Below are positions 1-64,000 of a stretch of 64,000 nt of DNA, one piece after another; the first letter of the stretch is position 1; each line of letters begins with the position of its first letter. Source of the stretch: an uncultured Gammaproteobacteria bacterium. Its GTDB lineage: Bacteria; Patescibacteriota; Patescibacteriia; UBA11705; JABHMO01. The notes beneath the pieces are model-generated. The model did not search any database, was not told where the DNA came from, and was given only the letters and a program-made list of their open reading frames with translations. Both the position numbers and the translations under genes were made by a program. The stretch covers positions 18,559 to 82,558 of the forward strand of contig CAZAKN010000003.1 of assembly GCA_964486065.1 (NCBI GenBank), written 5' to 3'.

Positions 1-472
1 AGGTCGCGCCAAAAGCATTTATTACTTGGGTAATACGGTGAAAGTTTACCGTCAAGCTATTGATTTGATTGAAAATAAAAAAAGATTTGATGAAAAAACT
101 TTGGATAATTTAAAATCCGAATTGGGCAAAGCGCAAAATCGTGGCTTTACCACGGGTTTTTTATTCGGCAAAGAGCAATGCGAACAGCTTGATGATAAAA
201 GTCATGAAAATTGTGAATGGGAATTTTGCGGAGAAGTTATTTCTCACAAGAATAAAATGTTGAAAATAAAAGTGCATAATCAGATATATTTGAAGGATCA
301 TTTGGAGATGATTCCGCCGAGCGGAGATAATTTAGATTATAAAGTCAAAACCATGTATAATGAAAATATGGAAGCAATTGAAGAAGCGCATGGCGGACAA
401 GGCGGATTTGTGTATTTGCCCATGGACTATGAATTGCCGGAGATGACTTTGGTCAGAAGGCGGGCGTCCTGA
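1..472 (+). CDS. hypothetical protein, C-terminal fragment (ORF open to the window start)
   Basis: Reading frame has no stop back to position 1. The track's TTG start at 26 is probably internal. No family recognised. Confidence 0.4.
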   Translation, partial: GRAKSIYYLGNTVKVYRQAIDLIENKKRFDEKTLDNLKSELGKAQNRGFTTGFLFGKEQCEQLDDKSHENCEWEFCGEVISHKNKMLKIKVHNQIYLKDHLEMIPPSGDNLDYKVKTMYNENMEAIEEAHGGQGGFVYLPMDYELPEMTLVRRRAS

Positions 473-512
473 ATTTAGGTTTTCATTACATTCATTCGTA
501 AACAAAATAATT

Positions 513-1088
513 ATGATCGCTTATTTAAAAGGAGAAATCATTAAAAAACAAGAAACATATTTAATCGTGGAAACCGGAGGCATCGGTTATAAAGTTTTTG
601 TTACGACTGAAATCGTGTCGCAAGCTGAGGAAGGCGAAATAATAGAGCTGTATATTCATCAGCAAGTAAAAGAAGATGTTTTGGATTTATACGGATTTGT
701 GAAATGGTCGCAATTGGAATTGTTTAAACTTCTTATTTCCATTTCCGGAGTGGGACCGAAAACAGCTCTGGGTGTTTTCGCGGCCGCGGATATTAATGAT
801 ATCAGATCCGCCATTTTAAATGAGGATGCCACCATTTTGAAAAGTGTTTCTGGTATCGGCGCTAAAACCGCGGAAAGAATCGTGCTTGAATTGAAAAATA
901 AGATTAGCGGTTTGGTTGGCGTGGATGGCATCAAGAGCAAAGATCAAATGACGGCCGATACGGACGCGGTGGAAGCTTTGACCGCTTTGGGATTTTCCGT
1001 GTCTCAAGCCAGAGAGGCTTTGAAAAAAGTTGATAATAAATTAAACGCTTCAGATAAGGTTAAAGAGGCTTTAAAGTTACTTCGTTAA
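513..1088 (+). CDS. ruvA: Holliday junction DNA helicase RuvA
   Basis: MIAYLKGEI...GIGYKVFV N-terminal OB fold, two HhH motifs (GVGPKTA, GIGAKTAERIV), C-terminal domain III. Confidence 0.9.
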   Translation: MIAYLKGEIIKKQETYLIVETGGIGYKVFVTTEIVSQAEEGEIIELYIHQQVKEDVLDLYGFVKWSQLELFKLLISISGVGPKTALGVFAAADINDIRSAILNEDATILKSVSGIGAKTAERIVLELKNKISGLVGVDGIKSKDQMTADTDAVEALTALGFSVSQAREALKKVDNKLNASDKVKEALKLLR

Positions 1089-2126
1089 ATGTTTACTTTT
1101 ATGCAGATAAAATACGCCAACAATCATGATGAAAAAATTTGGCAAGAGTTCGTAAAAATCAATTCCGCGGGCTCATTTTTGCAAGCTTGGGAATGGGGAG
1201 CGTTCGTTGAAAAAAATAATGATAGAATTTGGCGCATCATGGTTTGGGATGAGGAAGAATTGTTGGCGGTGGTTTTGATTTACAAGTCGCGATTGAAAAT
1301 CAAGCAAAATATGCTTTACGCTCCGCGTGGTCCTGTTTTAAAAGATAATCTTGATAGTCAAAAAACAAATGAAGTTTGGCGAGTTTTGCTGGAAGAATTT
1401 GATAAATTGGCGCGACAAAACGGTTCCATGGTTTTGCAATTTGATCCGCCCGAAACGGATCGTCAAAAATATGTTTTACCGTTACTTGATCGGGCCGGAT
1501 ATGTTAAAAGTGAAATGGATGTTCAGCCCGGTCATACTTTAATTTTGGATATTCGCCGAGATGAAGAAGAATTATTAAAACAAATGCACAGTAAAACAAG
1601 ATATAATATTCGTTTGGCCGGCAAAAAAGGAGTGAGCGTGAAAGTTGATAATTCAGCTTATAAAGAATTTCATGAATTGATGAAAAAAACCAATTCGCGT
1701 CATGAAATCAGTTCTTTCGCCGCTTCATATTATAAAAAATTATTGAAAATACCTTTTGTAAAACTATACTTGGCGGAAGCGGACGGTCGCATTGTCGCTG
1801 CCAATATCATGATTTTTTGGAATCATACCGCCGTATATTTATTCGGCGCGTCGGATTATGAGTATCGCAGTTTGATGGCGCCGTATTTATTGCAATGGCA
1901 AGCGATCAAAGACGCCAAAAGACAAAATATTTGGTTTTACGATTTTTGGGGAGCCGCGCCGAAAGATGCCAAAGGCAGAGAAACCAAATGGTCCGGCTTC
2001 ACCAGATTCAAGATGGGCTTTTCGCCACAAGCGGAAATTACGGAATATTTGGGCACTTATGAAAAAGCATATGCTCCGGTGAAATTGGGAGTTTACAGAT
2101 TTTTACAAAAAGTTTATAAAAGATAG
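1089..2126 (+). CDS. FemAB-family aminoacyl-tRNA-dependent peptidyltransferase (peptidoglycan bridge formation-like)
   Basis: FemAB signature blocks (LYAPRGPV, FDPPETD, YDFWGA). Start immediately follows the ruvA stop. Confidence 0.65.
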   Translation: MFTFMQIKYANNHDEKIWQEFVKINSAGSFLQAWEWGAFVEKNNDRIWRIMVWDEEELLAVVLIYKSRLKIKQNMLYAPRGPVLKDNLDSQKTNEVWRVLLEEFDKLARQNGSMVLQFDPPETDRQKYVLPLLDRAGYVKSEMDVQPGHTLILDIRRDEEELLKQMHSKTRYNIRLAGKKGVSVKVDNSAYKEFHELMKKTNSRHEISSFAASYYKKLLKIPFVKLYLAEADGRIVAANIMIFWNHTAVYLFGASDYEYRSLMAPYLLQWQAIKDAKRQNIWFYDFWGAAPKDAKGRETKWSGFTRFKMGFSPQAEITEYLGTYEKAYAPVKLGVYRFLQKVYKR

Positions 2127-2147
2127 TTTTATAATATTATAAAAAAA

Positions 2148-2172
2148 CACGGGTCGCATAGCGACCCGTTTA
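2148..2172. terminator. bidirectional intrinsic terminator hairpin (acgggtcgc-ata-gcgacccgt) with flanking A/T runs
   Basis: Perfect 9-bp stem between convergent genes. Confidence 0.7.
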
Positions 2173-2187
2173 TAATTGTGCTTTTCC

Positions 2188-2448
2188 TCATTCTCTTTTG
2201 GTGGTTTCTTCCGGCCAGTTTTCAAAAAGTTTTTCGTGTTGGCCGGTGGAAACCAGGGCAAAGGTTCTCAGTAAATGTAATCCTTCTTTGGTTTTTGCCC
2301 AGGCTTGTTTGATAAGCTTTCTTTTTTTGCCTCTTGACTTGAATTCCTTCTGCAAAATTGTCATGTGACCCCCTTTTTTTTTTGCGTGACAATGAAAGCA
2401 CCTTGGAAAAGCACTATTAATTTTATAAATTAAGGATAGCTTTGTCAA
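2188..2448 (-). CDS. small basic hypothetical protein
   Basis: ORF only; K/R-rich; possibly starts at the internal Met (MTILQKEF). Confidence 0.3.
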   Translation of the reverse strand: MTKLSLIYKINSAFPRCFHCHAKKKGGHMTILQKEFKSRGKKRKLIKQAWAKTKEGLHLLRTFALVSTGQHEKLFENWPEETTKRE

Positions 2449-2469
2449 GTTGTAAATTGCTTTCTATTC

Positions 2470-2498
2470 TTGATAAAAGTTTTAAATTTTGCTATTAT
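2470..2498 (+). promoter_or_regulatory. sigma70-like promoter TTGATA-17-TATTAT upstream of the ATP-grasp gene
   Basis: Hexamers and 17-nt spacer read directly in the sequence. Confidence 0.45.
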
Positions 2499-2596
2499 TT
2501 GCTTGTCTTATGCGGAAATTAAGTAAAAATTATAATACTATTCTTGATTTTTCAGCCACATCAAGCGACTTGTATAGGGTTTAATCAAATCCGTAC

Positions 2597-2624
2597 AGGT
2601 CGCCTGAGGCGGCCTTTTTTAATT
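2597..2624 (+). terminator. leader hairpin plus T6 (aggtcgcc-tga-ggcggcct-tttttt) inside the 5' leader of the ATP-grasp gene; candidate attenuator/riboswitch terminator
   Basis: 8-bp stem (one G-U pair) followed by TTTTTT. Lies between the predicted promoter and the SD-supported ATG at 2664. Confidence 0.45.
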
Positions 2625-2663
2625 TCCTGGCGTAAGTTGTTTCACATCAAAGGGAGGTGGCAG

Positions 2664-3803
2664 ATGTCTTTGCCGGTTGGTCGTATTGTTAACCATAATG
2701 TCGTGCAAGCTGTGGGAGGAGTTATGAGCAGATATTTGAATCATGATTTGGCGGATTGTTTGCCGGAACATGAGCTGGCTATGATTTTGGGTCTGGCCAA
2801 ATATTCTTCGCGCGCTTTGTGCATTACCGAGCCGGAAGATATTATTCAACTGGATCCGGTTTTGCGTGATCAAGTTGATAGTATTACGGCTCATTATCGT
2901 CGCGTGGGTTTACAATGTACGGATCAGATAATTTGGAGCGATGAATTCGCCAAAGCGAAAGATTATCCGGAACGGGAACTGTCGGTATTTTTTTTCGGTA
3001 GTCGCGCTCATCAAGCCAGACCCGATCAAGGTTGGTTTGACACGGCCGAGCGGATGAATCATAAAAACGAATTTATCCGTCTTTGCCATGAAATGAACAT
3101 ACTGGTGCCGGAAACACAATGTTTTGATTGCAAAAGTCGGATCAAAGACTTGAGGGAGTTAAAATATCCGCTTCGTTTCAAGCTGTCTTTCTCGGTTTCC
3201 GGTTTGGGAATTTCTTTGTGTAAAAACGATACTGATTTGGGTAAATGTTTGGAAGAAATCCCCGAGGGGGTGGCGTTCCAGGTTCAAGAAGAATTGCCGG
3301 CAAGTACGGTTTGGCTCAATGTGCAATATCAAGGTAACGGTAGAGCCAAAAGGTTACTCTTGACGGAGCAGGTCTTGGACGGTAATTCCCATGCCGGTAA
3401 CAAGCATCCGAGTGATTATGGCAATATTTGGAACTTGACCGATCCCTTGGCTGAGCGTTTGACCGGCCAAGGACTGAAAGGCGTGTTTGCTTTTGATGTG
3501 GCGGTTTGCCATGACCGCAAATTGTTGATTGAATGTAATCCCCGTTTCAACGGTAGCACTTATCCCACCGTGATTTCCACGCGGCTCAATATCCCGCAAT
3601 GGATTTCCAAAAATTTCATGACTAAATATCGTAGTATCGCAGAATTGCCGATTGAAGAGCTGGAGTATCGGCCGGAAGCTAAAAAAGGCGTGATTGTTTT
3701 TAACTGGGGCTCGGTGGATGAAGGTAAGCTTGGGATTATGTTGTGCGGTAATCAAGATGATCAGCTTTATTTGGAAAAAGCTTTGAAAACCATCCTTTCC
3801 TGA
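2664..3803 (+). CDS. ATP-grasp domain ligase (unknown substrate)
   Basis: ATP-grasp catalytic E-x-N-x-R motif (ECNPRFNGST). Start chosen at the ATG preceded by GGGAGGTG at 6-nt spacing; the track's 2544 start is TTG and would run through the leader hairpin. Confidence 0.6.
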   Translation: MSLPVGRIVNHNVVQAVGGVMSRYLNHDLADCLPEHELAMILGLAKYSSRALCITEPEDIIQLDPVLRDQVDSITAHYRRVGLQCTDQIIWSDEFAKAKDYPERELSVFFFGSRAHQARPDQGWFDTAERMNHKNEFIRLCHEMNILVPETQCFDCKSRIKDLRELKYPLRFKLSFSVSGLGISLCKNDTDLGKCLEEIPEGVAFQVQEELPASTVWLNVQYQGNGRAKRLLLTEQVLDGNSHAGNKHPSDYGNIWNLTDPLAERLTGQGLKGVFAFDVAVCHDRKLLIECNPRFNGSTYPTVISTRLNIPQWISKNFMTKYRSIAELPIEELEYRPEAKKGVIVFNWGSVDEGKLGIMLCGNQDDQLYLEKALKTILS

Positions 3804-3857
3804 GAGCATCAGAGTGCGAGCGAACATTTTCGTTTGCGCTCTTTTTAAAAAAGCATT

Positions 3858-4985
3858 ATGTTTATATATATGAAAGAAACTTTATCCTTGATTGAAAAAA
3901 TCGTAAATATTCCCACGCCGAGCGGTGATCGCGAGGCGTTTTTACATTGTGTTGATGAATTGAAAAAATATTTGGGTAAAGGATTTTTTTATCATGAAAT
4001 TGAATCCGAGGGTTTTACTTCTTTGCTGTTCACGCAACAAAAAGATTTAAAAAAATTTGATATTTTATTATACGCACATTTGGATGTGGTGATGCCCGAG
4101 GATGGACCCATTGCTTTTTCATCAAATGAAGATTTGCTTCACGGTAGTGGAGTGGCGGATATGAAAAGTTACGCGGTCGCTTTGGCGCGGATATTGAAGA
4201 ATGAGCGATTTGTTAATTTGAAAATAGGTTTGGTTTTGGTGCCGGATGAAGAAATTGGCGGAGCCAACGGATTGAAGCAAGTTTTGCGTAACGGTTACAC
4301 CGCGGATTTGGCGATTGTTCCCGACGCGGGGATGGGGAAAAGCATTGTGGTTAAGGAAAAAGGTATTTTCATGTTTAAACTTTCCGTTGAAACGAAAGGT
4401 GGCCATGGTTCGCGTCCTTGGGAGTGTGAGAACGCGGCTTTGAAGTTAATTGAAACATATCAAGAAATGATTCGCGATTTGCAAATTGAAAACGAAAAAG
4501 AAAATGATGGGATGACTTTGAATTTGTTTAAAATTCAAGCCGGAGAAAAAATCAATCAAGCCCCCGCGGCAGCGGAAATCAATCTGGATTGTCGTTATGG
4601 AGAAACGGAGCAAAAAAATCGTTTGATAAAATATTTGGAAAAGTTGCGTGAAGAAAAAAATATTGAGTTTCAAGAAATCATAAGTGGGGATTTGTTTAAA
4701 ATCAAAGAGGATAATCAATTTTTAGCGGAATTTAAAAAAGTATTTGAACGGCATTACAATCAAAAGATTCCATTGACATGGTATCCGGCCGGATCTGACG
4801 CGCGGTATTTGGCGACGGTGGGAATTCCGGTGATCATGTTCCAAGCTCGCGGTGGAGGTTATCATTCCCGTGAAGAGTGGCTCAATTGGCCTGAGTTGCT
4901 GAAATTCACCCAAGGTTTACAAAAATATTTAAAAAAACTGGATGAAGAGTATCAAAAATATTTCAATAAAAAAACAAGCTCTTAA
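3858..4985 (+). CDS. M20-family metallopeptidase/deacylase (ArgE/DapE-like)
   Basis: M20 motifs AHLDVV (H-x-D), GVADMKS, DEEIGG. Confidence 0.75.
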   Translation: MFIYMKETLSLIEKIVNIPTPSGDREAFLHCVDELKKYLGKGFFYHEIESEGFTSLLFTQQKDLKKFDILLYAHLDVVMPEDGPIAFSSNEDLLHGSGVADMKSYAVALARILKNERFVNLKIGLVLVPDEEIGGANGLKQVLRNGYTADLAIVPDAGMGKSIVVKEKGIFMFKLSVETKGGHGSRPWECENAALKLIETYQEMIRDLQIENEKENDGMTLNLFKIQAGEKINQAPAAAEINLDCRYGETEQKNRLIKYLEKLREEKNIEFQEIISGDLFKIKEDNQFLAEFKKVFERHYNQKIPLTWYPAGSDARYLATVGIPVIMFQARGGGYHSREEWLNWPELLKFTQGLQKYLKKLDEEYQKYFNKKTSS

Positions 4986-5159
4986 AACAAGCTTGCTTTT
5001 TAACGGCCGAAGGAGAAATAAACCATCAGAAAGATGATAAAACCTTGTAACACGATTCCGTGCCAGAGGAATTGTTTTTTGCAAATGGTCCATCTGTTTT
5101 CATCCAGCCAGGCGAATAGTTTTCCCATATTCTTCACTATTTTGATTATCATTTATTAA

Positions 5160-5192
5160 AAAATATGACTTCAAGTCATATTTTATTTTTTT
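5160..5192. terminator. palindromic hairpin (aaatatgac-ttca-agtcatattt) with T-run, downstream of the trmH-like gene
   Basis: Perfect inverted repeat plus T-run. Confidence 0.5.
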
Positions 5193-5252
5193 AGTACAAG
5201 CTCAAAAGTAAATTTGAGCAATGTCACATTTTAGTATAATTTTTCTTTTATG

Positions 5253-5939
5253 TCAAGTGTTTTGGCTGAATAAATACATGAAAATAGCTAAAGAATTGCC
5301 TACATTTAGCGATTCTAGCCGTTTGTTATGCGGAATGGATATTGATTGTCCGGCAAGTTTTAAATTGATGCCTTGCCCCTCCGAGCCGGCGATTAAGAAT
5401 ATTTTTTCCGGTAAGTTTAAATCAATATTCAGCACTTGCGCGTCAGGTCTTTTTTCCAGGCGAAACAATGGTCTTTGTTCTTGTTTTATCAATTCTTTCA
5501 GTTCCGCGGCGGATACGATTTTTTGCGGGACTTGAAAGTATGCTCCGGCCGCGGAACGCAATACTTTGGGATTGCTCGGGTCGGCGCATTCGTGCAGAAG
5601 TAAGCTCGCGGAAAAACCTTGCGCCAATCGCAAAATATTTCCCAAATTGCCCGGATCCTGTACATGATCCAAGATCACTACCAAATTTTTTTGTAAAACT
5701 TGTGCAATTCGCCATATGGGCTGTTCGGCTACGGCGGCGATTTTTTGCGGAGTTTGCGTGGTAACCAATTTATTGAAAGCATGGCTGTCTTTTTCCGTAA
5801 AGGTGAACTTTAAATACTTTTTTGCCGGTTGTAAAAATTTTTCGCCTTCAAGTAAGCATAGACCGCTTTTGATTCGGCCTTTTTTACTGTGTAATGATTT
5901 GATTAATTTTTCTTGAGCTTTGCTTAGCATATAAAACAA
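5253..5939 (-). CDS. TrmH/SpoU-family RNA 2'-O-methyltransferase
   Basis: SpoU motifs (LDHVQDPGNLGNILR, LIAGSEGQG, GNSLAIFMY). Confidence 0.8.
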   Translation of the reverse strand: MFYMLSKAQEKLIKSLHSKKGRIKSGLCLLEGEKFLQPAKKYLKFTFTEKDSHAFNKLVTTQTPQKIAAVAEQPIWRIAQVLQKNLVVILDHVQDPGNLGNILRLAQGFSASLLLHECADPSNPKVLRSAAGAYFQVPQKIVSAAELKELIKQEQRPLFRLEKRPDAQVLNIDLNLPEKIFLIAGSEGQGINLKLAGQSISIPHNKRLESLNVGNSLAIFMYLFSQNT

Positions 5940-5992
5940 TCTTAAAGATTAAAGTTAGTTAAGTCAATGCATATATTATATAATATTATTAT

Positions 5993-7465
5993 ATGAAGAT
6001 GAAGAAATCAGCTCAATTTTTTTATGCTTGCTTGAGTTTTTTGCTGGGCGTATCCTTGGGGGAAATTATTGATTTGCCGAATGTTTGGTTTTACGCGATT
6101 GTGGCAATTTTTATCAATGTTTTGTTTTTTAAAAGCGGAAAGACTTGGCATTTCCGTTTGAAATATTTTCTATTGATTTTGCTCGTTGCTTACGCCGGAG
6201 TTTTGCTTCGTGATAAAGCGGATCCGCAAATCAATGAAACTCACATTGCTTCACTTAACGAACAAAAGGTGGAATTTATGGCAATTATTTCAGCGGAGCC
6301 GGATCGTCGTTTGGATAAAATGAAATTGACCGTGGCTCCGCTTGATTATGATGGTTTGGTTTTATTGAATACTTCGCTGTATCCCGAGTTTGAATATGGT
6401 GAGAAGATTTCCGTGCAATGCCGGCTGCAAGCCCCTGAACCCATTGAAGATTTCAGTTATGACAAGTATTTGGCGAGATATGGAATATATTCGGTTTGTT
6501 ATCGTCCGTATATCAAGAAGATTGATCAAGGTTTCGGCAATCCGCTTATGGCGGGAATTTTCAAATTTAAAAAAGACATGGAAAGCAAAATTAATCGTAC
6601 GGTGGCCGAACCGCAAGCGGCTCTGACTGCGGGGATTTTAATCGGTTCGCGACAGGGGATGCCGGAGTACTTGAATCAGCAATTTAATCATACGGGCATT
6701 ACGCATATTATCGCGATTTCCGGATTCAATATTACCATTATTATCGTGATTTTAATGAATACGGGGACAGCGTTACGAATAAATCGTAAAAAAATGATTT
6801 GGTTGATTGCTTTGGGGTTGATATTTTTTGTGATTTTGACCGGCGCCAGTGCTTCGGTGGTAAGGGCGGCGATTATGGGTTTTATCGTGGCTTTGGCCAA
6901 ACATCTCGGTCGTACCGGAAATGTGCGAAATGTGTTGATTTTATCCGCTGTGATTATGACGACGGTAAATCCAAAAATTTTAGTTTGGGATGCCGGATTC
7001 CAATTATCATTCATTTCCACGATCGGTTTGATTTATTTTTCTCCCATATTGATGAAAGTCGGCAAATGGTTGCCGGAAACATTCGGTTTGAGAGAAAACA
7101 CCGTTTCTACCCTGAGTGCGATAATTTTCACTTTGCCTTTTATTTTGTTCCAATTCGGTCGTTTATCCATCGTGGCGCCGATCGTCAATATGTTGGTTTT
7201 GCCGATTATTCCGCTGGCTATGTTGATCGGTTTTTTTCAAGTTTTGTTCGCGTATCTTTGGTTGCCACTCGGAGAAATTATCGGTTGGTTTAGCTGGCTT
7301 TTGCTTGGCTATGTAATTAAAATCGTGGATATATTCGCCAAGTTGTCTTGGGCTTCGGTGGAAATTGAAGTTGAATGGTGGACGGCTTTGCTTATGTATA
7401 TTTTGCTTTTTACGATGATCATTATTTTCATAAATAAAAAAGCGACTTCCGGTAAAGTCGCTTAA
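5993..7465 (+). CDS. comEC: ComEC/Rec2 competence channel protein (DUF4131 plus Competence domain only, no MBL domain)
   Basis: Multiple TM helices and the Competence-domain motif GITHIIAISGFNITII. The protein ends before any lactamase domain. Confidence 0.8.
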   Translation: MKMKKSAQFFYACLSFLLGVSLGEIIDLPNVWFYAIVAIFINVLFFKSGKTWHFRLKYFLLILLVAYAGVLLRDKADPQINETHIASLNEQKVEFMAIISAEPDRRLDKMKLTVAPLDYDGLVLLNTSLYPEFEYGEKISVQCRLQAPEPIEDFSYDKYLARYGIYSVCYRPYIKKIDQGFGNPLMAGIFKFKKDMESKINRTVAEPQAALTAGILIGSRQGMPEYLNQQFNHTGITHIIAISGFNITIIIVILMNTGTALRINRKKMIWLIALGLIFFVILTGASASVVRAAIMGFIVALAKHLGRTGNVRNVLILSAVIMTTVNPKILVWDAGFQLSFISTIGLIYFSPILMKVGKWLPETFGLRENTVSTLSAIIFTLPFILFQFGRLSIVAPIVNMLVLPIIPLAMLIGFFQVLFAYLWLPLGEIIGWFSWLLLGYVIKIVDIFAKLSWASVEIEVEWWTALLMYILLFTMIIIFINKKATSGKVA

Positions 7466-7974
7466 AGTATTAGCGTTTAGCCAATCATTCCAAAGCTTTT
7501 TGCATGCCCGGACCGTAAACACCGTCGGCTTGCCCCGGTTTTAAACAGTTGAGTAAAATTAACAGTTTTTGAACGCGTAAAACTTTCTCATTACTAGTGT
7601 TGTAATTCATTTGATAAACATCATCAACTTGTCAAGGTTTATGGGTTACCGTGTATTGGCCGACTGAGCGCAATCTTGTGGCTGTGGTACTGTTCTGCAA
7701 TTTTTTGGTTTTTTTCATTATTTCTTGCAATTTGAGCGACTGAGACACTTCGTCACCAAATTTGCTTTCGTTAAAATAACTTGCTATCAGCATAAAAGGG
7801 AAAATGGAGATGGTTAACCCGATTCCCATTTTATCTTCAGCGGTTAGTTTTGTCATGACAAAAGCCTTTGTTTGGTTTGTGAATGTTCAACATTTAAATA
7901 TATGTTACGAGGCTACTTCTATCAAACGCGAGTATTATGATATAATAATAAAAAGAATAATTAATTTAAAAATT

Positions 7975-9396
7975 ATGAAGAAAACCTTAGCTATTTTCGT
8001 GTTGACGACCATGCTTTTGTCAGTTTTTTCTTTGGGAGTCAATCAAGTTTCAGCGCATGGTGACGGTTATACGGATTGTGAAAAAGATCCGGTTTACGCC
8101 AAAGATTTTACCGCTAGTCCCACCGTTCATTTGCGTTTGCGCGAAAGAGCGTGCATGACCGATTCGCCGGTAATTACGGTGTTAAGTCCCAATTCAAACT
8201 ATCAGATTATCGCGGAAACGGACGGCTGGTATAAAGTGAAACTTGATGACGGTACCACCGGTTGGGCCGGTTCAGCTTTGATGCAAGCCACAAGCGCTGA
8301 TTATGCCAATAATGAAAAATTAAGCGATGCTTATGAAGCCGATGAAAAAACGATTGAAGCGAATGAATCATTAAATAAGGAAGAAAAGCAAATAACCGAT
8401 CGCGTCAAAGGCTACATTTTATTACAAGTGGAATCAGCCGGAGAAGCTTGGTATGTTGATCCGGTGGAAGAAAAAAGATTTTACATGAAAGATGGTCCGA
8501 CCGCTTATGAAATGATGCGCAGTTTCGGTTTGGGGATTTCCAATGGTGATTTGGAAAAACTTTTGGCCGGTGATTACAAATTGACTGATCGTTTGAAAGG
8601 TCGTATTGTTCTGGCCGTGCATCGCAATGGTGAAGCTTATTACATTCACCCCAAGGATCGTTCCGTGCATTATTTGAAAAACGGTGTCGAGGCTTATCGT
8701 ATTATGCGTTTGCTCAGTTTAGGCATAACCAATCGGGATTTGCTGAAAATTCGCGCGAAAAATGTCGTGAAAAACAAAATCGCGGAAAAGAAAAATACGG
8801 CTCCCGTAGAACATAATGGTTCCATTACTTTATCCGCGGAGGAAAGTAACGGTAATGTTTATTTAGATTGGTCGGTTGACGGTTTTAATTCCGCTAAAGG
8901 ATTTAAAGTGGTGATTTCAGAAGAGCCAAATCCGGTTTATCCCGGCAATACATACCATTATCATGCTTCTTCGGAAAAGCGCGCTGACACATGGACCAAT
9001 CTGGCTTCAGGGAAAACTTACCATTTCCGAGTTTGCGAATATTTAGGCGGGGAATGCGGAGTTTACAGCAATGATGTCAGTGTAACCATGTCCGGTGAAA
9101 TTATTGATAATTCTCAAGGTGTTATCACTTTGGATGGTGAAGTTAGTTCGGAAAACAAAGTTTTGTTGAATTGGTCTTTAAGTGAAATGATTTCACCAAA
9201 GGGATTTAAAGTGGTGATTTCAGAAGAGCTAAATCCGGTTTATCCCGGTAACACATATCATTATTTGAGTAATTCCGAAGTGCGTACCGATACTTGGAGC
9301 GGATTAAACAGTGGTACATATCATTTCCGAGTTTGCGAATATTTGGGTGGGAAGTGCGGAGTTTATAGTAATAATTTTCAAGTAACAATTGAATAG
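7975..9396 (+). CDS. secreted repeat protein: signal peptide, SH3b-like domain, two ~55-aa repeats, two Fn3-like repeats
   Basis: Signal peptide MKKTLAIFVLTTMLLSVFSLGVNQVSA; SH3b-like YQIIAETDGWYKVKLDDGTTGW; internal protein and DNA repeats. Confidence 0.6.
   Translation: MKKTLAIFVLTTMLLSVFSLGVNQVSAHGDGYTDCEKDPVYAKDFTASPTVHLRLRERACMTDSPVITVLSPNSNYQIIAETDGWYKVKLDDGTTGWAGSALMQATSADYANNEKLSDAYEADEKTIEANESLNKEEKQITDRVKGYILLQVESAGEAWYVDPVEEKRFYMKDGPTAYEMMRSFGLGISNGDLEKLLAGDYKLTDRLKGRIVLAVHRNGEAYYIHPKDRSVHYLKNGVEAYRIMRLLSLGITNRDLLKIRAKNVVKNKIAEKKNTAPVEHNGSITLSAEESNGNVYLDWSVDGFNSAKGFKVVISEEPNPVYPGNTYHYHASSEKRADTWTNLASGKTYHFRVCEYLGGECGVYSNDVSVTMSGEIIDNSQGVITLDGEVSSENKVLLNWSLSEMISPKGFKVVISEELNPVYPGNTYHYLSNSEVRTDTWSGLNSGTYHFRVCEYLGGKCGVYSNNFQVTIE
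8897..9389 (+). repeat. two ~190-bp near-identical direct repeats (8897-9087 and 9198-9389) encoding the Fn3-like modules
   Basis: Long identical stretches, e.g. ggatttaaagtggtgatttcagaagag... and ...catttccgagtttgcgaatattt. Confidence 0.8.
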
Positions 9397-9470
9397 TAAA
9401 AAAAGAGTCGCTTTCCGAAGAGGCTCTTTTTTAGTATAATTGAAATAAGATTAATAATCATATTGTAAAT

Positions 9471-9968
9471 ATGTATAAGGAACAAAGAGTGGGGATGTTA
9501 GTGGATGTGCAAAATCTTTATTACAGCGCGCGGGTTTTGTATAAGAAAAAGGTTAATTTTGGCGCGGTTTTAAAAGAAGGCGTCGGTGATCGTAAATTGA
9601 TTCGCGCGATTGCTTACGGAATCAGCACGGCCGAAGGTATGGAAGAAAAATTTTTTGACGCTTTGGTGAAATCGGGTTTTGAAGTCAAAACCAAAGATTT
9701 ACAAATATTTCCGGGTGGAGCGAAGAAAGGCGATTGGGATGTGGGCATTACCGTGGACGCGATTAAACTTTCAAAAAATTTGGATGTTATCATTATTGTG
9801 TCCGGTGACGGCGATTATTTGCCTCTGTTGGAATACTTGTCTGCCACATCGGGTTGTCGCGTGGAAGTGATGGCTTTTAAAGAATCGGGTAGCGCCAAAT
9901 TGATTGAAAGTGCGGACAGTTTTATTGATTTGTCAGCTAATAAAAGAAAATTTTTAATGGCAAGATAA
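9471..9968 (+). CDS. NYN-domain (LabA/DUF88-like) putative ribonuclease
   Basis: NYN motifs VDVQNLYYSA and IIIVSGDGDYLPLL. Confidence 0.75.
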   Translation: MYKEQRVGMLVDVQNLYYSARVLYKKKVNFGAVLKEGVGDRKLIRAIAYGISTAEGMEEKFFDALVKSGFEVKTKDLQIFPGGAKKGDWDVGITVDAIKLSKNLDVIIIVSGDGDYLPLLEYLSATSGCRVEVMAFKESGSAKLIESADSFIDLSANKRKFLMAR

Positions 9969-9971
9969 AAG

Positions 9972-10670
9972 ATGAAAAAAGAAAATCCTTTTCAAAACAA
10001 TTATGGTGGTTCAAGATTTTCCACTTTTCGTTCCGGCGGAGATCAAGTTATTATAGATCCGACGGAAAACGCTTTACGCCAAGAGAAAAATAAAAGAAAA
10101 AGTAAAGCGGAAAAAGAAAAAAAATTCGTTAATTTGGAAAAAGTCAATCAAACATTGACCGCTTTAAAAAAAATTAAATTTGACGATGATTTGACCGCGG
10201 AAGAAATAAAAGAGCAAAAACCTGAATTAAAAAAAAGAATTAAGTTGGCGAAAAAGGCGATTTCCGATGTGTATGATTATGTGGCTGAATATGCTCAAGT
10301 AGTAAGAAAAATGGAAGCTTTCAAATCTTCGCAAAAAGATAAATTATCCGGCAAGAATTGGCGTGATGAATTAAAAGAGCTTGATGAATCAAGGCGTCGC
10401 AAACATAACGCGCTTATTTCCACCATCCAAGGAGCGGTGCGATATATGCGTGAACAATTTTCCGAATTGTCTGAATCGCAAATGGAAAAATTTGAAGAAA
10501 AAATGGATAGGCAGGATAAAATGTTTTTGGAAATTAAAAGATTAAATTTTGATAAAAATATTTTTATGCCCGATTGGGTTAATTTGCGTGATAGAAAAAG
10601 TATCGCCGAGTGGGCTTTTGTTTTGGCTGAAGAATTGGAATTGCAACGAGAATTGGAAGACCTTCAATAA
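9972..10670 (+). CDS. lysine-rich coiled-coil hypothetical protein, adjacent to the NYN gene
   Basis: ORF starts 4 nt after the NYN gene stop. K/E-rich; no family recognised. Confidence 0.5.
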   Translation: MKKENPFQNNYGGSRFSTFRSGGDQVIIDPTENALRQEKNKRKSKAEKEKKFVNLEKVNQTLTALKKIKFDDDLTAEEIKEQKPELKKRIKLAKKAISDVYDYVAEYAQVVRKMEAFKSSQKDKLSGKNWRDELKELDESRRRKHNALISTIQGAVRYMREQFSELSESQMEKFEEKMDRQDKMFLEIKRLNFDKNIFMPDWVNLRDRKSIAEWAFVLAEELELQRELEDLQ

Positions 10671-10689
10671 ACCGATTTAATAAAAAGAA

Positions 10690-10720
10690 AAAAGGGAGAG
10701 CCGTGGCTCTCCTTTTTATT
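10690..10720. terminator. bidirectional terminator (ggagagcc-gtg-gctctcc plus T-run)
   Basis: Perfect hairpin between convergent genes. Confidence 0.7.
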
Positions 10721-10998
10721 TACTTTTTTTGAAAATAGCTATTGCCCAAGCGGAAAACCGCTTGCAACAGAATTTTTTCCGGGAAATATTTCCCCAAAAG
10801 TTTTTGCAGTTGAACTGCTTTGCTTTGCAGGATTTCTTCATACTCCATAGCTTGAGTTTTATGCCCCAAATTTTTTTGAAAACCCGATTTAAGCAATAAT
10901 CCGTAGATTTCGGTTACCAATTCTCTGACGCTCGTTGATTCCCGATCTCTTTCTTTCAAAGTTTCCATTAGTTCTTGATCAGTGAAAGATTTTTTCAT
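10720..10998 (-). CDS. hypothetical protein
   Basis: Start placed at MKKSF, preceded by GGAGGT. Confidence 0.4.
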   Translation of the reverse strand: MKKSFTDQELMETLKERDRESTSVRELVTEIYGLLLKSGFQKNLGHKTQAMEYEEILQSKAVQLQKLLGKYFPEKILLQAVFRLGNSYFQKK

Positions 10999-11085
10999 CG
11001 TAACCTCCATATTTCCTTGGCAAATGAACAATAATATAAATTACCATGCAAGATTGTGATTGTCAAGGTGTGTTATAATTAGTAT

Positions 11086-11967
11086 ATGAATAAATATTTC
11101 CAATTATCGTTTTTGGTTTTTGTGGCAGTTCTGCTTCTGCTGACCTTTAATTTGGGTTATTTTTCAACGCCACCGACGGTTGAAATTGATTTAAACGAAG
11201 AAAAAACATTGGAAGCTCATTTTTTAGATGTGGGGCAAGGAGACGCGATTTACATTCGCACTCCGGATGAAGTGGATGTTTTGATAGACGGTGGACCGGA
11301 CAATAATTTGCTTAGCCGCTTGGGTCAGGTAATGCCGTTTTATGATCATCGGATTGATATTATGATTTTAACGCATCCTCACGCGGATCATGTTACGGGG
11401 TTGGTGGAAGTTTTAAAAAGATATGAAGTCGGAGAGATATATTATACCGGAGTTTTGCATTCCACCGCTGATTATTTAACTTGGTTAAGATTGATTGAAG
11501 AAAAAGGTATTCCATTAAAAATAGTCCAAAGTTTTTTTGAATTGCGATTGGATGACAATATAGATTTACAATTTTTATACCCGGATCACAGTTTGATAAA
11601 TAAAAAAGTTGCAGAATTGAATAATAGTTCCATTGTAAACAGATTGGTTTATAACAATATTGAAATTATGTTAACAGGAGACGCGGAAGCGGAAGTGGAA
11701 GAACATTTATTGGTGAGCGGGCATGACTTATCAGCGGATATTTTCAAAGCTGGGCATCATGGCAGTTCCAGTTCAAGTTCAGAGGAATTTGTTCGGGCGG
11801 TTGATCCTGAAGCGGTGATTATACAATCCGGTCAAGATAATGCTTTCGGACATCCGCATTTACGAAGTTTGCGCTTATTTGAAAGATTGAATCTAAATAT
11901 TTATCGCAATGATTTACTTGGGACGATTTCAGTTTATACGGATGGCGATCAATACTTTATTGATTGA
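11086..11967 (+). CDS. membrane-anchored MBL-fold protein of ComEC-C-terminal (lactamase_B) type
   Basis: N-terminal TM helix; ILTHPHADHVTGL and AGHHGSSSS motifs typical of the ComEC nuclease domain. Extended -10 (TGTTATAAT) sits only ~8 nt upstream of the ATG. Confidence 0.7.
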   Translation: MNKYFQLSFLVFVAVLLLLTFNLGYFSTPPTVEIDLNEEKTLEAHFLDVGQGDAIYIRTPDEVDVLIDGGPDNNLLSRLGQVMPFYDHRIDIMILTHPHADHVTGLVEVLKRYEVGEIYYTGVLHSTADYLTWLRLIEEKGIPLKIVQSFFELRLDDNIDLQFLYPDHSLINKKVAELNNSSIVNRLVYNNIEIMLTGDAEAEVEEHLLVSGHDLSADIFKAGHHGSSSSSSEEFVRAVDPEAVIIQSGQDNAFGHPHLRSLRLFERLNLNIYRNDLLGTISVYTDGDQYFID

Positions 11968-12060
11968 CAAAAAGAAGATTTAACTATATATTTAAATTCC
12001 CCAAGCCGCACTTTCAATAATTTATCGCGCTCCATAAGACGGGAGGAAGGAGCAAGAATC

Positions 12061-13047
12061 ATGATCGTGACAACATACGGAACTCGCGGAAGCGTGCCTG
12101 TTTCTCGCCCCGGAACCGCCAAGTACGGCGGTAACACCACATGTTTGCGAGTTGATTCGGATTGCTTGCCAAAAGACACTTGGCTGGTGATTGATACCGG
12201 TTCGGGTTTTGTGCCATTGGCATACGACGCCTTGAAAGCCGGTGTTAAGCGGATTATCATACTGCAAACACATCACCACCATGACCACAATCAAGGTTTG
12301 CTTTTGGCGCCGATAACCTTCATCAAGAGCATCCCGATCCACATTTACGGTCCCGTGCAAAATGGTGTCGGTCCCAAAGAAGTTCTGGAACAAGTGATGC
12401 GAAAGCCACTTTTCCCGGTGGACTTCAAGCAGGTGGCCAGCCATTTCCACATCAACAAATTTGAATACCCCGGCAATCAGGTGTTTCTGATCCATCCGGT
12501 CGGCGGTTTCAAGCGGTTGGATGTGGACAGCTACGAAAGATCTCTGGATCAAGGCAAATTGATGTCATTCAGCTCCAAGACATCCTTTGATGTTGACGAG
12601 TGTTTGGTGATCAAGATGCACTCTACGGAACATCCGGAGCAAACGGTTTCGTACCGTTTTGAAGACCGTCCGCGAGGGCGCGTTTTCTGTCTGCTTACGG
12701 ACCACGAGAATCAGGACGGTATCCCACTTTCTTTGCGTGCGCATTTGAAAGAAGCGGATTTGCTGATTCAGGATGTTCAGTTTGATGAGGTAACCTACAT
12801 GGAACGCACGGCCGGATTCGGTCATGGTACCGCCAAGTATGCCGTTCGTTTGTCCAACTTGGTTGGGGCAAAAAGATTGGGTTTAACCCACCACGATCCC
12901 ATGAGCGATGATGACCAAGTGGAAGTCATTTTGACTGAAGCGCGGGAAAACGCTCATCGCGCCAGAACTGAAACGGGTGAAGAAGGAAACGGCCTTGCCG
13001 ATGAACAAATCTTCGCCTGTCAAGATTACGGCGTCTACGAGGTCTAA
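12061..13047 (+). CDS. MBL-fold metallo-hydrolase (unknown specificity), GC-rich outlier
   Basis: HHHHDHNQGL (H-x-H-x-D-H) metal site. SD GGAGGAAGGAG. GC visibly near 50% versus ~37% for the window. Confidence 0.65.
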   Translation: MIVTTYGTRGSVPVSRPGTAKYGGNTTCLRVDSDCLPKDTWLVIDTGSGFVPLAYDALKAGVKRIIILQTHHHHDHNQGLLLAPITFIKSIPIHIYGPVQNGVGPKEVLEQVMRKPLFPVDFKQVASHFHINKFEYPGNQVFLIHPVGGFKRLDVDSYERSLDQGKLMSFSSKTSFDVDECLVIKMHSTEHPEQTVSYRFEDRPRGRVFCLLTDHENQDGIPLSLRAHLKEADLLIQDVQFDEVTYMERTAGFGHGTAKYAVRLSNLVGAKRLGLTHHDPMSDDDQVEVILTEARENAHRARTETGEEGNGLADEQIFACQDYGVYEV

Positions 13048-13117
13048 CCTCTAAACATCAACTCTTTCTCGCCGGAGCGAGTACCGGTAAAGATTGAAAT
13101 CGCGGTAAAAGGGGAAA

Positions 13118-13150
13118 GGTCGCGTCTCTCAAGACGCGACCTTTTAAGTT
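13118..13150 (+). terminator. intrinsic terminator (aaaggtcgcgtctc-tcaa-gacgcgaccttttaag)
   Basis: 10-bp stem plus T-run. Confidence 0.75.
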
Positions 13151-13176
13151 TACAAAAATGATTTTTTTGTTATAAT
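13149..13176 (+). promoter_or_regulatory. sigma70-like promoter TTTACA-16-TATAAT for ndk
   Basis: Read from the sequence. Confidence 0.5.
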
Positions 13177-13210
13177 AAAGCCGAAATGAATTAATAATAA
13201 TCATTATTTT

Positions 13211-13801
13211 ATGCAGAGAACTTTAGTGGTTATCAAGCCGGACGGTGTTCAGAGAACTTTGGTGGGAGAAATCATCAAGCGTTATGAAAGAACCGGTTTA
13301 AAATTGGCGGCTTTAAAAATGTTGATTCCGAATCCGGAAATGGTTAACGAACATTATTCTATTGATCCGGAATGGAAAGCGGAGGTGGGAAGAAAAGCTT
13401 TTGCCGCTTATGAAAAAAAAGGCAAAAAACCGCCTTATGAAAATCCTGAAGAGTGTGGAGAAGCGGTTTTGCAAAGATTGAAAAAATATTTATCCGCGGG
13501 TCCGGTGGTGGCCATGATTTGGCAAGGGAATGAAGCAGTGGGATTAGTGCGGAAAATCACCGGCGCAACCGAACCTTTAAGTTCCGATGTGGGAACTATT
13601 CGCGGTGATTTTACTTTGGACTCTTACGGTTTGGCGGATGGAGATCAGCGAGCTGTTCGCAATTTGGTTCACGCGTCCGGTTCTCCGGAAGAAGCGGAAA
13701 AAGAAATTCCCATTTGGTTTAAAGAAGAAGAAATTCAGCAATATGTATTGGCTCATGATAAAATTTTGTATGATGTTGATTTGGACGGTATAAAAGAATA
13801 A
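13211..13801 (+). CDS. ndk: nucleoside diphosphate kinase (long form with insertions)
   Basis: LVVIKPDGVQRTLVGEIIKRYE and active-site region NLVHASGS. Confidence 0.85.
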   Translation: MQRTLVVIKPDGVQRTLVGEIIKRYERTGLKLAALKMLIPNPEMVNEHYSIDPEWKAEVGRKAFAAYEKKGKKPPYENPEECGEAVLQRLKKYLSAGPVVAMIWQGNEAVGLVRKITGATEPLSSDVGTIRGDFTLDSYGLADGDQRAVRNLVHASGSPEEAEKEIPIWFKEEEIQQYVLAHDKILYDVDLDGIKE

Positions 13802-13817
13802 AATTTGAATAAATTTT

Positions 13818-13852
13818 AAAGGAGCCGTATTGATACGGCTCCTTTTTGTTTG
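13818..13852. terminator. bidirectional terminator (ggagccgta-ttga-tacggctcc plus T-run)
   Basis: Perfect hairpin between ndk and the convergent lipoprotein gene. Confidence 0.75.
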
Positions 13853-13856
13853 GTGG

Positions 13857-14252
13857 TCAGTATTTCACGCAGGAAATCTCCGCAATCTCACATGATTCAC
13901 ACATGAGATTTCCGGCATGACTTTCCACATCACAGAAGCGACTTCTTTTTTTCGCTTCCGCCCTGCCGTAAGTCTGAACATCAGCAATATAATCGCAAGC
14001 TTGATGCTTTTTGCAATTATGCGAGCTGATGTAACAGACACCGTTGAAATCGTAGCGAGCTTCCACGGCCGCGCAAGTGCCGTCAAACCGCCCACTGACG
14101 AAATCGTCAATGTTTTGCCTCGTGCATTCCTTGTTGTTACATTGGCGCAGTGTGACACAAGCGCCGTCCAGTTCTTCGTCTTGAAAATCACACGGTGCTT
14201 CCATGCAACCCGTTAAGACGAAGAAAAAAATCAAAAAGAAAAGAGCTTTCAT
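13857..14252 (-). CDS. cysteine-rich secreted lipoprotein (14 Cys; lipobox LTGC)
   Basis: Start MKALFF preceded by GGAGG. GC-rich body. Paralog of 16089-16847. Confidence 0.6.
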   Translation of the reverse strand: MKALFFLIFFFVLTGCMEAPCDFQDEELDGACVTLRQCNNKECTRQNIDDFVSGRFDGTCAAVEARYDFNGVCYISSHNCKKHQACDYIADVQTYGRAEAKKRSRFCDVESHAGNLMCESCEIAEISCVKY

Positions 14253-14296
14253 GGTTTCCTCCATTTTTTTGAAATTAACAAAAAACCAATTATTTA

Positions 14297-14325
14297 ATTA
14301 TATCATAATTTTTACAAAAAGTCAA
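14297..14325 (-). promoter_or_regulatory. consensus promoter TTGACT-17-TATAAT (minus strand) for the Cys-rich lipoprotein
   Basis: Reverse complement reads ttgact-ttttgtaaaaattatga-tataat. Confidence 0.6.
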
Positions 14326-14371
14326 TCACGCAATCCGATTAACCTTAAAATTTGACTAAAATTAAATAAAA

Positions 14372-14400
14372 AAGCCGACTAGTTTTAGTCGGCATGATTT
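14372..14400. terminator. terminator (gccgacta-gttt-tagtcggc flanked by A/T runs) downstream of the 419-aa gene
   Basis: Perfect 8-bp hairpin. Confidence 0.7.
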
Positions 14401-15659
14401 TATTGACATTTCTTGCAACCATTGATTTTTTCTCGGGCCGCGAACGAACCGCGAATAATGCCTTCTTGAACTTTTTTAAAGGCTTGTTCAGTGGTCGGAT
14501 CTTCCCAATCCACTCCGAAGATGCTGGTGGGAAAATAGTAAGGAAACAAAGACCAAAGTTGTCGCAAGCGGTAGTAATGGTGATTTTCTTCGCCCAGTGA
14601 ATAGTTTCTATTGAAATAATCACGGAAGTGAAAAATTTGCACTTCCACCAAAATTCCCAAAATGTGAACCGTAAACTTTATTTCCGGTTGAGAGCCTTGT
14701 GAAAAGGATTTGGTATTGGGATATTTGGCGCCATTGCCACAGATTTGCGAATTGTACAGCACGCCACCGTTCAGAAAAATTTTGTTCATTAAACGATTGA
14801 TTCCTTGTTCCAGATCGTTTTCCGAGAAAAAGATCAGCGAGATGCCATGCTTGTCGTAAGAGCTGGGATATTCGGCCGTGCTTTTCAAGTGCGTTTTTTC
14901 CTGATCGCGGTCGCGAGTCTTGTTGCGACTGTCAAACATTACCGAAATGTGTCGGTCGCCTTCAGCGGGAATTCGCCGAGTGGCTACTTTCATCTCCCAG
15001 ACATTGTCGGCTCCGTTTTGGCTGAAAGCATGAAATCTTTTTTGCGGAGTTTTGTCGCAGATTACTTTGAGCGGAACTTTATCAATTCCGCCGGCAAAAT
15101 ATTCTTCTTCCAGGAGTTGCGTGAAGATGCTGAAATCTTCAGTGGCGAAAAGCTGGTTGTGTACCGCCATCATAAAAGCTCGCATGGCGTAATGCCAATA
15201 GAGATTGGCCAAAAAGGATCGTCTTTCACGCAAATCTTTTTCTTTCCCGGGCGGCTCCCAAACGTAGATCAACAATCTACGCGGATCATTGGTGATACTG
15301 ACGATGCCGTCTGAAGAAAAAATATTTTTCAACTTTTCCGGAAAAAATTTTTCCACGGTATTATTGAAATAATTTTTGGCATCTTGGATGGCGCGCGTGA
15401 AATACTGGTAAGCGATTTTTTGCGTCAAACCGTTACCGGCCGATCTTTGTAGCATTTGGCTGATCATTTTTTCACCTTTGGATTCCGAAGTTTTAACGAT
15501 TTCCAAATAAAGATTGTGCAAGGGCATGAGTTTCATCCAAGCCAAAGGGTAAACTTGTTTAAAGTTTTTTCCGTCATGTTGTTTTTTAAAATCGCTTTCA
15601 GGCATCATGAAAAGTTGTGGCAAGTTTTCCGGAGAAATGATATCTGACAAATCTTTCAC
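14400..15659 (-). CDS. orphan 419-aa hypothetical protein (GTG start, AGGGGG SD)
   Basis: Long ORF with its own RBS and terminator. No family motif recognised. C-terminal CKKC. Confidence 0.55.
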   Translation of the reverse strand: MKDLSDIISPENLPQLFMMPESDFKKQHDGKNFKQVYPLAWMKLMPLHNLYLEIVKTSESKGEKMISQMLQRSAGNGLTQKIAYQYFTRAIQDAKNYFNNTVEKFFPEKLKNIFSSDGIVSITNDPRRLLIYVWEPPGKEKDLRERRSFLANLYWHYAMRAFMMAVHNQLFATEDFSIFTQLLEEEYFAGGIDKVPLKVICDKTPQKRFHAFSQNGADNVWEMKVATRRIPAEGDRHISVMFDSRNKTRDRDQEKTHLKSTAEYPSSYDKHGISLIFFSENDLEQGINRLMNKIFLNGGVLYNSQICGNGAKYPNTKSFSQGSQPEIKFTVHILGILVEVQIFHFRDYFNRNYSLGEENHHYYRLRQLWSLFPYYFPTSIFGVDWEDPTTEQAFKKVQEGIIRGSFAAREKINGCKKCQ

Positions 15660-15786
15660 TCATTACCCCCTAATGGTTGTTTTGGTAAAGAACAGCACGA
15701 TAGCAGACTATCAATAATTCGGTTTTTTGTAAAGCCTTTCTCTGTCTTGATTTTATTAAAAATGTTATGATGTTGATGATATAAAT

Positions 15787-16035
15787 ATGGATATACAAGA
15801 AATTCGTGACAACATAAAAAAAACCGATGACAAAATTTTTGATTTGTTTATCACTCGTTTTGAATTGGTAGCGAAAATTCGTAGTTTGAAAAAGGCGCGC
15901 GGTTTAAAAGTTAAAGATAAAACAAGAGAAAAGGAATTGATTGAAAAACAAATTTCCAGAGCCGGTTTACCGGAAAAATTTATAAAAAAAATTTATAAAA
16001 CCGTTTTTAAACAAGCTTACAGGATTTTGAAATAA
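15787..16035 (+). CDS. chorismate mutase, AroQ class (monofunctional, ~82 aa)
   Basis: AroQ helical pattern IRDNIKKTDDKIFDLFITRFELVAKIRSLK. Confidence 0.6.
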   Translation: MDIQEIRDNIKKTDDKIFDLFITRFELVAKIRSLKKARGLKVKDKTREKELIEKQISRAGLPEKFIKKIYKTVFKQAYRILK

Positions 16036-16049
16036 ATTTTGGCAAAGTT

Positions 16050-16086
16050 AAAAGGCGTCCGAATTTTCGGTACGCCTTTTTTGTAT
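16050..16086. terminator. bidirectional terminator (aaaggcgt-ccgaattttcgg-tacgcctttttt)
   Basis: Hairpin plus T6. Confidence 0.7.
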
Positions 16087-16088
16087 TG

Positions 16089-16847
16089 TTATTCTTCCTG
16101 AGTTTGCAGGTCATAAGCCACGCAAAACACGGCTTTGATCCTGCAGGTGATACTGCACTGCGCGTCTTGTTCGCAGTTTTCCGTGTGGATGCCACAGGCA
16201 CATCCGCCATATCCGTACCGCGATTTGAAATCATCGCAATAGCCGTCCGCCAAGTGAGGGCAGGGGCAATAATACGGATTTTGTGTGGAGCGGATCAATT
16301 GATTGGCATCCCGCCGATCGCAATCACCGCACTCTACGATGGTGACATCCGGCTTATTGCCTTCCACCACATCCCAGTCCGGCTCGCCGGACGAACTCCC
16401 GCCGGAGTTTTGTTGGCGTCCTGACGGCTCGGAATCAGCATCCGGCGAATCGTATCCCGCACTGTTTACAGTGTCGGGACCGTCATCATTGACGATGCTT
16501 CCGGAATGCACCAAGCAATACACTTGCGTGATATTGCAGTCATAGGTGCAGATCTGCGCTTCTTCTTCCTCGCAGTCCGATTCCGCGCCACAGGTGCAAT
16601 CCTGCAACCCCGCCAAGCCACAGTAGTGGCTACTCAGATCCTGGCACAGCAAGGAGTACTTGCTGTCTCGGATCCAAGATTCGGCACCCGCCTGGTCCAG
16701 CTCCAGCATGGAGTGAACGGTCACGCGGGTGCCGTTGTTTGTGGTGAATGTTTTCGCATCCTCCTCAAATTTACCGATTGAGGGGACATCTTTCTCACCG
16801 CAGGCGGTGAGGGAAACAAGGATCAAGAAAAAAACGAAAAACCGCAT
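16089..16847 (-). CDS. cysteine-rich secreted lipoprotein paralog (~24 Cys; lipobox LTAC; acidic/Ser-Gly-rich linker)
   Basis: Start MRFFVFF preceded by AAGGAGG. GC-rich (~55%). Shares the DDF-S-R-x-G-CA core and a C-terminal C-x2-3-C-x-I-x4-C-V-x-Y motif with 13857-14252. Confidence 0.6.
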   Translation of the reverse strand: MRFFVFFLILVSLTACGEKDVPSIGKFEEDAKTFTTNNGTRVTVHSMLELDQAGAESWIRDSKYSLLCQDLSSHYCGLAGLQDCTCGAESDCEEEEAQICTYDCNITQVYCLVHSGSIVNDDGPDTVNSAGYDSPDADSEPSGRQQNSGGSSSGEPDWDVVEGNKPDVTIVECGDCDRRDANQLIRSTQNPYYCPCPHLADGYCDDFKSRYGYGGCACGIHTENCEQDAQCSITCRIKAVFCVAYDLQTQEE

Positions 16848-16886
16848 AATAAACCTCCTTGAAAATTGTAAAAATAACAACATTCA

Positions 16887-16915
16887 ATTATATCATTTTA
16901 AATTAAATTTGTCAA
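16887..16915 (-). promoter_or_regulatory. consensus promoter TTGACA-17-TATAAT (minus strand) for the second Cys-rich lipoprotein
   Basis: Reverse complement reads ttgaca-aatttaatttaaaatga-tataat. Confidence 0.6.
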
Positions 16916-16997
16916 ACATGATTATGAGAAATTGGCTAAATTTAAATAAATTCACAATATTTATTGTAAAAAAATGAAGATATTCAGTCAAAATAAT

Positions 16998-17025
16998 TGA
17001 AAAAAAGTCGCCAAAGGTTTATAAT
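16998..17025 (+). promoter_or_regulatory. promoter TTGAAA-16-TATAAT for the metallophosphoesterase gene
   Basis: Read from the sequence. Implies a short leader and a start at 17039. Confidence 0.5.
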
Positions 17026-17038
17026 AAGTGCAGTTTAT

Positions 17039-17731
17039 ATGCTTCAAAAACACAAAAAAGTATTCATAACTGGAGACTTGCATTTGGGCGATATTCATTT
17101 TCGGTTTGAAGACAAATTATTAAAGGCCATTAAACAAGATAGTTATGATTGTTTGGTTTTCGGTGGCGATACATTTGATCCGTGGCGAGGTCAAAGTATT
17201 GAAGAATTGATTATTAAATATCATGAAATCTTCAAAGAATTGCAACGCTTAAAAGCCAAAGTGGTTTTTATTCGCGGTAATCATGATCCGAACATTGATG
17301 TATTGAGAAAATACGGATTTGAAGTTCGTAAAAATTATTCATATATTGCGCCGGATAAAAAGAAAGTCAGAATCATGCACGGACATGAATTTGATATTAT
17401 GAGTCAAAAAGTGGAATTTATTACGCGCAAACTTATTTATCTTGAAGAACGCATAAATGAATTCTTAAACAAAGTTAACGAAGAATACGCCGTGCGGATA
17501 ATTGAACTTCTCGGCAATTTGGATTTGCAACGCGTGATTGATAATTTTTATTCCAAAATTAAAAAATATAAAAATTGGGACAAACTTATTTTCGGTCATG
17601 TTCATGTGCCGTGGGAAGGTCATCGTCAAAATTTGGATTTTTACAATTGGGGCAGTTGGCAAGGACATTATGGCACGGCGCCCAGTTATATCACGCATTT
17701 ACCGGGAAAGATCAAAATGGTTCAAGTTTAA
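17039..17731 (+). CDS. calcineurin-like metallophosphoesterase
   Basis: Motifs GDLHLGD, GGDTFD, RGNHD, HGHEFD, GHVH. Confidence 0.75.
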   Translation: MLQKHKKVFITGDLHLGDIHFRFEDKLLKAIKQDSYDCLVFGGDTFDPWRGQSIEELIIKYHEIFKELQRLKAKVVFIRGNHDPNIDVLRKYGFEVRKNYSYIAPDKKKVRIMHGHEFDIMSQKVEFITRKLIYLEERINEFLNKVNEEYAVRIIELLGNLDLQRVIDNFYSKIKKYKNWDKLIFGHVHVPWEGHRQNLDFYNWGSWQGHYGTAPSYITHLPGKIKMVQV

Positions 17732-17735
17732 TCAA

Positions 17736-17763
17736 GGCGCCCCGTCTCCAGAGGGGCGTTTTA
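17736..17763 (+). terminator. intrinsic terminator (cgcccc-gtctccaga-ggggcg-tttt)
   Basis: GC-rich hairpin plus T-run. Lies inside the track's over-extended 637-aa ORF, supporting a downstream start. Confidence 0.7.
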
Positions 17764-17768
17764 TCTAT

Positions 17769-19451
17769 ATGACAAAAAAACAAAATAAAATTCATTGGTT
17801 AAGTTGGGTGGGTATAATTTTCATGCTTTTACTATCCGCCGGGTTGAGTTATTTGATGGTACAGAGATTGAATGTTGATTCGGAAACTGTAGCGGAAGAA
17901 TCTGTGGATTTGAATGTAAAAAAGAATTTTTGGAATTTTTCTCAAGCTGAACCGGAACCTGAACAAGTTCTGCAAAAAGAAGTGGAACAGATCGCCAAAC
18001 AAGCTTTGACAAATATTGCGGAAAAACCAAGTGAGCCCCCGGCGGAGCCGGAACCGAAAACTTTTCGAGATAAAATAAAGCAAAATATTTTGCCACAATA
18101 CGAGGATATTGTTTATAAAGATTTGTTCAGTGAGTATTATTTTGATTTTGGTCCGATAGTTGATTGTGAAGAAGTATTGTGTCCGGGGTACAGTTATGCC
18201 TCGGCATTGGATCCTTTAAGCGGTCAAGTCCGAAATTATTTGTCAGCCGGAGTGGGAACGAATTTTTTACTTAACCAATTGCCGGATCAAAATTTAAATT
18301 TGGTGGTGGTGATTGATATTTCTTCCGCCATGTCCGAGAGCTTTGAAAAACTTCCGGCTAACAGTCCTTTGGCGGATCGTAGCAAGCTGGCTTTATTGCT
18401 TGACGGTTTGGCTTCGCGTATTGAACTTTTAAAACCTCAAGATCGGTTGAGTATTGTTTTGGTAAATGAGCAAGTCCATTTGGCCATGCCTTTTTACGAA
18501 GTGCGGTCAATTGATTTAAGTGAATTGAAAAAGCATTTGTTGAAGATCAGACCGCAAGGTTCCGCCAATATGCCGGCGGGTTTGCGAACGGCAATTGAGT
18601 TAATTCAAAACAGCGGACAAGGTATTATAAATCAATCGGAAAATCGTATTTTGGCCTTTTCCGCGTCTGGTTATGCGGAGGAAATAAATCTACCGCAGAA
18701 AATTCATCTGAGTTTTTCTCATCTTGGTCAATATGACAATTTGCGTTTTGTTTCGCCGATTGATTCTTGGTTTGGAAGTAAGTATTTTGTTCTAACAGAT
18801 CCGGCCACCTTGAATGATTTTTTTAATGCCGAATTTCGTCGTCGCCTGATGCCACTGGCTTATAATTTACGATTGTCCGTTGATTCTCAAGACATGCCGA
18901 TTTTACAAGTATATGATGAAAAATATCAAGGTGAAGGAATCGTTTATTCAGATCCTACCGTGTTTCAAGATGATGATTTGATTTACGGTGATATTCCCAT
19001 GCGATTTATGCAAATGACGACTGCTACGGAGTCTCGTGAAGTGGTTATTCGTTTATCATATGATTTGCCGGATGGAGAGGCGAAAGAAGTGAAAAGGAAA
19101 ATTATTTTTGATGCCTCGCCGGGAACTTTCGTGAATTCAGGTTTACAAAAAGCGGTCTTGGTTTCGCTTTATGCGGATTTGATGAAAAGCTGGTTGATTG
19201 ACCAAAGATTATATTTATTTAATCGGAATGATCCTGATTATGTTTTTGTTCCTTTGATCGGAGAGGAAAAGGGCATATCTCCTCTGGCCGAAGATTTGTC
19301 AGTTCCTCAAGATGATTTTGCCTTGAGTGTTCATGATTATTATAAAAGCATGATTGTAAAGTTCAGCGAATTTTTTACCGAACAAAGGGAGATTTTAAAG
19401 GACTCATCATTATTGAAGGAGTTGGAAGTTTTGCAAAAAATGATTGAATAA
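17769..19451 (+). CDS. membrane-anchored von Willebrand factor A (vWA) domain protein
   Basis: N-terminal TM helix; MIDAS motif DISSAMS...T...D (VVVIDISSAMSE). Confidence 0.7.
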   Translation: MTKKQNKIHWLSWVGIIFMLLLSAGLSYLMVQRLNVDSETVAEESVDLNVKKNFWNFSQAEPEPEQVLQKEVEQIAKQALTNIAEKPSEPPAEPEPKTFRDKIKQNILPQYEDIVYKDLFSEYYFDFGPIVDCEEVLCPGYSYASALDPLSGQVRNYLSAGVGTNFLLNQLPDQNLNLVVVIDISSAMSESFEKLPANSPLADRSKLALLLDGLASRIELLKPQDRLSIVLVNEQVHLAMPFYEVRSIDLSELKKHLLKIRPQGSANMPAGLRTAIELIQNSGQGIINQSENRILAFSASGYAEEINLPQKIHLSFSHLGQYDNLRFVSPIDSWFGSKYFVLTDPATLNDFFNAEFRRRLMPLAYNLRLSVDSQDMPILQVYDEKYQGEGIVYSDPTVFQDDDLIYGDIPMRFMQMTTATESREVVIRLSYDLPDGEAKEVKRKIIFDASPGTFVNSGLQKAVLVSLYADLMKSWLIDQRLYLFNRNDPDYVFVPLIGEEKGISPLAEDLSVPQDDFALSVHDYYKSMIVKFSEFFTEQREILKDSSLLKELEVLQKMIE

Positions 19452-19452
19452 T

Positions 19453-19481
19453 TTGACATTGACAAGTGTTGCCTTTATGAT
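19453..19481 (+). promoter_or_regulatory. promoter TTGACA-17-TATGAT
   Basis: Read from the sequence. Confidence 0.45.
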
Positions 19482-19513
19482 AGTCGCAGTTTTCGTTAAC
19501 CAAGGAGATGCTC

Positions 19514-19891
19514 ATGCCCATAATGGTTGTTTACGGCTTATCCGAATTTCACTTGGAGAACAGAACGAATTTGATAAATTACAATCAGGCTTTACGCGAT
19601 ACTTTGAATGATTTCCCGGAGTTAGGCTTGCGTTCCGGGCAGATGTCGGTATATTTTCCCGTTGATTTTTTCAATTTGCTGGGTGAAGAAATTGTAATTA
19701 AAATATCAGGTATGCCGACCGAAGGAAGGGCTACTGATGATTTACGCGAATGGCTGAAAAGCATTGTTCGGTTAACCCATAAATTTTTCGCTACCGCTTT
19801 GGTGGAAGTGATAATTGAGAGTTTTGATCCCGGCTTGAGTTATTTGGAAAAATTTCATAAATCATCCAAAGGAGAACATGATGAGCAATGA
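19514..19891 (+). CDS. hypothetical protein
   Basis: Start at MPIMVV with AGGAGA 6 nt upstream. No family recognised. Confidence 0.45.
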   Translation: MPIMVVYGLSEFHLENRTNLINYNQALRDTLNDFPELGLRSGQMSVYFPVDFFNLLGEEIVIKISGMPTEGRATDDLREWLKSIVRLTHKFFATALVEVIIESFDPGLSYLEKFHKSSKGEHDEQ

Positions 19892-20135
19892 AAAAAGCGA
19901 AAGAATGATTGATTCGCAAGAAAGTCAGAAAGAGCAAATTCCGCAGAATGAAATGGAGTTACTATTACCGAATCTGCGCACCGGTTTGGGTAAGCCATCC
20001 AAGCGTCGTTTCGGCACTTGGGTTTCCGTTATTTTGTTCTTTTTCTTTCTAGGTGTTTTTTACACTTTGAGTGGCGTGATTTTTCCGAACCCCACCCCGC
20101 CGAACGATCATGAACAATCTGTCGTTCACCGATAA
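19878..20135 (+). CDS. small hypothetical membrane protein (one TM helix)
   Basis: SD AAGGAGA; overlaps the upstream stop by 14 nt; hydrophobic VSVILFFFFLGVFYTLSGVIF. Confidence 0.4.
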   Translation: MMSNEKSERMIDSQESQKEQIPQNEMELLLPNLRTGLGKPSKRRFGTWVSVILFFFFLGVFYTLSGVIFPNPTPPNDHEQSVVHR

Positions 20136-20143
20136 TATCAATC

Positions 20144-20174
20144 TCGCTTCGCTCGCAAGGCGAAGCTTTTTTAT
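20144..20174 (+). terminator. intrinsic terminator (cgcttcgc-tcgcaa-ggcgaagc-tttttt)
   Basis: Hairpin plus T6. Confidence 0.7.
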
Positions 20175-20235
20175 TTCATTATTTTGCAAAACAAGACTTG
20201 CGAGATTTATCCATTTTTATATACTTAAAGAAAAT

Positions 20236-20994
20236 ATGACTGTTAAAAAAAGATTGAGTTCCGCTTCGCGGGGATTTGCCAAAGGAAATTTTGTCATAAT
20301 CGCCGGTCCTTGCGCGGTGGAGAATCGTAACAATTATTTAAAAACATGTCGCGCCTTACAATCCACCGGACGCGTGGATTTTTTTCGCGGTGGCGCTTTT
20401 AAACCGCGCACCAAAGCGGAATCGTTTCAAGGTTTGGGTGAAGATGGTTTGAAAATAATGCTTGAAGTGAAAGAAAAATATCAGACGCTATTGATTAGCG
20501 AATGTTTATCGGAAAAGCACATTGAACTAATGGAAAAATATGTTGACATTATCCAAGTCGGTTCTCGTAATATGTATAATTATGAATTACTGAAAGCGCT
20601 TGGGAAAATCAAAACACCGATTTTATTGAAACGAGGTTTGAGCGCCACGATTGATGAATGGTTGTCAGCCGCTGACTACATTATTCGCGGTGGCAATAAA
20701 AATGTGATTCTTTGCGAAAGAGGTATCAGAAGTTTTGATGACAAATATACTCGTAATGTTTTGGATATTTCCGCTGTACCGGTTGTTAAAAAGATTTCTT
20801 CATTACCGATAATCGTGGATCCAAGTCACGCGACTGGAAGAAGAGATTTGATTATTCCACTATCCGTCGCGGCGAAGGCGGTGGGCGCGGATGGCATAAT
20901 GGTGGAAGTAAACGCTGAGCCAGAGCAAGCTTTGTGTGATGGCCGGCAATCTTTGAACATTGCTGAATTTAAACAATTGCTTAAAAAAATATAA
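20236..20994 (+). CDS. 3-deoxy-7-phosphoheptulonate (DAHP) synthase, type I-beta / KdsA-like fold
   Basis: IIAGPCAVE signature; (beta/alpha)8 motifs KRGLSAT and IVDPSHATGRRD. Confidence 0.8.
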   Translation: MTVKKRLSSASRGFAKGNFVIIAGPCAVENRNNYLKTCRALQSTGRVDFFRGGAFKPRTKAESFQGLGEDGLKIMLEVKEKYQTLLISECLSEKHIELMEKYVDIIQVGSRNMYNYELLKALGKIKTPILLKRGLSATIDEWLSAADYIIRGGNKNVILCERGIRSFDDKYTRNVLDISAVPVVKKISSLPIIVDPSHATGRRDLIIPLSVAAKAVGADGIMVEVNAEPEQALCDGRQSLNIAEFKQLLKKI

Positions 20995-21002
20995 TAATAA
21001 AA

Positions 21003-21032
21003 AAAGAAGCGCTTATTTGAGCGCTTCTTTTT
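21003..21032. terminator. bidirectional terminator (aagaagcgct-tatttga-gcgcttcttttt)
   Basis: Perfect hairpin between DAHP synthase and rpmB. Confidence 0.75.
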
Positions 21033-21204
21033 ATTTGGCTTTATTCATTGTTTTTAAACATTTGGTACAGAGTTTTACGGTTTTACCATCAATTTTTTTG
21101 CTTTGTAAATTGATGCTTTGAGTTCTTTTCGTGGCAATCATTGAGTGACTGCGCGAAATGCTGGCTTTGGGCCCTCTGCCACATACTTGGCATTTTCTGG
21201 ACAT
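21031..21204 (-). CDS. rpmB: 50S ribosomal protein L28
   Basis: MSRKCQVCGRGP...RSHSMIATKR. Confidence 0.8.
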   Translation of the reverse strand: MSRKCQVCGRGPKASISRSHSMIATKRTQSINLQSKKIDGKTVKLCTKCLKTMNKAK

Positions 21205-21298
21205 ATTATTGTAAATAAGAATTATTGTATTATAGCCATAGACTAGCATATATGATATAATTTTTCAAGTATTCATTATATATTAATTTCATTTTGAT

Positions 21299-21940
21299 AT
21301 GCTGATAGGCAACCTTTTGGATAATCCGATTATGTTGTTGGTTTGGATCGTGGCGATAATGGTGGTTTTGACGATTCATGAATTTTCTCATGCTTTGGCC
21401 GCGACATATTTAGGAGATCCCACAGCCAAAAGTCAAGGCAGGCTTACTTTAAATCCTCTTTCTCATGTCAGTTGGCTGGGGTTTTTCATGTTGCTTTTGA
21501 TCGGTTTCGGATGGGGGAATCCCGTACCTTTCAATCCGTATAATTTAAAATATCCCAAATGGGGTCCTGCCATGGTAGCCGCGGCGGGACCGTTATCAAA
21601 TTTATTGATGGCTATTTTGAGTGCCATTGCTTTAAAACTAATCATGGCTTTCGCGTTATTACCGGAAAGCAATTTATTGTTTCAATTTTTGAATTTGATG
21701 ATAATGTTGAATATTGTGCTCATGATTTTCAATTTGCTGCCTTTACCACCGCTTGACGGTTCCAAAATACTGTTTACTTTTTTGGATGATTATAAATATG
21801 CCGATATTAAACAAACCTTGGAAACACAGGGAAGTACATTTTTGCTACTGTTGATAGTGGCTGATAGTTTTTTGAATTTGAATATTTTGGGTGGAATTTT
21901 TAATAAAGCCGTTCAAACTTTTTATTGGATATTTTTTTGA
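21299..21940 (+). CDS. site-2 protease family (peptidase M50) membrane metalloprotease
   Basis: HEFSHAL (HExxH) inside a TM helix; multi-pass membrane protein. Confidence 0.7.
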   Translation: MLIGNLLDNPIMLLVWIVAIMVVLTIHEFSHALAATYLGDPTAKSQGRLTLNPLSHVSWLGFFMLLLIGFGWGNPVPFNPYNLKYPKWGPAMVAAAGPLSNLLMAILSAIALKLIMAFALLPESNLLFQFLNLMIMLNIVLMIFNLLPLPPLDGSKILFTFLDDYKYADIKQTLETQGSTFLLLLIVADSFLNLNILGGIFNKAVQTFYWIFF

Positions 21941-21965
21941 TGATTTTAGATGAGTATTTGATGTG

Positions 21966-21996
21966 AATAACTTGTGAACAAGTTATTTTTTATATT
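21966..21996 (+). terminator. hairpin (aataacttg-tgaac-aagttatt plus T-run) after the M50 gene
   Basis: Perfect 9-bp stem followed by TTTTTT. Confidence 0.6.
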
Positions 21997-21997
21997 C

Positions 21998-22026
21998 TTG
22001 ACGCAAAATAATATGCGTGTTATCAT
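21998..22026 (+). promoter_or_regulatory. promoter TTGACG-17-TATCAT of the str/ribosomal superoperon
   Basis: Read from the sequence; ~80 nt upstream of rpsL. Confidence 0.55.
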
Positions 22027-22107
22027 ATCGGCACAAATTAAATCTGTAATTTTATTATAAATAAGACATTATAAGAGGTCAGATAACAGACTTTTATCTT
22101 CATTTTT

Positions 22108-22533
22108 ATGCCAACTATTAACCAATTAATCAGAAAACCCAGAAAAAGTACTAAAGCAAAATCAAAAGTGCCAGCGCTTTTGACGACTTTGAATACCTTA
22201 AAAAGAAAAAGAACCAATTTACCAAAGGGAGCTTCTTTTAAAAGAGGCGTGTGCGTTAAAGTAACCACTACCACTCCGAAAAAACCTAACTCCGCTTTGC
22301 GTAAAATCGCTCGTGTCAGATTATCCAATGGTCAAGAAGTAACCGCTTATATTCCTGGAGAAGGACATAATTTGCAAGAACACTCTATTGTCATGTTGCG
22401 TGGTGGTCGTGTGAAGGATTTGCCGGGTGTGCGTTATCATATCGTTAGAGGTGTTTATGATACTCAAGGCGTGGAAGGTAGAAAACAGTCTCGCTCTTTG
22501 TATGGAGCCAAGAAACCGAAAGAAAGCAAATAA
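22108..22533 (+). CDS. rpsL: 30S ribosomal protein S12
   Basis: [13 protein letters not shown]. Confidence 0.95.
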
Positions 22534-22606
22534 TTAATAATTATCAAATAAATAAGCGGGAGTAATACCATTGAAAAATGGTGTGAACTGAACCGCGAAC
22601 AAATTT

Positions 22607-23104
22607 ATGAGAGGAAAAAAAGCCCCAAAAAGGAAGATTAAACCGGATTTGCGTTACAACAGTACTCTGGTTGCCAAGTTCATTAATTATTTAATGAAAG
22701 ACGGAAAAAAATCAATCGCCAATAAGGTTGTCTATGATTGTTTGGAAAAAGTTCAAAAAGCCATTGATCAAGGAAAAATTGACAAAAAAGAATTTCCCAA
22801 GGCTTTGAATGTTTTTGATCAAGCCGTAAAAAATGTTACTCCGCAATTGGAAGTGCGCGGTCGCAGAATCGGAGGTGGCAATTATCAAATTCCTTATCCA
22901 GTTAGAGGCGATAGAAAAATTTTCTTATCTTTGCATTGGATTATCAATGCGGCCAACAACCGTAAAGGGAAGCCTATGTCCATAAAATTGGCTGATGAAT
23001 TGATGGCGGCTTTGAACCAAGAAGGTGATGCCATCAAAAAGAAAACCGATGTGCAAAAAATGGCTGAATCAAATAGAGCTTTTGCTCATTTTGCCAAATT
23101 TTAA
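22607..23104 (+). CDS. rpsG: 30S ribosomal protein S7
   Basis: S7 family sequence (GNYQIPYPV). Confidence 0.95.
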   Translation: MRGKKAPKRKIKPDLRYNSTLVAKFINYLMKDGKKSIANKVVYDCLEKVQKAIDQGKIDKKEFPKALNVFDQAVKNVTPQLEVRGRRIGGGNYQIPYPVRGDRKIFLSLHWIINAANNRKGKPMSIKLADELMAALNQEGDAIKKKTDVQKMAESNRAFAHFAKF

Positions 23105-23164
23105 ATTGACTTTTTATAAGTCATTTTTTTATACTAAAATTTTAACTTAATTAAAAACAAAATT

Positions 23165-25246
23165 ATGCCAAGAGAATATTCATTGGATAAAACCAGAAAT
23201 ATCGGAATCATCGCCCATATTGACGCGGGTAAAACCACTGTTACCGAGCGTATTTTATTTTATACCGGTAAGAAACATAAAATCGGGGAAGTCCATGAAG
23301 GGCAAGCTGAAATGGATTGGATGGAACAAGAACAAGAGCGTGGTATTACCATTACTTCGGCTGCTACAACTTGTTTTTGGAATGATCATAGAATCAATAT
23401 TATTGATACTCCGGGACATGTGGATTTTACCGCGGAAGTGGAACGATCTTTGAGAGTTTTGGATGGTGGAGTTATTGTTTTTGACGGTGTGGCCGGCGTG
23501 GAACCTCAATCTGAAACCGTGTGGCATCAAGCGGTTAAATATAATGTTCCCAGAATTGCGTTTATCAATAAAATGGACAGAACTGGAGCTGATTTTTATG
23601 CTGACATGGACTCCATTCATGAAAGATTGACCAAACAAGCTTATCCCGCTCAATTGCCTATCGGTTCCGCAGAAACTTTTAAAGGAATAGTTGATTTATT
23701 GACAAGAAAAGCTTTTATTTATGAAGATGATTTGGGGATTAAAATAACCGAAGCGGAAATTCCAGAAGAGATGAAAGAACAAGTGGAGGAATATCGCGGT
23801 AAACTCATTGAAGCGATCGTGGAAAATGATGAAGCCATGATGGATAAATATTTGGGAGGCGAAGAAATTCCGGTTGAAGAATTGAAAAAGATTCTGAGAC
23901 AAGCGGTTATTGATAATAAAATGGTGCCGGTTTTTTGCGGAAGCGCTTTAAAAAACAAGGGTGTGCAAAAATTACTGGACGCGGTTGTTGAATATTTGCC
24001 GTCTCCCTTGGAAATTCCTCCGATTGACGGTGTTGATCCGGATAATGAAGAAAAAATTATTAAAGTTGAAACAAAAGATGAAGATCCTTTTGCCGGTTTG
24101 GCTTTTAAAGTTGCCACGGATCCTTTTGTTGGAAAATTATGTTTTGTCAGAGTTTATTCCGGAGTTTTAAAATCTGGTTCTTATGTTTTGAATGCTTCTA
24201 CCGGTAAAAAAGAAAGAATCGGACGCATTGTACGAATGCACGCCAATAGTCGTGAAGAGGTTGATGAGGTTTTTGCCGGAGAAATCGCGGCGGTTATCGG
24301 GTTGAAAGAAACTTTCACTGGGCATACTTTATGTTCTGAAAACAGATCGGTTGTCTTGGAAACCATTACTTTCCCCGAACCGGTTATTTCCGTGGCTATT
24401 GAACCGAAAACCAAAGCTGATCAAGAAAAGATGGGAATTGCTTTACAAAAATTGGCGGAAGAAGATCCGACTTTCAGAGTTAGAACTGATGAAGAAACTT
24501 TACAAACGATTATTTCCGGTATGGGAGAGTTGCATCTGGATATTTTGGTAGATCGCATGAAAAGAGAATTTTCAGTTGAAGCAAATATAGGCGAACCACA
24601 GGTTGCTTACAAAGAAACCATTAAAAAGACCGCGGAAGCGGAAACAAAATATGTCAGACAATCGGGTGGACGCGGACAATATGGTCATTGTTGGTTGCGG
24701 GTGGAACCAATGCAAGATGAAGAAAAAACTTTTGAGTTTGCTGATGAAATTAAAGGTGGTGTAATTCCTCGTGAATATATTCCGGCTATTGAAAAAGGTG
24801 TTAAAGAAGCTTTGGAAAAAGGAATTTTGGCCAGCTATCCAGTAATTGATGTTAAAGTTGCAGTTTTTGACGGCTCTTTTCATGAAGTTGATTCATCTGA
24901 AGCCGCTTTTAAAATCGCTGGTTCAATGTGTGTTCAAGAAGCTTGTAAAAAGGCGGAATTGGCCTTGTTGGAACCTGTTATGAGAGTTGAAGTGGTGATT
25001 CCTGAACAGTACTTGGGTGATGTTGTTGGTGATTTGAATTCCAAACGCGCTCAAATTGATGAAATGAGAGATCGTAGCAATAGTAAAGTTATTGAAGCGC
25101 AAGTCCCGCTTTCGGAAATGTTCGGTTATGCAACCATACTACGCTCCATTACTCAAGGAAGAGGTAGCTATTCCATGGAATTTTTAAAGTATGCGGAAGC
25201 GCCTACTAATATTGTAGCTAAAATCATGGAAGCTAAAGGTAAATAG
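23165..25246 (+). CDS. fusA: elongation factor G
   Basis: [10 protein letters not shown]-domain; full-length EF-G. Confidence 0.95.
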
Positions 25247-25266
25247 ATTAATTTAATAAAATAGAT

Positions 25267-25572
25267 ATGGCTGATTTTTCCAATATAAAAGAGATGTTGC
25301 AATTTGATGATAAAGCCATTGTTTTAAACAATGATTTGAAACCGGAATATGTGATAATGAAATATTCATTGTATAAAAAGATGGTATCTGGAAAAGATGT
25401 AGATAAGTTGTTGAAAAATCAGGACGAAGTTGAAAGAGTTAATCAGGACATTCTGAAAAGCCAATTGGCTCAAAGTGAGTTCGGCGAAGTGATCTTTGAT
25501 GATAATATCGTAAATTTAGGCAAAAACAATGATAATGCCGATGAAGAATATTACTTTGAACCTTTGGATTGA
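25267..25572 (+). CDS. acidic hypothetical protein inserted between fusA and tuf
   Basis: ORF only; no family recognised; D/E-rich C-terminus. Confidence 0.45.
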   Translation: MADFSNIKEMLQFDDKAIVLNNDLKPEYVIMKYSLYKKMVSGKDVDKLLKNQDEVERVNQDILKSQLAQSEFGEVIFDDNIVNLGKNNDNADEEYYFEPLD

Positions 25573-25708
25573 ATCCCTCTTGCAAACATTTTATTTTGTG
25601 ATATAATTCTTTGTGCTCTTATTAGCTTAATTTAATAAAAATAATTAATCAGGCGACTGGATTGTAACTCTGTCAAAAGGCAGAGGTCGCCCTATGGAGA
25701 ATAAAAAC

Positions 25709-26902
25709 ATGGCAGAAGCATTTGATCGCTCAAAACCACATGTAAACATTGGTACCATTGGTCACGTTGATCATGGTAAAACTACATTAACTGCCGCTAT
25801 CTTGAAAGTTTTATTGTCAAAAGGTGGCGTAGCACAAGATAAAAGTGTTGACCAAATTGATTCAGCACCTGAAGAAAAAGAAAGAGGTATTACAATCGCC
25901 ACAGCTCATGTGGAATATCAAACAGAAAAAAGACATTATGCTCATGTTGATTGCCCTGGACATGCCGATTATGTAAAAAACATGATTACAGGTGCCGCTC
26001 AAATGGATGGAGCTATCTTGGTGGTAGCCGCTACTGACGGACCTATGCCACAAACTCGCGAACACATTTTGTTGGCAAAACAAGTTGGTGTTCCATCAAT
26101 TGTGGTATTTTTAAATAAAGTTGATTTGGTTGATGATAAAGATTTAATTGATTTGGTAGAAGAAGAAGTTAGAGAATTGTTAACCAAATATGAATTCCCC
26201 GGATCTGATACCCCGATTATTCGCGGATCAGCATTGAAAGCTTTGGAAAATCCAACAGATGAAGCTACCGCTAAACCTATTTATGAATTAATGGAAGCAT
26301 GTGATTCATTTATTCCGGAACCGGTTAGAGATGTTGATCAAACTTTCTTGATGCCGATTGAAGATGTTTTTTCAATTGAAGGTCGTGGAACTGTGGTTAC
26401 TGGTAGAGTTGAAAGAGGTGTTGTGAAAGTCGGAGAAGAAATTGAAATTGTTGGTATTAAAGACACTACCAAAACAACCGTCACCGGCGTGGAAATGTTC
26501 AATAAGTCTTTGGATGAAGGAAGAGCTGGAGATAATGCTGGTATTTTATTGCGTGGTACTAAGAAGGACGAAGTTGAAAGAGGACAAGTTTTGGCAAAAC
26601 CTGGGACTGTTACTCCTCATACCGAATTTGAAGCTGAAGTTTATGTTTTGAATAAAGACGAAGGTGGAAGACATAAACCATTTTTCAAAGGTTATAAACC
26701 GCAATTTTATATCAGAACTACCGATGTTACCGGAGAAATTGAATTGCCGGAAGGCACGGAAATGGTTATGCCCGGAGACACTATTAATAACTTAAAAGTT
26801 AAATTGATTACCCCGGTTGCATTGGAAGAATCGCAAAGATTTGCTATTCGTGAAGGTGGTAGAACTATCGGTGCGGGAGTAATTTCCAAAATTATTAAAT
26901 AA
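25709..26902 (+). CDS. tuf: elongation factor Tu
   Basis: [18 protein letters not shown]; start moved to the conserved MAEAF... Confidence 0.95.
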
Positions 26903-26908
26903 TTCACA

Positions 26909-27247
26909 ATGACTGGAAAAAAGGAAAATCAATCAGTAGACGGTTTACAAAGAGTAAGGATCAAGATCAAAGCTTTTGATCATAAAATTATTGATCAATC
27001 TACTCGTACAATTATTGAAGCCGGAGAAAGAACCGGAGCCAGTATTAAAGGCCCGATTCCTTTACCCGTGGAAATAAAAAAGTACACCGTAAATCGTTCA
27101 ACTTTTGTTCATAAAGATGCCAGAGATCAATATGAAATGCGCATCCACAAAAGACTGATTGATATCGTAAATCCAAACGAAAAAACCATTGATTCATTGA
27201 TGAATTTGAACTTGCCTGCTGGGGTTGACATTGAGATAAAGATGTAA
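26909..27247 (+). CDS. rpsJ: 30S ribosomal protein S10
   Basis: [15 protein letters not shown]. Confidence 0.9.
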
Positions 27248-27351
27248 TAGAATTTTACTACCCGAAAGGCTGTGATGCTTGATAATTTCAAATGCATTTA
27301 TGCAAGATGCGACTTGATAAACAGGTTGACTTAAATATTACCGGTAATTTA

Positions 27352-27380
27352 AGGACCGGGCGTTAAGTCCGGTCCTTTTG
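27352..27380 (+). terminator. hairpin plus T-run (aggaccggg-cgttaagt-ccggtcct-tttt) between rpsJ and rplC
   Basis: 9-bp GC-rich stem followed by TTTT; candidate internal attenuator. Confidence 0.5.
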
Positions 27381-27393
27381 ATTATATTAAAAT

Positions 27394-28251
27394 ATGAAAT
27401 TCATTATAGGTAAAAAACAAGAAATGACGCAGTACTTCAAAGAAGATGGTACTGTTGTACCCGTAACCAGAGTGGTTGCCGGTCCTTGTTTTGTTACCGT
27501 AAAAAAAGATTACGAAAAAGATGGATATAGATCCGTGCAATTAGCTTGGGGAGAAAAAAAAGAAAAAAATACCAATAAAGCTTTACGCGGATTTTTTAAA
27601 AAATTAAACTTGGCAAATGCCCAAAAAGTTAAAGAATTCAGATTGGATAAGGATGATACCATGTTTGAAAAAATAAATGCTGGAGAAAAAATTGATGTGG
27701 GAATTTTTCAAGCGGGAGATATTGCAAAAATTCAAGGCATTTCCAAAGGTAAAGGTTTTCAAGGTGTAGTGAAAAGACATGGATTTAGTGGTAGCCCAGC
27801 AAGCCATGGTCATAAAGATCAGTTGCGCATGCCCGGTTCGGTGGGTGCTACGGGACCGGCCAGAGTTTTTAAAGGAACCAGAATGGGGGGTCGCATGGGC
27901 GGAGAAAATGTTACTGTGTTTAATTTGGAAATTGTTGATGTTAAAGCTGAAAACAATGAATTATTTATTAAAGGAGCGGTCCCAGGGGCTTATAATAGTG
28001 AAATTTTTATAACAGCGGAAGGCGAATTTGAACCACAAAAGACTGAAGAAAAAAAAGATGATAAAAATAATAATCAAGAAGAAAAAGCTACTAAAGAAAA
28101 ACAAGAAAATGATAATGATAAGAAATCAAATCAGGATTTAGAGCAATCTCCCGCGGTAGCGGAACAAAATTCTGAAGAAATAAAACACGAAAAAGTTGAA
28201 AACCAAGAAGAAAAGAGAACTGATAACGAGGAAAAAAAGGAAAGTAAATAA
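27394..28251 (+). CDS. rplC: 50S ribosomal protein L3 with a ~80-aa K/E-rich C-terminal extension
   Basis: L3 core (GFQGVVKRHGF...); tail EPQKTEEKKDDKNNNQEEK... Confidence 0.9.
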   Translation: MKFIIGKKQEMTQYFKEDGTVVPVTRVVAGPCFVTVKKDYEKDGYRSVQLAWGEKKEKNTNKALRGFFKKLNLANAQKVKEFRLDKDDTMFEKINAGEKIDVGIFQAGDIAKIQGISKGKGFQGVVKRHGFSGSPASHGHKDQLRMPGSVGATGPARVFKGTRMGGRMGGENVTVFNLEIVDVKAENNELFIKGAVPGAYNSEIFITAEGEFEPQKTEEKKDDKNNNQEEKATKEKQENDNDKKSNQDLEQSPAVAEQNSEEIKHEKVENQEEKRTDNEEKKESK

Positions 28252-28253
28252 AT

Positions 28254-28886
28254 ATGGCCAAAGCAAATTTATATAATGCAAAAGGTGAAAAACAAGGGGA
28301 AGTGGATTTAAACCCCGCAGTTTTTGAAGTAAAGATCAATGAAAATTTAGTTCACCAAGCTTTGGTTGCGATTTTAGCGAATTCAAGATATAATTTTGCT
28401 CATACAAAAGATAGAAGTGATGTTCGTGGTGGAGGCAAGAAACCTTGGAGGCAAAAAGGAACTGGGCGCGCCAGAGTGGGTTCAAACAGATCACCGTTAT
28501 GGAAGGGGGGAGGTGTTACTTTCGGTCCTGCTTGTAATGTAAATTTTGCCAAAAAGTTAAATAAAAAAATGCGAGCTAAAGCTTTGCTGATGATTTTATC
28601 CGATAGAGCTGAAAACGGTAATGTGGCGATAATTAGCGAATTGTCCATGGAAAAACCACAAACTTTTCAAATGGTGGAACTTTTGAAAAGGATTGAAATG
28701 CCGAAAAAAACTTTGTTGGTTATTGATAAAATGGAAGAAAATATTTTCAAATCAATCAGAAACTATGAAAACGCGGAAGTTTTGGCTGCTAACAGTTTAA
28801 ATGTAAAGGATTTGTTGAACAATGAAAATGTAGTGTTTACTCAAGCCGCGTTACCGATAATTGAAAAAAATTATTTGATAAAATAG
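28254..28886 (+). CDS. rplD: 50S ribosomal protein L4
   Basis: KPWRQKGTGRAR. Confidence 0.9.
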   Translation: MAKANLYNAKGEKQGEVDLNPAVFEVKINENLVHQALVAILANSRYNFAHTKDRSDVRGGGKKPWRQKGTGRARVGSNRSPLWKGGGVTFGPACNVNFAKKLNKKMRAKALLMILSDRAENGNVAIISELSMEKPQTFQMVELLKRIEMPKKTLLVIDKMEENIFKSIRNYENAEVLAANSLNVKDLLNNENVVFTQAALPIIEKNYLIK

Positions 28887-28887
28887 T

Positions 28888-29274
28888 ATGAGTGCTTTAA
28901 CAGATAAAAAAACAGAAGATAAAAATACAAAAAGTGTGGAAAAAACAGCTAATGTTAAAGTTGCTTCAAAAACACAAAAAAAACAAGATGAAAATGTAAG
29001 CAAAATATTATTGGCTCCGTATATTACCGAAAAAGCTACGGATCAAGCTGCTTTAAACAAATATACTTTTATTGTAGCTCCTAATGTAAATAAAAACGAA
29101 GTTATTAAAAAAGTGAAAAATTTATACGGAGTTAATCCGATAAAAGTAAATTTTATTTATAAACCGGGTAAAAAAGTCAGATATGGCAGAAAATTCAGTC
29201 AAAGATCCAGTTTGAAAAAAGCAATTGTTACTTTGCCGCAAGGTGAAAACATTGAATTGTACGAAGGAGTATAA
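28888..29274 (+). CDS. rplW: 50S ribosomal protein L23 (K-rich N-terminal extension)
   Basis: L23 core ILLAPYITEKAT. Confidence 0.85.
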   Translation: MSALTDKKTEDKNTKSVEKTANVKVASKTQKKQDENVSKILLAPYITEKATDQAALNKYTFIVAPNVNKNEVIKKVKNLYGVNPIKVNFIYKPGKKVRYGRKFSQRSSLKKAIVTLPQGENIELYEGV

Positions 29275-29286
29275 ATTAAATAGAAT

Positions 29287-30132
29287 ATGTCTATCAAAGT
29301 TTATAAACCGATCAGTAATGCCAGACGCCAGATGAGTATGGTGGATTATTCAGATATCGCAAAAAAAAGACCGGAAAAATCTTTAATTAAGATAATTAAA
29401 AAAAATGCAGGAAGAAATTCTCAGGGGAGAATCACGGTAAGACACAGAGGCGGAGGAAGTAAAAGATTTTATAGAATAATTGATTTTAAAAGAGATAAAT
29501 TTGATATTCCTGCAAAAGTTGAAGCGTTTGAATACGATCCGAACCGTTCCGCCAAGATTGCGTTGCTTAAATATAAAGATGGAGAGAAAAGATATATAAT
29601 CGCTCCGGCTGAATTGAAGGTTAATGATGAATTGATTTCTTCAAAATCAAAAGTAAAAATAAAACCCGGAAACAGTACCACTTTGGAAAATGTACCAATA
29701 GGGTCATTTGTTCATAATATCGAAATGGTTCCGGGAAGAGGCGCTGCTATCGCCAGATCCGCCGGTAATTGGGCCAAACTAATGGCCGTGGAAGGAAAAT
29801 ACGCTCAATTGAGAATGCCTTCAACGGAAATAAGATTGGTTCCCAAAGAATCAATGGCAACTATCGGTCAAGTGGGTACTTCTGAGCACATGCATATTAA
29901 AATCGGAAAAGCCGGAAGAAAAAGACATATGGGTTGGAGACCGGTTGTCAGAGGTAAAGCCATGAATCCTTGTGATCATCCTCATGGCGGTGGAGAAGGA
30001 GGTTGTCCGATCGGATTAAAACATCCCAAGACGCCTTGGGGGAAACCAGCCATGGGTTATATTACCAGGAAAAAGAATAAGTCGTCAGATAAGATGATAA
30101 TCACCAGAAGAAAAAAGAAAAAAAGGAAATAG
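29287..30132 (+). CDS. rplB: 50S ribosomal protein L2
   Basis: L2 C-terminal GGGEG motif. Confidence 0.95.
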
Positions 30133-30150
30133 TGTTAATAAGTATTCATT

Positions 30151-30432
30151 ATGTCAAGAAGTATAAAAAAAGGACCATTTATTGATCAACGGTTACTGAA
30201 AAAGGTGGCTAATTTGAAGCAGGGCGATAAAACGGTTATAAAAACTTGGTCCAGAGCCGCGATTATTACTCCGGAAATGGTTGGATTTACTTTCGGTGTG
30301 CATAATGGTAAAAACCATATTGAAGTTTATGTTGTGGAAGATATGGTTGGTCATAAATTAGGCGAGTTTTCGCCGACAAGAACATTTAGAAGTCATGGAG
30401 GTAAAATGGCTAAAGCGCAAGCTAAAAAATAA
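30151..30432 (+). CDS. rpsS: 30S ribosomal protein S19
   Basis: [10 protein letters not shown]. Confidence 0.95.
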
Positions 30433-30437
30433 ATAGT

Positions 30438-31031
30438 ATGGAATTTAAAGCAAAAGCAAAAAATATTAGAATTTCTCCTAGGAAAACCAGATTGGTTGTT
30501 GATGTGGTGCGTGGTTTGGATGTGGAAGAAGCTTTGAATAGACTTGATTTGTTGCGTAAAAAAGCAGTCAAACCGGTGGCTAAATTGATTAATTCTTCAA
30601 TTGCTAACGCAGAACATAGTTTTAACGCTGAAAAAAATAATTTATTTATAAAAACAATTAAAGTTGATGAAGGACCGACTCTTTATAGATGGATGCCGAG
30701 AGCTCACGGGAGAGCTACTCCTTTGAGAAAAAAGACAAGTATAATTTCATTGATTTTGGACGAAAAAGTTCCGACTGTTGAAGCGAAAAAAGATAAATCA
30801 AAGAAACCGGAAGCGGTTAAGGTACAGAAAGTAAAAGGATCCGAACCTGTTGAAAAAGTGGCTGATGATAAAGAAAGAATTAACGAAGAATTGAAAAGTG
30901 AAAAGACCAATATTGAAGGATATGATCACAAAAGAAAAGGAGGCTTTAGAGATGTAAAGAGTCAAGAGAAAGATAGCAAAAAAGAAAAAGGATTTTTAAA
31001 TAAGGTATTTAGAAGAAAATCCGGGATGTAA
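30438..31031 (+). CDS. rplV: 50S ribosomal protein L22 with a ~85-aa K/E-rich C-terminal extension
   Basis: L22 core plus a basic/acidic tail. Confidence 0.9.
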   Translation: MEFKAKAKNIRISPRKTRLVVDVVRGLDVEEALNRLDLLRKKAVKPVAKLINSSIANAEHSFNAEKNNLFIKTIKVDEGPTLYRWMPRAHGRATPLRKKTSIISLILDEKVPTVEAKKDKSKKPEAVKVQKVKGSEPVEKVADDKERINEELKSEKTNIEGYDHKRKGGFRDVKSQEKDSKKEKGFLNKVFRRKSGM

Positions 31032-31054
31032 TAAATATTCCAAAATGGAAATCT

Positions 31055-31735
31055 ATGGGAAAAAAGATTAATCCAAAAGTATTAAGAATAAAGAAAATCA
31101 AAACCTGGGATTCCAGATGGTTTTCTGATAAAAACTACCAGTTATTTTTGGAGGCTGATATTAAATTGAAAAAATTTTTGCATAAAAAATTGGAAGCCGC
31201 TTTTATTGGCGATATAAATATTGAAAGAACTGAAAAAGAAGTTAATGTTGTTATTTATGCGGCTCGTCCCGGTGTGATTATCGGTAGAGGAGGAAGCAGT
31301 ATTGAGGATTTGAAAAAGGAAATTTCCCGAAAATTTATCAAAAATCCGAAAATAAATGTTAAATTGAATATTAAAGAAGTTGAAAATCAAAGCTTGGATG
31401 CAAGAGTTATCGCTCAAAGTATAAAATTGGATATTGAAAAAAGAATGCCTTTTCGTAGGGCAATGAAGCAAGCTGTTTCTCGCGTGGAAAGAGCCAGAGC
31501 CAAAGGTGTTAAAATTCAATTATCTGGAAGATTAAATGGAGTTGAAATAGCGCGTTCAGAAAAATTGATTTCCGGAAAAGTGCCTTTACATACTTTTAGA
31601 GCGGACATTGATTACGCTTTCGTGGAGGCAAATACCATTTATGGTGTAATCGGAATAAAAGTTTGGATTTATCGTGGAGATATTTTTAATAAGAAAAAGG
31701 AGGAAAAAAATGATACTAAAAAAAAGAAACAATAG
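31055..31735 (+). CDS. rpsC: 30S ribosomal protein S3
   Basis: KH domain; S3 sequence. Confidence 0.95.
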   Translation: MGKKINPKVLRIKKIKTWDSRWFSDKNYQLFLEADIKLKKFLHKKLEAAFIGDINIERTEKEVNVVIYAARPGVIIGRGGSSIEDLKKEISRKFIKNPKINVKLNIKEVENQSLDARVIAQSIKLDIEKRMPFRRAMKQAVSRVERARAKGVKIQLSGRLNGVEIARSEKLISGKVPLHTFRADIDYAFVEANTIYGVIGIKVWIYRGDIFNKKKEEKNDTKKKKQ

Positions 31736-31743
31736 TTTGATAT

Positions 31744-32160
31744 ATGTTGATGCCAAGAAAACAAAAACATAGAAAATGGCAAAAGGGTAGAGGCAGAAAA
31801 GGAAACTCAGTCGCCACGAGAAATACGGAAATTAATTTTGGTGAATTTGGATTAAAGGCCACTACCGGAGCTTGGATTTCTTCCAAGCAAATCGAATCGG
31901 CCAGAAGAGCAATGACCAGATATATTAAACGCGGAGGTAAGATTTGGATTAAGATATTTCCGGATAAACCGGTTACAGCAAAGGGGGCTCAGGCTACCAT
32001 GGGAAGCGGAAAAGGAAATCCGGAATACTTTGTTGCCGTAGTTAAACCCGGTACTGTAATATTTGAAATGCAAGGCGTAGCTGAAGATTCGGCTAAGGAA
32101 GCTATGCGGTTGGCGGGACATAAATTGCCAGTAAAAACCAAATTCATTGTTAAAGGTTAA
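31744..32160 (+). CDS. rplP: 50S ribosomal protein L16
   Basis: L16 family. Confidence 0.9.
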
Positions 32161-32163
32161 ATT

Positions 32164-32352
32164 ATGAAATTAAAAGAATTAAAAGAAAAAAATAATGGTC
32201 AGCTGGAAAAGCTTTTAATGGAATTGTCTGCCAAAAAGCAAGAGTTAAATTTTAAAATTGCCGTAAGCCAAATTAAAAATATAAGAGAGATAAGAGAAGT
32301 TAAAAAAAATATTGCTCAAATTAACACTTTATTAAAAGAGCGCGAAAAATAA
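32164..32352 (+). CDS. rpmC: 50S ribosomal protein L29
   Basis: Size, position and helical sequence. Confidence 0.85.
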   Translation: MKLKELKEKNNGQLEKLLMELSAKKQELNFKIAVSQIKNIREIREVKKNIAQINTLLKEREK

Positions 32353-32355
32353 TTT

Positions 32356-32616
32356 ATGTCAGATAACGAAAACAACAAAATAACCAGAAAATTTATCGGT
32401 GTTGTATCCAGTAATAAGATGGATAAAACCGTAGTGGTTAAGATTGAAAAAAAAGTTCAACATAAAGTTTATAAAAAATTGATTAAATTTAGTAAAAGTT
32501 TTAAAGTTCATGATGAAAAAAACGAAGCTAAGGTTGGTGATAGAGTTGTTTTCCAAGAGTGCCGACCTTTAAGTAAAGAAAAAAGATGGAGAATTGTTGA
32601 AATATTGAAAAAGTAA
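32356..32616 (+). CDS. rpsQ: 30S ribosomal protein S17
   Basis: S17 OB fold. Confidence 0.9.
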
Positions 32617-32632
32617 TCAACTATAACTATAT

Positions 32633-33004
32633 ATGATACAGCATAGATCAATCTTAAAATCAGCTGATAATACGGGAGCAAAAAGAATCCAATGTATTAA
32701 AGTTTTGGGAGGATACAAAAAGAGATATGCAAGAATTGGAGATATTATTACTATCAGTATAAAAGAAGCAAAGCCGCATAGCATGGTTAAAAAGGGAGAA
32801 GTTTTGCACGCGGTTGTTGTCCGAACCAAAAAAGAAACCCGTAGAGAGGATGGTTCATATATTAGATTTGATGAAAATGCGGTAGTTATAATTGATAAAA
32901 ATAATAAAGACCCCAAAGGAACTCGTATTTTCGGTCCCATTGCCAGAGAAGTCAGAAAAAAGGGTTTTAATAAGATTGTGTCTTTGGCACCTGAAGTTTT
33001 ATAA
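32633..33004 (+). CDS. rplN: 50S ribosomal protein L14
   Basis: [17 protein letters not shown]. Confidence 0.95.
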
Positions 33005-33013
33005 AAATATAAT

Positions 33014-33373
33014 ATGAAATTAAAAAAGGGAGACAAAGTTCAAATAGTTGCCGGTAAGGACAGAATAAAGACCACCAAATCCGGCACAAAAACCACCAAA
33101 GGAAACCAAGGTAAAGTTTTACAAGTTTTGGTTGATAAAGAAAAAGTTGTGGTTGAAGGTTTGAATTTAAGATATAAACATGTAAGAGCAAGAAAACAAG
33201 GTGAAAAAGGTCAAAAGATTCAATTTCCGGCGGCCATGGATGTTTCCAATGTAATGTTAGTTTGTCCTAAATGTAAAAAAATCACCAGAATTGGATATAA
33301 AGTTTTGGATACTGATGTTAAAGGTAAGAAAAAGGTGAGAATATGTAGAAAATGTAAAGAAGCAATTGATTAA
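33014..33373 (+). CDS. rplX: 50S ribosomal protein L24, Cys4 zinc-ribbon variant of the C-terminal hairpin
   Basis: KOW motif KKGDKVQIVAGKD; C-terminal CPKC...CRKC. Confidence 0.85.
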   Translation: MKLKKGDKVQIVAGKDRIKTTKSGTKTTKGNQGKVLQVLVDKEKVVVEGLNLRYKHVRARKQGEKGQKIQFPAAMDVSNVMLVCPKCKKITRIGYKVLDTDVKGKKKVRICRKCKEAID

Positions 33374-33380
33374 ATATAGT

Positions 33381-33932
33381 ATGAATAATTTGCAAAAAAA
33401 TTATAATGAAAAAGTATTGTCTGAAATGAGGGAAAAATTTGGTATAAAAAATATTATGGCGGTGCCAAGAATTGAAAAAGTGGTTATTAATGTTGGAATC
33501 GGTCAAGGATTAAAAGATAAGGAGTATTTGAAAACCGTTATTAATACATTGACAGCGATTTCAGGGCAGAAACCGGTTGAAACAAAAGCCAGAAAATCAA
33601 TTTCCAATTTTAAAATAAGAGAAGGAATGGTTGTTGGCGCGAAAGTTACTTTGCGCGGTAAGAAGATGTGGGATTTTTTGGAAAAATTGGTAAAGGTAAC
33701 TTTGCCGAGAGTTCGTGATTTTCGTGGTATTTCTCCGGATGCTTTTGATAAAAAGGGTAATTATATTTTAGGATTTAAAGAATATGTGGCTTTTCCTGAA
33801 ATTAAGCAGGATGATATAGAAATTATTCATGGATTGGAAGTATCTATTAATACTACGGCAAATAATAAAGAAGAAGGATTTGCATTATTATCATTTTTGG
33901 GATTTCCTTTTAAAAAGAAAGAAACAAAATAA
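33381..33932 (+). CDS. rplE: 50S ribosomal protein L5
   Basis: RIEKVVINVGIGQ. Confidence 0.9.
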   Translation: MNNLQKNYNEKVLSEMREKFGIKNIMAVPRIEKVVINVGIGQGLKDKEYLKTVINTLTAISGQKPVETKARKSISNFKIREGMVVGAKVTLRGKKMWDFLEKLVKVTLPRVRDFRGISPDAFDKKGNYILGFKEYVAFPEIKQDDIEIIHGLEVSINTTANNKEEGFALLSFLGFPFKKKETK

Positions 33933-33938
33933 ATAAAT

Positions 33939-34124
33939 ATGGCAACTAAAGCTCAAGAAGCAAAATCAAACAGATCTCCCAAGTTTTCAACCAGACAAGT
34001 TAACAGATGTTGGAAATGCGGTAGACGACATGGATACATGAGAAAATTCGGTTTATGCAGAATTTGTTTTAGAGAATTGGCGGAAAGAGGGGAACTTCCC
34101 GGAGTAACCCGTAGTAGCTGGTAA
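33939..34124 (+). CDS. rpsZ: 30S ribosomal protein S14 type Z (zinc-binding)
   Basis: [10 protein letters not shown]...CRIC. Confidence 0.9.
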
Positions 34125-34145
34125 AAATAATATTATTAAATACTT

Positions 34146-34532
34146 ATGACAGACTCTATCGCCGACATGTTAACAAGAATCAGAAACGCCAGCCGCGTAG
34201 GCAAGGTTAAGGTTTTGATCCCTCATTCAAAATTGAAGTTGGAATTGGCAAAAATTTTAAAAGAAGAAAAATATATTGCCGATTATAAAGAGGTGGAAAA
34301 TAAATTTAAAGAAATTGAAGTTAAATTAAAATACGAAAACGGAAATTCCGTTATCAACAGTATTAAACGAGTAAGTAAACCGGGGCAAAGAATTTATTAT
34401 AATTCTCAAGAATTACCACGAGTATTAAACGGTTACGGCATTTCGGTTGTTTCAACTTCACAAGGAATAATGACAAATAAACAAGCTAGAAAAAATAAAA
34501 TCGGTGGAGAAGTATTATTTGAAATATATTAA
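34146..34532 (+). CDS. rpsH: 30S ribosomal protein S8
   Basis: MTDSIADMLTRIRNA. Confidence 0.95.
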   Translation: MTDSIADMLTRIRNASRVGKVKVLIPHSKLKLELAKILKEEKYIADYKEVENKFKEIEVKLKYENGNSVINSIKRVSKPGQRIYYNSQELPRVLNGYGISVVSTSQGIMTNKQARKNKIGGEVLFEIY

Positions 34533-34540
34533 TTTATTAT

Positions 34541-35089
34541 ATGTCTAGAATCGGTAAACAACCAATTGAGTTACCCTCGGGTGTGGAAGCCAGAGAAGAA
34601 AATGGCACTATTATCGTAAAGGGGCCAAAAGGCGAGCTACAACAAAAATTGCATCCTTTGGTTAAAATTGAATTTGTGGAAAATCAAATTATTGTTAAGG
34701 TTGATTTGCCGGAAGATAATAAACAAAACGCACTTTGGGGATTGTTTAGAAGTTTGGTTTATAATATGGTTCAGGGTGTTACTGAAGGCTTTAAAAAAAA
34801 ATTGGAAATTAACGGTGTAGGGTATAAAGCCAGCGTGAGCGGTAAAAAATTGACTTTAAATGTGGGATATTCGCATCCGGTTGATTTCATGTTGCCACAA
34901 GAAATTGAATGTGAAGTAGAAAAGAATTTAATTACTATAAAAGGAATCAATAAACAACAAGTGGGAGAAGTGGCCGCCAATATCAGAAAAATCAGAAAAC
35001 CGGAACCATATAAAGGAAAAGGAATTAAATATGCCGATGAAATAATCAGGAGAAAAGCCGGAAAAGCGGCAGCTAAGGCGGCATCATAA
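34541..35089 (+). CDS. rplF: 50S ribosomal protein L6
   Basis: [12 protein letters not shown]. Confidence 0.95.
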
Positions 35090-35094
35090 AACAT

Positions 35095-35451
35095 ATGAAT
35101 AAGGAAAAAGCAATTAAAAAAACCAATAAAGCGTTAAGAACAAGAAGAACCAGACAAACATTGAAAGGTAATAACAAAGATTTACCTCGTCTGAGCGTGT
35201 TTAGAAGTTTGAGACATTTAAATGCTCAAATTATAGATGACAACCAAGGAGTAACTTTGTGTGCTGTTTCGGATAAAGAAGCTTCAAAAGGAAAACCTAT
35301 GGAAAAAGCGACTGAATTGGGTAAACTTTTGGCTGAAAAAGCCATGGCTAAAAAAATTAATAAAGTTAAGTTTGATAGAAGTTGTTATAAATATCACGGC
35401 AGAGTGAAAGCATTAGCGGAATCGGCCAGAGAAGCTGGATTGGAAATTTAA
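35095..35451 (+). CDS. rplR: 50S ribosomal protein L18
   Basis: L18 family. Confidence 0.9.
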
Positions 35452-35469
35452 TCTAATCGTTTAATATTT

Positions 35470-36066
35470 ATGGATAAAGGAAAAAGAAAATTTAAAAAAC
35501 AGGAAAAGCGTGAAGCTCCTGAATTTGATCAAAAAATTGTGGATTTGGCGCGTGTTACTCGTGTAATGGCCGGAGGTAAAAGAATGAAATTCCGAGCTTG
35601 TGTTGCTATTGGAAATAAAAAAGGTCAATTCGGAATAGGTTTGGCCAAAGGTGCGGATGTGGCTATCGCTGTCAATAAAGCCGTTAATAAAGCGCAAAAA
35701 AATATTTTGACCGTTCCGATTATAAAAGAAACAATACCTCATGAAGTATATTTAAAGCATAAAGCCGCTAAATTATTGCTTAAACCTGCACCTAAAGGTA
35801 CGGGAGTAAAGGCGGGTGGTGCGATTCGTGTTGCGTTGGAATTGGCGGGAGTGCCAAATGTCGTGGCAAAAATTTTAGGTACTAATAATAAAATGAACAA
35901 TTTGAATTGTTTAGTGGAAGCGGTGAAAAGTTTTAAAGTTAAACCAATTAAAACAAAGAAGACGGTTGCGTCTGATAATGTGAAACCGGAAAAAGAAGAA
36001 AAAAAATTGAATAAAAGTAATAATAAGAAACCGGAAAAAGAAAATAAACAAGATAAAAAATTGTAA
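35470..36066 (+). CDS. rpsE: 30S ribosomal protein S5 with a K-rich C-terminal extension
   Basis: S5 dsRBD and C-terminal domains; tail KPEKEEKKLNKSNNKKPEKENKQDKKL. Confidence 0.9.
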   Translation: MDKGKRKFKKQEKREAPEFDQKIVDLARVTRVMAGGKRMKFRACVAIGNKKGQFGIGLAKGADVAIAVNKAVNKAQKNILTVPIIKETIPHEVYLKHKAAKLLLKPAPKGTGVKAGGAIRVALELAGVPNVVAKILGTNNKMNNLNCLVEAVKSFKVKPIKTKKTVASDNVKPEKEEKKLNKSNNKKPEKENKQDKKL

Positions 36067-36071
36067 ATGAT

Positions 36072-36551
36072 ATGCCTTTGAAGTTACATAATTTATCAAA
36101 CAGCAAAAAAAGTAAAAAAAGAGTGGGCAGAGGAAACGCATCCGGTCGCGGGACTTATAGTACTCGTGGAATGAAGGGACAAAGATCTCGTTCAGGTGGT
36201 AAATCAGGCTTGAAAATTAAAGGCTTCAAGCAAAATTTATTGAGAATTCCTAAAATGAAAGGTCAAAAAAGTTTGCATCCGGATAATCAAGTCGTAAAAT
36301 TGTCGGTTTTGGAAAGTAAATATAAAGAAGGAGAACAGGTTAATCCTGGAACTTTATTTGAAAAAAATATTATTTCATCTCTTAAAAAACCGGTAAAAAT
36401 ATTGTATGATAAAGATATCAGCGTTAAATTTGAAGTCGCCGGTTGTTTAGCTTCCGGGAAAGCTCGCGAAGCGATGGAAAAAGCGGGAGGCTCATTTTTA
36501 GATGAAGTTAAGGAAGAGACTAAACAAGAAAAAACAGACAAAACAAAATAA
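36072..36551 (+). CDS. rplO: 50S ribosomal protein L15 (follows S5 directly; no L30 gene)
   Basis: RVGRGNASGRG. Confidence 0.9.
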   Translation: MPLKLHNLSNSKKSKKRVGRGNASGRGTYSTRGMKGQRSRSGGKSGLKIKGFKQNLLRIPKMKGQKSLHPDNQVVKLSVLESKYKEGEQVNPGTLFEKNIISSLKKPVKILYDKDISVKFEVAGCLASGKAREAMEKAGGSFLDEVKEETKQEKTDKTK

Positions 36552-36554
36552 TTT

Positions 36555-37826
36555 ATGTTTGAAAAATTATTACAAATTTGGAAAGTGAAAGAAGTTCGCA
36601 ATAAAATTTTGTATGTTTTGGCAATGTTGGTTATTTTTCGAATAGCGGCTCATATCCCAATTCCGGGAGTAAATTTGGAAAACTTGCGTCAATTTTTCAA
36701 TTCAAATGAAATATTGGGATTGATGAATCTTTTCTCCGGAGGAGGTATGCAGAATTTTTCAATAGTCATGATGGGTATTGCGCCATATATTACTTCATCC
36801 ATTATTTTTCAGCTTTTGGCCATGATTATTCCAAAATTGGAAGAAATGAATAAAGAAGAAGCCGGACGAAGAAAAATTAATATGTGGACCAGAATTATGA
36901 CAGTACCTTTGGCTTTGCTTCAATCTTATGGAATGATTGTCATGTTGAATCAGTCACCTCGTCCGATTATTGCCGATATGAGTTTTATAAATTTGGCTTC
37001 CATGCTTATTACCATTACTGCGGGTACGATTTTCTTGATGTGGATAGGCGAGTTGATTACCGAAAAAAAAGTTGGAAACGGAATTTCTTTATTGATTTTC
37101 GCGGGCATTATCGCCAAGGTTCCCAGCTCAATTCAACAAACTTTGATCAATTTTGATAAAGCGCAAGTAATAAATCTATTGGTTTTCGCCGGCATTGCTT
37201 TGATAACCATTATTGGTGTGGTGATTATAACCGAAGCGCAAAGAAATATTCCGGTTGCTTATGCCAAAAGAGTGCGCGGTCATAAGATGTATGGAGGCAT
37301 GAATACTCACCTGCCTTTGCGGGTTAATCAAGCCGGAGTTATTCCTATCATTTTTGCCATTTCAGTAATTCTGTTTCCTCCTATGGTTTCACAATTGCTT
37401 TTAAGAGTACAGACAGGTTGGGTTCAAGATTTCGCCAACGGCGTAATTAATTTGTTTAATAATCAAATATTTTACGGGGTGTTGTATTTTATCTTGGTTT
37501 TCGCTTTTACATATTTTTATACTGCAGTTATTTTCCATCCTTATCAAATCGCGGAAAATTTACAGAAAAACGGAGGATTTATTCCGGGTATTAGACCAGG
37601 TAGATTTACGGCTGAATACTTGCAAGCGACCATTAGTAAAATTACCTTGACCGGCGCTCTGTTTTTGGCGGCTATAGCGGTTTTACCACTGCTTTTGCAA
37701 AATACCACGGGTATGCAATCAATGGTTATCGGTGGCACAAGTATTTTGATCGTAGTCAGTGTGGTTATTGAAATGGTGAAACAAATAGAATCTCAATTAA
37801 CCATGCGAGATTATGAAGGATTCTAA
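36555..37826 (+). CDS. secY: preprotein translocase subunit SecY
   Basis: 10-TM SecY sequence. Confidence 0.95.
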   Translation: MFEKLLQIWKVKEVRNKILYVLAMLVIFRIAAHIPIPGVNLENLRQFFNSNEILGLMNLFSGGGMQNFSIVMMGIAPYITSSIIFQLLAMIIPKLEEMNKEEAGRRKINMWTRIMTVPLALLQSYGMIVMLNQSPRPIIADMSFINLASMLITITAGTIFLMWIGELITEKKVGNGISLLIFAGIIAKVPSSIQQTLINFDKAQVINLLVFAGIALITIIGVVIITEAQRNIPVAYAKRVRGHKMYGGMNTHLPLRVNQAGVIPIIFAISVILFPPMVSQLLLRVQTGWVQDFANGVINLFNNQIFYGVLYFILVFAFTYFYTAVIFHPYQIAENLQKNGGFIPGIRPGRFTAEYLQATISKITLTGALFLAAIAVLPLLLQNTTGMQSMVIGGTSILIVVSVVIEMVKQIESQLTMRDYEGF

Positions 37827-37848
37827 AATATCAACAAATGAACATATA

Positions 37849-37880
37849 TTAAATAGCTGGAATTTTTCCGGCTATTTTGT
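37849..37880 (+). terminator. hairpin plus T-run (atagctgg-aatttttcc-ggctat-tttg) after secY
   Basis: Stem with one G-U pair followed by a T-run. Confidence 0.45.
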
Positions 37881-37907
37881 TATACTTTATTTATAATTGT
37901 AAAATAT

Positions 37908-38672
37908 ATGCCTAAATTAAAAACAAATGAAGAAATACGGTTACTCAAAAAAGGAGGCGCTATATTGGCTCAAATTTTAGATACTGTGGCAGAAAAAGCT
38001 CAATCCGGAGTAACTACCATGGAATTGGACCAAATGGCTGAAAAGATGATTTTGGAGGCCGGAGGCCGACCTGCTTTTAAAAATTACGGTAAAGGGAACC
38101 CTTATCCCGCGACTTTGTGTACTTCGGTAAATGAAGAATTGGTTCATGGTATTCCTTCTGATTACATCTTGAAAAACGGTGATATTTTATCTTTGGATAT
38201 TGGTATGCAATATCCGGCGGAAGGAGGATTGTATACGGATATGTCCATCACTGTGGCAATCGGCGAAATAGATGAGAAAACCAGAAAATTGATGATGGTT
38301 ACCAAAGAAGCCTTGAATATTTGGATTAGAAATATTAAACCCGGAATTAAATTTAACGAAATAGCAGCTAAAGTTCAAAAGTATGTGGAGCAAAACGGAT
38401 TTTCAGTAATTCGCGATTTGGTGGGACATGGTGTGGGGCACGCGGTTCACGAAGAGCCTCAGTTGCCAAATTATTATTTGCAATATCAAGATTGGAAATT
38501 TTTACCGGGTATGGTTTTGGCTTTTGAGCCAATGGTGGCTTTGGGTGAGTGTCAAGTTGAAACATTGGAAGATGGATGGACGATTGTTACAAGTGATGGA
38601 GAAAAATGCGCGCATTATGAGCATACGATCGCGGTTACCGATAATGGTTGTGAAATAATTACACAAAAATAA
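37908..38672 (+). CDS. map: methionine aminopeptidase type I
   Basis: Metal ligands D, D, H, E, E (GHGVGHAVHEEPQ). Confidence 0.9.
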   Translation: MPKLKTNEEIRLLKKGGAILAQILDTVAEKAQSGVTTMELDQMAEKMILEAGGRPAFKNYGKGNPYPATLCTSVNEELVHGIPSDYILKNGDILSLDIGMQYPAEGGLYTDMSITVAIGEIDEKTRKLMMVTKEALNIWIRNIKPGIKFNEIAAKVQKYVEQNGFSVIRDLVGHGVGHAVHEEPQLPNYYLQYQDWKFLPGMVLAFEPMVALGECQVETLEDGWTIVTSDGEKCAHYEHTIAVTDNGCEIITQK

Positions 38673-38673
38673 T

Positions 38674-39057
38674 ATGAAATATTTGGCGATTGACTGGGGA
38701 AAAATAAAAATCGGTTTAGCAACAGGTAGTGATGAAACAAAAATCGCCAGTCCTTTGAGTATTTTATCGCCAAAAGATTTTTGGGAAAAAGTTGAAACAA
38801 TAATCAAAGATGAAAGCATAGATAGCATAGTTTTAGGCAACCCTTTGAAATTAAACGGTGGAGAAGCGGAAATTGAAGAGTTTATAAAGTTTAAAAAAAG
38901 ATTGGAAAGATTGAGTCGGCCATATTCTTTGGAAGATGAAAGAATGAGCACCAAAGCGGCGGGAAATGTTTATAAGGAATTGGGCATAAAAAATCGTGGA
39001 GATGACGATGATTTGGCTGCGACGCAGATTTTGCAGACATTTTTGGATAGAATATGA
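38674..39057 (+). CDS. ruvX: Holliday junction resolvase-like RuvX/YqgF
   Basis: MKYLAIDWGKIKIGLATG; RNase H-like YqgF fold. Confidence 0.8.
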   Translation: MKYLAIDWGKIKIGLATGSDETKIASPLSILSPKDFWEKVETIIKDESIDSIVLGNPLKLNGGEAEIEEFIKFKKRLERLSRPYSLEDERMSTKAAGNVYKELGIKNRGDDDDLAATQILQTFLDRI

Positions 39058-39707
39058 GCAAACATTTTAAAACCAGAGGTATTGTTTTAAATAAAAGAGA
39101 TTGGCGTGAAAATGATTATATTTTTTCAATTTACACTGAAAATTTTGGTAAGATTAGCGCGGTCGCAGTCGGTTCAAGAAAAATCAAAAGTAAATTAATG
39201 GGGCACTTGGCTTGTCCTGCGTCATTGGAAATAAATTATGTGGCGGGACGCGTGTTCAATAAAATAACTCATGCTTACGCGGAAAAGGGAATTGTTTTGC
39301 AAAGTGATCAAGATTTATTTTACTTAGCCGCACTTTGGGAAGTGGTTGATAAAGCCGTACATGAAGAGGATATTCATAATGGTTTGTGGCAATTGCTTTT
39401 GCGAGCGCAAGAGGAAATATTAAGTCAAATAAGTTCGGCAGGCAAAAAATTGGTTTTCAATGTTTTTGCCATCAGACTGCTTTTATTGCTCGGATATAAA
39501 TTGAATTTACGAGATCAATTGCCGGCCAGTCTTGGCATGAATCAAGAGTTAGCGGAATTGATAACTATAATTGAAAAAGAGCAAAAACCGGAAAACCAAT
39601 CAATTCCCACAAGCCTTAACAATCAATTGACCGTTTTTTTAACAAAATATTTACAATATTTTTTAGAAAGAGAGATTTTCAGTCTGCAATATATCGCTTT
39701 AAAATAA
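39054..39707 (+). CDS. recO: DNA repair protein RecO
   Basis: RecO N-terminal OB fold (GIVLNKRDWRENDYIFSIYTENFGKIS). Confidence 0.7.
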   Translation: MSKHFKTRGIVLNKRDWRENDYIFSIYTENFGKISAVAVGSRKIKSKLMGHLACPASLEINYVAGRVFNKITHAYAEKGIVLQSDQDLFYLAALWEVVDKAVHEEDIHNGLWQLLLRAQEEILSQISSAGKKLVFNVFAIRLLLLLGYKLNLRDQLPASLGMNQELAELITIIEKEQKPENQSIPTSLNNQLTVFLTKYLQYFLEREIFSLQYIALK

Positions 39708-39708
39708 A

Positions 39709-39746
39709 ACAGGTTAAAAGCGTTAAGCACTTTTAACCTGTTTTAT
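39709..39746. terminator. bidirectional terminator (aacaggttaaaag-cgttaagc-acttttaacctgtt plus T-run)
   Basis: Long perfect hairpin between convergent genes. Confidence 0.75.
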
Positions 39747-39764
39747 TTTTATATTGATTGTTTT

Positions 39765-41738
39765 TTATTCTTCTTCGGGCAATATCACCATGCCTTTACC
39801 TTCGGCATATTTATCATGTTCCAAAGCTGAACTCAAGATGTTTTTGGTAATAATCAATTGATCCGCGGTTTTCTTGTCCAGAGCCGTGGCAGTAGTGGTG
39901 GAGGTAAATTTGATAAACTTGTTCAAATCATCATTAGTCGGCGTGAATTCAATGGCGAAAATGGCGGAGGCTTGATTTATGATAATCGGTAAACGATTAA
40001 TTTTCCAGGTTACCGTATTTTTCTCTTCATTATAATTTAATTCACCTACGGAAATATCTGTTTCATTACTCCATACCACAGCATTATTTAAAGTCGCGCT
40101 GACACTGATGTTTCTCGCTTCATGTAAGGAGTTGGTTAAGTCCCAAGCAATATAGATTTTTGTGGTTTTTCCCACTTCCGGTGGCAAGGGGCCTTCTCCT
40201 AAAACATTGCCTTCTACATCATGATAGTAAGCTTTGGCTGTAAGGTTCAAATTGGTTTTCAATTTAATTTCAATCGGTGAACTTTCAACTCTGGGCATTT
40301 GATTTTCTTCAGGGTCAAAATCCAAAACACCAAAAAGGTGCAATTGCAACGGCCGTAGAGATTCCAAATCCTTATCATTGAAATCATTCATTGATTTGGT
40401 GGGCAGTTTTAATTCAATTTCCACTTCTTCATCAGTTGAGAGTTTGGCTAAATCCGGAATTTGTGTTTGATTCCAAGTGATTTCTTTGCCGGCATCGGTT
40501 TTCTGGATTTTTCCGTAATTTTCATCTTCAATGTTGTCCCAGTCAATTATGTCTAATGGAGAGGAGTCCACTAATACGCTAAGTGATACATTGGAGAAAT
40601 CCTGTTCTCCGTTGTTTTTAGCGATTAAAGTAATATTCAAGTCCTCGCCCAAAGTTATGTTTTTATTTTCGGTTGATCCATTGGCAATCAAGTGAACGGA
40701 AACGGCTTGATCAATTATTTTTAAAGGAAATTTCTCTTGTTTTATCAAATAGTAATTGTCAGCTTGATCAGGTAAATAGGCGGAGACTTTCAAAGTTCTA
40801 TCTCTGTCGGAATCTTCAGAAAATTCCAAGTCAGCGGGGAAAAATCCCGAAACAGATATTTTATGCTTTTCTTCATCCGCGAGTAGTTCGGTGAACAACC
40901 AAGTGTTATCATCTTCATATGCTTCCGGTTCAACTTTTTCAATTTCAAAATCATCGGGATAATCAAAAACCAATTTTATTTTTTCAAAATTTGTTTCAGC
41001 GTTATTTTCCAAGTTGATAACAATATCCAATTTTTGTCCGAGTCCGACAGTGCCCGGCAGGGAAGTGTCAAAAGAAATTTCCGGTTCTTTTAAAAATGAA
41101 TTAAAACTGACGGTTTTGGAGAATTCAGCATTGAAGGTTTTGGGTTTAAAAGTCAGTTTTGCCTTCAGTCTTTGCGTGTCATCCAAATCATCAATAATTT
41201 TGCCGATTATCTTTATTGAATCCGTGGCTTGCGGAGAAATATTCCCGATTTGCCAATTTCTATCAAGGCTTTCAGGTTCGGTTTTTTCTATTAAAAGTCC
41301 TTTGGGTGGTTGAATAAAGACTCGCGCGTTTTCCAAAGATACTCCGCCGACATTTTTATAAATAATTTCATATTCAAATTTCTCTCCCATGACCAGTTCT
41401 TCGGGAGCTTTAACGCTTAATTCCACGGCATCCAAATCAAATTTTTTATTATTATCAAAAAAGATAAAACCGGCCACCATGGCGGCCAGTAAAACAATGG
41501 TCAAGAATATGCCGAAAAATATTTTTTGGTTTCGCTTTGTTTTTCTTTTTTGTTCAATAATTTTTTTTAAAGATAATTCGCTTTCTGCGGTCTCGGAATT
41601 TTTAATGGTTTTATCTTGCGCGTCCAAGGTTTGACTTTCTTCATACAAATTAAGCAAAGCTTCCATGGAAGTTATTTTTTCCGGTTCGGACATTTCATGC
41701 TTTTTGAATTTATAATGGCGTTTTTTATGTTTACTCAT
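39765..41738 (-). CDS. type-II membrane protein with a large extracellular beta-sandwich (CARDB/DUF11-like) repeat region
   Basis: Basic N-terminus, single TM helix, then repeated beta-rich segments. Co-directional with and 3 nt from the upstream gene. Confidence 0.5.
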   Translation of the reverse strand: MSKHKKRHYKFKKHEMSEPEKITSMEALLNLYEESQTLDAQDKTIKNSETAESELSLKKIIEQKRKTKRNQKIFFGIFLTIVLLAAMVAGFIFFDNNKKFDLDAVELSVKAPEELVMGEKFEYEIIYKNVGGVSLENARVFIQPPKGLLIEKTEPESLDRNWQIGNISPQATDSIKIIGKIIDDLDDTQRLKAKLTFKPKTFNAEFSKTVSFNSFLKEPEISFDTSLPGTVGLGQKLDIVINLENNAETNFEKIKLVFDYPDDFEIEKVEPEAYEDDNTWLFTELLADEEKHKISVSGFFPADLEFSEDSDRDRTLKVSAYLPDQADNYYLIKQEKFPLKIIDQAVSVHLIANGSTENKNITLGEDLNITLIAKNNGEQDFSNVSLSVLVDSSPLDIIDWDNIEDENYGKIQKTDAGKEITWNQTQIPDLAKLSTDEEVEIELKLPTKSMNDFNDKDLESLRPLQLHLFGVLDFDPEENQMPRVESSPIEIKLKTNLNLTAKAYYHDVEGNVLGEGPLPPEVGKTTKIYIAWDLTNSLHEARNISVSATLNNAVVWSNETDISVGELNYNEEKNTVTWKINRLPIIINQASAIFAIEFTPTNDDLNKFIKFTSTTTATALDKKTADQLIITKNILSSALEHDKYAEGKGMVILPEEE

Positions 41739-41741
41739 AAA

Positions 41742-44357
41742 TTATTTAATGATAATGCCGAGCAATTGATCTCTGTTTAAGGCGGTGGAGAAGTTGATAT
41801 TATCAGTTTCACCGGCGGGCGAAGGATAAACAATCCCACCAAACATATTTTCCGGTAGAATATAGTGTACTTGATATGAAGATGGGATTTGTCCGGATTG
41901 TTTTTGCATAAATAGGGAATGAAAATTGTGGTCATCTTTTTTGCCGAATATACCATCTTCTCGAGATAGATTTAAATGAAAAGGTAACTTGTATTTAATA
42001 ACAACGGTTTTGCTTTCTCCGGGATCAACCTGTAGCCAATTGGCAAAAACCGTTTTATTGAATTGGTGACTGATACGAGTGTCGGTTGGCGGATCAATAT
42101 AGATATTTTTCTCGGTTTTTTCCAAGGTTTCGTCGGTTTGCCAATTTTTATCGGGAAATTCAAAAGCTTCCGCCGGTATTTCACTAAATCCTGAAGCGGA
42201 AATCAATTGACTGCCGATTGGAGTGTAAATTCTTAAATAATCAATATTTGATGTTTGTGAAAAAATATCATTACCACCTTGATGAGTTCTGGTTATCGTT
42301 AAAGTATTGATGATTTCCCCGTTATTTTGTATGTGTGAAACCAGATTGATATCTTGCTTCATGTAAGCATCGGTTTTTTCTCCGCGAATATTGGTATTAA
42401 CCACCATCAAATAATCTTTTGAAGTATTTTTTATTTCGCCACTCCAATTGAAATCAGATATGGTGTTTTGCGCTTTTTCATTTCTGAAATACATTTGTAT
42501 TTCTTTGGTATTCAATCCGTCACGCAATAATTTCATGATTTTTATCAAATCTTCTCCTTGAGAATTGAAAATTTTATCAAGCAGTATCGGCGCCAAGTCG
42601 GTCAGTATTTGTTTGGGTTTGTTTTCTTGTTTATCATATTCAAATTCTACGGATTTTTGAATTTCCGAGATAACATTTTCTGTGGTTAATGTTTTTCCGT
42701 ATGCGGTCATTTCAATCGGACCGGTTATATTCATGATTGCTGGCAATAAATCGGAATTAATGGCGATTACTCCGTCAACTGTGGGGCCACCCGATTTTTC
42801 ATAAAACCATTTTATTTTTTTTGCCGAGGCAGGGAAGTCCGGCCACCAATTGGCATCCTGCATTTCCCAAAGAGGATTTACCAAGTGCAAAGGTTCGGGA
42901 GCAATTCTTTTGGCTATCAATGAGCCTTGCAAGTCAGAAGTTCCGCCTCCGGGGATTTCCATGTCAGTTATTTGCCCTTGATCAATATCAACCAGCGCGA
43001 AACTACCCATGAAACCACCCGTGGCGCGGAGTTCATTTGAATTTTGGAAAACGAATAAATATCTTTTCTTTTGCTCTTGACCTAGAATGTAATTCATCAC
43101 CTTGGTCAGTTGGTGAAGATCTTGTAAATCATTACCGATTATTTCTGTTTGTTTAACTACGGTGTAAAAAAGAGATTGATATTTTTCGGGCAAAGATTTT
43201 GCGCGAACTTGTTTCAATTCAGCTCCGGCGTTGTTTAAATGCGTGGCCACTAAACCGATTTTGTTTTCCACCGCGGAAATCGCGTCTGTCAAATATTCAT
43301 GATCATTGGCCAGAAGTTCAATTATTTGAGTCAGATTTTTGCCGATAATGGCGATTTCTTGTCCAGCTTTAAGGAGATGATCGGCATCTTCCAGATTTGC
43401 TTTGTTGTGTGGCAAAATATTTACCAAAGTTTTTACGCCACCGTTAAGTTCTTCAATTTTTCTTCCGGCTTCATGAAAACGCAAACCAGCATTTTGGAAA
43501 TTGGTTTCCGCCATTTCGGTATTATTTTGAGTTAATGAATTGCCGGCGATTTTTAAATCTTCATAAGCTGCATAAGCATAGGCTTCTATTTTGGCTTTGG
43601 TTTGGCGCAGTTCGTTGACATAGCCGAAAGTTTTGATCGGTAAGACCACGGATAAACAAATTAATAAGTAAACAGCCAAAGATTTATGCCAATTGAAAGG
43701 CAGATTGAAATCATAAAACCAAGGTTTGTGAGTGAATTGTTCATTTTTTTCCGGGATATTTTTTGCTTGTTTTTCACCGGCCGAATGATGTTTTTTTTCG
43801 GTTTTTTCCCGCCAAGCGGAGATCGTAAAAGTATGTTTTTTATTCCCAATTGGTTTTTGAATTGAGTTTTTGCTTTGCCAAAATTTTCGCAATTTTTGTT
43901 TGCGTTTGATTTCCATTTCTTTTTTGGCTTTTAATTCCGTTAAATCTAAAACAAACGGAGAATACTTGGCTCCATCGCTCAACTGTTCCAAAGTAACTTT
44001 TTCCAAACTCAAATCAAGTTTATTTGAAGAAGATGTAGCCGATCGGTTTTTACTTTCTCGACAAGTATTGCTTTTTAAAAGATCTTCCAATTCGCTTTTT
44101 TTTAATTTAAAAGAAAGAGGCTCTTTTTTCGGAGAAGTTTTTTTAACGGTTTTTCGGGATCTTTTCGGGGTGGTTGATTTTTTCTTGGAAGCATTTTTTT
44201 TCTTAACTGAAACAGAAGCTCTCTTGTTTGGAGCTTTTTGCGTTTTCTTTTTCACCACTCGCGCGGTTTTTTTCGCTTTTTTCTCGGAAGCGGTTTGTTT
44301 TTTCGTCGCGCTTTTGTTTTTGGGTTTGGTTTTTTTAGTTTGAGCCTTTTTAGGCAT
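41742..44357 (-). CDS. membrane protein with histone H1-like K-rich cytoplasmic tail and DUF4012-like extracellular domain
   Basis: ~200-aa K/A/T/S-rich N-terminus, one TM helix, large ectodomain (GGGTSDLQGSL..., DGVIAINSDLL). Confidence 0.5.
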   Translation of the reverse strand: MPKKAQTKKTKPKNKSATKKQTASEKKAKKTARVVKKKTQKAPNKRASVSVKKKNASKKKSTTPKRSRKTVKKTSPKKEPLSFKLKKSELEDLLKSNTCRESKNRSATSSSNKLDLSLEKVTLEQLSDGAKYSPFVLDLTELKAKKEMEIKRKQKLRKFWQSKNSIQKPIGNKKHTFTISAWREKTEKKHHSAGEKQAKNIPEKNEQFTHKPWFYDFNLPFNWHKSLAVYLLICLSVVLPIKTFGYVNELRQTKAKIEAYAYAAYEDLKIAGNSLTQNNTEMAETNFQNAGLRFHEAGRKIEELNGGVKTLVNILPHNKANLEDADHLLKAGQEIAIIGKNLTQIIELLANDHEYLTDAISAVENKIGLVATHLNNAGAELKQVRAKSLPEKYQSLFYTVVKQTEIIGNDLQDLHQLTKVMNYILGQEQKKRYLFVFQNSNELRATGGFMGSFALVDIDQGQITDMEIPGGGTSDLQGSLIAKRIAPEPLHLVNPLWEMQDANWWPDFPASAKKIKWFYEKSGGPTVDGVIAINSDLLPAIMNITGPIEMTAYGKTLTTENVISEIQKSVEFEYDKQENKPKQILTDLAPILLDKIFNSQGEDLIKIMKLLRDGLNTKEIQMYFRNEKAQNTISDFNWSGEIKNTSKDYLMVVNTNIRGEKTDAYMKQDINLVSHIQNNGEIINTLTITRTHQGGNDIFSQTSNIDYLRIYTPIGSQLISASGFSEIPAEAFEFPDKNWQTDETLEKTEKNIYIDPPTDTRISHQFNKTVFANWLQVDPGESKTVVIKYKLPFHLNLSREDGIFGKKDDHNFHSLFMQKQSGQIPSSYQVHYILPENMFGGIVYPSPAGETDNINFSTALNRDQLLGIIIK

Positions 44358-44362
44358 AAAAA

Positions 44363-45484
44363 CTATTTCACCGAATTATTGTATATTTGCAAAGTTTTTT
44401 CCGCGCAGTTGCGCCAGGAAAACCTTTTTATATTTTGATAACCTTTTTCCGTCAAGCTACTTTTTAATTTTTCATCATTAACCAAATTGTTTAAAACATC
44501 TGCCATTTGCTTAATATCATGAGGATCAAAGTAAATCGCGGAATCACCAAGTACTTCCGGTAATGAAGTTAAATTTGATGAAGCCACCGGAGTACCACAG
44601 CTTTGCGCTTCAATGGTGACCAAGCCGAAACCTTCAATAAAAGAAGGGATGGTGAAACATTCGGCGGCGGAATACAGGACGGGCAAATCTTGATCTTTAA
44701 TAAATCCCGTGGCAATGATGTCCCCTTTAAAAGGGGAATTGTTTATTTCTTGTCGGATTTTGGTGTAATGTAGATCTTCACGACCGCCTAAAACCAATTG
44801 CAATTCCTTGTTGGTCTGTAATTGTTTTATTAAATTGAACGCTTTGATTAAACTCTCAATGTTTTTATGACTACGCCAAACTCCAACGAAAAATATATAT
44901 TTTTTCGTAATTCCGTATTTGTTCAATATTTCTTTAATTATAGCATAATTTGAGCACTTTTTGAATCTTTCATCCACACCTTCATAGGTGATATTGATTT
45001 TTTCGGGATTGACCCTGAAATTTTTAATAATTCCTTGTTTTGTACTTTGCGAAATGGTAATGATTTGGGAAGCCGAATTTACGGTTTTGCGAAAAACCGC
45101 GCGATAAGCGACTTGTCGCCAGCCGGAGCTCATTTTATGTCCGGGATAATGAAAAGGCGTAATGTCGTGAATGGTGCAAACTGATTTTTTGCGGAACAAA
45201 ATAGGAGAATTAAAATGAGGGAAATGGATTAAGTCAAAGTCATTGGCCATCAATGTCCAAGGAAATTTAAATTGTTCGGCGTAAGTGTACCAGCGATCAT
45301 TGGCCAATATTTTCAATACATTTTCTGGCGTTTTCAAGGAAGAGAAGTAAGGTTCTTTTAAAAATAGCAAATATTGATTGTGTTGATCAATTAAAAAAAG
45401 ATGCTTGGTCAGCTCCTCAATATAAGTGCCAATGCCACTACATTCTTGATTGCCATACATTCGGGCGTCAATTGCGATTTTCAT
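44363..45484 (-). CDS. GT4-family glycosyltransferase
   Basis: E-x7-E region EGFGLVTIEAQSCGTPV. Start ambiguous (45484 or 45493). Confidence 0.75.
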   Translation of the reverse strand: MKIAIDARMYGNQECSGIGTYIEELTKHLFLIDQHNQYLLFLKEPYFSSLKTPENVLKILANDRWYTYAEQFKFPWTLMANDFDLIHFPHFNSPILFRKKSVCTIHDITPFHYPGHKMSSGWRQVAYRAVFRKTVNSASQIITISQSTKQGIIKNFRVNPEKINITYEGVDERFKKCSNYAIIKEILNKYGITKKYIFFVGVWRSHKNIESLIKAFNLIKQLQTNKELQLVLGGREDLHYTKIRQEINNSPFKGDIIATGFIKDQDLPVLYSAAECFTIPSFIEGFGLVTIEAQSCGTPVASSNLTSLPEVLGDSAIYFDPHDIKQMADVLNNLVNDEKLKSSLTEKGYQNIKRFSWRNCAEKTLQIYNNSVK

Positions 45485-45611
45485 ATCTACCATTATAGCA
45501 AATTTTTTACGGTTTTTTAAATGTGTTAACAGCAAATACTTGGATAATGATTGTCTAATTTTAGCCAATTTTGTTTAGAAGCGGTTTTTTTGCTAAGATT
45601 ATCTTATCAAT

Positions 45612-46715
45612 ATGAAAACAGCATTAATTCATGATCATCTGGCACAGGACGGAGGGGCGGAAAGAGTGGCGGTAGCTTTGCAGGATATTTATCCGGAAAG
45701 CCCGACATTTACTTTGGTTTACGATAAAAAGAATTCGATAGAAGTTAAACAAGATAAAATAAGAACTTCATTTTTACAGAAAATTCCATGGGGAGTGAAA
45801 AAATACCAATGGTTTATTACTCTCATGCCCACGGCGACTGAAAGTTTTAACCTTAAAGAATATGATTTGATTTTATCCAGTTCGGCTATTTTCGCCAAAG
45901 GCGTGATTACCAAGCCCGAAGCGGTACATATTTGTTATTGTCATACGCCACCACGGTTTCTGTGGACGGACAGTCATGATTATATCAAAGAATTAAATCA
46001 AAACCTTTTAATAAAAAATTTTTTACCGTTTATTTTAACCAGCCTTAGACAATGGGATAAAATCGCGGCGGAAAGAGTTGATTATTTCATCGCCAATTCA
46101 AGAGAAGTGCAAAAAAGGATTCGCAAGTATTACAAACGGGAAAGTGAAATAATTTATCCTCCCGTGCAAATTAGCAAATATCAAATTGCGTCGCGACAAT
46201 ATGATTATTTTTTGGCGGGTGGAAGATTGGTGGGGTATAAAAGATTTGATTTGGTGGTGGAAGCTTTTAACAGACTTAATTTACCTTTGATAATTTTCGG
46301 TGACGGACCTCTGAGAAAAAAGCTCCGCGCAGCGGCTAAATCCAACATTAAATTCGTCGGTAGAGTCAGTGAAGAGAAAAAGGTTGAACTGTATAGTCAT
46401 TGCCAAGCTTTTATCAATCCGCAGTTGGAGGATTTCGGTATTACCGCGGTGGAAGCCATGGCCTCGGGACGACCGGTTTTGGCTTATGGGGCGGGCGGAG
46501 CCTTGGAGACGATCGCGCCCGGAAAAACGGGAAATTTTTTTGAAGAACAAATATGGGAAGATATCGCTGATCAAGTTTTGCGTTTCAAATCTAAAGATTA
46601 TAATCCCGAGGAAATACGCAAGCACGCGAAAAATTTTGATGTGAAAATTTTTAACCAAAAAATTCAAGATTTCGTGGAGGAAAAAATGAATAAAAAACAA
46701 AAAATAATGTTTTAA
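45612..46715 (+). CDS. GT4-family glycosyltransferase
   Basis: EDFGITAVEAMASGRPV. Confidence 0.8.
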   Translation: MKTALIHDHLAQDGGAERVAVALQDIYPESPTFTLVYDKKNSIEVKQDKIRTSFLQKIPWGVKKYQWFITLMPTATESFNLKEYDLILSSSAIFAKGVITKPEAVHICYCHTPPRFLWTDSHDYIKELNQNLLIKNFLPFILTSLRQWDKIAAERVDYFIANSREVQKRIRKYYKRESEIIYPPVQISKYQIASRQYDYFLAGGRLVGYKRFDLVVEAFNRLNLPLIIFGDGPLRKKLRAAAKSNIKFVGRVSEEKKVELYSHCQAFINPQLEDFGITAVEAMASGRPVLAYGAGGALETIAPGKTGNFFEEQIWEDIADQVLRFKSKDYNPEEIRKHAKNFDVKIFNQKIQDFVEEKMNKKQKIMF

Positions 46716-46717
46716 AA

Positions 46718-47836
46718 ATGGATATAGGCATAGATGTTCGCTGTTTGATGGCGGAACAGTTAAGCGGAGTCGGCGAATACACAAAAAATTTATTGCAAGC
46801 TATTTCCCAAGTTGATCAAGATAACCGATATTATTTGTTTTTCAATTCGGCAAAATGGAGAATTGAAGATATGCCAACATTTGATTCCAAGAATGTTGAA
46901 TATGTGAGAACCGATTGGCCAAATAGAATTTTCAATCTCGCCATATCGGTCAAATTGATAAAACCGGATAAAATAATTGAAAAGCAAACCGGTTGTAAGC
47001 TTGATTTAATGTTTTTGCCGAATTTAAATTTCATGTCTTGCGATTGTCCTTATGTCGCTACTTGTCATGATTTAAGTTATGAGATATTTCCGGAGTTTTT
47101 TACTTTTAAAAGTCGCTGGTGGCATAAAGCGCTCAAGCCGCGTGGGCTTTTTCACGGCGCCACCAAGGTTGTTTCCGTTTCCGTGAATACGGCGCATGAT
47201 TTACAAAACATTTACGGTTTGCCGGCGGAGCAAATTGAAGTAATTCATTCCGCGGCTCCACGACAAGAATATAATTTTTCCGCGGAGGAAGTTAAAGAAA
47301 AATATTCATTGCCAGAAAAATATATATTATTCATCGGTTCTTTGGAACCGCGAAAAAATTTAAAAGGACTTTTGGCCGCTTATGCTATTTTTCAAAAAAA
47401 ATATCCTGACATTAAACTGGTCGTGGCTGGTGCGACAGGCTGGAAAAACGCCGATGTTTTAAAAGCAATGAGTGATAAAAAAAATATTCAATATTTAAAA
47501 TTCGTTGAAGCGTCTGAAAAAAAAGCTTTGTATCAAAACGCTTTGATGTTGGTTTATCCCGGTTTTTACGAAGGATTCGGATTTCCTCCTCTGGAAGCCA
47601 TGGAAGCGGGTTGCCCGGTGATAACCGCGCCGAATTCTTCTCTGGGTGAAGTTTGCGGTGAAGGGGCGCTTTACGCCAATCCATACAAAGTCAATGAATT
47701 GATTGAAGCGATGGAAATAGTTCTGGCGGAAAATACGCGTGAAAAAATGATTGATCAAGGCTTGAAAAGGAGCGCTGAATTCACATGGAATAAAACCGCG
47801 GAACAATACATTAATCTCTGGCAAAGCATTATTTAA
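46718..47836 (+). CDS. GT4-family glycosyltransferase
   Basis: EGFGFPPLEAMEAGCPVI. Confidence 0.8.
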   Translation: MDIGIDVRCLMAEQLSGVGEYTKNLLQAISQVDQDNRYYLFFNSAKWRIEDMPTFDSKNVEYVRTDWPNRIFNLAISVKLIKPDKIIEKQTGCKLDLMFLPNLNFMSCDCPYVATCHDLSYEIFPEFFTFKSRWWHKALKPRGLFHGATKVVSVSVNTAHDLQNIYGLPAEQIEVIHSAAPRQEYNFSAEEVKEKYSLPEKYILFIGSLEPRKNLKGLLAAYAIFQKKYPDIKLVVAGATGWKNADVLKAMSDKKNIQYLKFVEASEKKALYQNALMLVYPGFYEGFGFPPLEAMEAGCPVITAPNSSLGEVCGEGALYANPYKVNELIEAMEIVLAENTREKMIDQGLKRSAEFTWNKTAEQYINLWQSII

Positions 47837-47900
47837 TAAAAAAACTGCCCCATTAAGTCATGTTGTAGAATACATAGGTGAGGCGGTTTTTGTTTTATAA

Positions 47901-49325
47901 TTACACTTTTGATTTTCGTCGTAGAACTATCCATGGAGTTTTCAGCATTATCCAAAAGTCCAATTTTAGCGACCAATTTTCAATATAATAAGTATCCAGT
48001 TTTACTTCTTCGTTAAAATCCAAATCGCTACGGCCGGAAATTTGTGCCAAGCCGGTAACTCCCGGTTTGATGTCAAGAACTCTTCTTTGCGCTTTGGTGT
48101 ATTGAGTGACTTCGCGAGGTTGATGAGGGCGAGGTCCGACCAAGCTCATGTTGCCGATCCAAACATTAAAAAATTGTGGCAATTCATCAAGTGAAGTTCT
48201 TTCCAGAAATTTACCGATTTTGGTGCGACGAGGATCGTTCAGTATTTTATAAACCGGTCCTTGTCGTTCAGATTGTTTTTCAATCAAATCTTTTTCAAAT
48301 TCCAAAACCGCTTTTTGGTCGGTGTATTTTTCAAACTGTTTACCGGTGCAATATTTGGTGTACATGGAACGGAATTTATAAGTATTAAAAGTACCTTTAC
48401 GCGTAACTCGTTCATTTTTATAAATGGCCGGACCGGAATCTTCAATTTTAATCAACAAAGCAAGCAATAACATAAGCGGTGAAAAAACAATTATCAAAAT
48501 CGTGCTGAAGACGAAGTCAATGATTCTTTTGATTATTTTACCCCAACCGTCCAACTTGGTTTTTCTGATTTCAATAATCGGCAAGCCGGCATACATGTGA
48601 AATTCCACATTGGTGGTACGAGCTTCAAATTGACCGGCGGTATATTTGAAAACAATGTTATAAGCATTGCAAAAATCCAGAAGTTTTACCGATTGACTGC
48701 GAGAAAGTCCGGCATCGGCTTGGATTATTTCATCCAAAGAATATATTTCATTTATTTTTTCCAATTCATCCTGATTGAAGTCTTTCATTTTTTTAATAAC
48801 TTTGTAACCGAATTCAGGATATTTTTTAAAATACGCGGTTAGCTCATCAGTGTATTTATCGTTGCCGACGATTACGACATTGTGCGCGCCCCAGCCTTTT
48901 TTTAAACTGTAATTTTGAACTTTGCGCATGATTATTCTGACGATTGAAACGAAAATCATGGCCAAAATCCAAGCGGTTAAAACAATAAAACGAGAAGCAA
49001 ATATTTCTCTGACAAAAAACATGTAAATCAGCACCGCGGTCATGCCCGTGGAGCAAGCTAAAATTATTTTCGCGAGTTCGTCCGTGATTTTTCTTTTTTT
49101 AAAATTGTACAATCCCGACCAAATAAAAAAAATCAGCCAAATAGTGGCGATGATTAAAGTTGAAAATAAATACGCTTTGAAAGATAATTCAAAAATTACC
49201 GGTCTGATTTCTTGAACATCGCTTTGATAACGCAAAACATAAGCTAAAAGTCCGGCTGAAATCAAAGCCAAATAATCAAAAGGAATTTTTAAAAAAGTAA
49301 AAAATAATTCGGTTTTCTTTTTCAT
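47901..49325 (-). CDS. polyprenyl-phosphate sugar phosphotransferase (WbaP/bacterial sugar transferase family)
   Basis: C-terminal motifs RTSLDELPQ and MSLVGPRP; N-terminal TM helices. Start trimmed to MKKKTELFF because the track's upstream extension overlaps rnpB. Confidence 0.8.
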   Translation of the reverse strand: MKKKTELFFTFLKIPFDYLALISAGLLAYVLRYQSDVQEIRPVIFELSFKAYLFSTLIIATIWLIFFIWSGLYNFKKRKITDELAKIILACSTGMTAVLIYMFFVREIFASRFIVLTAWILAMIFVSIVRIIMRKVQNYSLKKGWGAHNVVIVGNDKYTDELTAYFKKYPEFGYKVIKKMKDFNQDELEKINEIYSLDEIIQADAGLSRSQSVKLLDFCNAYNIVFKYTAGQFEARTTNVEFHMYAGLPIIEIRKTKLDGWGKIIKRIIDFVFSTILIIVFSPLMLLLALLIKIEDSGPAIYKNERVTRKGTFNTYKFRSMYTKYCTGKQFEKYTDQKAVLEFEKDLIEKQSERQGPVYKILNDPRRTKIGKFLERTSLDELPQFFNVWIGNMSLVGPRPHQPREVTQYTKAQRRVLDIKPGVTGLAQISGRSDLDFNEEVKLDTYYIENWSLKLDFWIMLKTPWIVLRRKSKV

Positions 49326-49383
49326 ATAATTATTATAGCACAATAAGCGTTTCAGCCGTATGTATAAAGATTTATTTCCAAAG

Positions 49384-49688
49384 CCCCGAACAAGCGAGTA
49401 AGCCGGATTCTGTTTTAACCGTAATCTATCTGGGACGACCGTCGCCGATCGCCTTAAGCGGGCTACCAAATTTGCCCTTGCACTCGAGTAAGGATTTAGC
49501 CGTTTCACCCGCCATGTTGCCATGGCGACTATTCCCGAAGGAATCCGAATCAATCACTTGATCCAGCGTCTCTGCTCGCACCTCTATCTCACGATTGACA
49601 GGAATTACCTGCTACCCGTGTTAATTGAATAACCGAGTGTCCGGACTTTCCTCCCTTGAAGAGGGTAACGGAACTGCTTGTTCGGAAC
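49384..49688 (-). ncRNA. rnpB: RNase P RNA (bacterial, compact ~305 nt)
   Basis: Minus strand reads P1 ccgaacaagc...gcttgttcgg, P4 GGGAGGAAAGUCCGGACAC, AGCAGGUAA, GGGUGAAACGGC and 3' ACAGAAUCCGGCUUA. GC-rich island inside AT-rich DNA. Confidence 0.8.
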
Positions 49689-49694
49689 TGATTT

Positions 49695-49723
49695 ATAATA
49701 ACAAAAAAACGCAAATTTGTCAA
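49695..49723 (-). promoter_or_regulatory. consensus promoter TTGACA-17-TATTAT (minus strand) placing the TSS at the predicted rnpB 5' end
   Basis: Reverse complement reads ttgaca-aatttgcgtttttttgt-tattat. Confidence 0.6.
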
Positions 49724-49755
49724 TGTTTTTTGTAAATTTAGATAAAATTGACTAA

Positions 49756-49784
49756 TTGTAAAAAGTTGAGTTTTAGTATATAAT
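49756..49784 (+). promoter_or_regulatory. promoter TTGTAA-17-TATAAT for the receiver-domain gene
   Basis: Read from the sequence. Confidence 0.45.
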
Positions 49785-49823
49785 TGGGAAGTTATTTGCA
49801 CATTCAATAAAGACAAAACGGAG

Positions 49824-50222
49824 ATGAACATGATAATAATGAAAAATGATAGTTATGTCAGAGTTTTGGTGGTGGAAGATGAAGAGAGAAATGTTTTTTT
49901 GGTGCGCAAAGTGTTGGAAGAATTGCCGTGCCAAACGGTTTTTGTACGAAGCGCGGAAGAAGCCTTATCCGTTAATGATTTACCGGAATATGATCTGATC
50001 TTGTTGGATATGGTTTTACCGGGGATGAGTGGCTGGAAGTTCACGGAAGTAGTGAGACAAAAAGGTTTGACCGTTTACATTGTGGCGCTTTCAGCGGCGG
50101 CAATGAAAGAAGAAGTGGAACGGGCTTTTCAAGCGGGAGTAAACGAATATATAACCAAACCATATTATTTGGATGCTATCCGCAATGTGATTGCCGAAAT
50201 CATTGAAAACAAAAACGGCTGA
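49824..50222 (+). CDS. stand-alone response-regulator receiver (CheY-like) domain protein
   Basis: VLVVEDEE..., phospho-acceptor D in LLDMVLPGMSG, conserved K in YITKP. Confidence 0.75.
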   Translation: MNMIIMKNDSYVRVLVVEDEERNVFLVRKVLEELPCQTVFVRSAEEALSVNDLPEYDLILLDMVLPGMSGWKFTEVVRQKGLTVYIVALSAAAMKEEVERAFQAGVNEYITKPYYLDAIRNVIAEIIENKNG

Positions 50223-50246
50223 GCAAAGCTCAGCCGTTTTTTTATA
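50217..50246. terminator. bidirectional terminator (ggctgagc-aaa-gctcagcc-gttttttt)
   Basis: Perfect hairpin plus T-run. Confidence 0.75.
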
Positions 50247-50247
50247 T

Positions 50248-51219
50248 TTATAAACCGATTTGTTTTTTAATTTTTTCCATTTTTAATTTGGCGATTTTTC
50301 CGGCTTTGATTTTACCATTTTGCAAGATTTTATCCAATTCATTGTCTTGGATTGCCAAATACTTTTCCCTGATTGGCGTTAAATAATCAATTATTTTTTC
50401 AACTAAATCTTTTTTAAAATCACCATAGCCTTTACCGTCATATTGTTTTTTAATTTGTTTGATTGTTTGATCGCTGACCAAGTGATAAATGGAAATTAAA
50501 TTACTGATCCCCGGTCGTTTTGGATCATATTGCACTGAAGCTTCCGAGTCGGTTGCCGCTTTCATGATTTTTTTCTTGATTTGTTCGGGAGAATCCGTTA
50601 AAGCTATATAATTGTATTCAGAAGCCGCGGATTTACTCATTTTTTTCTCCGGATTATCCAAGCCTTTCAAACGCGCGGCGTTTTTATTGATTTCCGCTTG
50701 AGGAATTTTTAAAATATCTCCATATTGGTGATTGAATTTTTTTGCTATGGTTCTGGTTAGTTCCACATGTTGCAATTGGTCTTCTCCTACGGGAACCATG
50801 TCAGTATCATAAAGCAATATATCAGCGGCCATTAAACAGGGATAGGTTAAAAGTCCGGCATTGATGTTTTTTTTATGTTGTTCCGCTTTGTCTTTAAATT
50901 GAGTCATTCTTTCCAGCTCGGAAATCGGAGTAAGGCAATTAAAAATCCAGGCCAATTCAGCGTGTTCCGGCACATCGGATTGTCGATAAATGATATTTTT
51001 TCGCGGATCCAAGCCACAAGCCAAAAAAATTTTTGCCAAATTGCGTATGTTTTCTTTTAATTCGGTGGAAGTGGGAGTTACGGTCAAAGCATGCAAATCC
51101 ACAATACTGAAAATGCCTTCATGTTGCTTTTGTAAATCAACCCAGTTTTTTATGGCACCGAAATAATTGCCCAAATGTATAATGCCGGTCGGTTGAGCGG
51201 CACTGTATAATCTTGGCAT
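50248..51219 (-). CDS. trpS: tryptophan--tRNA ligase
   Basis: HLGNYFGA (HIGH-type) and KMSKS motifs. Confidence 0.9.
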   Translation of the reverse strand: MPRLYSAAQPTGIIHLGNYFGAIKNWVDLQKQHEGIFSIVDLHALTVTPTSTELKENIRNLAKIFLACGLDPRKNIIYRQSDVPEHAELAWIFNCLTPISELERMTQFKDKAEQHKKNINAGLLTYPCLMAADILLYDTDMVPVGEDQLQHVELTRTIAKKFNHQYGDILKIPQAEINKNAARLKGLDNPEKKMSKSAASEYNYIALTDSPEQIKKKIMKAATDSEASVQYDPKRPGISNLISIYHLVSDQTIKQIKKQYDGKGYGDFKKDLVEKIIDYLTPIREKYLAIQDNELDKILQNGKIKAGKIAKLKMEKIKKQIGL

Positions 51220-51295
51220 AATAATGAAATTATTTGAAAGTTATTAAAATTTTATCTTAAATCAAGGAAAAAAGCAAAGATTAAATAAAAATAAA

Positions 51296-51330
51296 AGTCC
51301 CCGCCGTTGGCGGGGACTTTTATTTTGAAA
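51296..51330. terminator. terminator (aaagtccccgcc-gttg-gcggggacttt plus T-run) downstream of rnj
   Basis: 12-bp perfect stem. Confidence 0.75.
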
Positions 51331-51333
51331 TAT

Positions 51334-53106
51334 TTAAACCTCAATTACCACGGGTAAAACCATGGGGCGACGCTGGGTCTTTTTGTAAAGAAAAGTACCC
51401 ATGGCTTCACGAAGTTTGTTCTTAATATCCATGGTGTCCACATTGGCGTTGGTGTTTTTTTTCATGCAGATTTTTTTAACTAGATTTCTGGCCTCTTGAA
51501 TCAGCTCTCGGTTTTCTTTCATGTAAATAAAACCGCGAGAAATAATATCCGGACTGCCGACCAATTCGCCGGTTTTTCTTTTGATATTGGCGATAATCAC
51601 GAACATGCCGTCTTCAGCCATCATGCGACGATCTCGAAGCACGATATTACTGACATCTCCCACGCCCAATCCATCAACAAAAACATATTCGGTCGGTATT
51701 TTTTCTGGTGTTAATCTGCCGACCACTTCTCGTCCTCGTTTACTGAATTCAAATACTTGTCCATTGGCGCCGATTAAAATATTTTTCGGATCAATTCCCG
51801 ATTCGGCGGCTATTTCGCCGTGAATTTTCAACATATAGTGATTGGCTTCAATGGGAATGAAGTATTTCGGTTTGAATAAATTGATAATCAATTTTAGATC
51901 TTCTTGCTTGGCGTGTCCGCCGGCATGTACATCCAGAGATTGATAATGAAAAACCTTGGCGCCTTGTTTGTAAAAAGTATCTTTCAAGGATTGAATGGTT
52001 CTTTCATTTCCCGGAATGACGGATGAAGAAAATAAAATGGAATCGCCTTGTTTTATTTCCAGAAAACGATGCTCTTTGTTCGCGACACGCATAAGAATGG
52101 CGTTTTTTTCGCCTTGCGCGCCGGTGCCGAGAACCACCAATTTATTGTCCGGTGTTTTTTTAAATTGTGCTTCTTCTATAATAGTATTGGAATTGAATTT
52201 CAAATAGCCCAATTCGCGACAAAGTTGAACATTATTATTCATGCTACGACCTTCCAAGAGGACTTTTCTGCCGTATTTTTCAGCCAGAGTGAAAACTTGT
52301 TGGATACGATTGATCAGCGAGGCGAAGGTGCCGATAATAATTCGTCCTTCGGATTTTTGAAAAACATCTTCCAAGCTATTGGTGATTTCACTTTCTGAAA
52401 TCTGACGACCGCGATGTTCAGCATCGGTACTGTCACTCATCAGAGCCAAAACTTCGCGTCCGCCGATTTGCGCTATTTTATTTAAATCAATCGGTTTATC
52501 GTTGATCGGAGAAAAATCAAGTTTAAAATCTCCAGTATGAACGATGGTGCCGAGCGGTGTATTCAAGGTCACGCCGAAACTATCGGGGATATTGTGATTA
52601 ACTCGGAAAAAATCAACATCAAAAGTTCCCAGTTTTACCTTGTCCTTATCAGGATCAATAATTTGGATTTTCAATGGCGAAAGTTTTTTGTATTCTTCAT
52701 GGCGTTTTTTGATAAGTCCAGCGGTTAGCTTGGCCGTGTAAATGGTGGGATAGCCCAGTTTCGGCATAAGATGAGAAACCGCGCCGATGTGATCGTAATG
52801 ACCATGAGTGATTATTACTCCGCGAATATTTCGCACTTTTTTTTCAAGATAAGTAACATCGGGGATGATATAATCAATTCCCGGCATATCTTCTTCGGGG
52901 AATTGTAAGCCCATATCAATGATGACTATATCATTGCCATATTCCAAAACTGTCATATTGCGACCGACTTCTTCCAGTCCGCCCAGTACCATAATACGCA
53001 GTTTGTTTTGATTTGATTTTGAAGAATTAAAACGACGGCCGTTGCGCGCTTGGCGATTGCCAGTTTTTGGATTTGATTTGGTAGTTGGTTTGTATTTTCT
53101 AATCAT
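51334..53106 (-). CDS. rnj: ribonuclease J (MBL / beta-CASP) with a basic N-terminal extension
   Basis: VIITHGHYDHIGAV, beta-CASP and C-terminal domain; full length. Confidence 0.85.
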   Translation of the reverse strand: MIRKYKPTTKSNPKTGNRQARNGRRFNSSKSNQNKLRIMVLGGLEEVGRNMTVLEYGNDIVIIDMGLQFPEEDMPGIDYIIPDVTYLEKKVRNIRGVIITHGHYDHIGAVSHLMPKLGYPTIYTAKLTAGLIKKRHEEYKKLSPLKIQIIDPDKDKVKLGTFDVDFFRVNHNIPDSFGVTLNTPLGTIVHTGDFKLDFSPINDKPIDLNKIAQIGGREVLALMSDSTDAEHRGRQISESEITNSLEDVFQKSEGRIIIGTFASLINRIQQVFTLAEKYGRKVLLEGRSMNNNVQLCRELGYLKFNSNTIIEEAQFKKTPDNKLVVLGTGAQGEKNAILMRVANKEHRFLEIKQGDSILFSSSVIPGNERTIQSLKDTFYKQGAKVFHYQSLDVHAGGHAKQEDLKLIINLFKPKYFIPIEANHYMLKIHGEIAAESGIDPKNILIGANGQVFEFSKRGREVVGRLTPEKIPTEYVFVDGLGVGDVSNIVLRDRRMMAEDGMFVIIANIKRKTGELVGSPDIISRGFIYMKENRELIQEARNLVKKICMKKNTNANVDTMDIKNKLREAMGTFLYKKTQRRPMVLPVVIEV

Positions 53107-53210
53107 AGTATTTTGTTTAGATTAATATTTAAAGTAATAAACGAGAAGGAAAATATAAAATTGGAAGTGTTGGTATTACTTCGTGCTTCGTGGTCCGAGC
53201 ATAAATATAG

Positions 53211-55142
53211 CTATTCCCAGTTGCGAGAAGTTTTAATATACCAATTGTTAATGTTACTTAAACGATTGGCGGGAGTGATGATCTGAGTGGTTTCAAAGCC
53301 TTTGATTTTTTTGCTTTGAGGGTATGTATAAGTTGGATTGAATAAAAATATGGCGGGTACCTCTTGAGCCAAGAGTTCCTGAAAGAGACTGTATTTTTCT
53401 GCTCTGGCTTCCGGATCGCTTAGCCTTCTGGCATCCTCCAAAAGTTCATCTATTTCCGTATTTTTTACGGAAGTCAGATTAAGCCCCGGATAATCCCTTT
53501 GTTCCGAATGCCAAAAAGGGAAAGGATCTGGATCATGTCCCAATATTTGACTGTATAATAATATTTCGTAATCGCGATTTTTTATTACTTGCTGTATTTC
53601 TTCAGCGGAAACGATGTGTAAGTTCAGCTTGGCGCCGATCTGTTGCCATTCTTTTTGAACTTCTTTGGCGATTTGAACATTTTCCGGTTGGTCAACGGTG
53701 GTCAAGCTGAATTCCAAATACACCTCTTTTTTCTTTCTGACTTGGAAAGGATATTGTTCAGCCTGTTCCGTAACGGAATTGTTTTGTTCCAAGTTTTCAT
53801 CTTCTTCCGTTGACTCTTCCGAATCGTTTTCTTCCTCGGTTTCAATTACATAATCAGTCAATTTCCAGCCAGCGTTTTCCAGATCGCTTTTGGCCAAGTC
53901 GGGATTGAAAGGGAAATCGGTAATGTCCGGATTATATCCCAGCGAGCCCGGCAAAATACAAGAATTGGTGGTTTGAGCTTCGGAACGTAAAATTTCGCTG
54001 ACGATTTTTTCTTTATTGGTGGCGTTGCTGAGAGTTTCTCGCATATCCACATCTTGTAATAGGCGATTGTTGTCACCGTTAAAAAATAGCGCGGTGTATT
54101 GAGGTAAGTGTAATAAATGGAAGTTTAAATTACGATTATTGATTACGCGAGGTTGCAATTCTTTCGGCAGATAGCTGAGACCTTCAATGTTTTTATTGTT
54201 TAAAGCCGCTACCGCGGAGTCAAAATTTTCAAAAAATTTGAAAATGATTTCTTTAACATAAGGAACTTGATTATAAAAACCTTGATTGCTTTTCAGATTT
54301 AATTTTTTAATTTCCCCATTTTTGCTTTTGGTTAAAGAAACGAATTGATAAGGCCCGGAACCGATGGGTTTTAAATTATATTCCGTGATCATCATGTTTT
54401 CCGGTTCAATGTTGCTCCAAATGTGTTCCGGTAAAATTCCCACGGTCAAACTTTCCAAAAATGGAGCAAAAGGTTCTTCCAGAATGAATTCCACCGTATA
54501 TTCATCAAGTTTGGTTACTTGAATATCTTTAAAAGTAAAATAAAGCGGGGTTTTGGTTTTGGGATTTTTGATTCTGGAAAAAGTGAATTCAACATCATCA
54601 GCATCCAGTTTTTCCCCATCATGCCAATAAACATTTTGTTTTATGTGAAAAGTATATATTCTTTGGTCTTCGCTAAGTGTCCACGAGTCAGCCAAATCAT
54701 TTTGCAGGGATTGTTCCGCGTATTTTATCAAGCCTGAAAAAATCAAAGAACTGATATCAAGATCCACATCGTTGGCGCCGGCGAAAAGAGGATTTACATA
54801 TTTCGGAGAGCCAACCAGTCCTTCGGTGTAAGAGCCGCCGTCTTTCGGGCCCAGTTCCGAATGCGTCCAATAAATATTGATGCAAAGAGAAACCAAAGCG
54901 ATTAAAACAATACTGCCCAATATACGCATCAACATTTTTTCGCCATCCGACAAAAATTGTTTTAAGTGGGTCAATTGTTTGAAATTCGGAATTTTTTTCT
55001 TAGCCGTTAATTTATGCACAAGCTTTTGATCGTAAGTTTGGTATTGAAGTAATTTTGTAGCTTGCTTTTTTTTGAGACGATTGATTTTTTCGGCTTTGAA
55101 TTTAAACCAAAAATCTTTTAGTGAAGACACAAAAATTGTCAA
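53211..55142 (-). CDS. membrane-anchored solute-binding protein family 5 (OppA/DppA-like) without adjacent permease genes
   Basis: SBP-5 sequence (YTFHIKQNVYWHDGEKLDADDVEFTF) with an N-terminal TM anchor. Confidence 0.7.
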   Translation of the reverse strand: MTIFVSSLKDFWFKFKAEKINRLKKKQATKLLQYQTYDQKLVHKLTAKKKIPNFKQLTHLKQFLSDGEKMLMRILGSIVLIALVSLCINIYWTHSELGPKDGGSYTEGLVGSPKYVNPLFAGANDVDLDISSLIFSGLIKYAEQSLQNDLADSWTLSEDQRIYTFHIKQNVYWHDGEKLDADDVEFTFSRIKNPKTKTPLYFTFKDIQVTKLDEYTVEFILEEPFAPFLESLTVGILPEHIWSNIEPENMMITEYNLKPIGSGPYQFVSLTKSKNGEIKKLNLKSNQGFYNQVPYVKEIIFKFFENFDSAVAALNNKNIEGLSYLPKELQPRVINNRNLNFHLLHLPQYTALFFNGDNNRLLQDVDMRETLSNATNKEKIVSEILRSEAQTTNSCILPGSLGYNPDITDFPFNPDLAKSDLENAGWKLTDYVIETEEENDSEESTEEDENLEQNNSVTEQAEQYPFQVRKKKEVYLEFSLTTVDQPENVQIAKEVQKEWQQIGAKLNLHIVSAEEIQQVIKNRDYEILLYSQILGHDPDPFPFWHSEQRDYPGLNLTSVKNTEIDELLEDARRLSDPEARAEKYSLFQELLAQEVPAIFLFNPTYTYPQSKKIKGFETTQIITPANRLSNINNWYIKTSRNWE

Positions 55143-55146
55143 TTAA

Positions 55147-55368
55147 TTAAATGAAGATGTTGGCCAAGGAAAGGCCTAAAAAGAATATAGAGAAGATAAT
55201 TGTTAAAACAAAGATGTTTTTTTCCATGCCTCTTTTGGTGCGATAATCTCCCATTACTTCACTGCCTCCGAAAACTCCGGATAAGCCACCGCCACGATTT
55301 TGCAATAAAACCAAAACGATTAAAATTACGGCTGAAACAACTTGAGCAATACTGATAAATGTAGACAT
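55147..55368 (-). CDS. secG: preprotein translocase subunit SecG
   Basis: Two TM helices; LLQNRGGGLSGVFGG. Confidence 0.8.
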   Translation of the reverse strand: MSTFISIAQVVSAVILIVLVLLQNRGGGLSGVFGGSEVMGDYRTKRGMEKNIFVLTIIFSIFFLGLSLANIFI

Positions 55369-55506
55369 ATTTATTGAAAGATATTTAATTTTAGCGAATT
55401 TCCAATAACCACATTATAGCAATGATTATTGTCCGTGTCAATCCCAAAGCTGAAAAAACAAGCTCCAGCAGGGCTGTTTCTATGGTTTTCCACAATTGGT
55501 TAAAGT

Positions 55507-55535
55507 TTGGGAAAATAAGCAAAATTTGGTATAAT
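55507..55535 (+). promoter_or_regulatory. promoter TTGGGA-17-TATAAT for the DsbA-like gene
   Basis: Read from the sequence. Confidence 0.45.
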
Positions 55536-55552
55536 AAAAAAACAATAAATTT

Positions 55553-56302
55553 ATGATTATAAAAGATGAAAAGCAGGTGGCGGAAATCCGTCGCGAGTTG
55601 CAAATTGAAAAAAAACATTGGTACAAAAAATGGTGGGGAATCGGCATTTTGTTGTTTTTGGCGATATTTTTTGTTTTTGTTTCCATCTTTATTTATGAAT
55701 TGGTGAAACTGTATCGTGATTTTGAACAAGGAACTTTATTGCCGGATAAAGAAGCTTTTGAAAGGCAAGCTGATTACGACATGGAAATGTTTATAGACGA
55801 AAGAGTGCCGGTTTTGGGGACCGAAGACGCGCCCATTAAAATAATTGAGTTCGGTGATTTTAATTGTCCGTATTGCAAGCAAGCGGCCGGACATTTGCGC
55901 AAAATCATGAATAAGTATCCGGATCAAGTGAAAGTATATTGGTTAAATATGCCGGTGGTGACCGAAGCTTCTTTTTTGTTGGCGGCCGGCGGAGTATGCG
56001 CTCATGCTCAAGATAAATTTTGGTCGTATCATGACGCCTTATTGGATCATAGTGGAGAATCAACAGCTGAAGACATGGTGGATTTGGCCTTTGATTTAAA
56101 TATGGATGCTGAAAAATGGGATGAATGCATTACTCATAAATTAACTATAGCAAAAGTTCGCAAAGATTTATATTTATCCGAAGATGTGGACGCTCAAGGC
56201 ACTCCGACTTTTTTAATCAACGGCGTTAAAGTCGCCGGAGTGGTGACTTTGGCCAAATGGGAAGAGTTGGTGGAATTATTGTTAACCGTTTATGATCAAT
56301 AA
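55553..56302 (+). CDS. membrane-anchored DsbA-like thiol:disulfide oxidoreductase
   Basis: TM helix plus thioredoxin fold with CPYC active site (FGDFNCPYCKQ). Confidence 0.8.
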   Translation: MIIKDEKQVAEIRRELQIEKKHWYKKWWGIGILLFLAIFFVFVSIFIYELVKLYRDFEQGTLLPDKEAFERQADYDMEMFIDERVPVLGTEDAPIKIIEFGDFNCPYCKQAAGHLRKIMNKYPDQVKVYWLNMPVVTEASFLLAAGGVCAHAQDKFWSYHDALLDHSGESTAEDMVDLAFDLNMDAEKWDECITHKLTIAKVRKDLYLSEDVDAQGTPTFLINGVKVAGVVTLAKWEELVELLLTVYDQ

Positions 56303-56834
56303 TATGAAACAAATAAGAATTCACGGCCGAGGCGGACAGGGAGCGGTAACCGCTGCTGAACTTTTGGCACAAGCGGCTTTTTCCGAAGGTAAGTTTGTAC
56401 AGGCTTTTCCGAATTTCGGAGTGGAAAGACGCGGTGCGCCGGTAAAAGCTTTTGTCAGGATTTCAGGAAAAGAAATATTGGCTCGTGATCAAGTCTATTT
56501 TCCGGATTATTTAATCATACAAGATGAAACGCTTTTGTTAAATGAAAGTGAAGTTTTGCAAGGAACGGAAAAAGCCGAGATGATTATTATTAATTGTGAA
56601 ACAAGTGATTTGCCGAAAGCCGTTTGCGTACCCGCCACCAAGATCGCATTGGAAGAAATCGGTAAGCCGTTTATCAATACGCCGATGCTCGGAGCTTTTG
56701 CCGCGGCCACAGGTTTAATCAAACCGAAATCATTGGAAAAGGTATTTATGGATAGATTCCAAGGAGAAATTTTGCGGAAAAATATAAAAGCCATGAAAAG
56801 AGCTTATGATTATGTTAAATCTTTAAATTTATGA
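56292..56834 (+). CDS. porG: 2-oxoacid:ferredoxin oxidoreductase gamma subunit
   Basis: IRIHGRGGQGAVTAAELL. Confidence 0.85.
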   Translation: MINNMKQIRIHGRGGQGAVTAAELLAQAAFSEGKFVQAFPNFGVERRGAPVKAFVRISGKEILARDQVYFPDYLIIQDETLLLNESEVLQGTEKAEMIIINCETSDLPKAVCVPATKIALEEIGKPFINTPMLGAFAAATGLIKPKSLEKVFMDRFQGEILRKNIKAMKRAYDYVKSLNL

Positions 56835-57097
56835 AAATACCTTTACACGCCGACCCCGGTTCGTCTAAAGAAAATAAAACCGGCAATTGGCGCACATTTA
56901 AACCAGTAATTGATCATGATAAATGCATCGCTTGCGGGAATTGTTCCAGAGTTTGTCCGGAAGGTTGCGTTTTTCCCGCGGGAGGTAAAGCCTTGCAGGG
57001 GAAAATTTATTATGAAAAAGATTTGGATTATTGCAAGGGGTGCGGTCTTTGTGCGGAAGAGTGTCCGGTTAAATGTATTACCATGGAAAGGGAATAA
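56831..57097 (+). CDS. porD: 2-oxoacid:ferredoxin oxidoreductase delta subunit (2x[4Fe-4S] ferredoxin)
   Basis: CIACGNCSRVCP and CKGCGLCAEECP. Confidence 0.85.
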   Translation: MKIPLHADPGSSKENKTGNWRTFKPVIDHDKCIACGNCSRVCPEGCVFPAGGKALQGKIYYEKDLDYCKGCGLCAEECPVKCITMERE

Positions 57098-57111
57098 TAA
57101 TTTTCAATCAC

Positions 57112-58251
57112 ATGAAAAAATGTCTTGAAGGTTCAAAAGCGATAGCGGAAACGATTAATGCTTGCCGACCGGAAGTGGTGACGGCTTATCCGATTACTCC
57201 GCAAACGCATATCGTGGAAAACTTGTCGCAATATTACGCTGACGGTAAAGCCGATTTTAAATTTGTTCGCGCGGAAAGTGAATTCGCGGCCGCTTCAATC
57301 GTTTTAGGTGGAAGCGCGGCCGGCGCCAGAACATATACAGCCACCAGTTCGCAAGGTTTGCTTCTCATGACGGAGGTTGTTTTTACAATTTCCGGAATGC
57401 GTTTGCCGGTGGTTTTAACTTGCGCGAACAGAGCGATTTCCGCGCCGATTAATATTTGGAACGATCATCAAGATATTATGACCGTGCGTGACGCTGGTTG
57501 GCTGATTTTATTTGCCGAGAATAATCAAGAGGCGGTAGATTTTCATCCGATAGCGTTTAAGGTTGCCGAGCAATTGAAAATACCGGTTATGGTGGCGGTG
57601 GACGGATTTATTCTAACTCATACGGTGGAAGGAGTTGAATTGCCGAGTCAAAATCAATTGAAAAAATATTTACCCAAGTATAAGCCCGCCGCAGGCGAAT
57701 ATCTGGATGTAAACAATCCGGTTTCTTTGGGAGCTTTTGCCACGCCGGAACATTATCAAGAAATCAGACAAGATTTGCATGAAGATATATTGAGCGCTGA
57801 AAAAGTTTTGAAAAAAGAATTGGCGGAATATAAAAAAATTACCGGCCGAGGGAAAAAGGATTTGGTGGAATACTCTGGGCATAAAAAGCCGAAAGTGGTG
57901 TTCGTGGCAATGGGCGCGGTGGTTGGCACGGTTAAGCAAGCGGTGAACGAGTTAAACGCGGCAGGAGGGAAAGCCGGAGTTTTAAAAGTTAAATGTTTTC
58001 GGCCGTTTCCGGCAAAAGAAATACAACAAAAAGTCGGTAAATATGAACAAATCGTGGTTTTGGACAAGGATGTGTCTTTAGGAAGCGGGGGAATATTGTT
58101 CACTGAGATAAACAGTGCGTTGGCCGACAGTAAAGCTCAAGTAAAAGGAGTAATTTCAGGTTTGGGTGGTAGAGATATTACTGTTGGAAAAATCAAGGAA
58201 ATTTATAAAAAAGCGAAAACCATGAAAAAATCGCCAAGTTTTATCGCCTGA
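57112..58251 (+). CDS. porA: 2-oxoacid:ferredoxin oxidoreductase alpha subunit
   Basis: POR alpha family sequence; start at MKKCLEGSKAIAE. Confidence 0.85.
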   Translation: MKKCLEGSKAIAETINACRPEVVTAYPITPQTHIVENLSQYYADGKADFKFVRAESEFAAASIVLGGSAAGARTYTATSSQGLLLMTEVVFTISGMRLPVVLTCANRAISAPINIWNDHQDIMTVRDAGWLILFAENNQEAVDFHPIAFKVAEQLKIPVMVAVDGFILTHTVEGVELPSQNQLKKYLPKYKPAAGEYLDVNNPVSLGAFATPEHYQEIRQDLHEDILSAEKVLKKELAEYKKITGRGKKDLVEYSGHKKPKVVFVAMGAVVGTVKQAVNELNAAGGKAGVLKVKCFRPFPAKEIQQKVGKYEQIVVLDKDVSLGSGGILFTEINSALADSKAQVKGVISGLGGRDITVGKIKEIYKKAKTMKKSPSFIA

Positions 58252-58252
58252 T

Positions 58253-59641
58253 ATGATAATGCGAAAAAAAACAACTAAAAGAATAATATTGATCGCAAGT
58301 TTGGTTTTTTTAGTGGTTGGTGCATTTTCAATTATGATTGACAACTTGATTAAGCCTGTTTCAGCTCAAGATGATTCCTCATTGATTAACGATCCACGTG
58401 AATATAAATTGCGAGTGCCCATAGGTGATTTGCAAAAATTAGAATTAGAAGATGAACCGGGAGAACAGGAATGTAAGCATTATAAAGGCGGTAAATGTTA
58501 TCAAATTCCTTGGATTGCTCAGTATATTCAGGCATGGTATAAATACGCTTTGATAATCGGATCAATTTTGGCCGTAGTGTCTTTCATTGTCGGAGGAGCC
58601 ATGTATATTTTCGGAGGCATGAGTCAAAGCATGGTAACCAGAGCCAAAGAATTGATTATCGGTTCTTTGAGCGGTTTGTTATTGTTGCTAGGTTCATACA
58701 CTTTATTGCATACGATTAATCCGAATTTAGTAGACTTAACTCCCATAGAAATACCGGTTTTGAAAGGGATGTTGCAACCGCCGGAATTTTGCGAAGATAT
58801 TAATTCAGAAGATTATAAACATCATGATAAAATAGATATTTTGCAAAATGAACAACAACAACAATTTCCCCAAGGAGCGGGATGTAATACGGTTTATAAA
58901 ATTGAGTTAAATGAAAAAGGAAAAGAAGATTTTGATTTAGCGAATAATTCATGTGTTTCCAATAAATGTGAAAACCCTCAGAAAGCTTGTGTTGGGCAGA
59001 ACGGTAGCTTTAGTTGTATGGAGGTTTTGCTTGCCGGAGGAATTACTTTTCCAACTGCCATAAGTGAAGAGCTAACTCCATATATTGATGAAATGAAACT
59101 CCAAGGGACAATGGCAAATGAAAGCTATGATATAATCATGGATACGAACAAAAAATCATATTTTTTGGCGGAGGAAAAAGAGAAATTAACTTCAAATTAT
59201 TTTTATTTGGAAGTGGAAATAAATGATCCGGGATGGGACTTCAAAAAACAAGGTTCATTGGATGAAAAAATTAAAGAGCAATTAAAAGCTTATGTGAAAG
59301 CTACTGAAGACGATCATTATCGTTTGGACAAACAAGGGAATTATATAATTATGAATCCGGCTGAATCAGCTTGTTGTACAGTAAAATGCGTTAATGGTGG
59401 TCCGCATTATTTTGAAGGCTGTAAGTTGTTCAAAAATAATGATTTTGATAGAAGTGTAAATTTCAGTATTAACACGGAAAACTATTTTTGTGGAGGATTT
59501 CCCCTGGCTGAATTGGTAGAGGCCAGAAGAGAATTAACCAAAGGGACAATAACCTCATTATTTTCTTCGTTGGGGATTGATGTGGGAGGTGCTTATTGTG
59601 AATCGTCAACCGGACAAAAATATTGGGGAAATGTTGAATAA
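58253..59641 (+). CDS. cysteine-rich membrane protein (signal peptide, TM hairpin, ~300-aa Cys-rich ectodomain) inserted between porA and porB
   Basis: Signal peptide ending VSAQ; two adjacent TM helices (YALIIGSILAVVSFIVGGAMYIF / LIIGSLSGLLLLLGSYTLL); ~20 Cys downstream. Confidence 0.55.
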   Translation: MIMRKKTTKRIILIASLVFLVVGAFSIMIDNLIKPVSAQDDSSLINDPREYKLRVPIGDLQKLELEDEPGEQECKHYKGGKCYQIPWIAQYIQAWYKYALIIGSILAVVSFIVGGAMYIFGGMSQSMVTRAKELIIGSLSGLLLLLGSYTLLHTINPNLVDLTPIEIPVLKGMLQPPEFCEDINSEDYKHHDKIDILQNEQQQQFPQGAGCNTVYKIELNEKGKEDFDLANNSCVSNKCENPQKACVGQNGSFSCMEVLLAGGITFPTAISEELTPYIDEMKLQGTMANESYDIIMDTNKKSYFLAEEKEKLTSNYFYLEVEINDPGWDFKKQGSLDEKIKEQLKAYVKATEDDHYRLDKQGNYIIMNPAESACCTVKCVNGGPHYFEGCKLFKNNDFDRSVNFSINTENYFCGGFPLAELVEARRELTKGTITSLFSSLGIDVGGAYCESSTGQKYWGNVE

Positions 59642-59647
59642 AACCAT

Positions 59648-60541
59648 ATGAAATATAAAATGCCATTTAATCATTTAATAAATCCCGGACATAGCGCTTG
59701 CGCAGGTTGCGGAGAGCTTTTGGCTATGCGTCATGTTTTAAACTCGGCCGGAACAAATACCATAGTAACCAATGCGACGGGTTGTTCGGAAGTTACGACT
59801 TCGCAATATCCGCGATCAGCTTTTAAAACTCCATGGATACATGCTAATTTTGAAAACGCGGTTCCCGTGGCTTCGGGAATTTTGGCGGCTTTGGAGCAAA
59901 AGAAAAAAAATAAGGGCGTGAATATTATTGCTTTTGGTGGCGATGGCGCGACTTTTGATATCGGCATGGGGCATTTATCGGGAATGTGGGCCAGAGGTGA
60001 AAATATTTTGTATGTTTGTTTTGATAATGAAGCATATATGAATACGGGGGAACAAGCCAGTGGCTCCACGGCCAAAAACGCGGGAACCACGACTACACCG
60101 GCGGGAAAAGAAAGTCTGGGCAATGATAAAAACAAAAAAAATATGCCTCAAATAGCTTTGGCTCATAATTGCGCTTATGTGGCCACCGCCACGGTGGGGA
60201 ATATTATTGATATTCAAAACAAAGTGAAAAAAGCCTTAACCGTGCCCGGTCCGAAGTATTTGCAAATATTATGTTCTTGCGTGCCCGGCTGGAAAATAGA
60301 AAGCCAAAATTCAGTTAAAGTCGCCAAACTGGCGCAACAGACCGCGCTTTACCCGGTGCTTGAATATATTGACGGGAAATTAACCAAGGTGGATAAATGT
60401 CCCAAACCCAGACCGAAAGTTACGGAATATTTAAAACTGCAGGGAAGATTTAAACATTTATTCAAATCTGCGGAGGGTAAACGAGGAATTCAAGAGCTTC
60501 AGCAAATAGCGGATATGAACGCGGCCAAATACGGATTGTAG
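59648..60541 (+). CDS. porB: 2-oxoacid:ferredoxin oxidoreductase beta subunit (TPP-binding)
   Basis: GCGE..., GDG-(x)n-N TPP motif (GGDGATFDIG...FDNEAYMNTG). Confidence 0.85.
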   Translation: MKYKMPFNHLINPGHSACAGCGELLAMRHVLNSAGTNTIVTNATGCSEVTTSQYPRSAFKTPWIHANFENAVPVASGILAALEQKKKNKGVNIIAFGGDGATFDIGMGHLSGMWARGENILYVCFDNEAYMNTGEQASGSTAKNAGTTTTPAGKESLGNDKNKKNMPQIALAHNCAYVATATVGNIIDIQNKVKKALTVPGPKYLQILCSCVPGWKIESQNSVKVAKLAQQTALYPVLEYIDGKLTKVDKCPKPRPKVTEYLKLQGRFKHLFKSAEGKRGIQELQQIADMNAAKYGL

Positions 60542-60554
60542 TAATTTTCAAATA

Positions 60555-60590
60555 ATCAAGAACTTTCAGCTTCGGTTGAAAGTTTTTTTT
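60555..60590 (+). terminator. intrinsic terminator (aactttcagc-ttcg-gttgaaagtt-tttttt)
   Basis: Hairpin plus T7. Confidence 0.75.
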
Positions 60591-60609
60591 ATTCTTCCCG
60601 CGTTCTCCA

Positions 60610-60638
60610 TTGACCGAACCGAATTACATTGCTATAAT
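60610..60638 (+). promoter_or_regulatory. promoter TTGACC-17-TATAAT for uvrA
   Basis: Read from the sequence. Confidence 0.55.
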
Positions 60639-60690
60639 GGCAGGCAAGCATGCCGACAAGAATATGGGTTTAAAAATCATTATTTAATTT

Positions 60691-63552
60691 ATGTCAAAAA
60701 AGATCAGCATCAAAGGAGCCAAAGTCAATAATTTAAAAAACATTGATTTGGAAATACCGAGGAATAAAATGGTGGTGATTACGGGATTGTCTGGTTCGGG
60801 CAAATCATCTTTGGCTTTTGATACTATATACGCGGAAGGACAAAGGCGCTATGTGGAAAGCCTGTCTTCATACGCGAAGCAGTTTTTGGATGTAAAAGAC
60901 AAGCCCGATGTTGATCAAATTACCGGTTTATCTCCGGCGATAGCTATTGACCAAAGATATAGTGCGCAAAATCCGCGTTCCACGGTGGGGACGATTACTG
61001 AAATATATGATTTGCTAAGACTTATGTTCACTCGTATTGGGCATCCGCATTGTCCGAAATGCGGTTTGGCTGTAGCTAGACAAACCGAGGAAGAAATCGT
61101 TAATAAAATTTGGAAATTCGGTAAAGGCGTTAATGTGACGATTTTGGCGCCCGTGGTCAGAGGCCAGAAAGGGAATCAGAAAAAAGTTTTTCAAGAAATA
61201 AAAAAAGCCAGATATTATCAGGTCCGAGTTGACGGGATGATGTATGATATTGAAGAAACCGCCAAACTTAATTTGGACAAGCATAAAAGCCATACGGTGG
61301 AAGTGGTGGTGGATAGAATCCTTTTGGATAATGACAAAGAAACAAAAAAACAACTTTTGGAGGGGATTAAAATCGCCGCGGATCTGGGCAATGGGATGAT
61401 TACGGTTTTGCGTTCGGATATGTCCGGCGATATTTTGTTTAGCCAATTTTATACTTGCCCTTCATGCAACATTGACTTGCCGGAAATAGAATTGCGGAGT
61501 TTTTCTTTCAATTCTCCTTTTGGCGCGTGTCCGGTTTGTTCCGGTTTGGGGACAAAAAAAGAAGTTGACCCCATTTTGGTTATCAGTAATCCTCGTTTGA
61601 CTATCGCCGAAGGTGCCATTAAACCTTGGACGAAAATATTCGCCAATCAAGGGGCAATGTGGGAATTAATGAAAATCGTGGCGCGAAAAAATAAATTTTC
61701 TCTAGATGTGCCGGTTTCCGAGTTGAATAAAAAAGCTTTGAAAATCGTGTTATATGGCACGGGAGAAAAAGAATATGAAGTCGGTTCAAATGTGATGATG
61801 TTTGAAGGCATTGTGCCACTTTTGGAAAAGAAATACAGTCAAACCGATTCGGATTATATAAAAAAAGAAATTGAAAGATATATGCGCAGTCATGTGTGTC
61901 CGGCTTGTCATGGCAAAAGATTGAAAAAGGAAAGTTTGGCGGTAACGGTGGGAGGTTTATCCATTATTGATTATACGGATGCTGCCGTGGTTGATTTAAA
62001 AGACATGATCAATGAACTTTTGCAAAGTTTGAATAAAAAAAATCAAACGGCATTTAAATATATCAAAGAGTCTTTGCGAGAAGATGAATATAAAGTGGCC
62101 GGCACGATTATTAAAGAAATTGAAATCAGAGTTGGATTTTTGGAAAATGTGGGTCTGGGCTATTTATCTCTCGGGCGTTCGGCGAACACTTTGTCCGGAG
62201 GAGAAACTCAAAGAATCCGTTTGGCCACGCAATTGGGATCTTCTTTGTCGGAAGTGATTTATGTTTTGGATGAACCTTCAATCGGATTGCATTCGGCGGA
62301 CAACCAAAGATTGATTGACACACTCAGTGAATTACGCGACAAGGGAAATACGGTAATCGTGGTGGAACATGATGAAGCGATTATGAAAAGCGCTGATTAT
62401 ATTTTTGACATTGGGCCGGGAGCTGGGATTTACGGCGGAGAAGTGGTAGCTCACGGAACTTTGGAACAAATTGAAAATAATGAAAAATCATTGACTGGAA
62501 AATATTTAAAAGGAGAAGCGGTAATTGAATTTATTAAAAAAGGAAAGCGGGGCAAAGGAAAATTTATTGAAATCAAAGGAGCCAACGCGCATAATCTGCG
62601 AAATATTGATGTAAAAATTCCGCTCGGTAAATTGGTGACCATAACGGGCGTTTCAGGATCGGGTAAGTCAACTTTGATGTCCGGAATTTTGGCCAAAGCG
62701 GTGGCGCGACATTTTTACAAAGCCAAAGATTTACCCGGAGAACATAAAGAGATAATAGGCTTTGAAAATTTGGATAAAGTCATTTCAATTGATCAAACAC
62801 CGATCGGACGCACACCGCGTTCCAATCCGGCGACTTATACCGGCGTCTTTACCTATATCCGCGATTTATTCGCTCAAGTGCCGGAAGCCAAAATAAAAGG
62901 TTTTGATGCCGGACAATTCAGCTTCAATGTTAAAGGCGGTCGCTGTGAAGCTTGCGGAGGTGATGGTTTTATTAAAATTGAAATGAAATTTTTACCGGAT
63001 GTGTATGTGGAATGTTCGGAATGCAAAGGACGCAGATATAATAAAGAAACTTTGGAAGTGCATTACCGAGGCAAAAATATTTCCGATGTTTTAAGCATGA
63101 CGGTTACCGAAGCTAAAGATTTTTTCAATGATGTGCCGATTTTAAAAGAAAAATTAACCACCTTGGAAGAAGTTGGTTTGGGTTATATTACCTTGGGACA
63201 GCCGGCCACGACTTTGTCGGGAGGGGAGGCGCAACGCATTAAATTGGCTACGGAATTGTCAAAGTACGCCACTGGAAAAACTTTGTATATTTTGGATGAA
63301 CCGACTACGGGATTGCATTTTGAAGATATTAAAAAATTGCTTGGAATATTGAATAAATTGGTGGACAAAGGAAATACCGTGCTTATTATTGAACATAATC
63401 TGGATGTGATAAAAAACAGTGATTGGATAATTGACATGGGACCTGGTGGTGGCGATAAAGGCGGTTTGATTGTGGCGGAAGGAACGCCAGAACAAGTTGT
63501 TCAAGTTGAAGATTCGCAAACCGGAGCGTATTTAAAACAAGTTCTTAAATAA
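60691..63552 (+). CDS. uvrA: excinuclease ABC subunit A
   Basis: Two ABC ATPase modules ([18 protein letters not shown]) and zinc fingers (CPKC, CPAC, CEAC, CSEC). Confidence 0.95.
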
Positions 63553-63583
63553 AAAAAATCCCCCGCGCGGGGGATTTTTTATT
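63553..63583. terminator. bidirectional terminator (aaaaaaaatcccccgcgcgggggatttttt)
   Basis: Perfect GC hairpin with flanking A/T runs. Confidence 0.8.
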
Positions 63584-63586
63584 TAG

Positions 63587-64000
63587 TTATTTATCTTGAT
63601 TTAAAATGATATTGGCGGTGATCCGACCGCTTTCATAGATGGTCGGCAAGCCACTACCGGGATTGGTACCACCTCCCACCAAATATTGATTTTTCCCCAA
63701 GTTGTTGTGCGGTCGGAAATAAAGCATTTGGTTTAGTGAATGCGCCAAGTTGAAAGTCGCTCCCAGAAAAACATTGTAATCTTTTTCCCAATCTTGTGGT
63801 GTGATGACAATCTCCGTTTTAATATGATCGGCCACATTAAAGCCGGTTTTTTGTTTAATCTTGTCCAAGACCAAATCGCGAAAAGCTGATTTTTCCTTTT
63901 GCCAATCAATCTTTGATTTATTGTTCGGCACGGGTACCAAAACATAAATATTGGACATGCCTTCCGGCGCTAGAGAATCATCTATCGGCGAAGCGTTTCT
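63587..64000 (-). CDS. FAD-dependent oxidoreductase (phytoene desaturase / amine oxidase-like), C-terminal part; gene runs off the window end
   Basis: C-terminal FAD-binding signature YLVGGGTNPGSGLP. Reading frame stays open from 63958 to 64000. Confidence 0.55.
   Translation of the reverse strand, partial: RNASPIDDSLAPEGMSNIYVLVPVPNNKSKIDWQKEKSAFRDLVLDKIKQKTGFNVADHIKTEIVITPQDWEKDYNVFLGATFNLAHSLNQMLYFRPHNNLGKNQYLVGGGTNPGSGLPTIYESGRITANIILNQDK

Follow-up and report, generated by a model that had tools for sequence, protein, structure and literature searches.

Do the three genes at 1089-4985, which encode a FemX-like transferase, an ATP-grasp ligase and an M20 peptidase, work in a single pathway, or are they neighbours from unrelated units? 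The first-pass annotation had read them as consecutive plus-strand genes forming one functional cluster that could specify an unusual peptidoglycan cross-bridge or stem-peptide modification. We address this question within the window, by which we mean the whole stretch of 64,000 nucleotides that was analysed, and by comparison with related loci (designated by L numbers). Gene identities, operon boundaries, conservation of the ATP-grasp/M20 pair, synteny and leader architecture could be established. The features concerned are as follows.

513..1088, plus strand: RuvA, context (TIGR00084 ruvA, 8.9e-56)
1089..2126, plus strand: FemX-like transferase, FemAB family (Pfam FemAB, 1.5e-45, 156 bits)
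2149..2169, both strands: bidirectional intrinsic terminator (9-bp stem, 7 G-C pairs)
2188..2364, minus strand: basic 58-aa ORF with no assigned function (ORF list)
2470..2498, plus strand: sigma-70-like promoter of the ATP-grasp/M20 operon (TTGATA-17-TATTAT plus extended TG)
2510..2584, plus strand: putative leader ORF, MRKLSKNYNTILDFSATSSDLYRV then stop (position and sequence match relatives' leader peptides)
2565..2603, plus strand: predicted antiterminator hairpin (RNA folds, ribosome-position scan; outer extension 2555-2613)
2597..2621, plus strand: leader intrinsic terminator (8-bp stem at 2597-2615, 6 G-C pairs, then a T-run)
2664..3803, plus strand: ATP-grasp ligase of an uncharacterised family, predicted amino-acid (dipeptide) ligase
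3820..3837, plus strand: weak hairpin and T-run between the ATP-grasp and M20 genes
3858..4985, plus strand: M20 metallopeptidase/deacylase, ArgE/DapE/CPG2-like, dinuclear (Peptidase_M20 and M20_dimer)
5993..7465, plus strand: ComEC, context, far edge of the variable slot

Two units at one locus

The three family assignments held up: Pfam recognises the FemAB and M20 proteins, and the AlphaFold model of the third protein (pLDDT 90) has the ATP-grasp fold, its match to Pfam ATP-grasp_3 being weak and under the cut-off (E=0.004). All three genes do lie on the plus strand, but they are not strictly consecutive, as the strong bidirectional terminator and the minus-strand 58-aa ORF intervene between the FemAB and ATP-grasp genes. 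Because the FemAB start abuts the RuvA stop codon (TAAATG, 1086-1091), FemAB is part of the upstream transcription unit. The terminator, detected on both strands, ends both this RuvA-FemAB unit and the 58-aa ORF. The latter has its own promoter-like site (2448-2420, 11/12) and a GGGGG ribosome-binding site, is called as a gene in L001, the sole relative carrying a copy, and had no Pfam or PADLOC match. The locus thus holds two unrelated units, the RuvA-FemAB transcription unit and the ATP-grasp/M20 operon.

The FemX-like gene is the last gene of a conserved U32-RuvA-FemAB housekeeping block and lies outside the ATP-grasp/M20 operon. In relatives (L174-L176) the backbone runs U32, RuvA, FemAB, a variable slot and ComEC. 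These loci lack the ATP-grasp/M20 pair, and their slot holds a GIY-YIG gene or a Y1 transposase; in the window the same slot holds the ATP-grasp/M20 cassette. FemAB homologues are abundant in Patescibacteria (>3000 matches), in contrast to the rare ATP-grasp family, and the best solved relatives of this one are S. aureus FemX (6snr) and W. viridescens FemX. It has the FemAB fold and the length of FemX (345 aa), without the coiled coil of FemA/B. Unlike FemX proper (lipid II:glycine glycyltransferase or UDP-MurNAc-pentapeptide:L-Ala transferase), it scores 65 bits against an equivalog cut-off of 500, and nothing ties it functionally to the operon beside it. We predict that it is an ordinary Patescibacteria peptidoglycan-bridge transferase, aminoacyl-tRNA-dependent and transcribed with RuvA.

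The ATP-grasp ligase and its M20 partner

In each of the 13 distinct Patescibacteria-like loci that extend far enough downstream (L001, L002, L005, L011, L012, L014, L091-L095, L171 and L173), the M20 gene adjoins the ATP-grasp gene, and pairwise identities of the two proteins across loci are correlated (r=0.77). Beyond M20, the ATP-grasp gene has no conserved neighbour across the loci compared. FemAB adjoins it in only two lineages (window/L001 and L172) among about 13 distinct Patescibacteria-like loci, the trio being absent from the 11 others, so the proposed single cluster gives way to separate units. The conserved unit is the ATP-grasp/M20 pair, without FemAB. Hydrolase partners recur yet are not orthologous: most Patescibacteria loci have a DapE/ArgE-like M20 and L005 a PepT-like M20, while 49 of 129 non-Patescibacteria loci (38%) carry an Asparaginase_2 (isoaspartyl-peptidase/asparaginase) gene immediately downstream. 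The metal ligands of the M20 protein are all intact, with H74, D76, D101, E131, E132, D156, H183 and H336 invariant. Its true start may be ATG 3870, and the hairpin at 3820-3837 could set the ratio of ATP-grasp to M20 product.

The likeliest start of the ATP-grasp gene is ATG 2664, behind a AAGGGAGG site, rather than the mechanically called TTG 2544; homologues align from ATG 2664. Its family is small and unnamed (166 clusters at 50% identity) and includes members in cyanobacteria and Chromatiales, which are Gram-negative, at 40-47% identity. The E-x-N-x-R motif reported earlier is present as E290-C-N292-P-R294. Predicted Mg/ATP and catalytic residues are D278, E290, N292 and R294, and predicted pocket residues are H243, N246, N296, G297 and S298. 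In a profile search of solved structures LdmS (7r8p) ranks first (5e-11), and a Foldseek search with the model places LdmS, BesA and Streptomyces peptide ligases on top, with TM about 0.7. By sequence profile and structural model, the enzyme is nearest to amide-bond-forming amino-acid and peptide ligases (LdmS, BesA and PGM1-type). We rejected a RimK or PurK identity, named at the outset as examples of families unrelated to peptide ligation, since both kinds of match favour this group.

A leader upstream of the ATP-grasp gene

The promoter and leader terminator that had been proposed for the ATP-grasp gene are both found, at 2470-2498 and at 2597-2615 plus a T-run. The promoter is kept in L001; an alternative TATAAT at 2533-2538 is not. 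Positions 2555-2621 are identical in the window and L001, with about 7 substitutions in the flanking leader. The fold of the leader RNA is much more stable than those of shuffled sequences (z = -5.0 and -4.9 in two folds), and the 3' arm of the antiterminator overlaps the 5' arm of the terminator. The fold predicted in the absence of a ribosome is the antiterminator, contrary to the classical trp design.

Relatives show the order promoter, Phe-rich leader peptide (e.g. MKHIYSSNFFFFFGASRGW in L014) and antiterminator/terminator. Five independent lineages have leader ORFs that are Phe/aromatic-rich (p = 0.000-0.052 per locus by aromatic score, each locus scored against dinucleotide shuffles); no leader peptide of this kind was seen in L012/L096, L095 or L097. 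L172 likewise has a promoter and a Phe leader dedicated to the ATP-grasp gene, located after the FemAB stop. In eight relatives, a ribosome-position scan located the antiterminator-to-terminator switch close to where the Phe/aromatic run ends, at a distance of no more than two codons in six of the eight. Judged by position and sequence, the window leader ORF corresponds to these peptides. A single Phe codon is left in it (codon 14, 2549-2551), one codon before the predicted switch, and its Phe richness is no better than in dinucleotide shuffles, so the specificity of this attenuator is uncertain. Regulation by tRNA charging, as had been suggested, thus agrees with the Phe-codon attenuators of relatives, but the window leader has lost its Phe run.

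The E. coli pheL/pheA attenuators (Rfam RF01859) offer the closest comparison for the leader. Relatives share with them a promoter, a run of Phe codons in a short ORF (15-32 aa), and antiterminator and terminator hairpins that exclude each other; the L014 leader can be set beside the 15 residues of E. coli PheL. Rfam Phe_leader gave a sub-threshold match in L093 (31.8 bits, E=0.04), and an Rfam search of the window gave no match for the leader. The present leaders differ in having two alternative hairpins in place of the classical 1:2/2:3/3:4 arrangement, and in that the genes they control form a ligase/peptidase operon and are not those of Phe biosynthesis or PheRS; that of the window also keeps only one Phe codon.

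Possible functions of the pair

We consider it probable, at roughly 60% for the reading as a whole, FemX-like gene included, that the cassette, a two-gene operon complete in itself and lodged in the variable slot, is a dipeptide ligase/peptidase module under attenuation control. Its dipeptide chemistry, aspartate substrate and physiological role are inferred. In Staphylococcaceae, the L-aspartate–L-methionine ligase LdmS (L-Asp–L-Met) and the M20D Met-X dipeptidase HmrA are encoded in one operon behind an S-box or CodY/CymR sites (PMC9486568). Both systems are two-gene operons of an ATP-grasp amino-acid ligase and an M20 peptidase, the window enzyme has LdmS as its closest match in sequence and structure, and the leader would sense shortage of one amino acid in each case, through an S-box (Met/SAM) there and a Phe-codon leader in relatives here. 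LdmS residues N255, R305, N307 and S309, whose roles we take from PMC9486568, have identical counterparts in N246, R294, N296 and S298. The R-x-N-G-S motif is partly generic among ATP-grasp enzymes, so aspartate as a substrate is only a lead. There are also clear differences. Identity to LdmS is only about 15% (16.9 bits against an equivalog cut-off of 475), Tyr252 is replaced by His and Arg47 is not alignable. Gene order is reversed, the window peptidase is ArgE/DapE/CPG2-like rather than M20D, control would be by ribosome-mediated attenuation rather than a riboswitch, and the hosts are Patescibacteria, cyanobacteria and Chromatiales rather than Firmicutes.

Cyanophycin metabolism (CphA1 and isoaspartyl dipeptidases) offers a second parallel, in that an Asparaginase_2-type isoaspartyl peptidase is coupled to the ATP-grasp gene in the 38% of non-Patescibacteria loci noted above, and rare ATP-grasp fusions with a Mur-ligase domain recall CphA1, which combines ATP-grasp and Mur-like domains. 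However, CphA1 matches the window enzyme only at E=0.025-0.09, the fused domain is MurF-like rather than CphA-M-like (cya_phycin_syn 15.7 bits), and no cyanophycinase gene lies nearby.

These fusions hint at a link to cell-wall precursors, and bear on the possibility that the pair, independently of FemX, resembles Ddl/VanA plus VanX: a MurF-type enzyme would add an alternative dipeptide to the precursor, and the peptidase would remove the competing dipeptide. Three family members are fused to a full-length MurF-like ligase (Rhodoferax MDD5028382.1, Synechococcus WP_259720803.1 and one more), whose MurF-like parts score 109-160 bits with NF010693 and 96-127 bits with TIGR01143, and the ATP-grasp protein has weak profile matches to VanA and Ddl. 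Yet fusions make up only 3 of 166 clusters, two of the three have lost E-x-N-x-R, and the surroundings of about 170 standalone loci contain no MurF-like gene. LdmS outscores Ddl and VanA by a wide margin (5e-11 versus 1e-3), and the Phe-leader control and asparaginase-type partner point to amino-acid metabolism. We regard this possibility as unlikely.

That all three proteins jointly build or trim an unusual cross-bridge or stem peptide is, in our estimate, quite improbable. Two lineages, with proteins only about 50% identical to each other, have FemAB directly upstream of ATP-grasp, and the window M20 resembles DapE. An ATP-grasp precedent exists in the Enterococcus D-aspartate ligase Aslfm, which reportedly builds a cross-bridge. 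Against this, besides the absence of the trio from 11 loci, FemAB has the same U32-RuvA/ComEC surroundings in loci without the pair, and is parted from ATP-grasp by the terminator and minus-strand ORF here and by the ATP-grasp gene's own promoter and Phe leader in L172. The ATP-grasp family, moreover, extends to Gram-negative hosts, and the M20 protein falls far under the DapE equivalog cut-offs (118 versus 381 bits).

The order of small ORF, hairpin, ATP-grasp and peptidase also resembles RiPP clusters, and structural neighbours include PGM1-type ligases (3wvq, 8ynd), whose substrates are ribosomal peptides. The short ORFs might then be RiPP- or pheganomycin-like precursors, modified or ligated by ATP-grasp and processed by M20, with the hairpin only setting the precursor:enzyme ratio. 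We think there is very little chance of this: the peptides are just 15-32 aa and have little in common beyond Phe/aromatic runs, their stop codons lie on or beside the antiterminator 5' arm, the switch is predicted at the end of the run or close to it, the weak Phe_leader match points elsewhere, no conserved small ORF accompanies family members in other phyla, and the match to the graspetide ligase MdnC (5ig9) reaches only E=0.14. Least probable is a carrier system like LysX/LysK, itself an ATP-grasp and M20 pairing, in which ATP-grasp would load an amino acid on a small carrier protein and M20 release the product; the M20 protein weakly matches [LysW]-lysine hydrolase (NF003367) and 72-75-aa ORFs lie upstream of ATP-grasp in L008 and L009, but these are not conserved and lack a Pfam match, no LysW-like carrier or LysZ/Y/J genes were found at the loci examined, RimK/LysX-type chains match only at E>0.5, and M20 is under the LysK cut-off (44 versus 363 bits).

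Under the dipeptide-module reading, the ATP-grasp enzyme would join two amino acids by an amide bond via an acyl-phosphate, with aspartate most plausibly one of them; the product is probably Asp-X. M20 would hydrolyse this product, or else an N-acyl amino acid or small peptide related to it. The conserved pair is also consistent with the small peptide-conjugate pathway offered as an alternative in the first-pass annotation. That amino-acid starvation would switch on both a ligase and a hydrolase is a paradox, on which the LdmS authors also remark (PMC9486568).

Expression of the operon would be gated by the leader-peptide attenuator. A ribosome at the leader stop codon would mask the antiterminator 5' arm, so that the terminator forms, while one stalled upstream would leave the antiterminator intact, and transcription would read through. 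In relatives the stall codons would be the Phe runs, and the operon would respond to Phe-tRNA charging; the window retains this architecture with a single Phe codon. Ligase and M20 together would set the pool of the dipeptide and its free amino acids.

The FemAB gene and the ATP-grasp/M20 pair

The first-pass annotation had read three plus-strand genes, encoding a FemAB-family transferase, an ATP-grasp ligase and an M20 peptidase, as one cluster serving one pathway, and would have had the trio conserved in relatives. The gene families are borne out by the ORF listing and by family scans. The product of 1089-2126 (+) belongs to the FemAB family (PF02388, E = 1.5e-45, 156 bits against a cut-off of 24) and resembles solved FemX structures (6snr, 1.5e-16; W. 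viridescens FemX, 8e-11); it does not reach the FemX equivalog NF047883 (65.3 bits against a cut-off of 500). The product of 3858-4985 (+) matches Peptidase_M20 (PF01546, 2.6e-22) and M20_dimer (PF07687, 4.4e-12). The ATP-grasp ORF, called mechanically at 2544-3803 (+), likely starts at the ATG at 2664, behind AAGGGAGG; this start would yield a protein of 379 aa, matching the length of its homologues. The Pfam ATP-grasp_3 match of the window protein reaches an E-value of only 0.004.

The reading as one cluster fares less well. The RuvA stop codon abuts the FemAB start. A terminator, a minus-strand ORF and a separate promoter-like site intervene between the FemAB and ATP-grasp genes.

Features between the FemAB and ATP-grasp genes of the window
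2149-2169, both strands: strong bidirectional terminator 3' of the FemAB gene
2188-2364, minus strand: 58-aa Lys/Arg-rich ORF with a strong ribosome-binding site and its own promoter-like site (11/12), sharing the bidirectional terminator
2470-2498, plus strand: promoter-like site downstream of the 58-aa ORF
2510-2584, plus strand: leader ORF encoding MRKLSKNYNTILDFSATSSDLYRV

A 160-nt leader with a terminator hairpin (2597-2615 plus a T-run) sits between this last promoter-like site and the ATP-grasp gene, in agreement with the promoter and leader terminator that had been proposed ahead of the ligase. The 58-aa ORF has no family match that we could find, and the sole relative carrying a counterpart is L001, the 93%-identical locus. 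That it is a remnant of the GIY-YIG gene occupying the same slot in the relative L174 was ruled out (BLASTP E = 0.4). PADLOC returned no defence-system match for the five genes of the region, so a defence island in this slot is not supported.

Homologues of the ATP-grasp protein were drawn from three sources: the protein database, a set with one genome per species, and metagenomes. Among the Patescibacteria-like loci with enough downstream flank (L001, L002, L005, L011, L012/L096, L014, L091-L095, L171 and L173), an M20 gene is found 3' of the ATP-grasp gene on the same strand in every case, directly after it except in L014, which has about 1.5 kb in between. Pairwise identities of the two proteins correlate across ten loci (r = 0.77). 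No third gene is conserved in these operons, the downstream genes being variously sulfatase-like, Kazal-domain or of unknown type. FemAB adjoins the ATP-grasp gene only in L001 and in L172, and the ATP-grasp gene of L172, too, has a promoter and leader of its own downstream of the FemAB stop.

FemAB homologues number more than 3000 across Patescibacteria. In L174 and L175/L176, relatives in which FemAB is kept without the ATP-grasp/M20 pair, the gene order is U32 peptidase, RuvA, FemAB, a GIY-YIG gene or Y1 transposase, and ComEC, and the FemAB proteins are 54% identical to that of the window. The window has the same backbone (U32 at 26-472, RuvA, FemAB, and ComEC at 5993-7465), and its slot between FemAB and ComEC is taken up by the small ORF, the genes for the ATP-grasp and M20 proteins, and one for a SpoU methylase. 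Because the order is kept with different genes in the slot, FemAB belongs to a housekeeping block, and the ATP-grasp/M20 cassette fills a variable slot. The initial observation was largely right, and the three-gene pathway is not supported; for annotation, the window FemX gene should not be read as a member of an ATP-grasp/M20 pathway.

Two other features of the window may be recorded here. The gene at 7804-9396 (+) encodes a 530-aa protein with a signal-like N-terminus, an SH3_3 domain and two near-identical C-terminal repeats (GFKVVISEE[PL]NPVYPGNTYHY...FRVCEYLGG[EK]CGVYSN). A class A RNase P RNA (107 bits) lies at 49383-49684 (-); the 5' end of ORF 47901-49553 (a sugar transferase), as extended mechanically, runs into it, so the true start of that ORF must be further downstream.

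A cross-phylum ATP-grasp family and its closest known relatives

An AlphaFold model of the window ATP-grasp protein, built from 18 homologues, has a pLDDT of 90, and the best 50 matches listed by Foldseek against the PDB are all ATP-grasp enzymes. The E-x-N-x-R motif noticed at the outset is confirmed: D278, E290, N292 and R294 are invariant in the 18 sequences and align with D288, D301, N303 and R305 of LdmS, the L-aspartate–L-methionine ligase of Staphylococcaceae. The predicted fold, together with the Mg2+/phosphate ligands and catalytic Arg (D...E-x-N-x-R), places the protein in the ATP-grasp superfamily. No model in a Pfam/NCBIfam scan names the family, and we found no earlier description of it in the literature. 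It is small: at 50% identity there are 166 clusters (E ≤ 1e-30) among 1.84 billion representatives, and 185,579 species genomes contain 304 loci. Its hosts are a few Patescibacteria, many cyanobacteria, and Chromatiales-type gammaproteobacteria; between those phyla the proteins are 40-47% identical, with about 50 invariant residues. In two Acaryochloris loci (L050 and L028), two paralogous copies adjoin in divergent orientation.

The closest solved relative is S. aureus SAOUHSC_02373 (LdmS), which came first both in the profile search (E = 5e-11) and in Foldseek, followed in the latter by BesA and the Streptomyces peptide ligases 8ynd and 3wvq (TM about 0.7, 15% identity). The first-pass annotation had set a placement with RimK or PurK against peptide ligation; PurK and PurT ranked below LdmS and BesA, and RimK was marginal, so the enzyme does not fall with RimK or PurK. 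At 16.9 bits against a cut-off of 475, the protein does not reach the LdmS equivalog NF047900, so the family is not LdmS itself.

In LdmS, the aspartate is held by Arg305, Asn255, Asn307 and Ser309, and six residues are required according to its authors (Arg47, Tyr252, Asn255, Arg305, Asn307 and Ser309; PMC9486568). A HMMER alignment matches four of the six, Asn255, Arg305, Asn307 and Ser309 corresponding to N246, R294, N296 and S298. Tyr252 has the invariant His243 in its place, and the aligned region does not extend to Arg47, for which the invariant R50 is a candidate counterpart. S298 is Ala in most family members outside Patescibacteria. Because the aspartate-holding residues have counterparts, aspartate is reasonable as one substrate; it stays a guess from aligned residues, since the motif is in part common to ATP-grasp enzymes generally.

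A different role, in which the enzyme would be linked to a cell-wall precursor in an echo of Ddl feeding MurF, is kept alive by three rare family members of about 845 aa, in which the ATP-grasp protein is fused to a full-length MurF-like ligase (P0271, P0296 and P0367, their sources being Rhodoferax MDD5028382.1, Synechococcus sp. CS-1328 WP_259720803.1 and one further protein). The E-x-N-x-R motif, however, is lost or degenerate in two of the three, and a MurF-like neighbour is found at no standalone ATP-grasp locus. Similarity to the Ddl/Van family is not significant: the best match, to VanA, has E = 0.0011 and covers only about 60 residues in the ATP-binding region. Three further assignments are not supported. 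Graspetide or other RiPP synthesis would call for an MdnB/C-type ligase and for a precursor peptide that is conserved and has a Thr/Ser-Asp/Glu-Lys core; the match to MdnC (5ig9) has E = 0.14, and the leader ORFs of 15-32 aa are Phe-rich and not conserved outside Patescibacteria. Cyanophycin synthetase, with its CphA-type G and M domains, fails in that CphA1 chains match at E = 0.025-0.09 and the fusion proteins score 15.7 bits against the TIGR02068 cut-off of 850. As for a RimK/LysX carrier-protein ligase, RimK chains match at E > 0.5 in the profile search of solved structures, and neither a LysW-like carrier nor LysZ/Y/J neighbours were found.

Leader peptides and proposed attenuation

In relatives, the region ahead of the ATP-grasp gene consists of a consensus promoter, a short ORF with many Phe or aromatic codons, and a hairpin with a T-run.

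Leader peptides ahead of the ATP-grasp gene in eight relatives (locus, peptide)
L014: MKHIYSSNFFFFFGASRGW
L011: MDYAKNNWFFFFSRH
L091: MNYTKNNWLFFDFFSCHKR
L093: MNYTKNNWFFFNFFSRHER
L172: MKIASNNFVFFYFDRFSR
L002: MKDLTAKIGNLFFNFYYFWFREEASFCYCYLK
L173: MPALTIKTGNLLFNFYYFWFRQEAGFCHFYCL
L005: MTTYGSLQQYTVFDLGIFFLGFFWVFLLQGG

These eight loci represent five independent lineages. Against dinucleotide-preserving shuffles, the aromatic (F/W/Y) score of each upstream region has a p of 0.000-0.052, and the Phe-only score a p of 0.002-0.126. A Phe-run leader overlapping alternative hairpins was found in L002, L173, L005, L011, L091-L093, L014 and L172. When L011 and L091-L093 are aligned, an invariant GCGATAGG contains or follows the leader stop codon and can pair with CCTATCGC, and this second segment overlaps the terminator's 5' arm; in the terminator stem a C-G pair gives way to T-A, a compensatory change. 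The Rfam Phe_leader model (RF01859) matches L093 below threshold (31.8 bits, E = 0.04, gathering score 55).

We scanned ribosome positions with ViennaRNA, masking the ribosome footprint codon by codon. In all eight relatives, no terminator is predicted with the ribosome at or before most of the Phe/aromatic run, and the terminator forms once the ribosome moves on. The switch falls no more than two codons from the end of the run in L011, L093, L091, L172, L014 and L005, and part-way through it, after NLFFN, in L002 and L173. Leader peptides of this kind are absent from L012/L096, L095 and L097, and that of L171 is hydrophobic. For the Candidate Phyla Radiation, our literature search turned up no earlier account of leader-peptide (ribosome-mediated) attenuation.

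The window leader aligns with those of its relatives (GATTTTTCAGCCACATCAAGCGA, against GACTTTTTTAGCTGCCATAAGCGA in L091) and has the same length from ATG to T-run. Its RNA folds at -49.8 kcal/mol (z = -5.0), and the scan places its switch after codon 15, its single Phe codon being codon 14. Its Phe score is no better than that of shuffles. Positions 2555-2621 are identical between the window and L001 and the flanking leader carries about 7 substitutions, a marginal sign of selection. Rfam recognised no riboswitch, T-box or Phe_leader in the window leader, returning only chance-level miRNA/sRNA matches. Since the ORF, the hairpins and the switch position are kept, the window would appear to carry an attenuator of the same design as its relatives', with its Phe specificity decayed. 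No other intergenic Phe-run leader was found within the window, where Phe-run matches fall almost entirely inside or antisense to long ORFs, which hints at the background rate.

Several observations concern the surroundings of these leaders. In L005, the interval from the leader terminator to the ATP-grasp start contains a tRNA-Val(TAC) gene (9898-9970); in L091, a tRNA-Phe(GAA) gene (4033-4107, minus strand) precedes the Phe leader by about 550 nt. Between the leader terminator and the ATP-grasp start, L091 (about 4780-4980), L092/L093 (equivalent positions) and L011 (7780-7970) share about 200 nt of conserved, strongly self-complementary sequence with long inverted repeats, such as GGAATTCATCCTTTAGAA.../...TTCTAAAGGATGAATTTC. 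This segment may be a second RNA element; its Rfam matches are at chance level only. The window also encodes, at 20110-20994 (+), a genuine DAHP (3-deoxy-7-phosphoheptulonate) synthase (NF006421, 360 bits against a cut-off of 335; TIGR01361, 331 bits). The first step of aromatic amino-acid synthesis is its reaction, and one would not expect it in a Patescibacteria-like genome; it has no other shikimate-pathway gene as a neighbour, and it is of possible interest because of the Phe-sensing leaders in relatives.

Hydrolase partners and the predicted product

The window M20 protein has the full set of metal and catalytic residues: H74, D76, D101, E131, E132, D156 and H336, together with H183 of the lid, do not vary among ten operon partners. 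Their metal-ligand and catalytic roles we take from general knowledge of DapE and CPG2. The window M20 protein misses every equivalog cut-off, including those for DapE (best NF006399, 117.9 bits against 381; TIGR01910, 122 against 217.6), and its best solved relative is the uncharacterised M20 protein 2rb7, followed by carboxypeptidase G2. In L005, the partner is PepT-like (TIGR01883, 314 bits, above the cut-off) rather than DapE/ArgE-like. Outside Patescibacteria, an Asparaginase_2 gene (isoaspartyl peptidase/asparaginase type; Pfam 5.8e-98) lies directly downstream on the same strand in 49 of the 129 loci with enough flank, in both gammaproteobacteria and Acaryochloris (L008, L013, L028 and L050 among them), and an MFS/BT1 transporter takes its place at 10 more. 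The ORFs of 72-75 aa that precede the ligase gene in Chromatiales and cyanobacteria show neither conservation nor a Pfam match.

That three non-orthologous small-amide hydrolases recur beside the ligase argues that its product or substrate is a small peptide or amide. Aspartyl linkages are suggested by two of these hydrolase types. Elsewhere in the window, 53211-55142 (-) encodes an OppA/DppA-type oligopeptide/dipeptide substrate-binding protein (SBP_bac_5, 7.9e-69), a possible route for peptides on which the M20 enzyme might act.

In Staphylococcaceae, ldmS and hmrA, which encodes an M20D Met-X dipeptidase, form a two-gene operon preceded by an S-box riboswitch or CodY/CymR sites (PMC9486568). 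The window ATP-grasp gene is likewise paired with an M20 peptidase gene behind a putative amino-acid-responsive leader. The arrangement is analogous rather than orthologous, the peptidase being M20A-like here and M20D there, with the gene order reversed. By this analogy, the ATP-grasp/M20 operon and its putative attenuator are a variant of the LdmS/HmrA kind of module, built on a ligase family without a name and with a chemistry that is predicted. More specifically, the family may consist of undescribed Asp-X ligases which, in Patescibacteria, would make an aspartyl-phenylalanine-type dipeptide as a peptidase-coupled amino-acid buffer or trap, switched by a leader that senses Phe-tRNA; we give this full reading about one chance in four.

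The analysis delimits a small ATP-grasp family that spans phyla, lacks an assigned function and repeatedly has a hydrolase as its partner. If the Asp-X reading is true, an Asp-containing dipeptide metabolite common to three phyla has gone unnoticed. The operon would also be a second, independent case of the unexplained LdmS/HmrA "paradox": scarcity of an amino acid induces a ligase that itself uses that amino acid up. Patescibacteria are thought to depend on scavenged amino acids, and very little is known of their means of sensing or buffering these. An operon of ligase and peptidase that is gated by starvation, with a Phe sensor readable in relatives, would give a concrete way into amino-acid sensing and buffering in these organisms.

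Follow-up and report, generated by a model that had tools for sequence, protein, structure and literature searches.

The locus analysed here raises the question of whether two genes for cysteine-rich lipobox proteins, designated A and B, form a functional unit with the genes enclosed between them, or whether they are a pair of related surface proteins with independent neighbours. The window, that is, the whole 64,000-nucleotide stretch of DNA that was analysed, carries gene A at 13857..14252 and gene B at 16089..16847, both on the minus strand, and the coordinates of both ORFs given in the initial annotation were confirmed. Between them lie gene C (14400..15659, minus strand), which encodes 419 aa from a GTG start, and an 82-aa AroQ-type chorismate mutase (CM; 15787..16035, plus strand). 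The reading preferred here, with a probability of roughly 0.6, is that A and B of this Patescibacteria (CPR) bacterium are genuine, species-restricted, exported, acidic Cys-rich proteins with type II signal peptides, which may serve as fast-evolving surface or interaction proteins, and that C and CM are independent of them.

Both genes are monocistronic cassettes: each has a near-consensus extended -10 promoter and a Shine-Dalgarno site and is followed by an intrinsic terminator. The promoter of B (16887..16915, minus strand) reads TTGACA-17 nt-TATAAT and scores 12/12, that of A (14297..14325, minus strand) reads TTGACT-17 nt-TATAAT and scores 11/12, and in both the extended -10 position is occupied by TG, in agreement with the TTGAC(T/A)-17-TATAAT promoters initially described. 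The pattern TTGAC-N16-18-TATAAT occurs four times in the 64-kb window, compared with 0.22 matches expected, and the promoters of A and B are among the four. GGAGG ribosome-binding sites, also as first proposed, were located on the minus strand 5 nt upstream of the A start codon (site 14258..14262, ATG at 14252) and 6 nt upstream of the B start codon (site 16854..16858, ATG at 16847). Strong hairpin terminators were found as well: a bidirectional terminator between the convergent A and NDK genes (13818..13845; -19.3 kcal/mol, z -8.2), the intrinsic terminator of C (14374..14393, minus strand; -13.2 kcal/mol, z -5.9), and a bidirectional intrinsic terminator between the convergent B and CM genes (16050..16080; -18.2 and -19.2 kcal/mol), which none of 200 shuffled sequences equalled in folding. 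All hairpins had z values of -4.6 or lower relative to shuffles.

Comparison of strains points the same way. In a strain that is ~94% identical (L004), the promoter hexamers and ribosome-binding site of A are kept, and within the first 34 codons of the gene all changes in the mature part are synonymous. Gene B differs from its counterpart in another strain by five synonymous (third-position) substitutions, one nonsynonymous substitution, and an in-frame codon indel; by this 5:1 ratio, the gene is under purifying selection. With a promoter, a ribosome-binding site, a terminator, and strain-level codon conservation apiece, A and B are genuine genes. Their high expression, as suggested initially, would follow from the promoter consensus; the shift in synonymous codon usage of both genes runs counter to the one in EF-Tu and the ribosomal genes.

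The predicted proteins consist of 131 aa (A, pI 4.9) and 252 aa (B, pI 4.2). Their N-termini, MKALFFLIFFFVLTGC in A and MRFFVFFLILVSLTAC in B, each end in a canonical lipobox at residues 13-16 (...FVLTGC and ...VSLTAC, respectively), so that the LTGC and LTAC signal peptides first reported were recovered in the translations. Bacterial lipoproteins are substrates of Lgt and LspA and carry the lipobox [LVI][ASTVI][GAS]C; A and B both conform to this signal peptidase II pattern and are the sole lipobox ORFs within the window. Ferredoxin and zinc-ribbon ribosomal proteins aside, they are also its only real Cys-rich ORFs. The description of the proteins as Cys-rich stands, with the counts corrected from about 14 and 24 to 13 in A and 20 in B, lipobox Cys included; the mature parts contain 12 and 19, respectively. 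In B, the signal peptide (residues 1-16) is followed by a Cys-free segment (17-67), an 8-Cys module (68-113, B-N), the Ser/Gly/Asp-rich linker noted at the outset, which was placed at residues 114-166, and an 11-Cys module (167-252, B-C). An AlphaFold model of B folded alone had a pLDDT of 37 and was uninformative. The CxC, CxxC, and CPC motifs and the acidity of A and B are also compatible with metal binding.

According to the preferred reading, A and B would be exported by the Sec pathway and possibly lipidated at Cys16, after which oxidation of the modules may give compact disulfide-knotted domains on the cell surface, where an episymbiont would likely use them as fast-evolving surface or interaction proteins. 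The window also encodes a TM-anchored, DsbA-like thioredoxin with a CPYC motif (55553-56302). The organism is apparently anaerobic, as judged by its pyruvate:ferredoxin oxidoreductase genes, which makes oxidative folding less certain. The same anaerobic metabolism would suit extracytoplasmic lipoproteins of a metallothionein-like or metal-buffering kind, in which Zn, Cu, Cd, or Fe would be chelated by thiols kept reduced under anoxic conditions, and such a function is also consistent with the Cys content (8-17% of residues, depending on the segment or module), the CxC (CTC, CAC, CPC) and CxxC (CGDC, CESC) motifs, the pI of 4.2-4.9, and the odd number of Cys in the C-terminal module of B, mature B likewise having an odd total. 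However, disulfide-knotted domains more typically show the fixed Cys spacing with conserved hydrophobic positions (I, V/L, Y/H) and the even Cys counts seen in A (12) and B-N (8), a gene for a DsbA-like oxidase lies nearby, and neither a metal transporter nor a metal regulator is adjacent; metal binding is considered unlikely. The roles of effector, adhesin, or metal-binding module listed in the initial annotation are guesses.

Whether A and B are related to each other was assessed at the level of their modules. The two halves of B derive from an internal duplication of a module of ~45 aa with eight Cys (B-N vs B-C, Smith-Waterman z 7.1, score equalled by 0 of 2000 shuffles). Gene A encodes a single module that is related to the C-terminal module of B and has an insertion of ~32 aa; the likeness is weak (p ~0.001), with a z of 4.6, a score reached by 2 of 2000 composition-preserving shuffles, and an E of 0.001 by composition-adjusted BLASTP. 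The module spans ~45-60 aa with the pattern C-x7-C-x7..11-C-x-C-x5..6-C-x5..7-C-x3-C-x6-C-[VL]-x-[YH]. A three-way alignment of A, B-N, and B-C showed no variation at six Cys and one Ile, and the shared C-terminal ending proposed initially was in register throughout as C-x2/3-C-x-I-x4-C-[VL]-x-[YH]. The core "DDF..." motif, in which DDFVSGRFDGTCAA had been paired with DDFKSRYGYGGCAC, did not give the best register and was replaced by one that pairs DGTC of A with DGYC of B, scores better, and keeps four Cys aligned.

Common ancestry or regulation is also suggested by the 120-nt regions upstream of A and B, which align with a score of 84 (shuffle z 3.3), compared with a maximum of 69-72 against 28 other upstream regions. 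If A and B were instead two unrelated orphan ORFs that had converged through Cys/Asp/Gly-rich composition and generic signal peptides, it would be natural that A is not significantly similar to B-N (z 0.5), that an HMM built from the two modules of B does not retrieve A, and that a phmmer search with B against 1.84 billion representatives reports only B itself and no A-like sequence; but convergence does not readily account for a score that so few composition-preserving shuffles equal, for the composition-adjusted BLASTP value, for six Cys in register in all three modules, or for upstream regions that are most similar to each other, and it is judged quite improbable. Because the HMM misses A, paralogy rests on the p of ~0.001; the two proteins nevertheless share a Cys register and a similarity above that of composition, as in one paralog family, and are probably distant paralogs, as had been claimed. 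Accordingly, B may be described as two copies of a module joined by a Ser/Gly/Asp linker, and A as one degenerate copy with an insertion.

The common module is a previously undescribed one as judged by the databases searched. No homolog of A or B was found beyond strains of the same species in a word-indexed search of 5.8 billion clusters, neither protein matched a Pfam or NCBIfam family at E<=1, PADLOC returned nothing, and PHROGs gave a single match, sub-threshold and for A (phrog_17416, E 0.18). Searches of PDB sequences by phmmer gave noise at E ~1, IMG/VR contained no homologs, the module alignment retrieved only self-matches or noise from JGI metagenomes, and both genes were absent from 80 related Patescibacteria loci. 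The possibility, raised initially, that A and B might fall into a known Cys-rich family was thus not borne out in any of these family or structure collections, and a literature search for a cysteine-rich lipoprotein in Patescibacteria found nothing relevant.

Base composition sets the genes apart to different degrees. The window has a GC content of 0.380, B of 0.542-0.544, and A of 0.462-0.464; the initial estimate of 50-55% for both therefore fits B and overstates the value of A. The GC3 of B (0.63-0.64) is the highest of ~70 ORFs in the window (mean 0.355, sd 0.079), and that of A is 0.50. When the GC expected from amino-acid content was computed with the codon usage of the window itself, B exceeded its expectation strongly (0.438 expected, z 10.9), C moderately (0.423 vs 0.372, z 6.9), and A by an amount within the background range (0.403 expected, z 4.4; background sd 2.3, maximum 5.3). 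Since the z values of B and C lie above the background maximum, their excess is not due to amino-acid bias alone, and the compositional deviation initially reported holds for B (and C) after correction, A remaining inside the background.

The surroundings of the genes were compared with the 80 related Patescibacteria loci, in which the backbone is ComEC-MBL-NDK-M50-S12 and the NDK-M50 distance is often 1-2 kb. Here, a lineage-specific block of 7.5 kb (13802..21298), inserted between the otherwise adjacent NDK and M50-protease genes, holds A, C, CM, B, a metallophosphoesterase, a VWA protein, two small ORFs, and a DAHP synthase (20110-20994). None of the 80 loci had A, B, C, CM, the metallophosphoesterase, the VWA protein, or the DAHP synthase near NDK. 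This comparison upholds the suggestion of lateral acquisition to the extent that A and B lie in an apparently acquired block, and the GC shift in their synonymous codons points to acquisition from outside, or at least to a history apart from that of the core genome. No donor lineage was identified, the cassettes showed no hallmarks of a mobile element, with no tRNA anywhere in the window and flanking repeats that did not convince, and B and C were absent from IMG/VR, as was C from phage and plasmid collections.

Gene C matched no family, as first stated, and has a dN/dS of 0.09. Two homologs were found, P0003 (95% identity) and P0004 (36% identity), and no others in GTDB representatives, JGI metagenomes, IMG/VR, or the phage and plasmid collections. 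The 36% homolog adjoins SOD, a Na+/H+ exchanger, and an rRNA operon, and its contig, which covers 2.4 kb on the upstream side of the gene and 0.5 kb on the downstream side, contains no Cys-rich lipoprotein. Another 419-aa ORF in the window (2544-3803) was considered as a paralog of C and proved unrelated, with a weak ATP-grasp match. Structure prediction of C from a three-sequence alignment was unusable (pLDDT 40).

Weak evidence points to a possible identity of C as a very divergent RelA/SpoT-like nucleotidyltransferase. By standard statistics, membership in the RSH family was non-significant: Pfam gave no match at all at E<=10, an in-house nine-sequence RSH HMM that found a true RSH at 4e-50 did not report C, the profile-profile probability by hhalign was 1-2%, and neither hhalign against E. 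coli RelA, nor Smith-Waterman with shuffles, nor a PDB HMM search gave a significant result. What remains is motif colinearity and an enrichment of Foldseek hits. Of the catalytic and phosphate-binding series RxKx7K, Dx4R..D, GYxSxH, ExQxRT, and H..YK, the protein contains RxKx7K, both Syn2 Asp, E-x-Q, and H-x2-Y-R with matching spacing but not the Syn2 Arg, GYxSxH, or RT. With a regular expression trimmed post hoc, the set that is present was found in 0 of 40,000 shuffles and in C alone among 4454 ORFs. A bolder account, according to which A and B would represent a new disulfide-knotted surface fold, recently acquired by an episymbiotic Patescibacterium, driven by unusually strong promoters, and used in host attachment or manipulation, and C a new and extremely divergent branch of the RelA/SpoT-like nucleotide pyrophosphokinases, possibly toxSAS-like, is regarded as a long shot.

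The notion of a "self-contained unit" with a "dedicated partner enzyme", in which A, C, CM, and B make up one functional module of Cys-rich effectors or adhesins, is highly improbable, for although all three strains known from this species have the four genes side by side, C and CM lie between A and B, and A, B, and C share GC-shifted codon usage, the genes are four separate transcription units in mixed orientations, each with its own promoter or terminator, the sole distant C homolog has no Cys-rich neighbour, and CM has native, low GC and belongs functionally with the DAHP synthase. The monofunctional chorismate mutase of the initial annotation was confirmed by a Pfam CM_2 match (1.1e-14); its GC3 of 0.265 is native-like or lower, and the DAHP synthase, at a distance of 4 kb, is its more natural partner. 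Linkage of A, C, CM, and B was not seen across divergent genomes, and the proposed synteny of the trio was not found outside one species in GTDB representatives, JGI metagenomes, or IMG/VR; conservation within a single species says nothing about linkage. On the preferred reading, neither C nor the chorismate mutase is a partner of A and B; both are neighbours independent of the pair.

CPR/Patescibacteria rely on contact with host cells, and to our knowledge hardly any of their surface proteins have been characterised. Being strongly promoted and confined to one species, this pair of Cys-rich lipoproteins is a reasonable candidate for a contact factor, and may comprise a new small fold. Variable regions of these genomes very commonly carry orphan accessory genes, however, and the practical value is modest because the A/B locus gives no sign of a new mechanism or conserved system. 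The pair offers a clearly bounded target for studies of expression and structure, and the possibility that C is a cryptic RelA/SpoT-like enzyme is a side lead.

Among known systems, the RSH/SAS/toxSAS enzymes resemble gene C in the colinear motifs R-x-K-x7-K, D-x12-D, E-x-[QH], and H-x2-Y-[KR], which have RSH-like spacing in both C-family members, in a predicted alpha-beta-alpha-beta-beta-beta-alpha order that may fit (model pLDDT 40), and in top Foldseek matches to SAS, Tas1, and Rel structures, which were non-significant; C differs in lacking the Syn2 Arg, GYxSxH (Syn3), and the RT of EhQIRT, and in having an additional helical N-terminal domain of ~190 aa. A and B share high Cys content and CxC/CxxC motifs with metallothionein-like proteins, but they are larger, would be exported with a lipobox, have conserved hydrophobic positions, and show no detected homology to them. 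They resemble bacterial lipoproteins in their n-region, which is short and basic, in their hydrophobic core (11-12 residues), and in the LTGC or LTAC sequence, whereas their processing is putative and lipobox proteins are scarce across 1.1 Mb of the related Patescibacteria loci. Although they match no Pfam, NCBIfam, PHROG, or PADLOC family or PDB sequence, A and B resemble EGF-like, knottin, and defensin-type domains of 6-8 Cys in the 45-60-aa module, the eight Cys at fixed spacing with a CxC pair, the tandem duplication with a flexible linker, and the predicted extracytoplasmic location.

The two minus-strand open reading frames proposed in the initial annotation, gene A (13857-14252, 131 aa) and gene B (16089-16847, 252 aa), were both present. 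In the predicted N-terminus of each, a short basic n-region and a hydrophobic core lead into a lipobox (LTGC for A, LTAC for B), an arrangement found nowhere else in the whole window. Both proteins are Cys-rich as claimed, with counts of 13 in A and 20 in B (lipobox Cys included) in place of the proposed 14 and 24, and, ferredoxin and zinc-ribbon ribosomal proteins aside, they were the only real Cys-rich ORFs in the window. A promoter scan recovered the near-consensus promoters TTGACA-17-TATAAT (12/12 positions) for B and TTGACT-17-TATAAT (11/12) for A, each including the extended -10 TG. The pattern TTGAC-N16-18-TATAAT occurred at four sites in 64 kb, compared with 0.22 expected, and the remaining two sites precede genes for an SBP_bac_5 extracellular solute-binding protein and uvrA, respectively. 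These two (55413-55441, minus strand, and 60610-60638, plus strand) were the only other perfect TTGAC-N17-TATAAT sites, and both carry TTGCTATAAT. GGAGG ribosome-binding sites were located 5-6 nt upstream of the ATG of A and B. An alternative ATG of B occurs at 16883, and the -10 box lies at or upstream of it; therefore, 16847 is the real start. Hairpin terminators far beyond shuffled controls followed A (-19.3 kcal/mol), B (-18.2 kcal/mol), and gene C, a 419-aa gene with a GTG start at 14400-15659 on the minus strand (-13.2 kcal/mol). The terminator of B is bidirectional and is shared with CM, an 82-aa AroQ chorismate mutase gene (15787-16035, plus strand). The features noted for A and B are real and non-random.

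An internal duplication in B (residues 68-113 versus 194-242) was detected by Smith-Waterman alignment with a z of 7.1, a score reached by none of 2000 composition-preserving shuffles, and the repeats have the common pattern C-x7-C-x7/11-C-x-C-G-x4/5-C-x5/7-C-x3-C-x6-C-[VL]-x-[YH]. Mature A aligned with the C-terminal half of B (z 4.6, 2/2000 shuffles; E 0.001 in composition-adjusted BLASTP) from VTLRQC/VTIVEC via DGTC/DGYC to NC-x5-C, and about 32 extra residues are inserted in A ahead of the C-terminal C-x2/3-C-x-I-x4-C-V-x-Y common to both. In the three-way module alignment, six Cys and one Ile were invariant. Alignment of 120-nt upstream sequences gave a score of 84 for A against B (shuffle z 3.3), compared with a maximum of 69-72 with 28 other upstream regions. 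The proposed paralogy was supported as distant kinship with the C-terminal module of B, but an HMM of the two B modules did not retrieve A, and the similarity of A to the N-terminal module was not significant. A and B are probably distant paralogs, short of proof.

Comparison of B with that of a nearly identical strain revealed six substitutions, five of them synonymous at third positions and one nonsynonymous (G25C), together with an in-frame GAA insertion within a poly-Glu run. Codon 25 (window position 16775) encodes Gly in the window and Cys in two other strains, which gives the latter an even mature Cys count (20 versus 19 in the window); the same two strains have the extra Glu. In a strain about 94% identical, changes within the first 34 codons of A were hydrophobic-for-hydrophobic in the signal peptide and synonymous only downstream of it, both promoter hexamers (-35 and -10) and the ribosome-binding site upstream of A were kept, and the dN/dS of C was 0.09. 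These patterns indicate that A, B, and C are all protein-coding and constrained. A word-indexed search of 5.8 billion clusters with A and B retrieved only conspecific copies of these proteins, and an exhaustive phmmer search of 1.84 billion representatives with B returned only itself. No match to either protein was found in Pfam, NCBIfam, PADLOC, PHROGs, PDB sequences, IMG/VR, or JGI metagenomes. Judged by these searches, A and B are true orphans.

The GC content of 50-55% estimated by eye for both genes was accurate for B (54.2%) and too high for A (46.2%), the window having 38.0%. B had the highest GC3 among approximately 70 ORFs (0.63-0.64; mean 0.355, sd 0.079), followed by MBL2, a second MBL-fold gene (12061-13047, plus strand, 328 aa, 50% GC; 0.56), A (0.50), and C (0.48). 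The expected GC of each gene was calculated from its amino-acid composition under the codon usage of the window itself. Observed and expected values were 0.544 and 0.438 for B (z 10.9), 0.506 and 0.427 for MBL2 (z 8.9), 0.423 and 0.372 for C (z 6.9), and 0.464 and 0.403 for A (z 4.4); for the other genes of the window, z had an sd of 2.3 and a maximum of 5.3, with EF-Tu and the ribosomal genes negative. The deviation therefore persists once amino-acid bias is accounted for: roughly a third to half of the GC excess comes from that bias and the rest is synonymous, in the direction opposite to native highly expressed genes.

The window encodes ribosomal proteins, EF-G/EF-Tu, ComEC, PFOR, and a bacterial class A RNase P RNA (49383-49684, minus strand, 107 bits). 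The RNA overlaps the mechanically called ORFs 47901-49553 and 49589-49831, the ends of which are likely spurious. An SH3_3-domain gene (7804-9396) contains a repeat of about 180 bp (8896-9072 versus 9198-9372, 78% identity), which is an internal domain duplication. The organism is a CPR bacterium to which none of the GTDB species representatives is closely related, because its NDK was at most 71% identical to their proteins and the best 80 matches were almost all from Patescibacteria/CPR MAGs (e.g., Parcubacteria, Moranbacteria, and 'Saccharibacteria').

Comparison of the regions around NDK in 80 Patescibacteria loci revealed a recurrent backbone of ComEC, MBL, NDK, M50 protease, and S12, with 1-2 kb between NDK and M50 in many loci. 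In the window this interval spans 7.5 kb (13802-21298), from the end of NDK at 13801 to the start of M50 at 21299. Besides A, C, CM, and B, it contains genes for a metallophosphoesterase and a 593-aa VWA protein, two small ORFs, and a DAHP-synthase-family gene. None of the 80 loci had a counterpart of this block near NDK. The block is compositionally mosaic, with A, C, and B GC-shifted and CM GC-poor, and no integrase, tRNA, or flanking repeats were seen. Compared with these loci, it is a variable, lineage-specific region, plausibly acquired from outside, and the NDK-M50 interval may be a hotspot for insertions. MBL2 was probably acquired as well: it is inserted between NDK and the conserved MBL1, and is missing from the 80 related loci.

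A and B would be exported via Sec and possibly lipid-anchored. Both are acidic (pI 4.2-4.9), and their small Cys-framework modules, conserved hydrophobic positions, and flexible linker would constitute the architecture of disulfide-stabilized surface proteins. At 55553-56302 (plus strand) the window encodes a DsbA/Thioredoxin_4 protein that is anchored in the membrane and has the active site CPYC, a predicted extracytoplasmic thiol-disulfide oxidoreductase, and extracytoplasmic oxidation is therefore plausible; the same organism has PFOR genes at 56292-60541. The main rival to disulfide stabilization is metal binding, which is favored by the CxC, CxxC, and CPC motifs of A and B, the odd Cys count of the C-terminal module of B, and the apparently anaerobic lifestyle of the organism. 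The extreme taxonomic restriction of A and B, their location in a variable region, and their strong promoters would be in keeping with rapidly evolving proteins that serve an episymbiont at its surface or in interactions. A related MAG has, within a few kb of NDK, a gene (15825-16466, plus strand, of its locus) for a membrane-anchored protein of 213 aa that is very acidic, contains 16 Cys, and has CDP/ECD-type repeats. This protein shares no homology with A or B, and Cys-rich exported proteins thus recur in the phylum.

The initial annotation had suggested that A and B bracket a self-contained unit of C and CM and act with a dedicated partner enzyme. The co-occurrence of the four genes within one species is uninformative on linkage, and each has separate transcription signals. 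C has one distant homolog (36% identity; 2391-3557 of a 4.1-kb contig), which lies among genes for superoxide dismutase and a Na+/H+ exchanger and the beginning of an rRNA operon. That contig carries no Cys-rich or lipobox ORF, and searches of GTDB representatives, JGI metagenomes, IMG/VR, and phage and plasmid sequences yielded no additional relative of C. CM (AroQ, Pfam 1e-14) is of native composition and pairs naturally with the DAHP synthase of the block (20110-20994, plus strand; Pfam DAHP_synth_1, 5e-70), although that gene could instead encode KDO8P synthase. Some Firmicutes use a CM domain to regulate DAHPS. The stand-alone CM and the DAHP-synthase-family gene place fragments of aromatic amino-acid biosynthesis within one inserted block, which is unusual for a reduced CPR genome. 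The separate signals, the context of the C homolog, and the pairing of CM with DAHP synthase therefore leave a functional unit unsupported.

Standard family searches returned no match for C, and its AlphaFold model was poor (pLDDT 40). Several signals, each of them weak, nevertheless agreed in direction. Among the best Foldseek matches of this model, all non-significant, were the exported small alarmone synthetase 8vx3 (E 0.31), the (p)ppApp synthetase toxin Tas1, and Rel of M. tuberculosis and B. subtilis; further Pol-beta-type nucleotidyltransferases were also listed. An alignment of nine RSH synthetases was built for comparison, and the best local hhalign match aligned residues 244-293 of C with the motifs RxKx7K and DxxGxR (P 0.02-0.04; probability only 1-2%). 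The pattern R-x-K-x7-K...D-x12-D...E-x-[QH]...H-x2/3-Y-[KR], trimmed post hoc, occurred at equivalent positions in C and its distant homolog and in eight of the nine true RSHs; it was absent from all 40,000 shuffles and from every other ORF among 4454. The predicted order of secondary structure also fits an RSH-like domain. The RSH HMM did not score C, and three elements of the RSH synthetases are missing from it: the Syn2 Arg, GYxSxH, and the RT of EhQIRT. The chances are about even that C carries a very divergent RelA/SpoT-like nucleotidyltransferase domain behind a helical N-domain, a lead and not a classification. A and B are not a new multi-gene system; the best reading is that they are accessory surface proteins specific to the species, a kind common in CPR genomes.

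Follow-up and report, generated by a model that had tools for sequence, protein, structure and literature searches.

The window, by which we mean the whole 64-kb stretch of DNA that was analysed, contains a string of genes for the subunits of PFOR that is opened by dsbA, the gene of a DsbA-like thiol:disulfide oxidoreductase (Table 1). Between porA and porB lies a further open reading frame encoding a protein of 462 aa, hereafter called X. It is a real gene and no chance reading frame, because homologues are known from 41 distinct loci; an alignment of three sequences served as the query for the metagenome scan. The first-pass annotation, which was made from the sequence alone, had placed a 462-aa gene inside the por string and had regarded it as functionally unrelated to PFOR. 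Pfam and NCBIfam identified the neighbours as por subunit genes, and the results below support both statements.

Table 1. Features of the dsbA–por locus, with positions counted from the first nucleotide of the window.
Feature	Coordinates	Strand	Evidence
Promoter-like site ahead of dsbA, TTGGGA-17-TATAAT with TG	55507..55535	+	Consensus scan, pattern match only
dsbA, membrane-anchored DsbA-like thiol:disulfide oxidoreductase, CPYC motif, opens the unit	55553..56302	+	PF13462 2.6e-20; PF01323 4.7e-16
porG, PFOR gamma subunit	56292..56834	+	PF01558 1.3e-38; TIGR02175 199.9 bits
porD, PFOR delta subunit, 2x[4Fe-4S] ferredoxin-like	56831..57097	+	TIGR02179 93.9 bits; Fer4 families
porA, PFOR alpha subunit	57112..58251	+	PF01855 1.4e-73; PF17147 5.2e-29
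X, whole gene	58253..59641	+	
X residues 1–38, predicted Sec signal peptide (RKKTTKR, hydrophobic core, VSA↓QDD)	58253..58366	+	Sequence, hydropathy
X residues 39–86, predicted extracytoplasmic N-terminal segment, conserved VPIGD, cysteine pair C74/C82	58367..58510	+	
X residues 87–160, predicted two-helix membrane hairpin, PF18895 (T4SS_pilin)-like, INPNLV at its end	58511..58732	+	
X residues 161–462, predicted beta-rich ectodomain, 12 Cys, no known family or fold matched	58733..59638	+	
X residues 192–462, segment swapped for a divergent allele in near-identical strain L030	58826..59637	+	blastn
porB, PFOR beta subunit, TPP-binding	59648..60541	+	PF02775 1.2e-22; NF008819 344.8 bits
Terminator-like hairpin, 13-bp stem then T run, at the end of the unit	60558..60587	+	Consensus scan
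Promoter-like site for uvrA, after the terminator-like hairpin	60610-60638		Consensus scan

The genes are closely packed. The 3′ end of dsbA runs 11 nt into porG, the TGA stop codon of porA ends at position 58251 and the ATG of X begins at 58253, leaving a gap of 1 nt, and X is separated from porB by 6 nt. Of the two spacings reported at first pass, that before porB was correct, but that after porA had been given as 2 nt. No strong internal promoter or terminator signal was detected by consensus scan. Since the run has one promoter-like and one terminator-like site and consists of overlapping or near-abutting genes, dsbA-porG-porD-porA-X-porB appears to be a single operon.

Kyte–Doolittle analysis revealed hydrophobic segments of X at residues 7–36, ~94–124, and 134–153, and AF2 modelled helices at 87–120 and 125–155 with pLDDT values of 85–94, as well as a beta-hairpin at 70–73/81–85. 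These data bear out the architecture proposed earlier, namely a signal peptide, two close transmembrane helices, and a domain of ~300 aa. The leader is predicted to be cleaved at VSA↓Q (the arrow marks the cleavage point), and orthologues carry A-x-A-like sites at the position matching VSA↓QDD. The short loop between the helices carries R129 and K132. X thus combines a leader, two transmembrane helices, and a short positively charged loop predicted to be cytoplasmic, as PF18895-type pilins do. A type IV (T4P) prepilin motif, G↓F/M-x-x-x-E, was not visible at the N-terminus of X, which reads MIMRKKTTKRIILIAS...VSA↓QDD, with no pilin Pfam match. The cysteines of X number 14, not ~20 as had been estimated, two of them before the helices (C74 and C82) and 12 after, all in segments predicted to lie outside. 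Orthologues show no or almost no variation at eleven of these positions, C74, C82, C180, C211, C234, C239, C246, C255, C374, C375, and C390, and conserved cysteines in predicted extracytoplasmic segments are the pattern of a DsbA substrate. The idea that X re-oxidises DsbA in the manner of DsbB or VKOR was rejected, as X has only two transmembrane helices and no CxxC; the spacing of the membrane-proximal cysteine pair, which varies among orthologues, also speaks against it.

The hairpin is related to the PF18895 family, with whose profile VirB2-like pilins have been identified in Patescibacteria (PMC12102498). X itself matched PF18895 over residues 87–146 with 19.7 bits (E 9.4e-4), which is below the Pfam gathering threshold of 26.6 bits. 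In phmmer comparisons of X with PF18895-annotated proteins, E-values ranged from 4.5e-17 to 1.6e-4, and the hairpin aligned ungapped over 82 columns with 20 proteins carrying or approaching PF18895, the shared motif being ...AKE.I.GS..GL..L..SY.LL..INPNLV. The profile was matched by eight of ten orthologues of X (best E 1.8e-8), and the por-embedded homologue in L008 reached 36.4 bits, above the cut-off. All ten hairpin homologues tested also matched at about 21–35 bits, with P0007 (35.5 bits), P0011 (33.6 bits), and P0008 (29.1 bits) exceeding the cut-off. By contrast, X gave no match to TrbC/VirB2 family PF04956 at E ≤ 1, and none to the NCBIfam TrbC/VirB2 models. The likeness to VirB2/TrbC noted at first pass therefore holds as homology of the hairpin to PF18895, but X as such stays under the cut-off of that family and outside PF04956. 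Because homologous hairpins bear unrelated cargo, for example the VanY/M15 peptidase domains found in two of them (P0006 and P0008), we favour the view that it is a putative reusable anchor module, either of the membrane or T4SS-associated. SLT-like and 3D-like peptidoglycan-hydrolase domains, read by eye in P0003–P0005 and P0007, were dropped because Pfam did not confirm them at E ≤ 0.001.

The same homology raises the question of whether X is a genuine pilin of a T4SS. In that case, a machine of the VirB4 type, encoded elsewhere in the genome, would extract X from the membrane and polymerise it, and the pilus subunits, or a minor or tip subunit, would display the cysteine-rich domain. VirB2-like genes of Patescibacteria often lie away from virB4 and were found near it in only 1,135 of 1,948 Patescibacteria assemblies (PMC12102498). 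The size of X, however, is not that of a small protein consisting essentially of the hairpin: its 462 aa include ~300 aa after the hairpin, and the mature form of ~424 aa is about four times as long as a pilin. The known packing of VirB2 leaves little room for 300 additional residues on each subunit. Furthermore, X was the sole hairpin-domain ORF of the 64-kb window, with no second PF18895-like ORF, and neither T4SS genes (virB4, virB6, or virB3) nor a pilin array were found among the 20 other large ORFs of the window that were tested. Sequence profile searches against the PDB, performed with the whole family and with the hairpin alone, retrieved no solved pilin, and their matches to sialostatin and to transmembrane helices of the sensory rhodopsin transducer were at chance level. 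We consider it unlikely that X is a pilin.

The ectodomain belongs to a rare family, with 10 matches among 1.84 billion representative proteins, to which a word-indexed protein search with orthologue profiles added few further members. Its cysteine scaffold is conserved among orthologues, and in por-embedded homologues the ectodomain measures about 100 to 560 aa and contains 10–44 cysteines. From the orthologue alignment, AF2 produced a model with a mean pLDDT of 71.8 and values of 80–92 over much of the ectodomain; with a mixed alignment, the ectodomain was of low confidence. A Foldseek search of the ectodomain model against PDB and BFVD returned nothing at E ≤ 0.001. Its top matches, AcrA/MexA-type adaptors, transthyretin, and cadherin, superimposed with an rmsd of ~8–23 Å and were treated as noise.

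Most of the ectodomain has been exchanged between closely related strains. By blastn, the window and L030 were 99.45% identical up to position 58825 and 98.1% identical from position 59638, and nothing aligned between these points. The flanks of the swapped segment differed by 0–8 mismatches per 250 nt, while the two ectodomain alleles shared 27–44% protein identity. Comparable sharp drops in identity were observed between L008 and L009, between L012 and L013, and between L037 and L034/L033. This is allele replacement with sharp boundaries; we infer recombination as its mechanism, and the ectodomain is, judging from these comparisons, under diversifying pressure. The contig of L030 bears single-base indels, and for this reason its allele could be a pseudogene and not a working variant.

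The order of the surrounding genes is stable. Apart from the window, 18 distinct loci in genomes and metagenomes of Patescibacteria have a homologue of X directly after porA, and porB lies downstream of it in 11 of the 11 loci with enough downstream sequence. The Por subunits of this porA-X-porB clade are only 46–77% identical to those of the window, and the order RNaseJ-SBP5-SecG-dsbA-porGDA-X-porB...uvrA is identical in L035, L037, and L040. The dsbA-porG-porD-porA-X-porB order is an old, conserved feature of the clade. It led us to reject a recent insertion of X and contradicts the first-pass impression of an interruption peculiar to the source genome. No description of X between por genes was found in the literature.

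The pairing with dsbA extends further than the por genes. In 23 of 28 evaluable loci, dsbA is located upstream of the X homologue on the same strand; the presence of a DsbA-like gene ahead of X, already pointed out at first pass, is confirmed by the PF13462 and PF01323 matches, and its link to X is strongly backed by synteny. At a number of loci (L001–L004, L006, L010, L017, L020, and L023) dsbA-X occurs without por genes, with dsbA immediately ahead of the X homologue, but in the same SBP5-SecG...UvrA neighbourhood, from which it follows that dsbA-X is no younger a unit than the por association. A midpoint-rooted NJ tree of DsbA places the por-containing loci in one group, with a bootstrap of 87. 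This topology fits a single interleaving of the por genes with dsbA-X; repeated losses of por would also be compatible with it.

That the position is kept in 18 loci might reflect a functional link between X and PFOR. In its strongest form, X would be an accessory or membrane-tethering subunit of PFOR, or its regulator, which would explain why the slot after porA was kept while the Por proteins diverged to 46–77% identity, and with it the tight spacing to porA and porB. However, X orthologue-like genes persist beside dsbA at the por-less loci and so do not co-occur with por in every case, as a subunit or accessory protein of PFOR would. Only the ~12-residue inter-helix loop is predicted to reach the cytoplasm, where PFOR works. 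The greater part of X varies extremely and differs by allele replacement between near-identical strains in which the porA and porB flanks stay 98–99.5% identical. The slot also tolerates unrelated cargo, since toxin–antitoxin genes occupy it in relatives. X is thus conserved in relatives, but not as a characterised por subunit, and we regard an accessory function in PFOR as highly improbable.

A further possibility is that X represents passenger DNA. As a selfish or mobile cassette, it would hitch-hike in the por operon with no role tied to its neighbours. The GC content of X (0.35–0.36, compared with 0.40–0.46 in the por genes) agrees with this, as do the toxin–antitoxin modules and the 23S_rRNA_IVP gene found in the por operon of relatives and the exchange of the ectodomain by recombination. 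On the other hand, the ORF lists contained no transposase, integrase, or repeat boundary, and the position is kept across deep divergence, with the por-containing loci forming one group in the DsbA tree. That X is almost always paired with dsbA points to a functional couple maintained by selection. Such a passenger status is very unlikely in our opinion.

We favour, with a probability of about 0.6, the explanation that X is a DsbA-dependent, hairpin-anchored, diversifying surface protein encoded in a dsbA-por operon and, we infer, taking no part in PFOR catalysis. The following mechanism was deduced from sequence, topology, and synteny. The Sec signal peptide would be removed, and the VirB2-like PF18895-type hairpin would hold X in the cytoplasmic membrane with both ends outward, so that the basic loop alone would remain in the cytoplasm. 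The segment with the cysteine pair and the ~300-aa, 12-Cys C-terminal domain would be exposed outside, where the membrane-anchored DsbA of the same transcription unit would form disulfides that stabilise them. Recombination between the conserved region encoding the hairpin and porB would exchange the ectodomain as a cassette. The ectodomain may serve to contact or recognise a host or some other cell or surface, or may itself be a target that is forced to vary. The location, cysteine content, and variability of the ectodomain suggest adhesion or recognition, and X probably has a role in cell–cell or host contact.

Several known systems resemble X in part. Pilins of the VirB2-like type occur widely among Patescibacteria, and in the one species tested, Southlakia epibionticum, an array of them is essential (PMC12102498, PMC12857230). 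These PF18895 pilins share with X the signal peptide, the two-helix hydrophobic hairpin, and the short basic loop, with clear sequence homology in the hairpin; they come from the same phylum and also show sequence-divergent paralogues or alleles. Unlike them, X has a segment of ~50 aa with a cysteine pair before the hairpin and a ~300-aa ectodomain with 12 Cys after it, and it is located neither in an array nor, within the window, beside virB4, but in a dsbA-por operon. In CPR bacteria (Peribacteria), cysteine-rich extracellular proteins that vary between strains were interpreted as serving attachment (PMC4736985). As compared by their description, they are similar to X in being extracellular (by prediction in the case of X), rich in cysteines, and strain-variable, but they are very large (~1,655 aa on average), and neither a PF18895 anchor nor por embedding was described for them. 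The TrbC/VirB2 pilins of diderm T4SS (PF04956; Agrobacterium VirB2 and RP4 TrbC) likewise have a cleaved leader, two transmembrane helices, and a short cytoplasmic loop; X is much larger and lacks any PF04956, NCBIfam, or PDB pilin match.

Plasmid- or island-borne DsbA homologues serve specific pili or secretion systems, an example being F-type TrbB. As in such systems, an extracytoplasmic protein with many cysteines (X, by prediction) and a thioredoxin-fold oxidase are encoded in one unit and their pairing is conserved, but dsbA and X are parted by three genes of one cytoplasmic metabolic enzyme. In capsule and O-antigen loci, variable surface genes are flanked by conserved housekeeping genes, which serve as homology arms. 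X resembles them in the sharp allele replacement between highly conserved flanks, here the hairpin-coding part and porB; unlike them, it exchanges one domain of one gene, and the arm on its right is provided by a gene of the same operon that encodes a metabolic enzyme.

A more speculative extension, which we put forward tentatively as possible though not the likeliest course, is that the slot from the hairpin to porB is a dedicated exchange site for determinants of host or partner specificity, with the PF18895 hairpin acting as a general module for surface display or T4SS delivery of variable cargo and not as a building block of a pilus. The conserved flanks, a pilin-like module on the left and an essential PFOR gene on the right, would serve as homology arms, and naturally competent Patescibacteria would swap ectodomain cassettes between strains. 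Embedding in the dsbA-por unit would guarantee expression of X alongside core energy metabolism.

A large part of bacterial diversity belongs to Patescibacteria, most of which live attached to other cells; little is known about how they recognise and hold their partners. The VirB2-like PF18895 proteins form one of the most abundant families specific to their lineage. The present data suggest that the PF18895 hairpin also anchors large domains, predicted to be disulfide-rich, which are swapped between strains, that such a hairpin protein has a dedicated DsbA partner, and that in one clade this pair became wired into the operon of PFOR, a key fermentative enzyme. X is a concrete candidate for a determinant of host specificity or surface variation, easily found between porA and porB, and a clear case of an unrelated, putative envelope gene stably retained in a central-metabolism operon. 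Should the por linkage be merely historical, it would be a tidy example of operon mosaicism; should it be functional, it would represent a new coupling of energy metabolism with surface display. A minor point of annotation concerns the start of porA: the longest ORF begins at 57073, and the public gene call on the identical contig L005 uses 57112.

Six same-strand genes, dsbA, porG, porD, porA, X, and porB, formed an unbroken run according to ORF calls and Pfam and NCBIfam assignments, with an 11-nt overlap between dsbA and porG. The first-pass annotation had given 2 nt between porA and X and 6 nt between X and porB; the first gap was corrected to 1 nt between the porA stop and the X start, and the second agreed with a porB start 6 nt past the X stop. 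A near-consensus promoter for uvrA followed the terminator-like hairpin found downstream of porB by the consensus scan. The simplest reading of the sequence is that dsbA-porGDA-X-porB is probably one transcription unit.

Features of the window discussed in the text
Feature	Position	Strand	Evidence and remarks
ComEC competence channel gene	5993-7465	+	
Envelope cluster	39765-49553		DUF11, DUF4012, three GT4 glycosyltransferases, Bac_transf gene
Bacterial RNase P RNA, class A	49383-49684	-	107 bits
Promoter-like site	55507-55535		Just upstream of dsbA; consensus scan
DsbA-like oxidoreductase	55553-56302	+	PF13462 (2.6e-20), PF01323 (4.7e-16), CPYC motif, N-terminal hydrophobic anchor
porG	56292-56834	+	Pfam/NCBIfam por families
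porD	56831-57097	+	Pfam/NCBIfam por families
porA	57112-58251	+	Pfam/NCBIfam por families
ORF X	58253-59641	+	462 aa
porB	59648-60541	+	Pfam/NCBIfam por families
Strong terminator-like hairpin	60558-60587		Just downstream of porB; consensus scan
ORFs of 264-637 aa	2544-3803; 14400-15659; 16089-16883; 17538-19451	second and third -	No Pfam match at E<=1e-5

An X-like gene was found at 41 distinct loci by scanning species-representative genomes and metagenomes and then running tblastn with proteins of the window. It directly followed porA in 18 of them, and porB lay downstream in all 11 loci with sufficient downstream sequence. The insertion of X in the por operon, noted in the first pass, thus holds as a porA-X-porB position but is not peculiar to one genome, given these 18 other loci. 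In three nearer relatives (L035, L037, and L040; Por subunits 57-77% and UvrA 70-76% identical), the order was the same as in the window: RNaseJ, SBP5, SecG, dsbA, porG, porD, porA, X, porB ... uvrA. Remoter genomes labelled Parcubacteria, Falkowbacteria, or 'Patescibacteria group' (Por 46-57% identical) carried dsbA-porGDA-X-porB in other surroundings. Some of these por-containing genomes had two tandem X-like genes, and in some HigB/HigA-like, YafQ/RelE-like, and DUF2283 toxin-antitoxin genes stood between X and porB. Small ORFs occupied this gap in loci L007 (2098-3061), L008 (10733-11814), L012 (7787-8216), L013 (12324-12756), and L019 (10620-11171). Domain scans of the first two revealed a HigB-like toxin with an HTH antitoxin, a YafQ/RelE/ParE-like toxin, and DUF2283; the ORFs of the other three were likened to these by sequence only. 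The X-porB slot gathers unrelated cargo within the por operon in relatives; that X itself is a selfish passenger is very improbable. A gene for a 23S_rRNA_IVP (four-helix-bundle) protein was located between porD and porA in L019 (8066-8311) and L026 (775-1143), which makes porD-porA a second insertion point in these two relatives.

Other relatives, Magasanikbacteria MAGs included, had SBP5-SecG-dsbA-X-uvrA without any por genes. The DsbA-like gene reported upstream of X was confirmed, and one occurred likewise in 23 of 28 evaluable loci. In a DsbA NJ tree, por-containing loci clustered together (bootstrap 87), and por-less loci fell into several clades outside. Since the pairing is kept with or without por across loci, the dsbA-X couple is the stable core. 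The interleaving of por with it is, judging from gene order and the tree, apparently one ancient trait of a particular clade; either por was interleaved with the couple or the por-less forms arose by loss.

The first 38 residues of X comprised a basic n-region, a hydrophobic core, and VSA|QDD, at the position of which orthologues had A-x-A-like sites. Residues 39-86 contained a conserved 'VPIGD' motif and a cysteine pair, C74 and C82, whose segment was a beta-hairpin in the AF2 model. They were followed by two long helices (residues 87-160) linked via GGMSQSMVTRAKE and ending with the motif INPNLV, and by a beta-rich ectodomain with 12 cysteines (residues 161-462). The whole protein contained 14 cysteines rather than the ~20 counted initially; all 14 lay in segments predicted to be extracellular rather than within the membrane, and 11 were invariant or nearly invariant among orthologues. 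We do not think that X is a subunit of pyruvate:ferredoxin oxidoreductase (PFOR) because PFOR is cytoplasmic, whereas only ~12 residues of X are predicted to be so, and because X persists without por. Given the same two points, a role as PFOR accessory protein is very improbable.

X scored 19.7 bits against the Pfam family PF18895 (T4SS_pilin), under the cut-off of 26.6 bits. Twenty database homologues, almost all annotated as PF18895, matched X via the hairpin region, and its 82-residue hairpin domain aligned with them with zero gaps. PF18895 was detected at 21-35 bits in all ten re-scanned homologues, in 8 of 10 orthologues, and at 36.4 bits in a por-embedded homologue of another genome (L008). 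The VirB2/TrbC-like topology guessed initially therefore reflects real homology of the hairpin. PF18895 and TrbC/VirB2 PF04956 are the two Pfam profiles with which Quinonero-Coronel et al. supplemented their T4SS component set to search Patescibacteria for VirB2-like pilins, reporting them in 1,948 assemblies (PMC12102498); in Southlakia epibionticum, an array of VirB2-like pilins is essential (PMC12857230). X is an atypical PF18895-type protein: it is four times too long for a typical PF18895 pilin and, in contrast to the pilin arrays, is the sole hairpin-domain ORF within the 64-kb window. No T4SS genes were found by profile scan among the 20 other large ORFs of the window, X did not match PF04956 in the Pfam scan, and profile searches of PDB sequences with the X family and hairpin gave no match to solved pilins. 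With the hairpin homology on one side and these differences on the other, a true pilus subunit is unlikely. In two homologues, P0006 and P0008, PF18895-like hairpins were fused to VanY/M15 D-Ala-D-Ala peptidase domains, so that in other Patescibacteria the hairpin serves cell-wall enzymes as an anchor too. Such other cargo suggests that it is a reusable anchor module.

Among 1.84 billion representative proteins, exhaustive searching with HMMER turned up only 10 relatives of the ectodomain (best full-domain E ~1e-9). They shared a cysteine scaffold and the motifs YYLxxEVND, GNPI, CCTYxC, and IDIDTxKFxCG; some possessed long EGF-like Cys-rich tails. Longer orthologues (P0023, P0024, P0028, P0029, L031, L035, and L040) were extended past the common ectodomain by EGF-like or Dickkopf-like Cys-rich repeats totalling 200-300 residues, with up to 44 cysteines per whole ectodomain. 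AF2 modelling of X with the orthologue alignment gave a mean pLDDT of 71.8, with 80-92 across much of the ectodomain, for which Foldseek detected no significant fold match in PDB or BFVD.

A contig of another sample, L030 (ENA ERZ1757541 contig_11447), was 99.45% identical to window positions 50257-58825 and 98.1% identical to 59638-64000. Positions 58826-59637 (X residues 192-462) had no nucleotide similarity in L030; the junctions were at X codon 191 and at the X stop codon, and porB differed at 2 of 900 nt. The replacing segment codes for the same kind of domain with a protein identity of only 27-44%. Single-base indels break up X, porB, uvrA, and a tRNA synthetase gene in L030, resulting either from long-read assembly error or from gene decay in that strain. 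Similarity was also lost sharply just past the hairpin in further comparisons: L008 with L009, L012 with L013 (second copy), and L037 with L034/L033. Ectodomain length in por-embedded homologues varied between about 100 and about 560 residues, and the cysteine count between 10 and 44. Because of these sharp allele replacements and the wide range of size and cysteine content, the pattern is a signature of a surface-exposed part pressed to vary and recombined between conserved flanks. Within uvrA (61138-62637), five of six blocks had 8-14 mismatches per 250 nt to L030, compared to 0-5 in neighbouring DNA; this may be a second recombination tract. The ComEC gene in the window bears on the idea of allele exchange via transformation.

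Taking together the observed hairpin homology, cysteine positions, conserved gene order, dsbA pairing, and allele replacement, we propose that X would be co-transcribed with PFOR, exported by Sec, and cleaved at its leader. The hairpin would insert in the membrane with both ends outside, the co-encoded DsbA would make the disulfides, and the ectodomain may serve to contact or recognise some other cell or surface. Published work covers PF18895 pilins and the arrays they form close to virB4 (PMC12102498, PMC12857230), as well as extracellular proteins of CPR bacteria that are rich in cysteine and vary between strains (PMC4736985). We found no description in the searchable literature of a Cys-rich protein that is held by a hairpin, has its own DsbA, and is encoded in the porA-porB interval, nor of ectodomain cassette exchange at that site. 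The locus combines envelope and central-metabolism genes in an odd yet stable mosaic and, under the proposed mechanism, would offer a good way into the study of host specificity or surface variation among Patescibacteria. In the window as a whole, RNase P RNA was the sole Rfam match.
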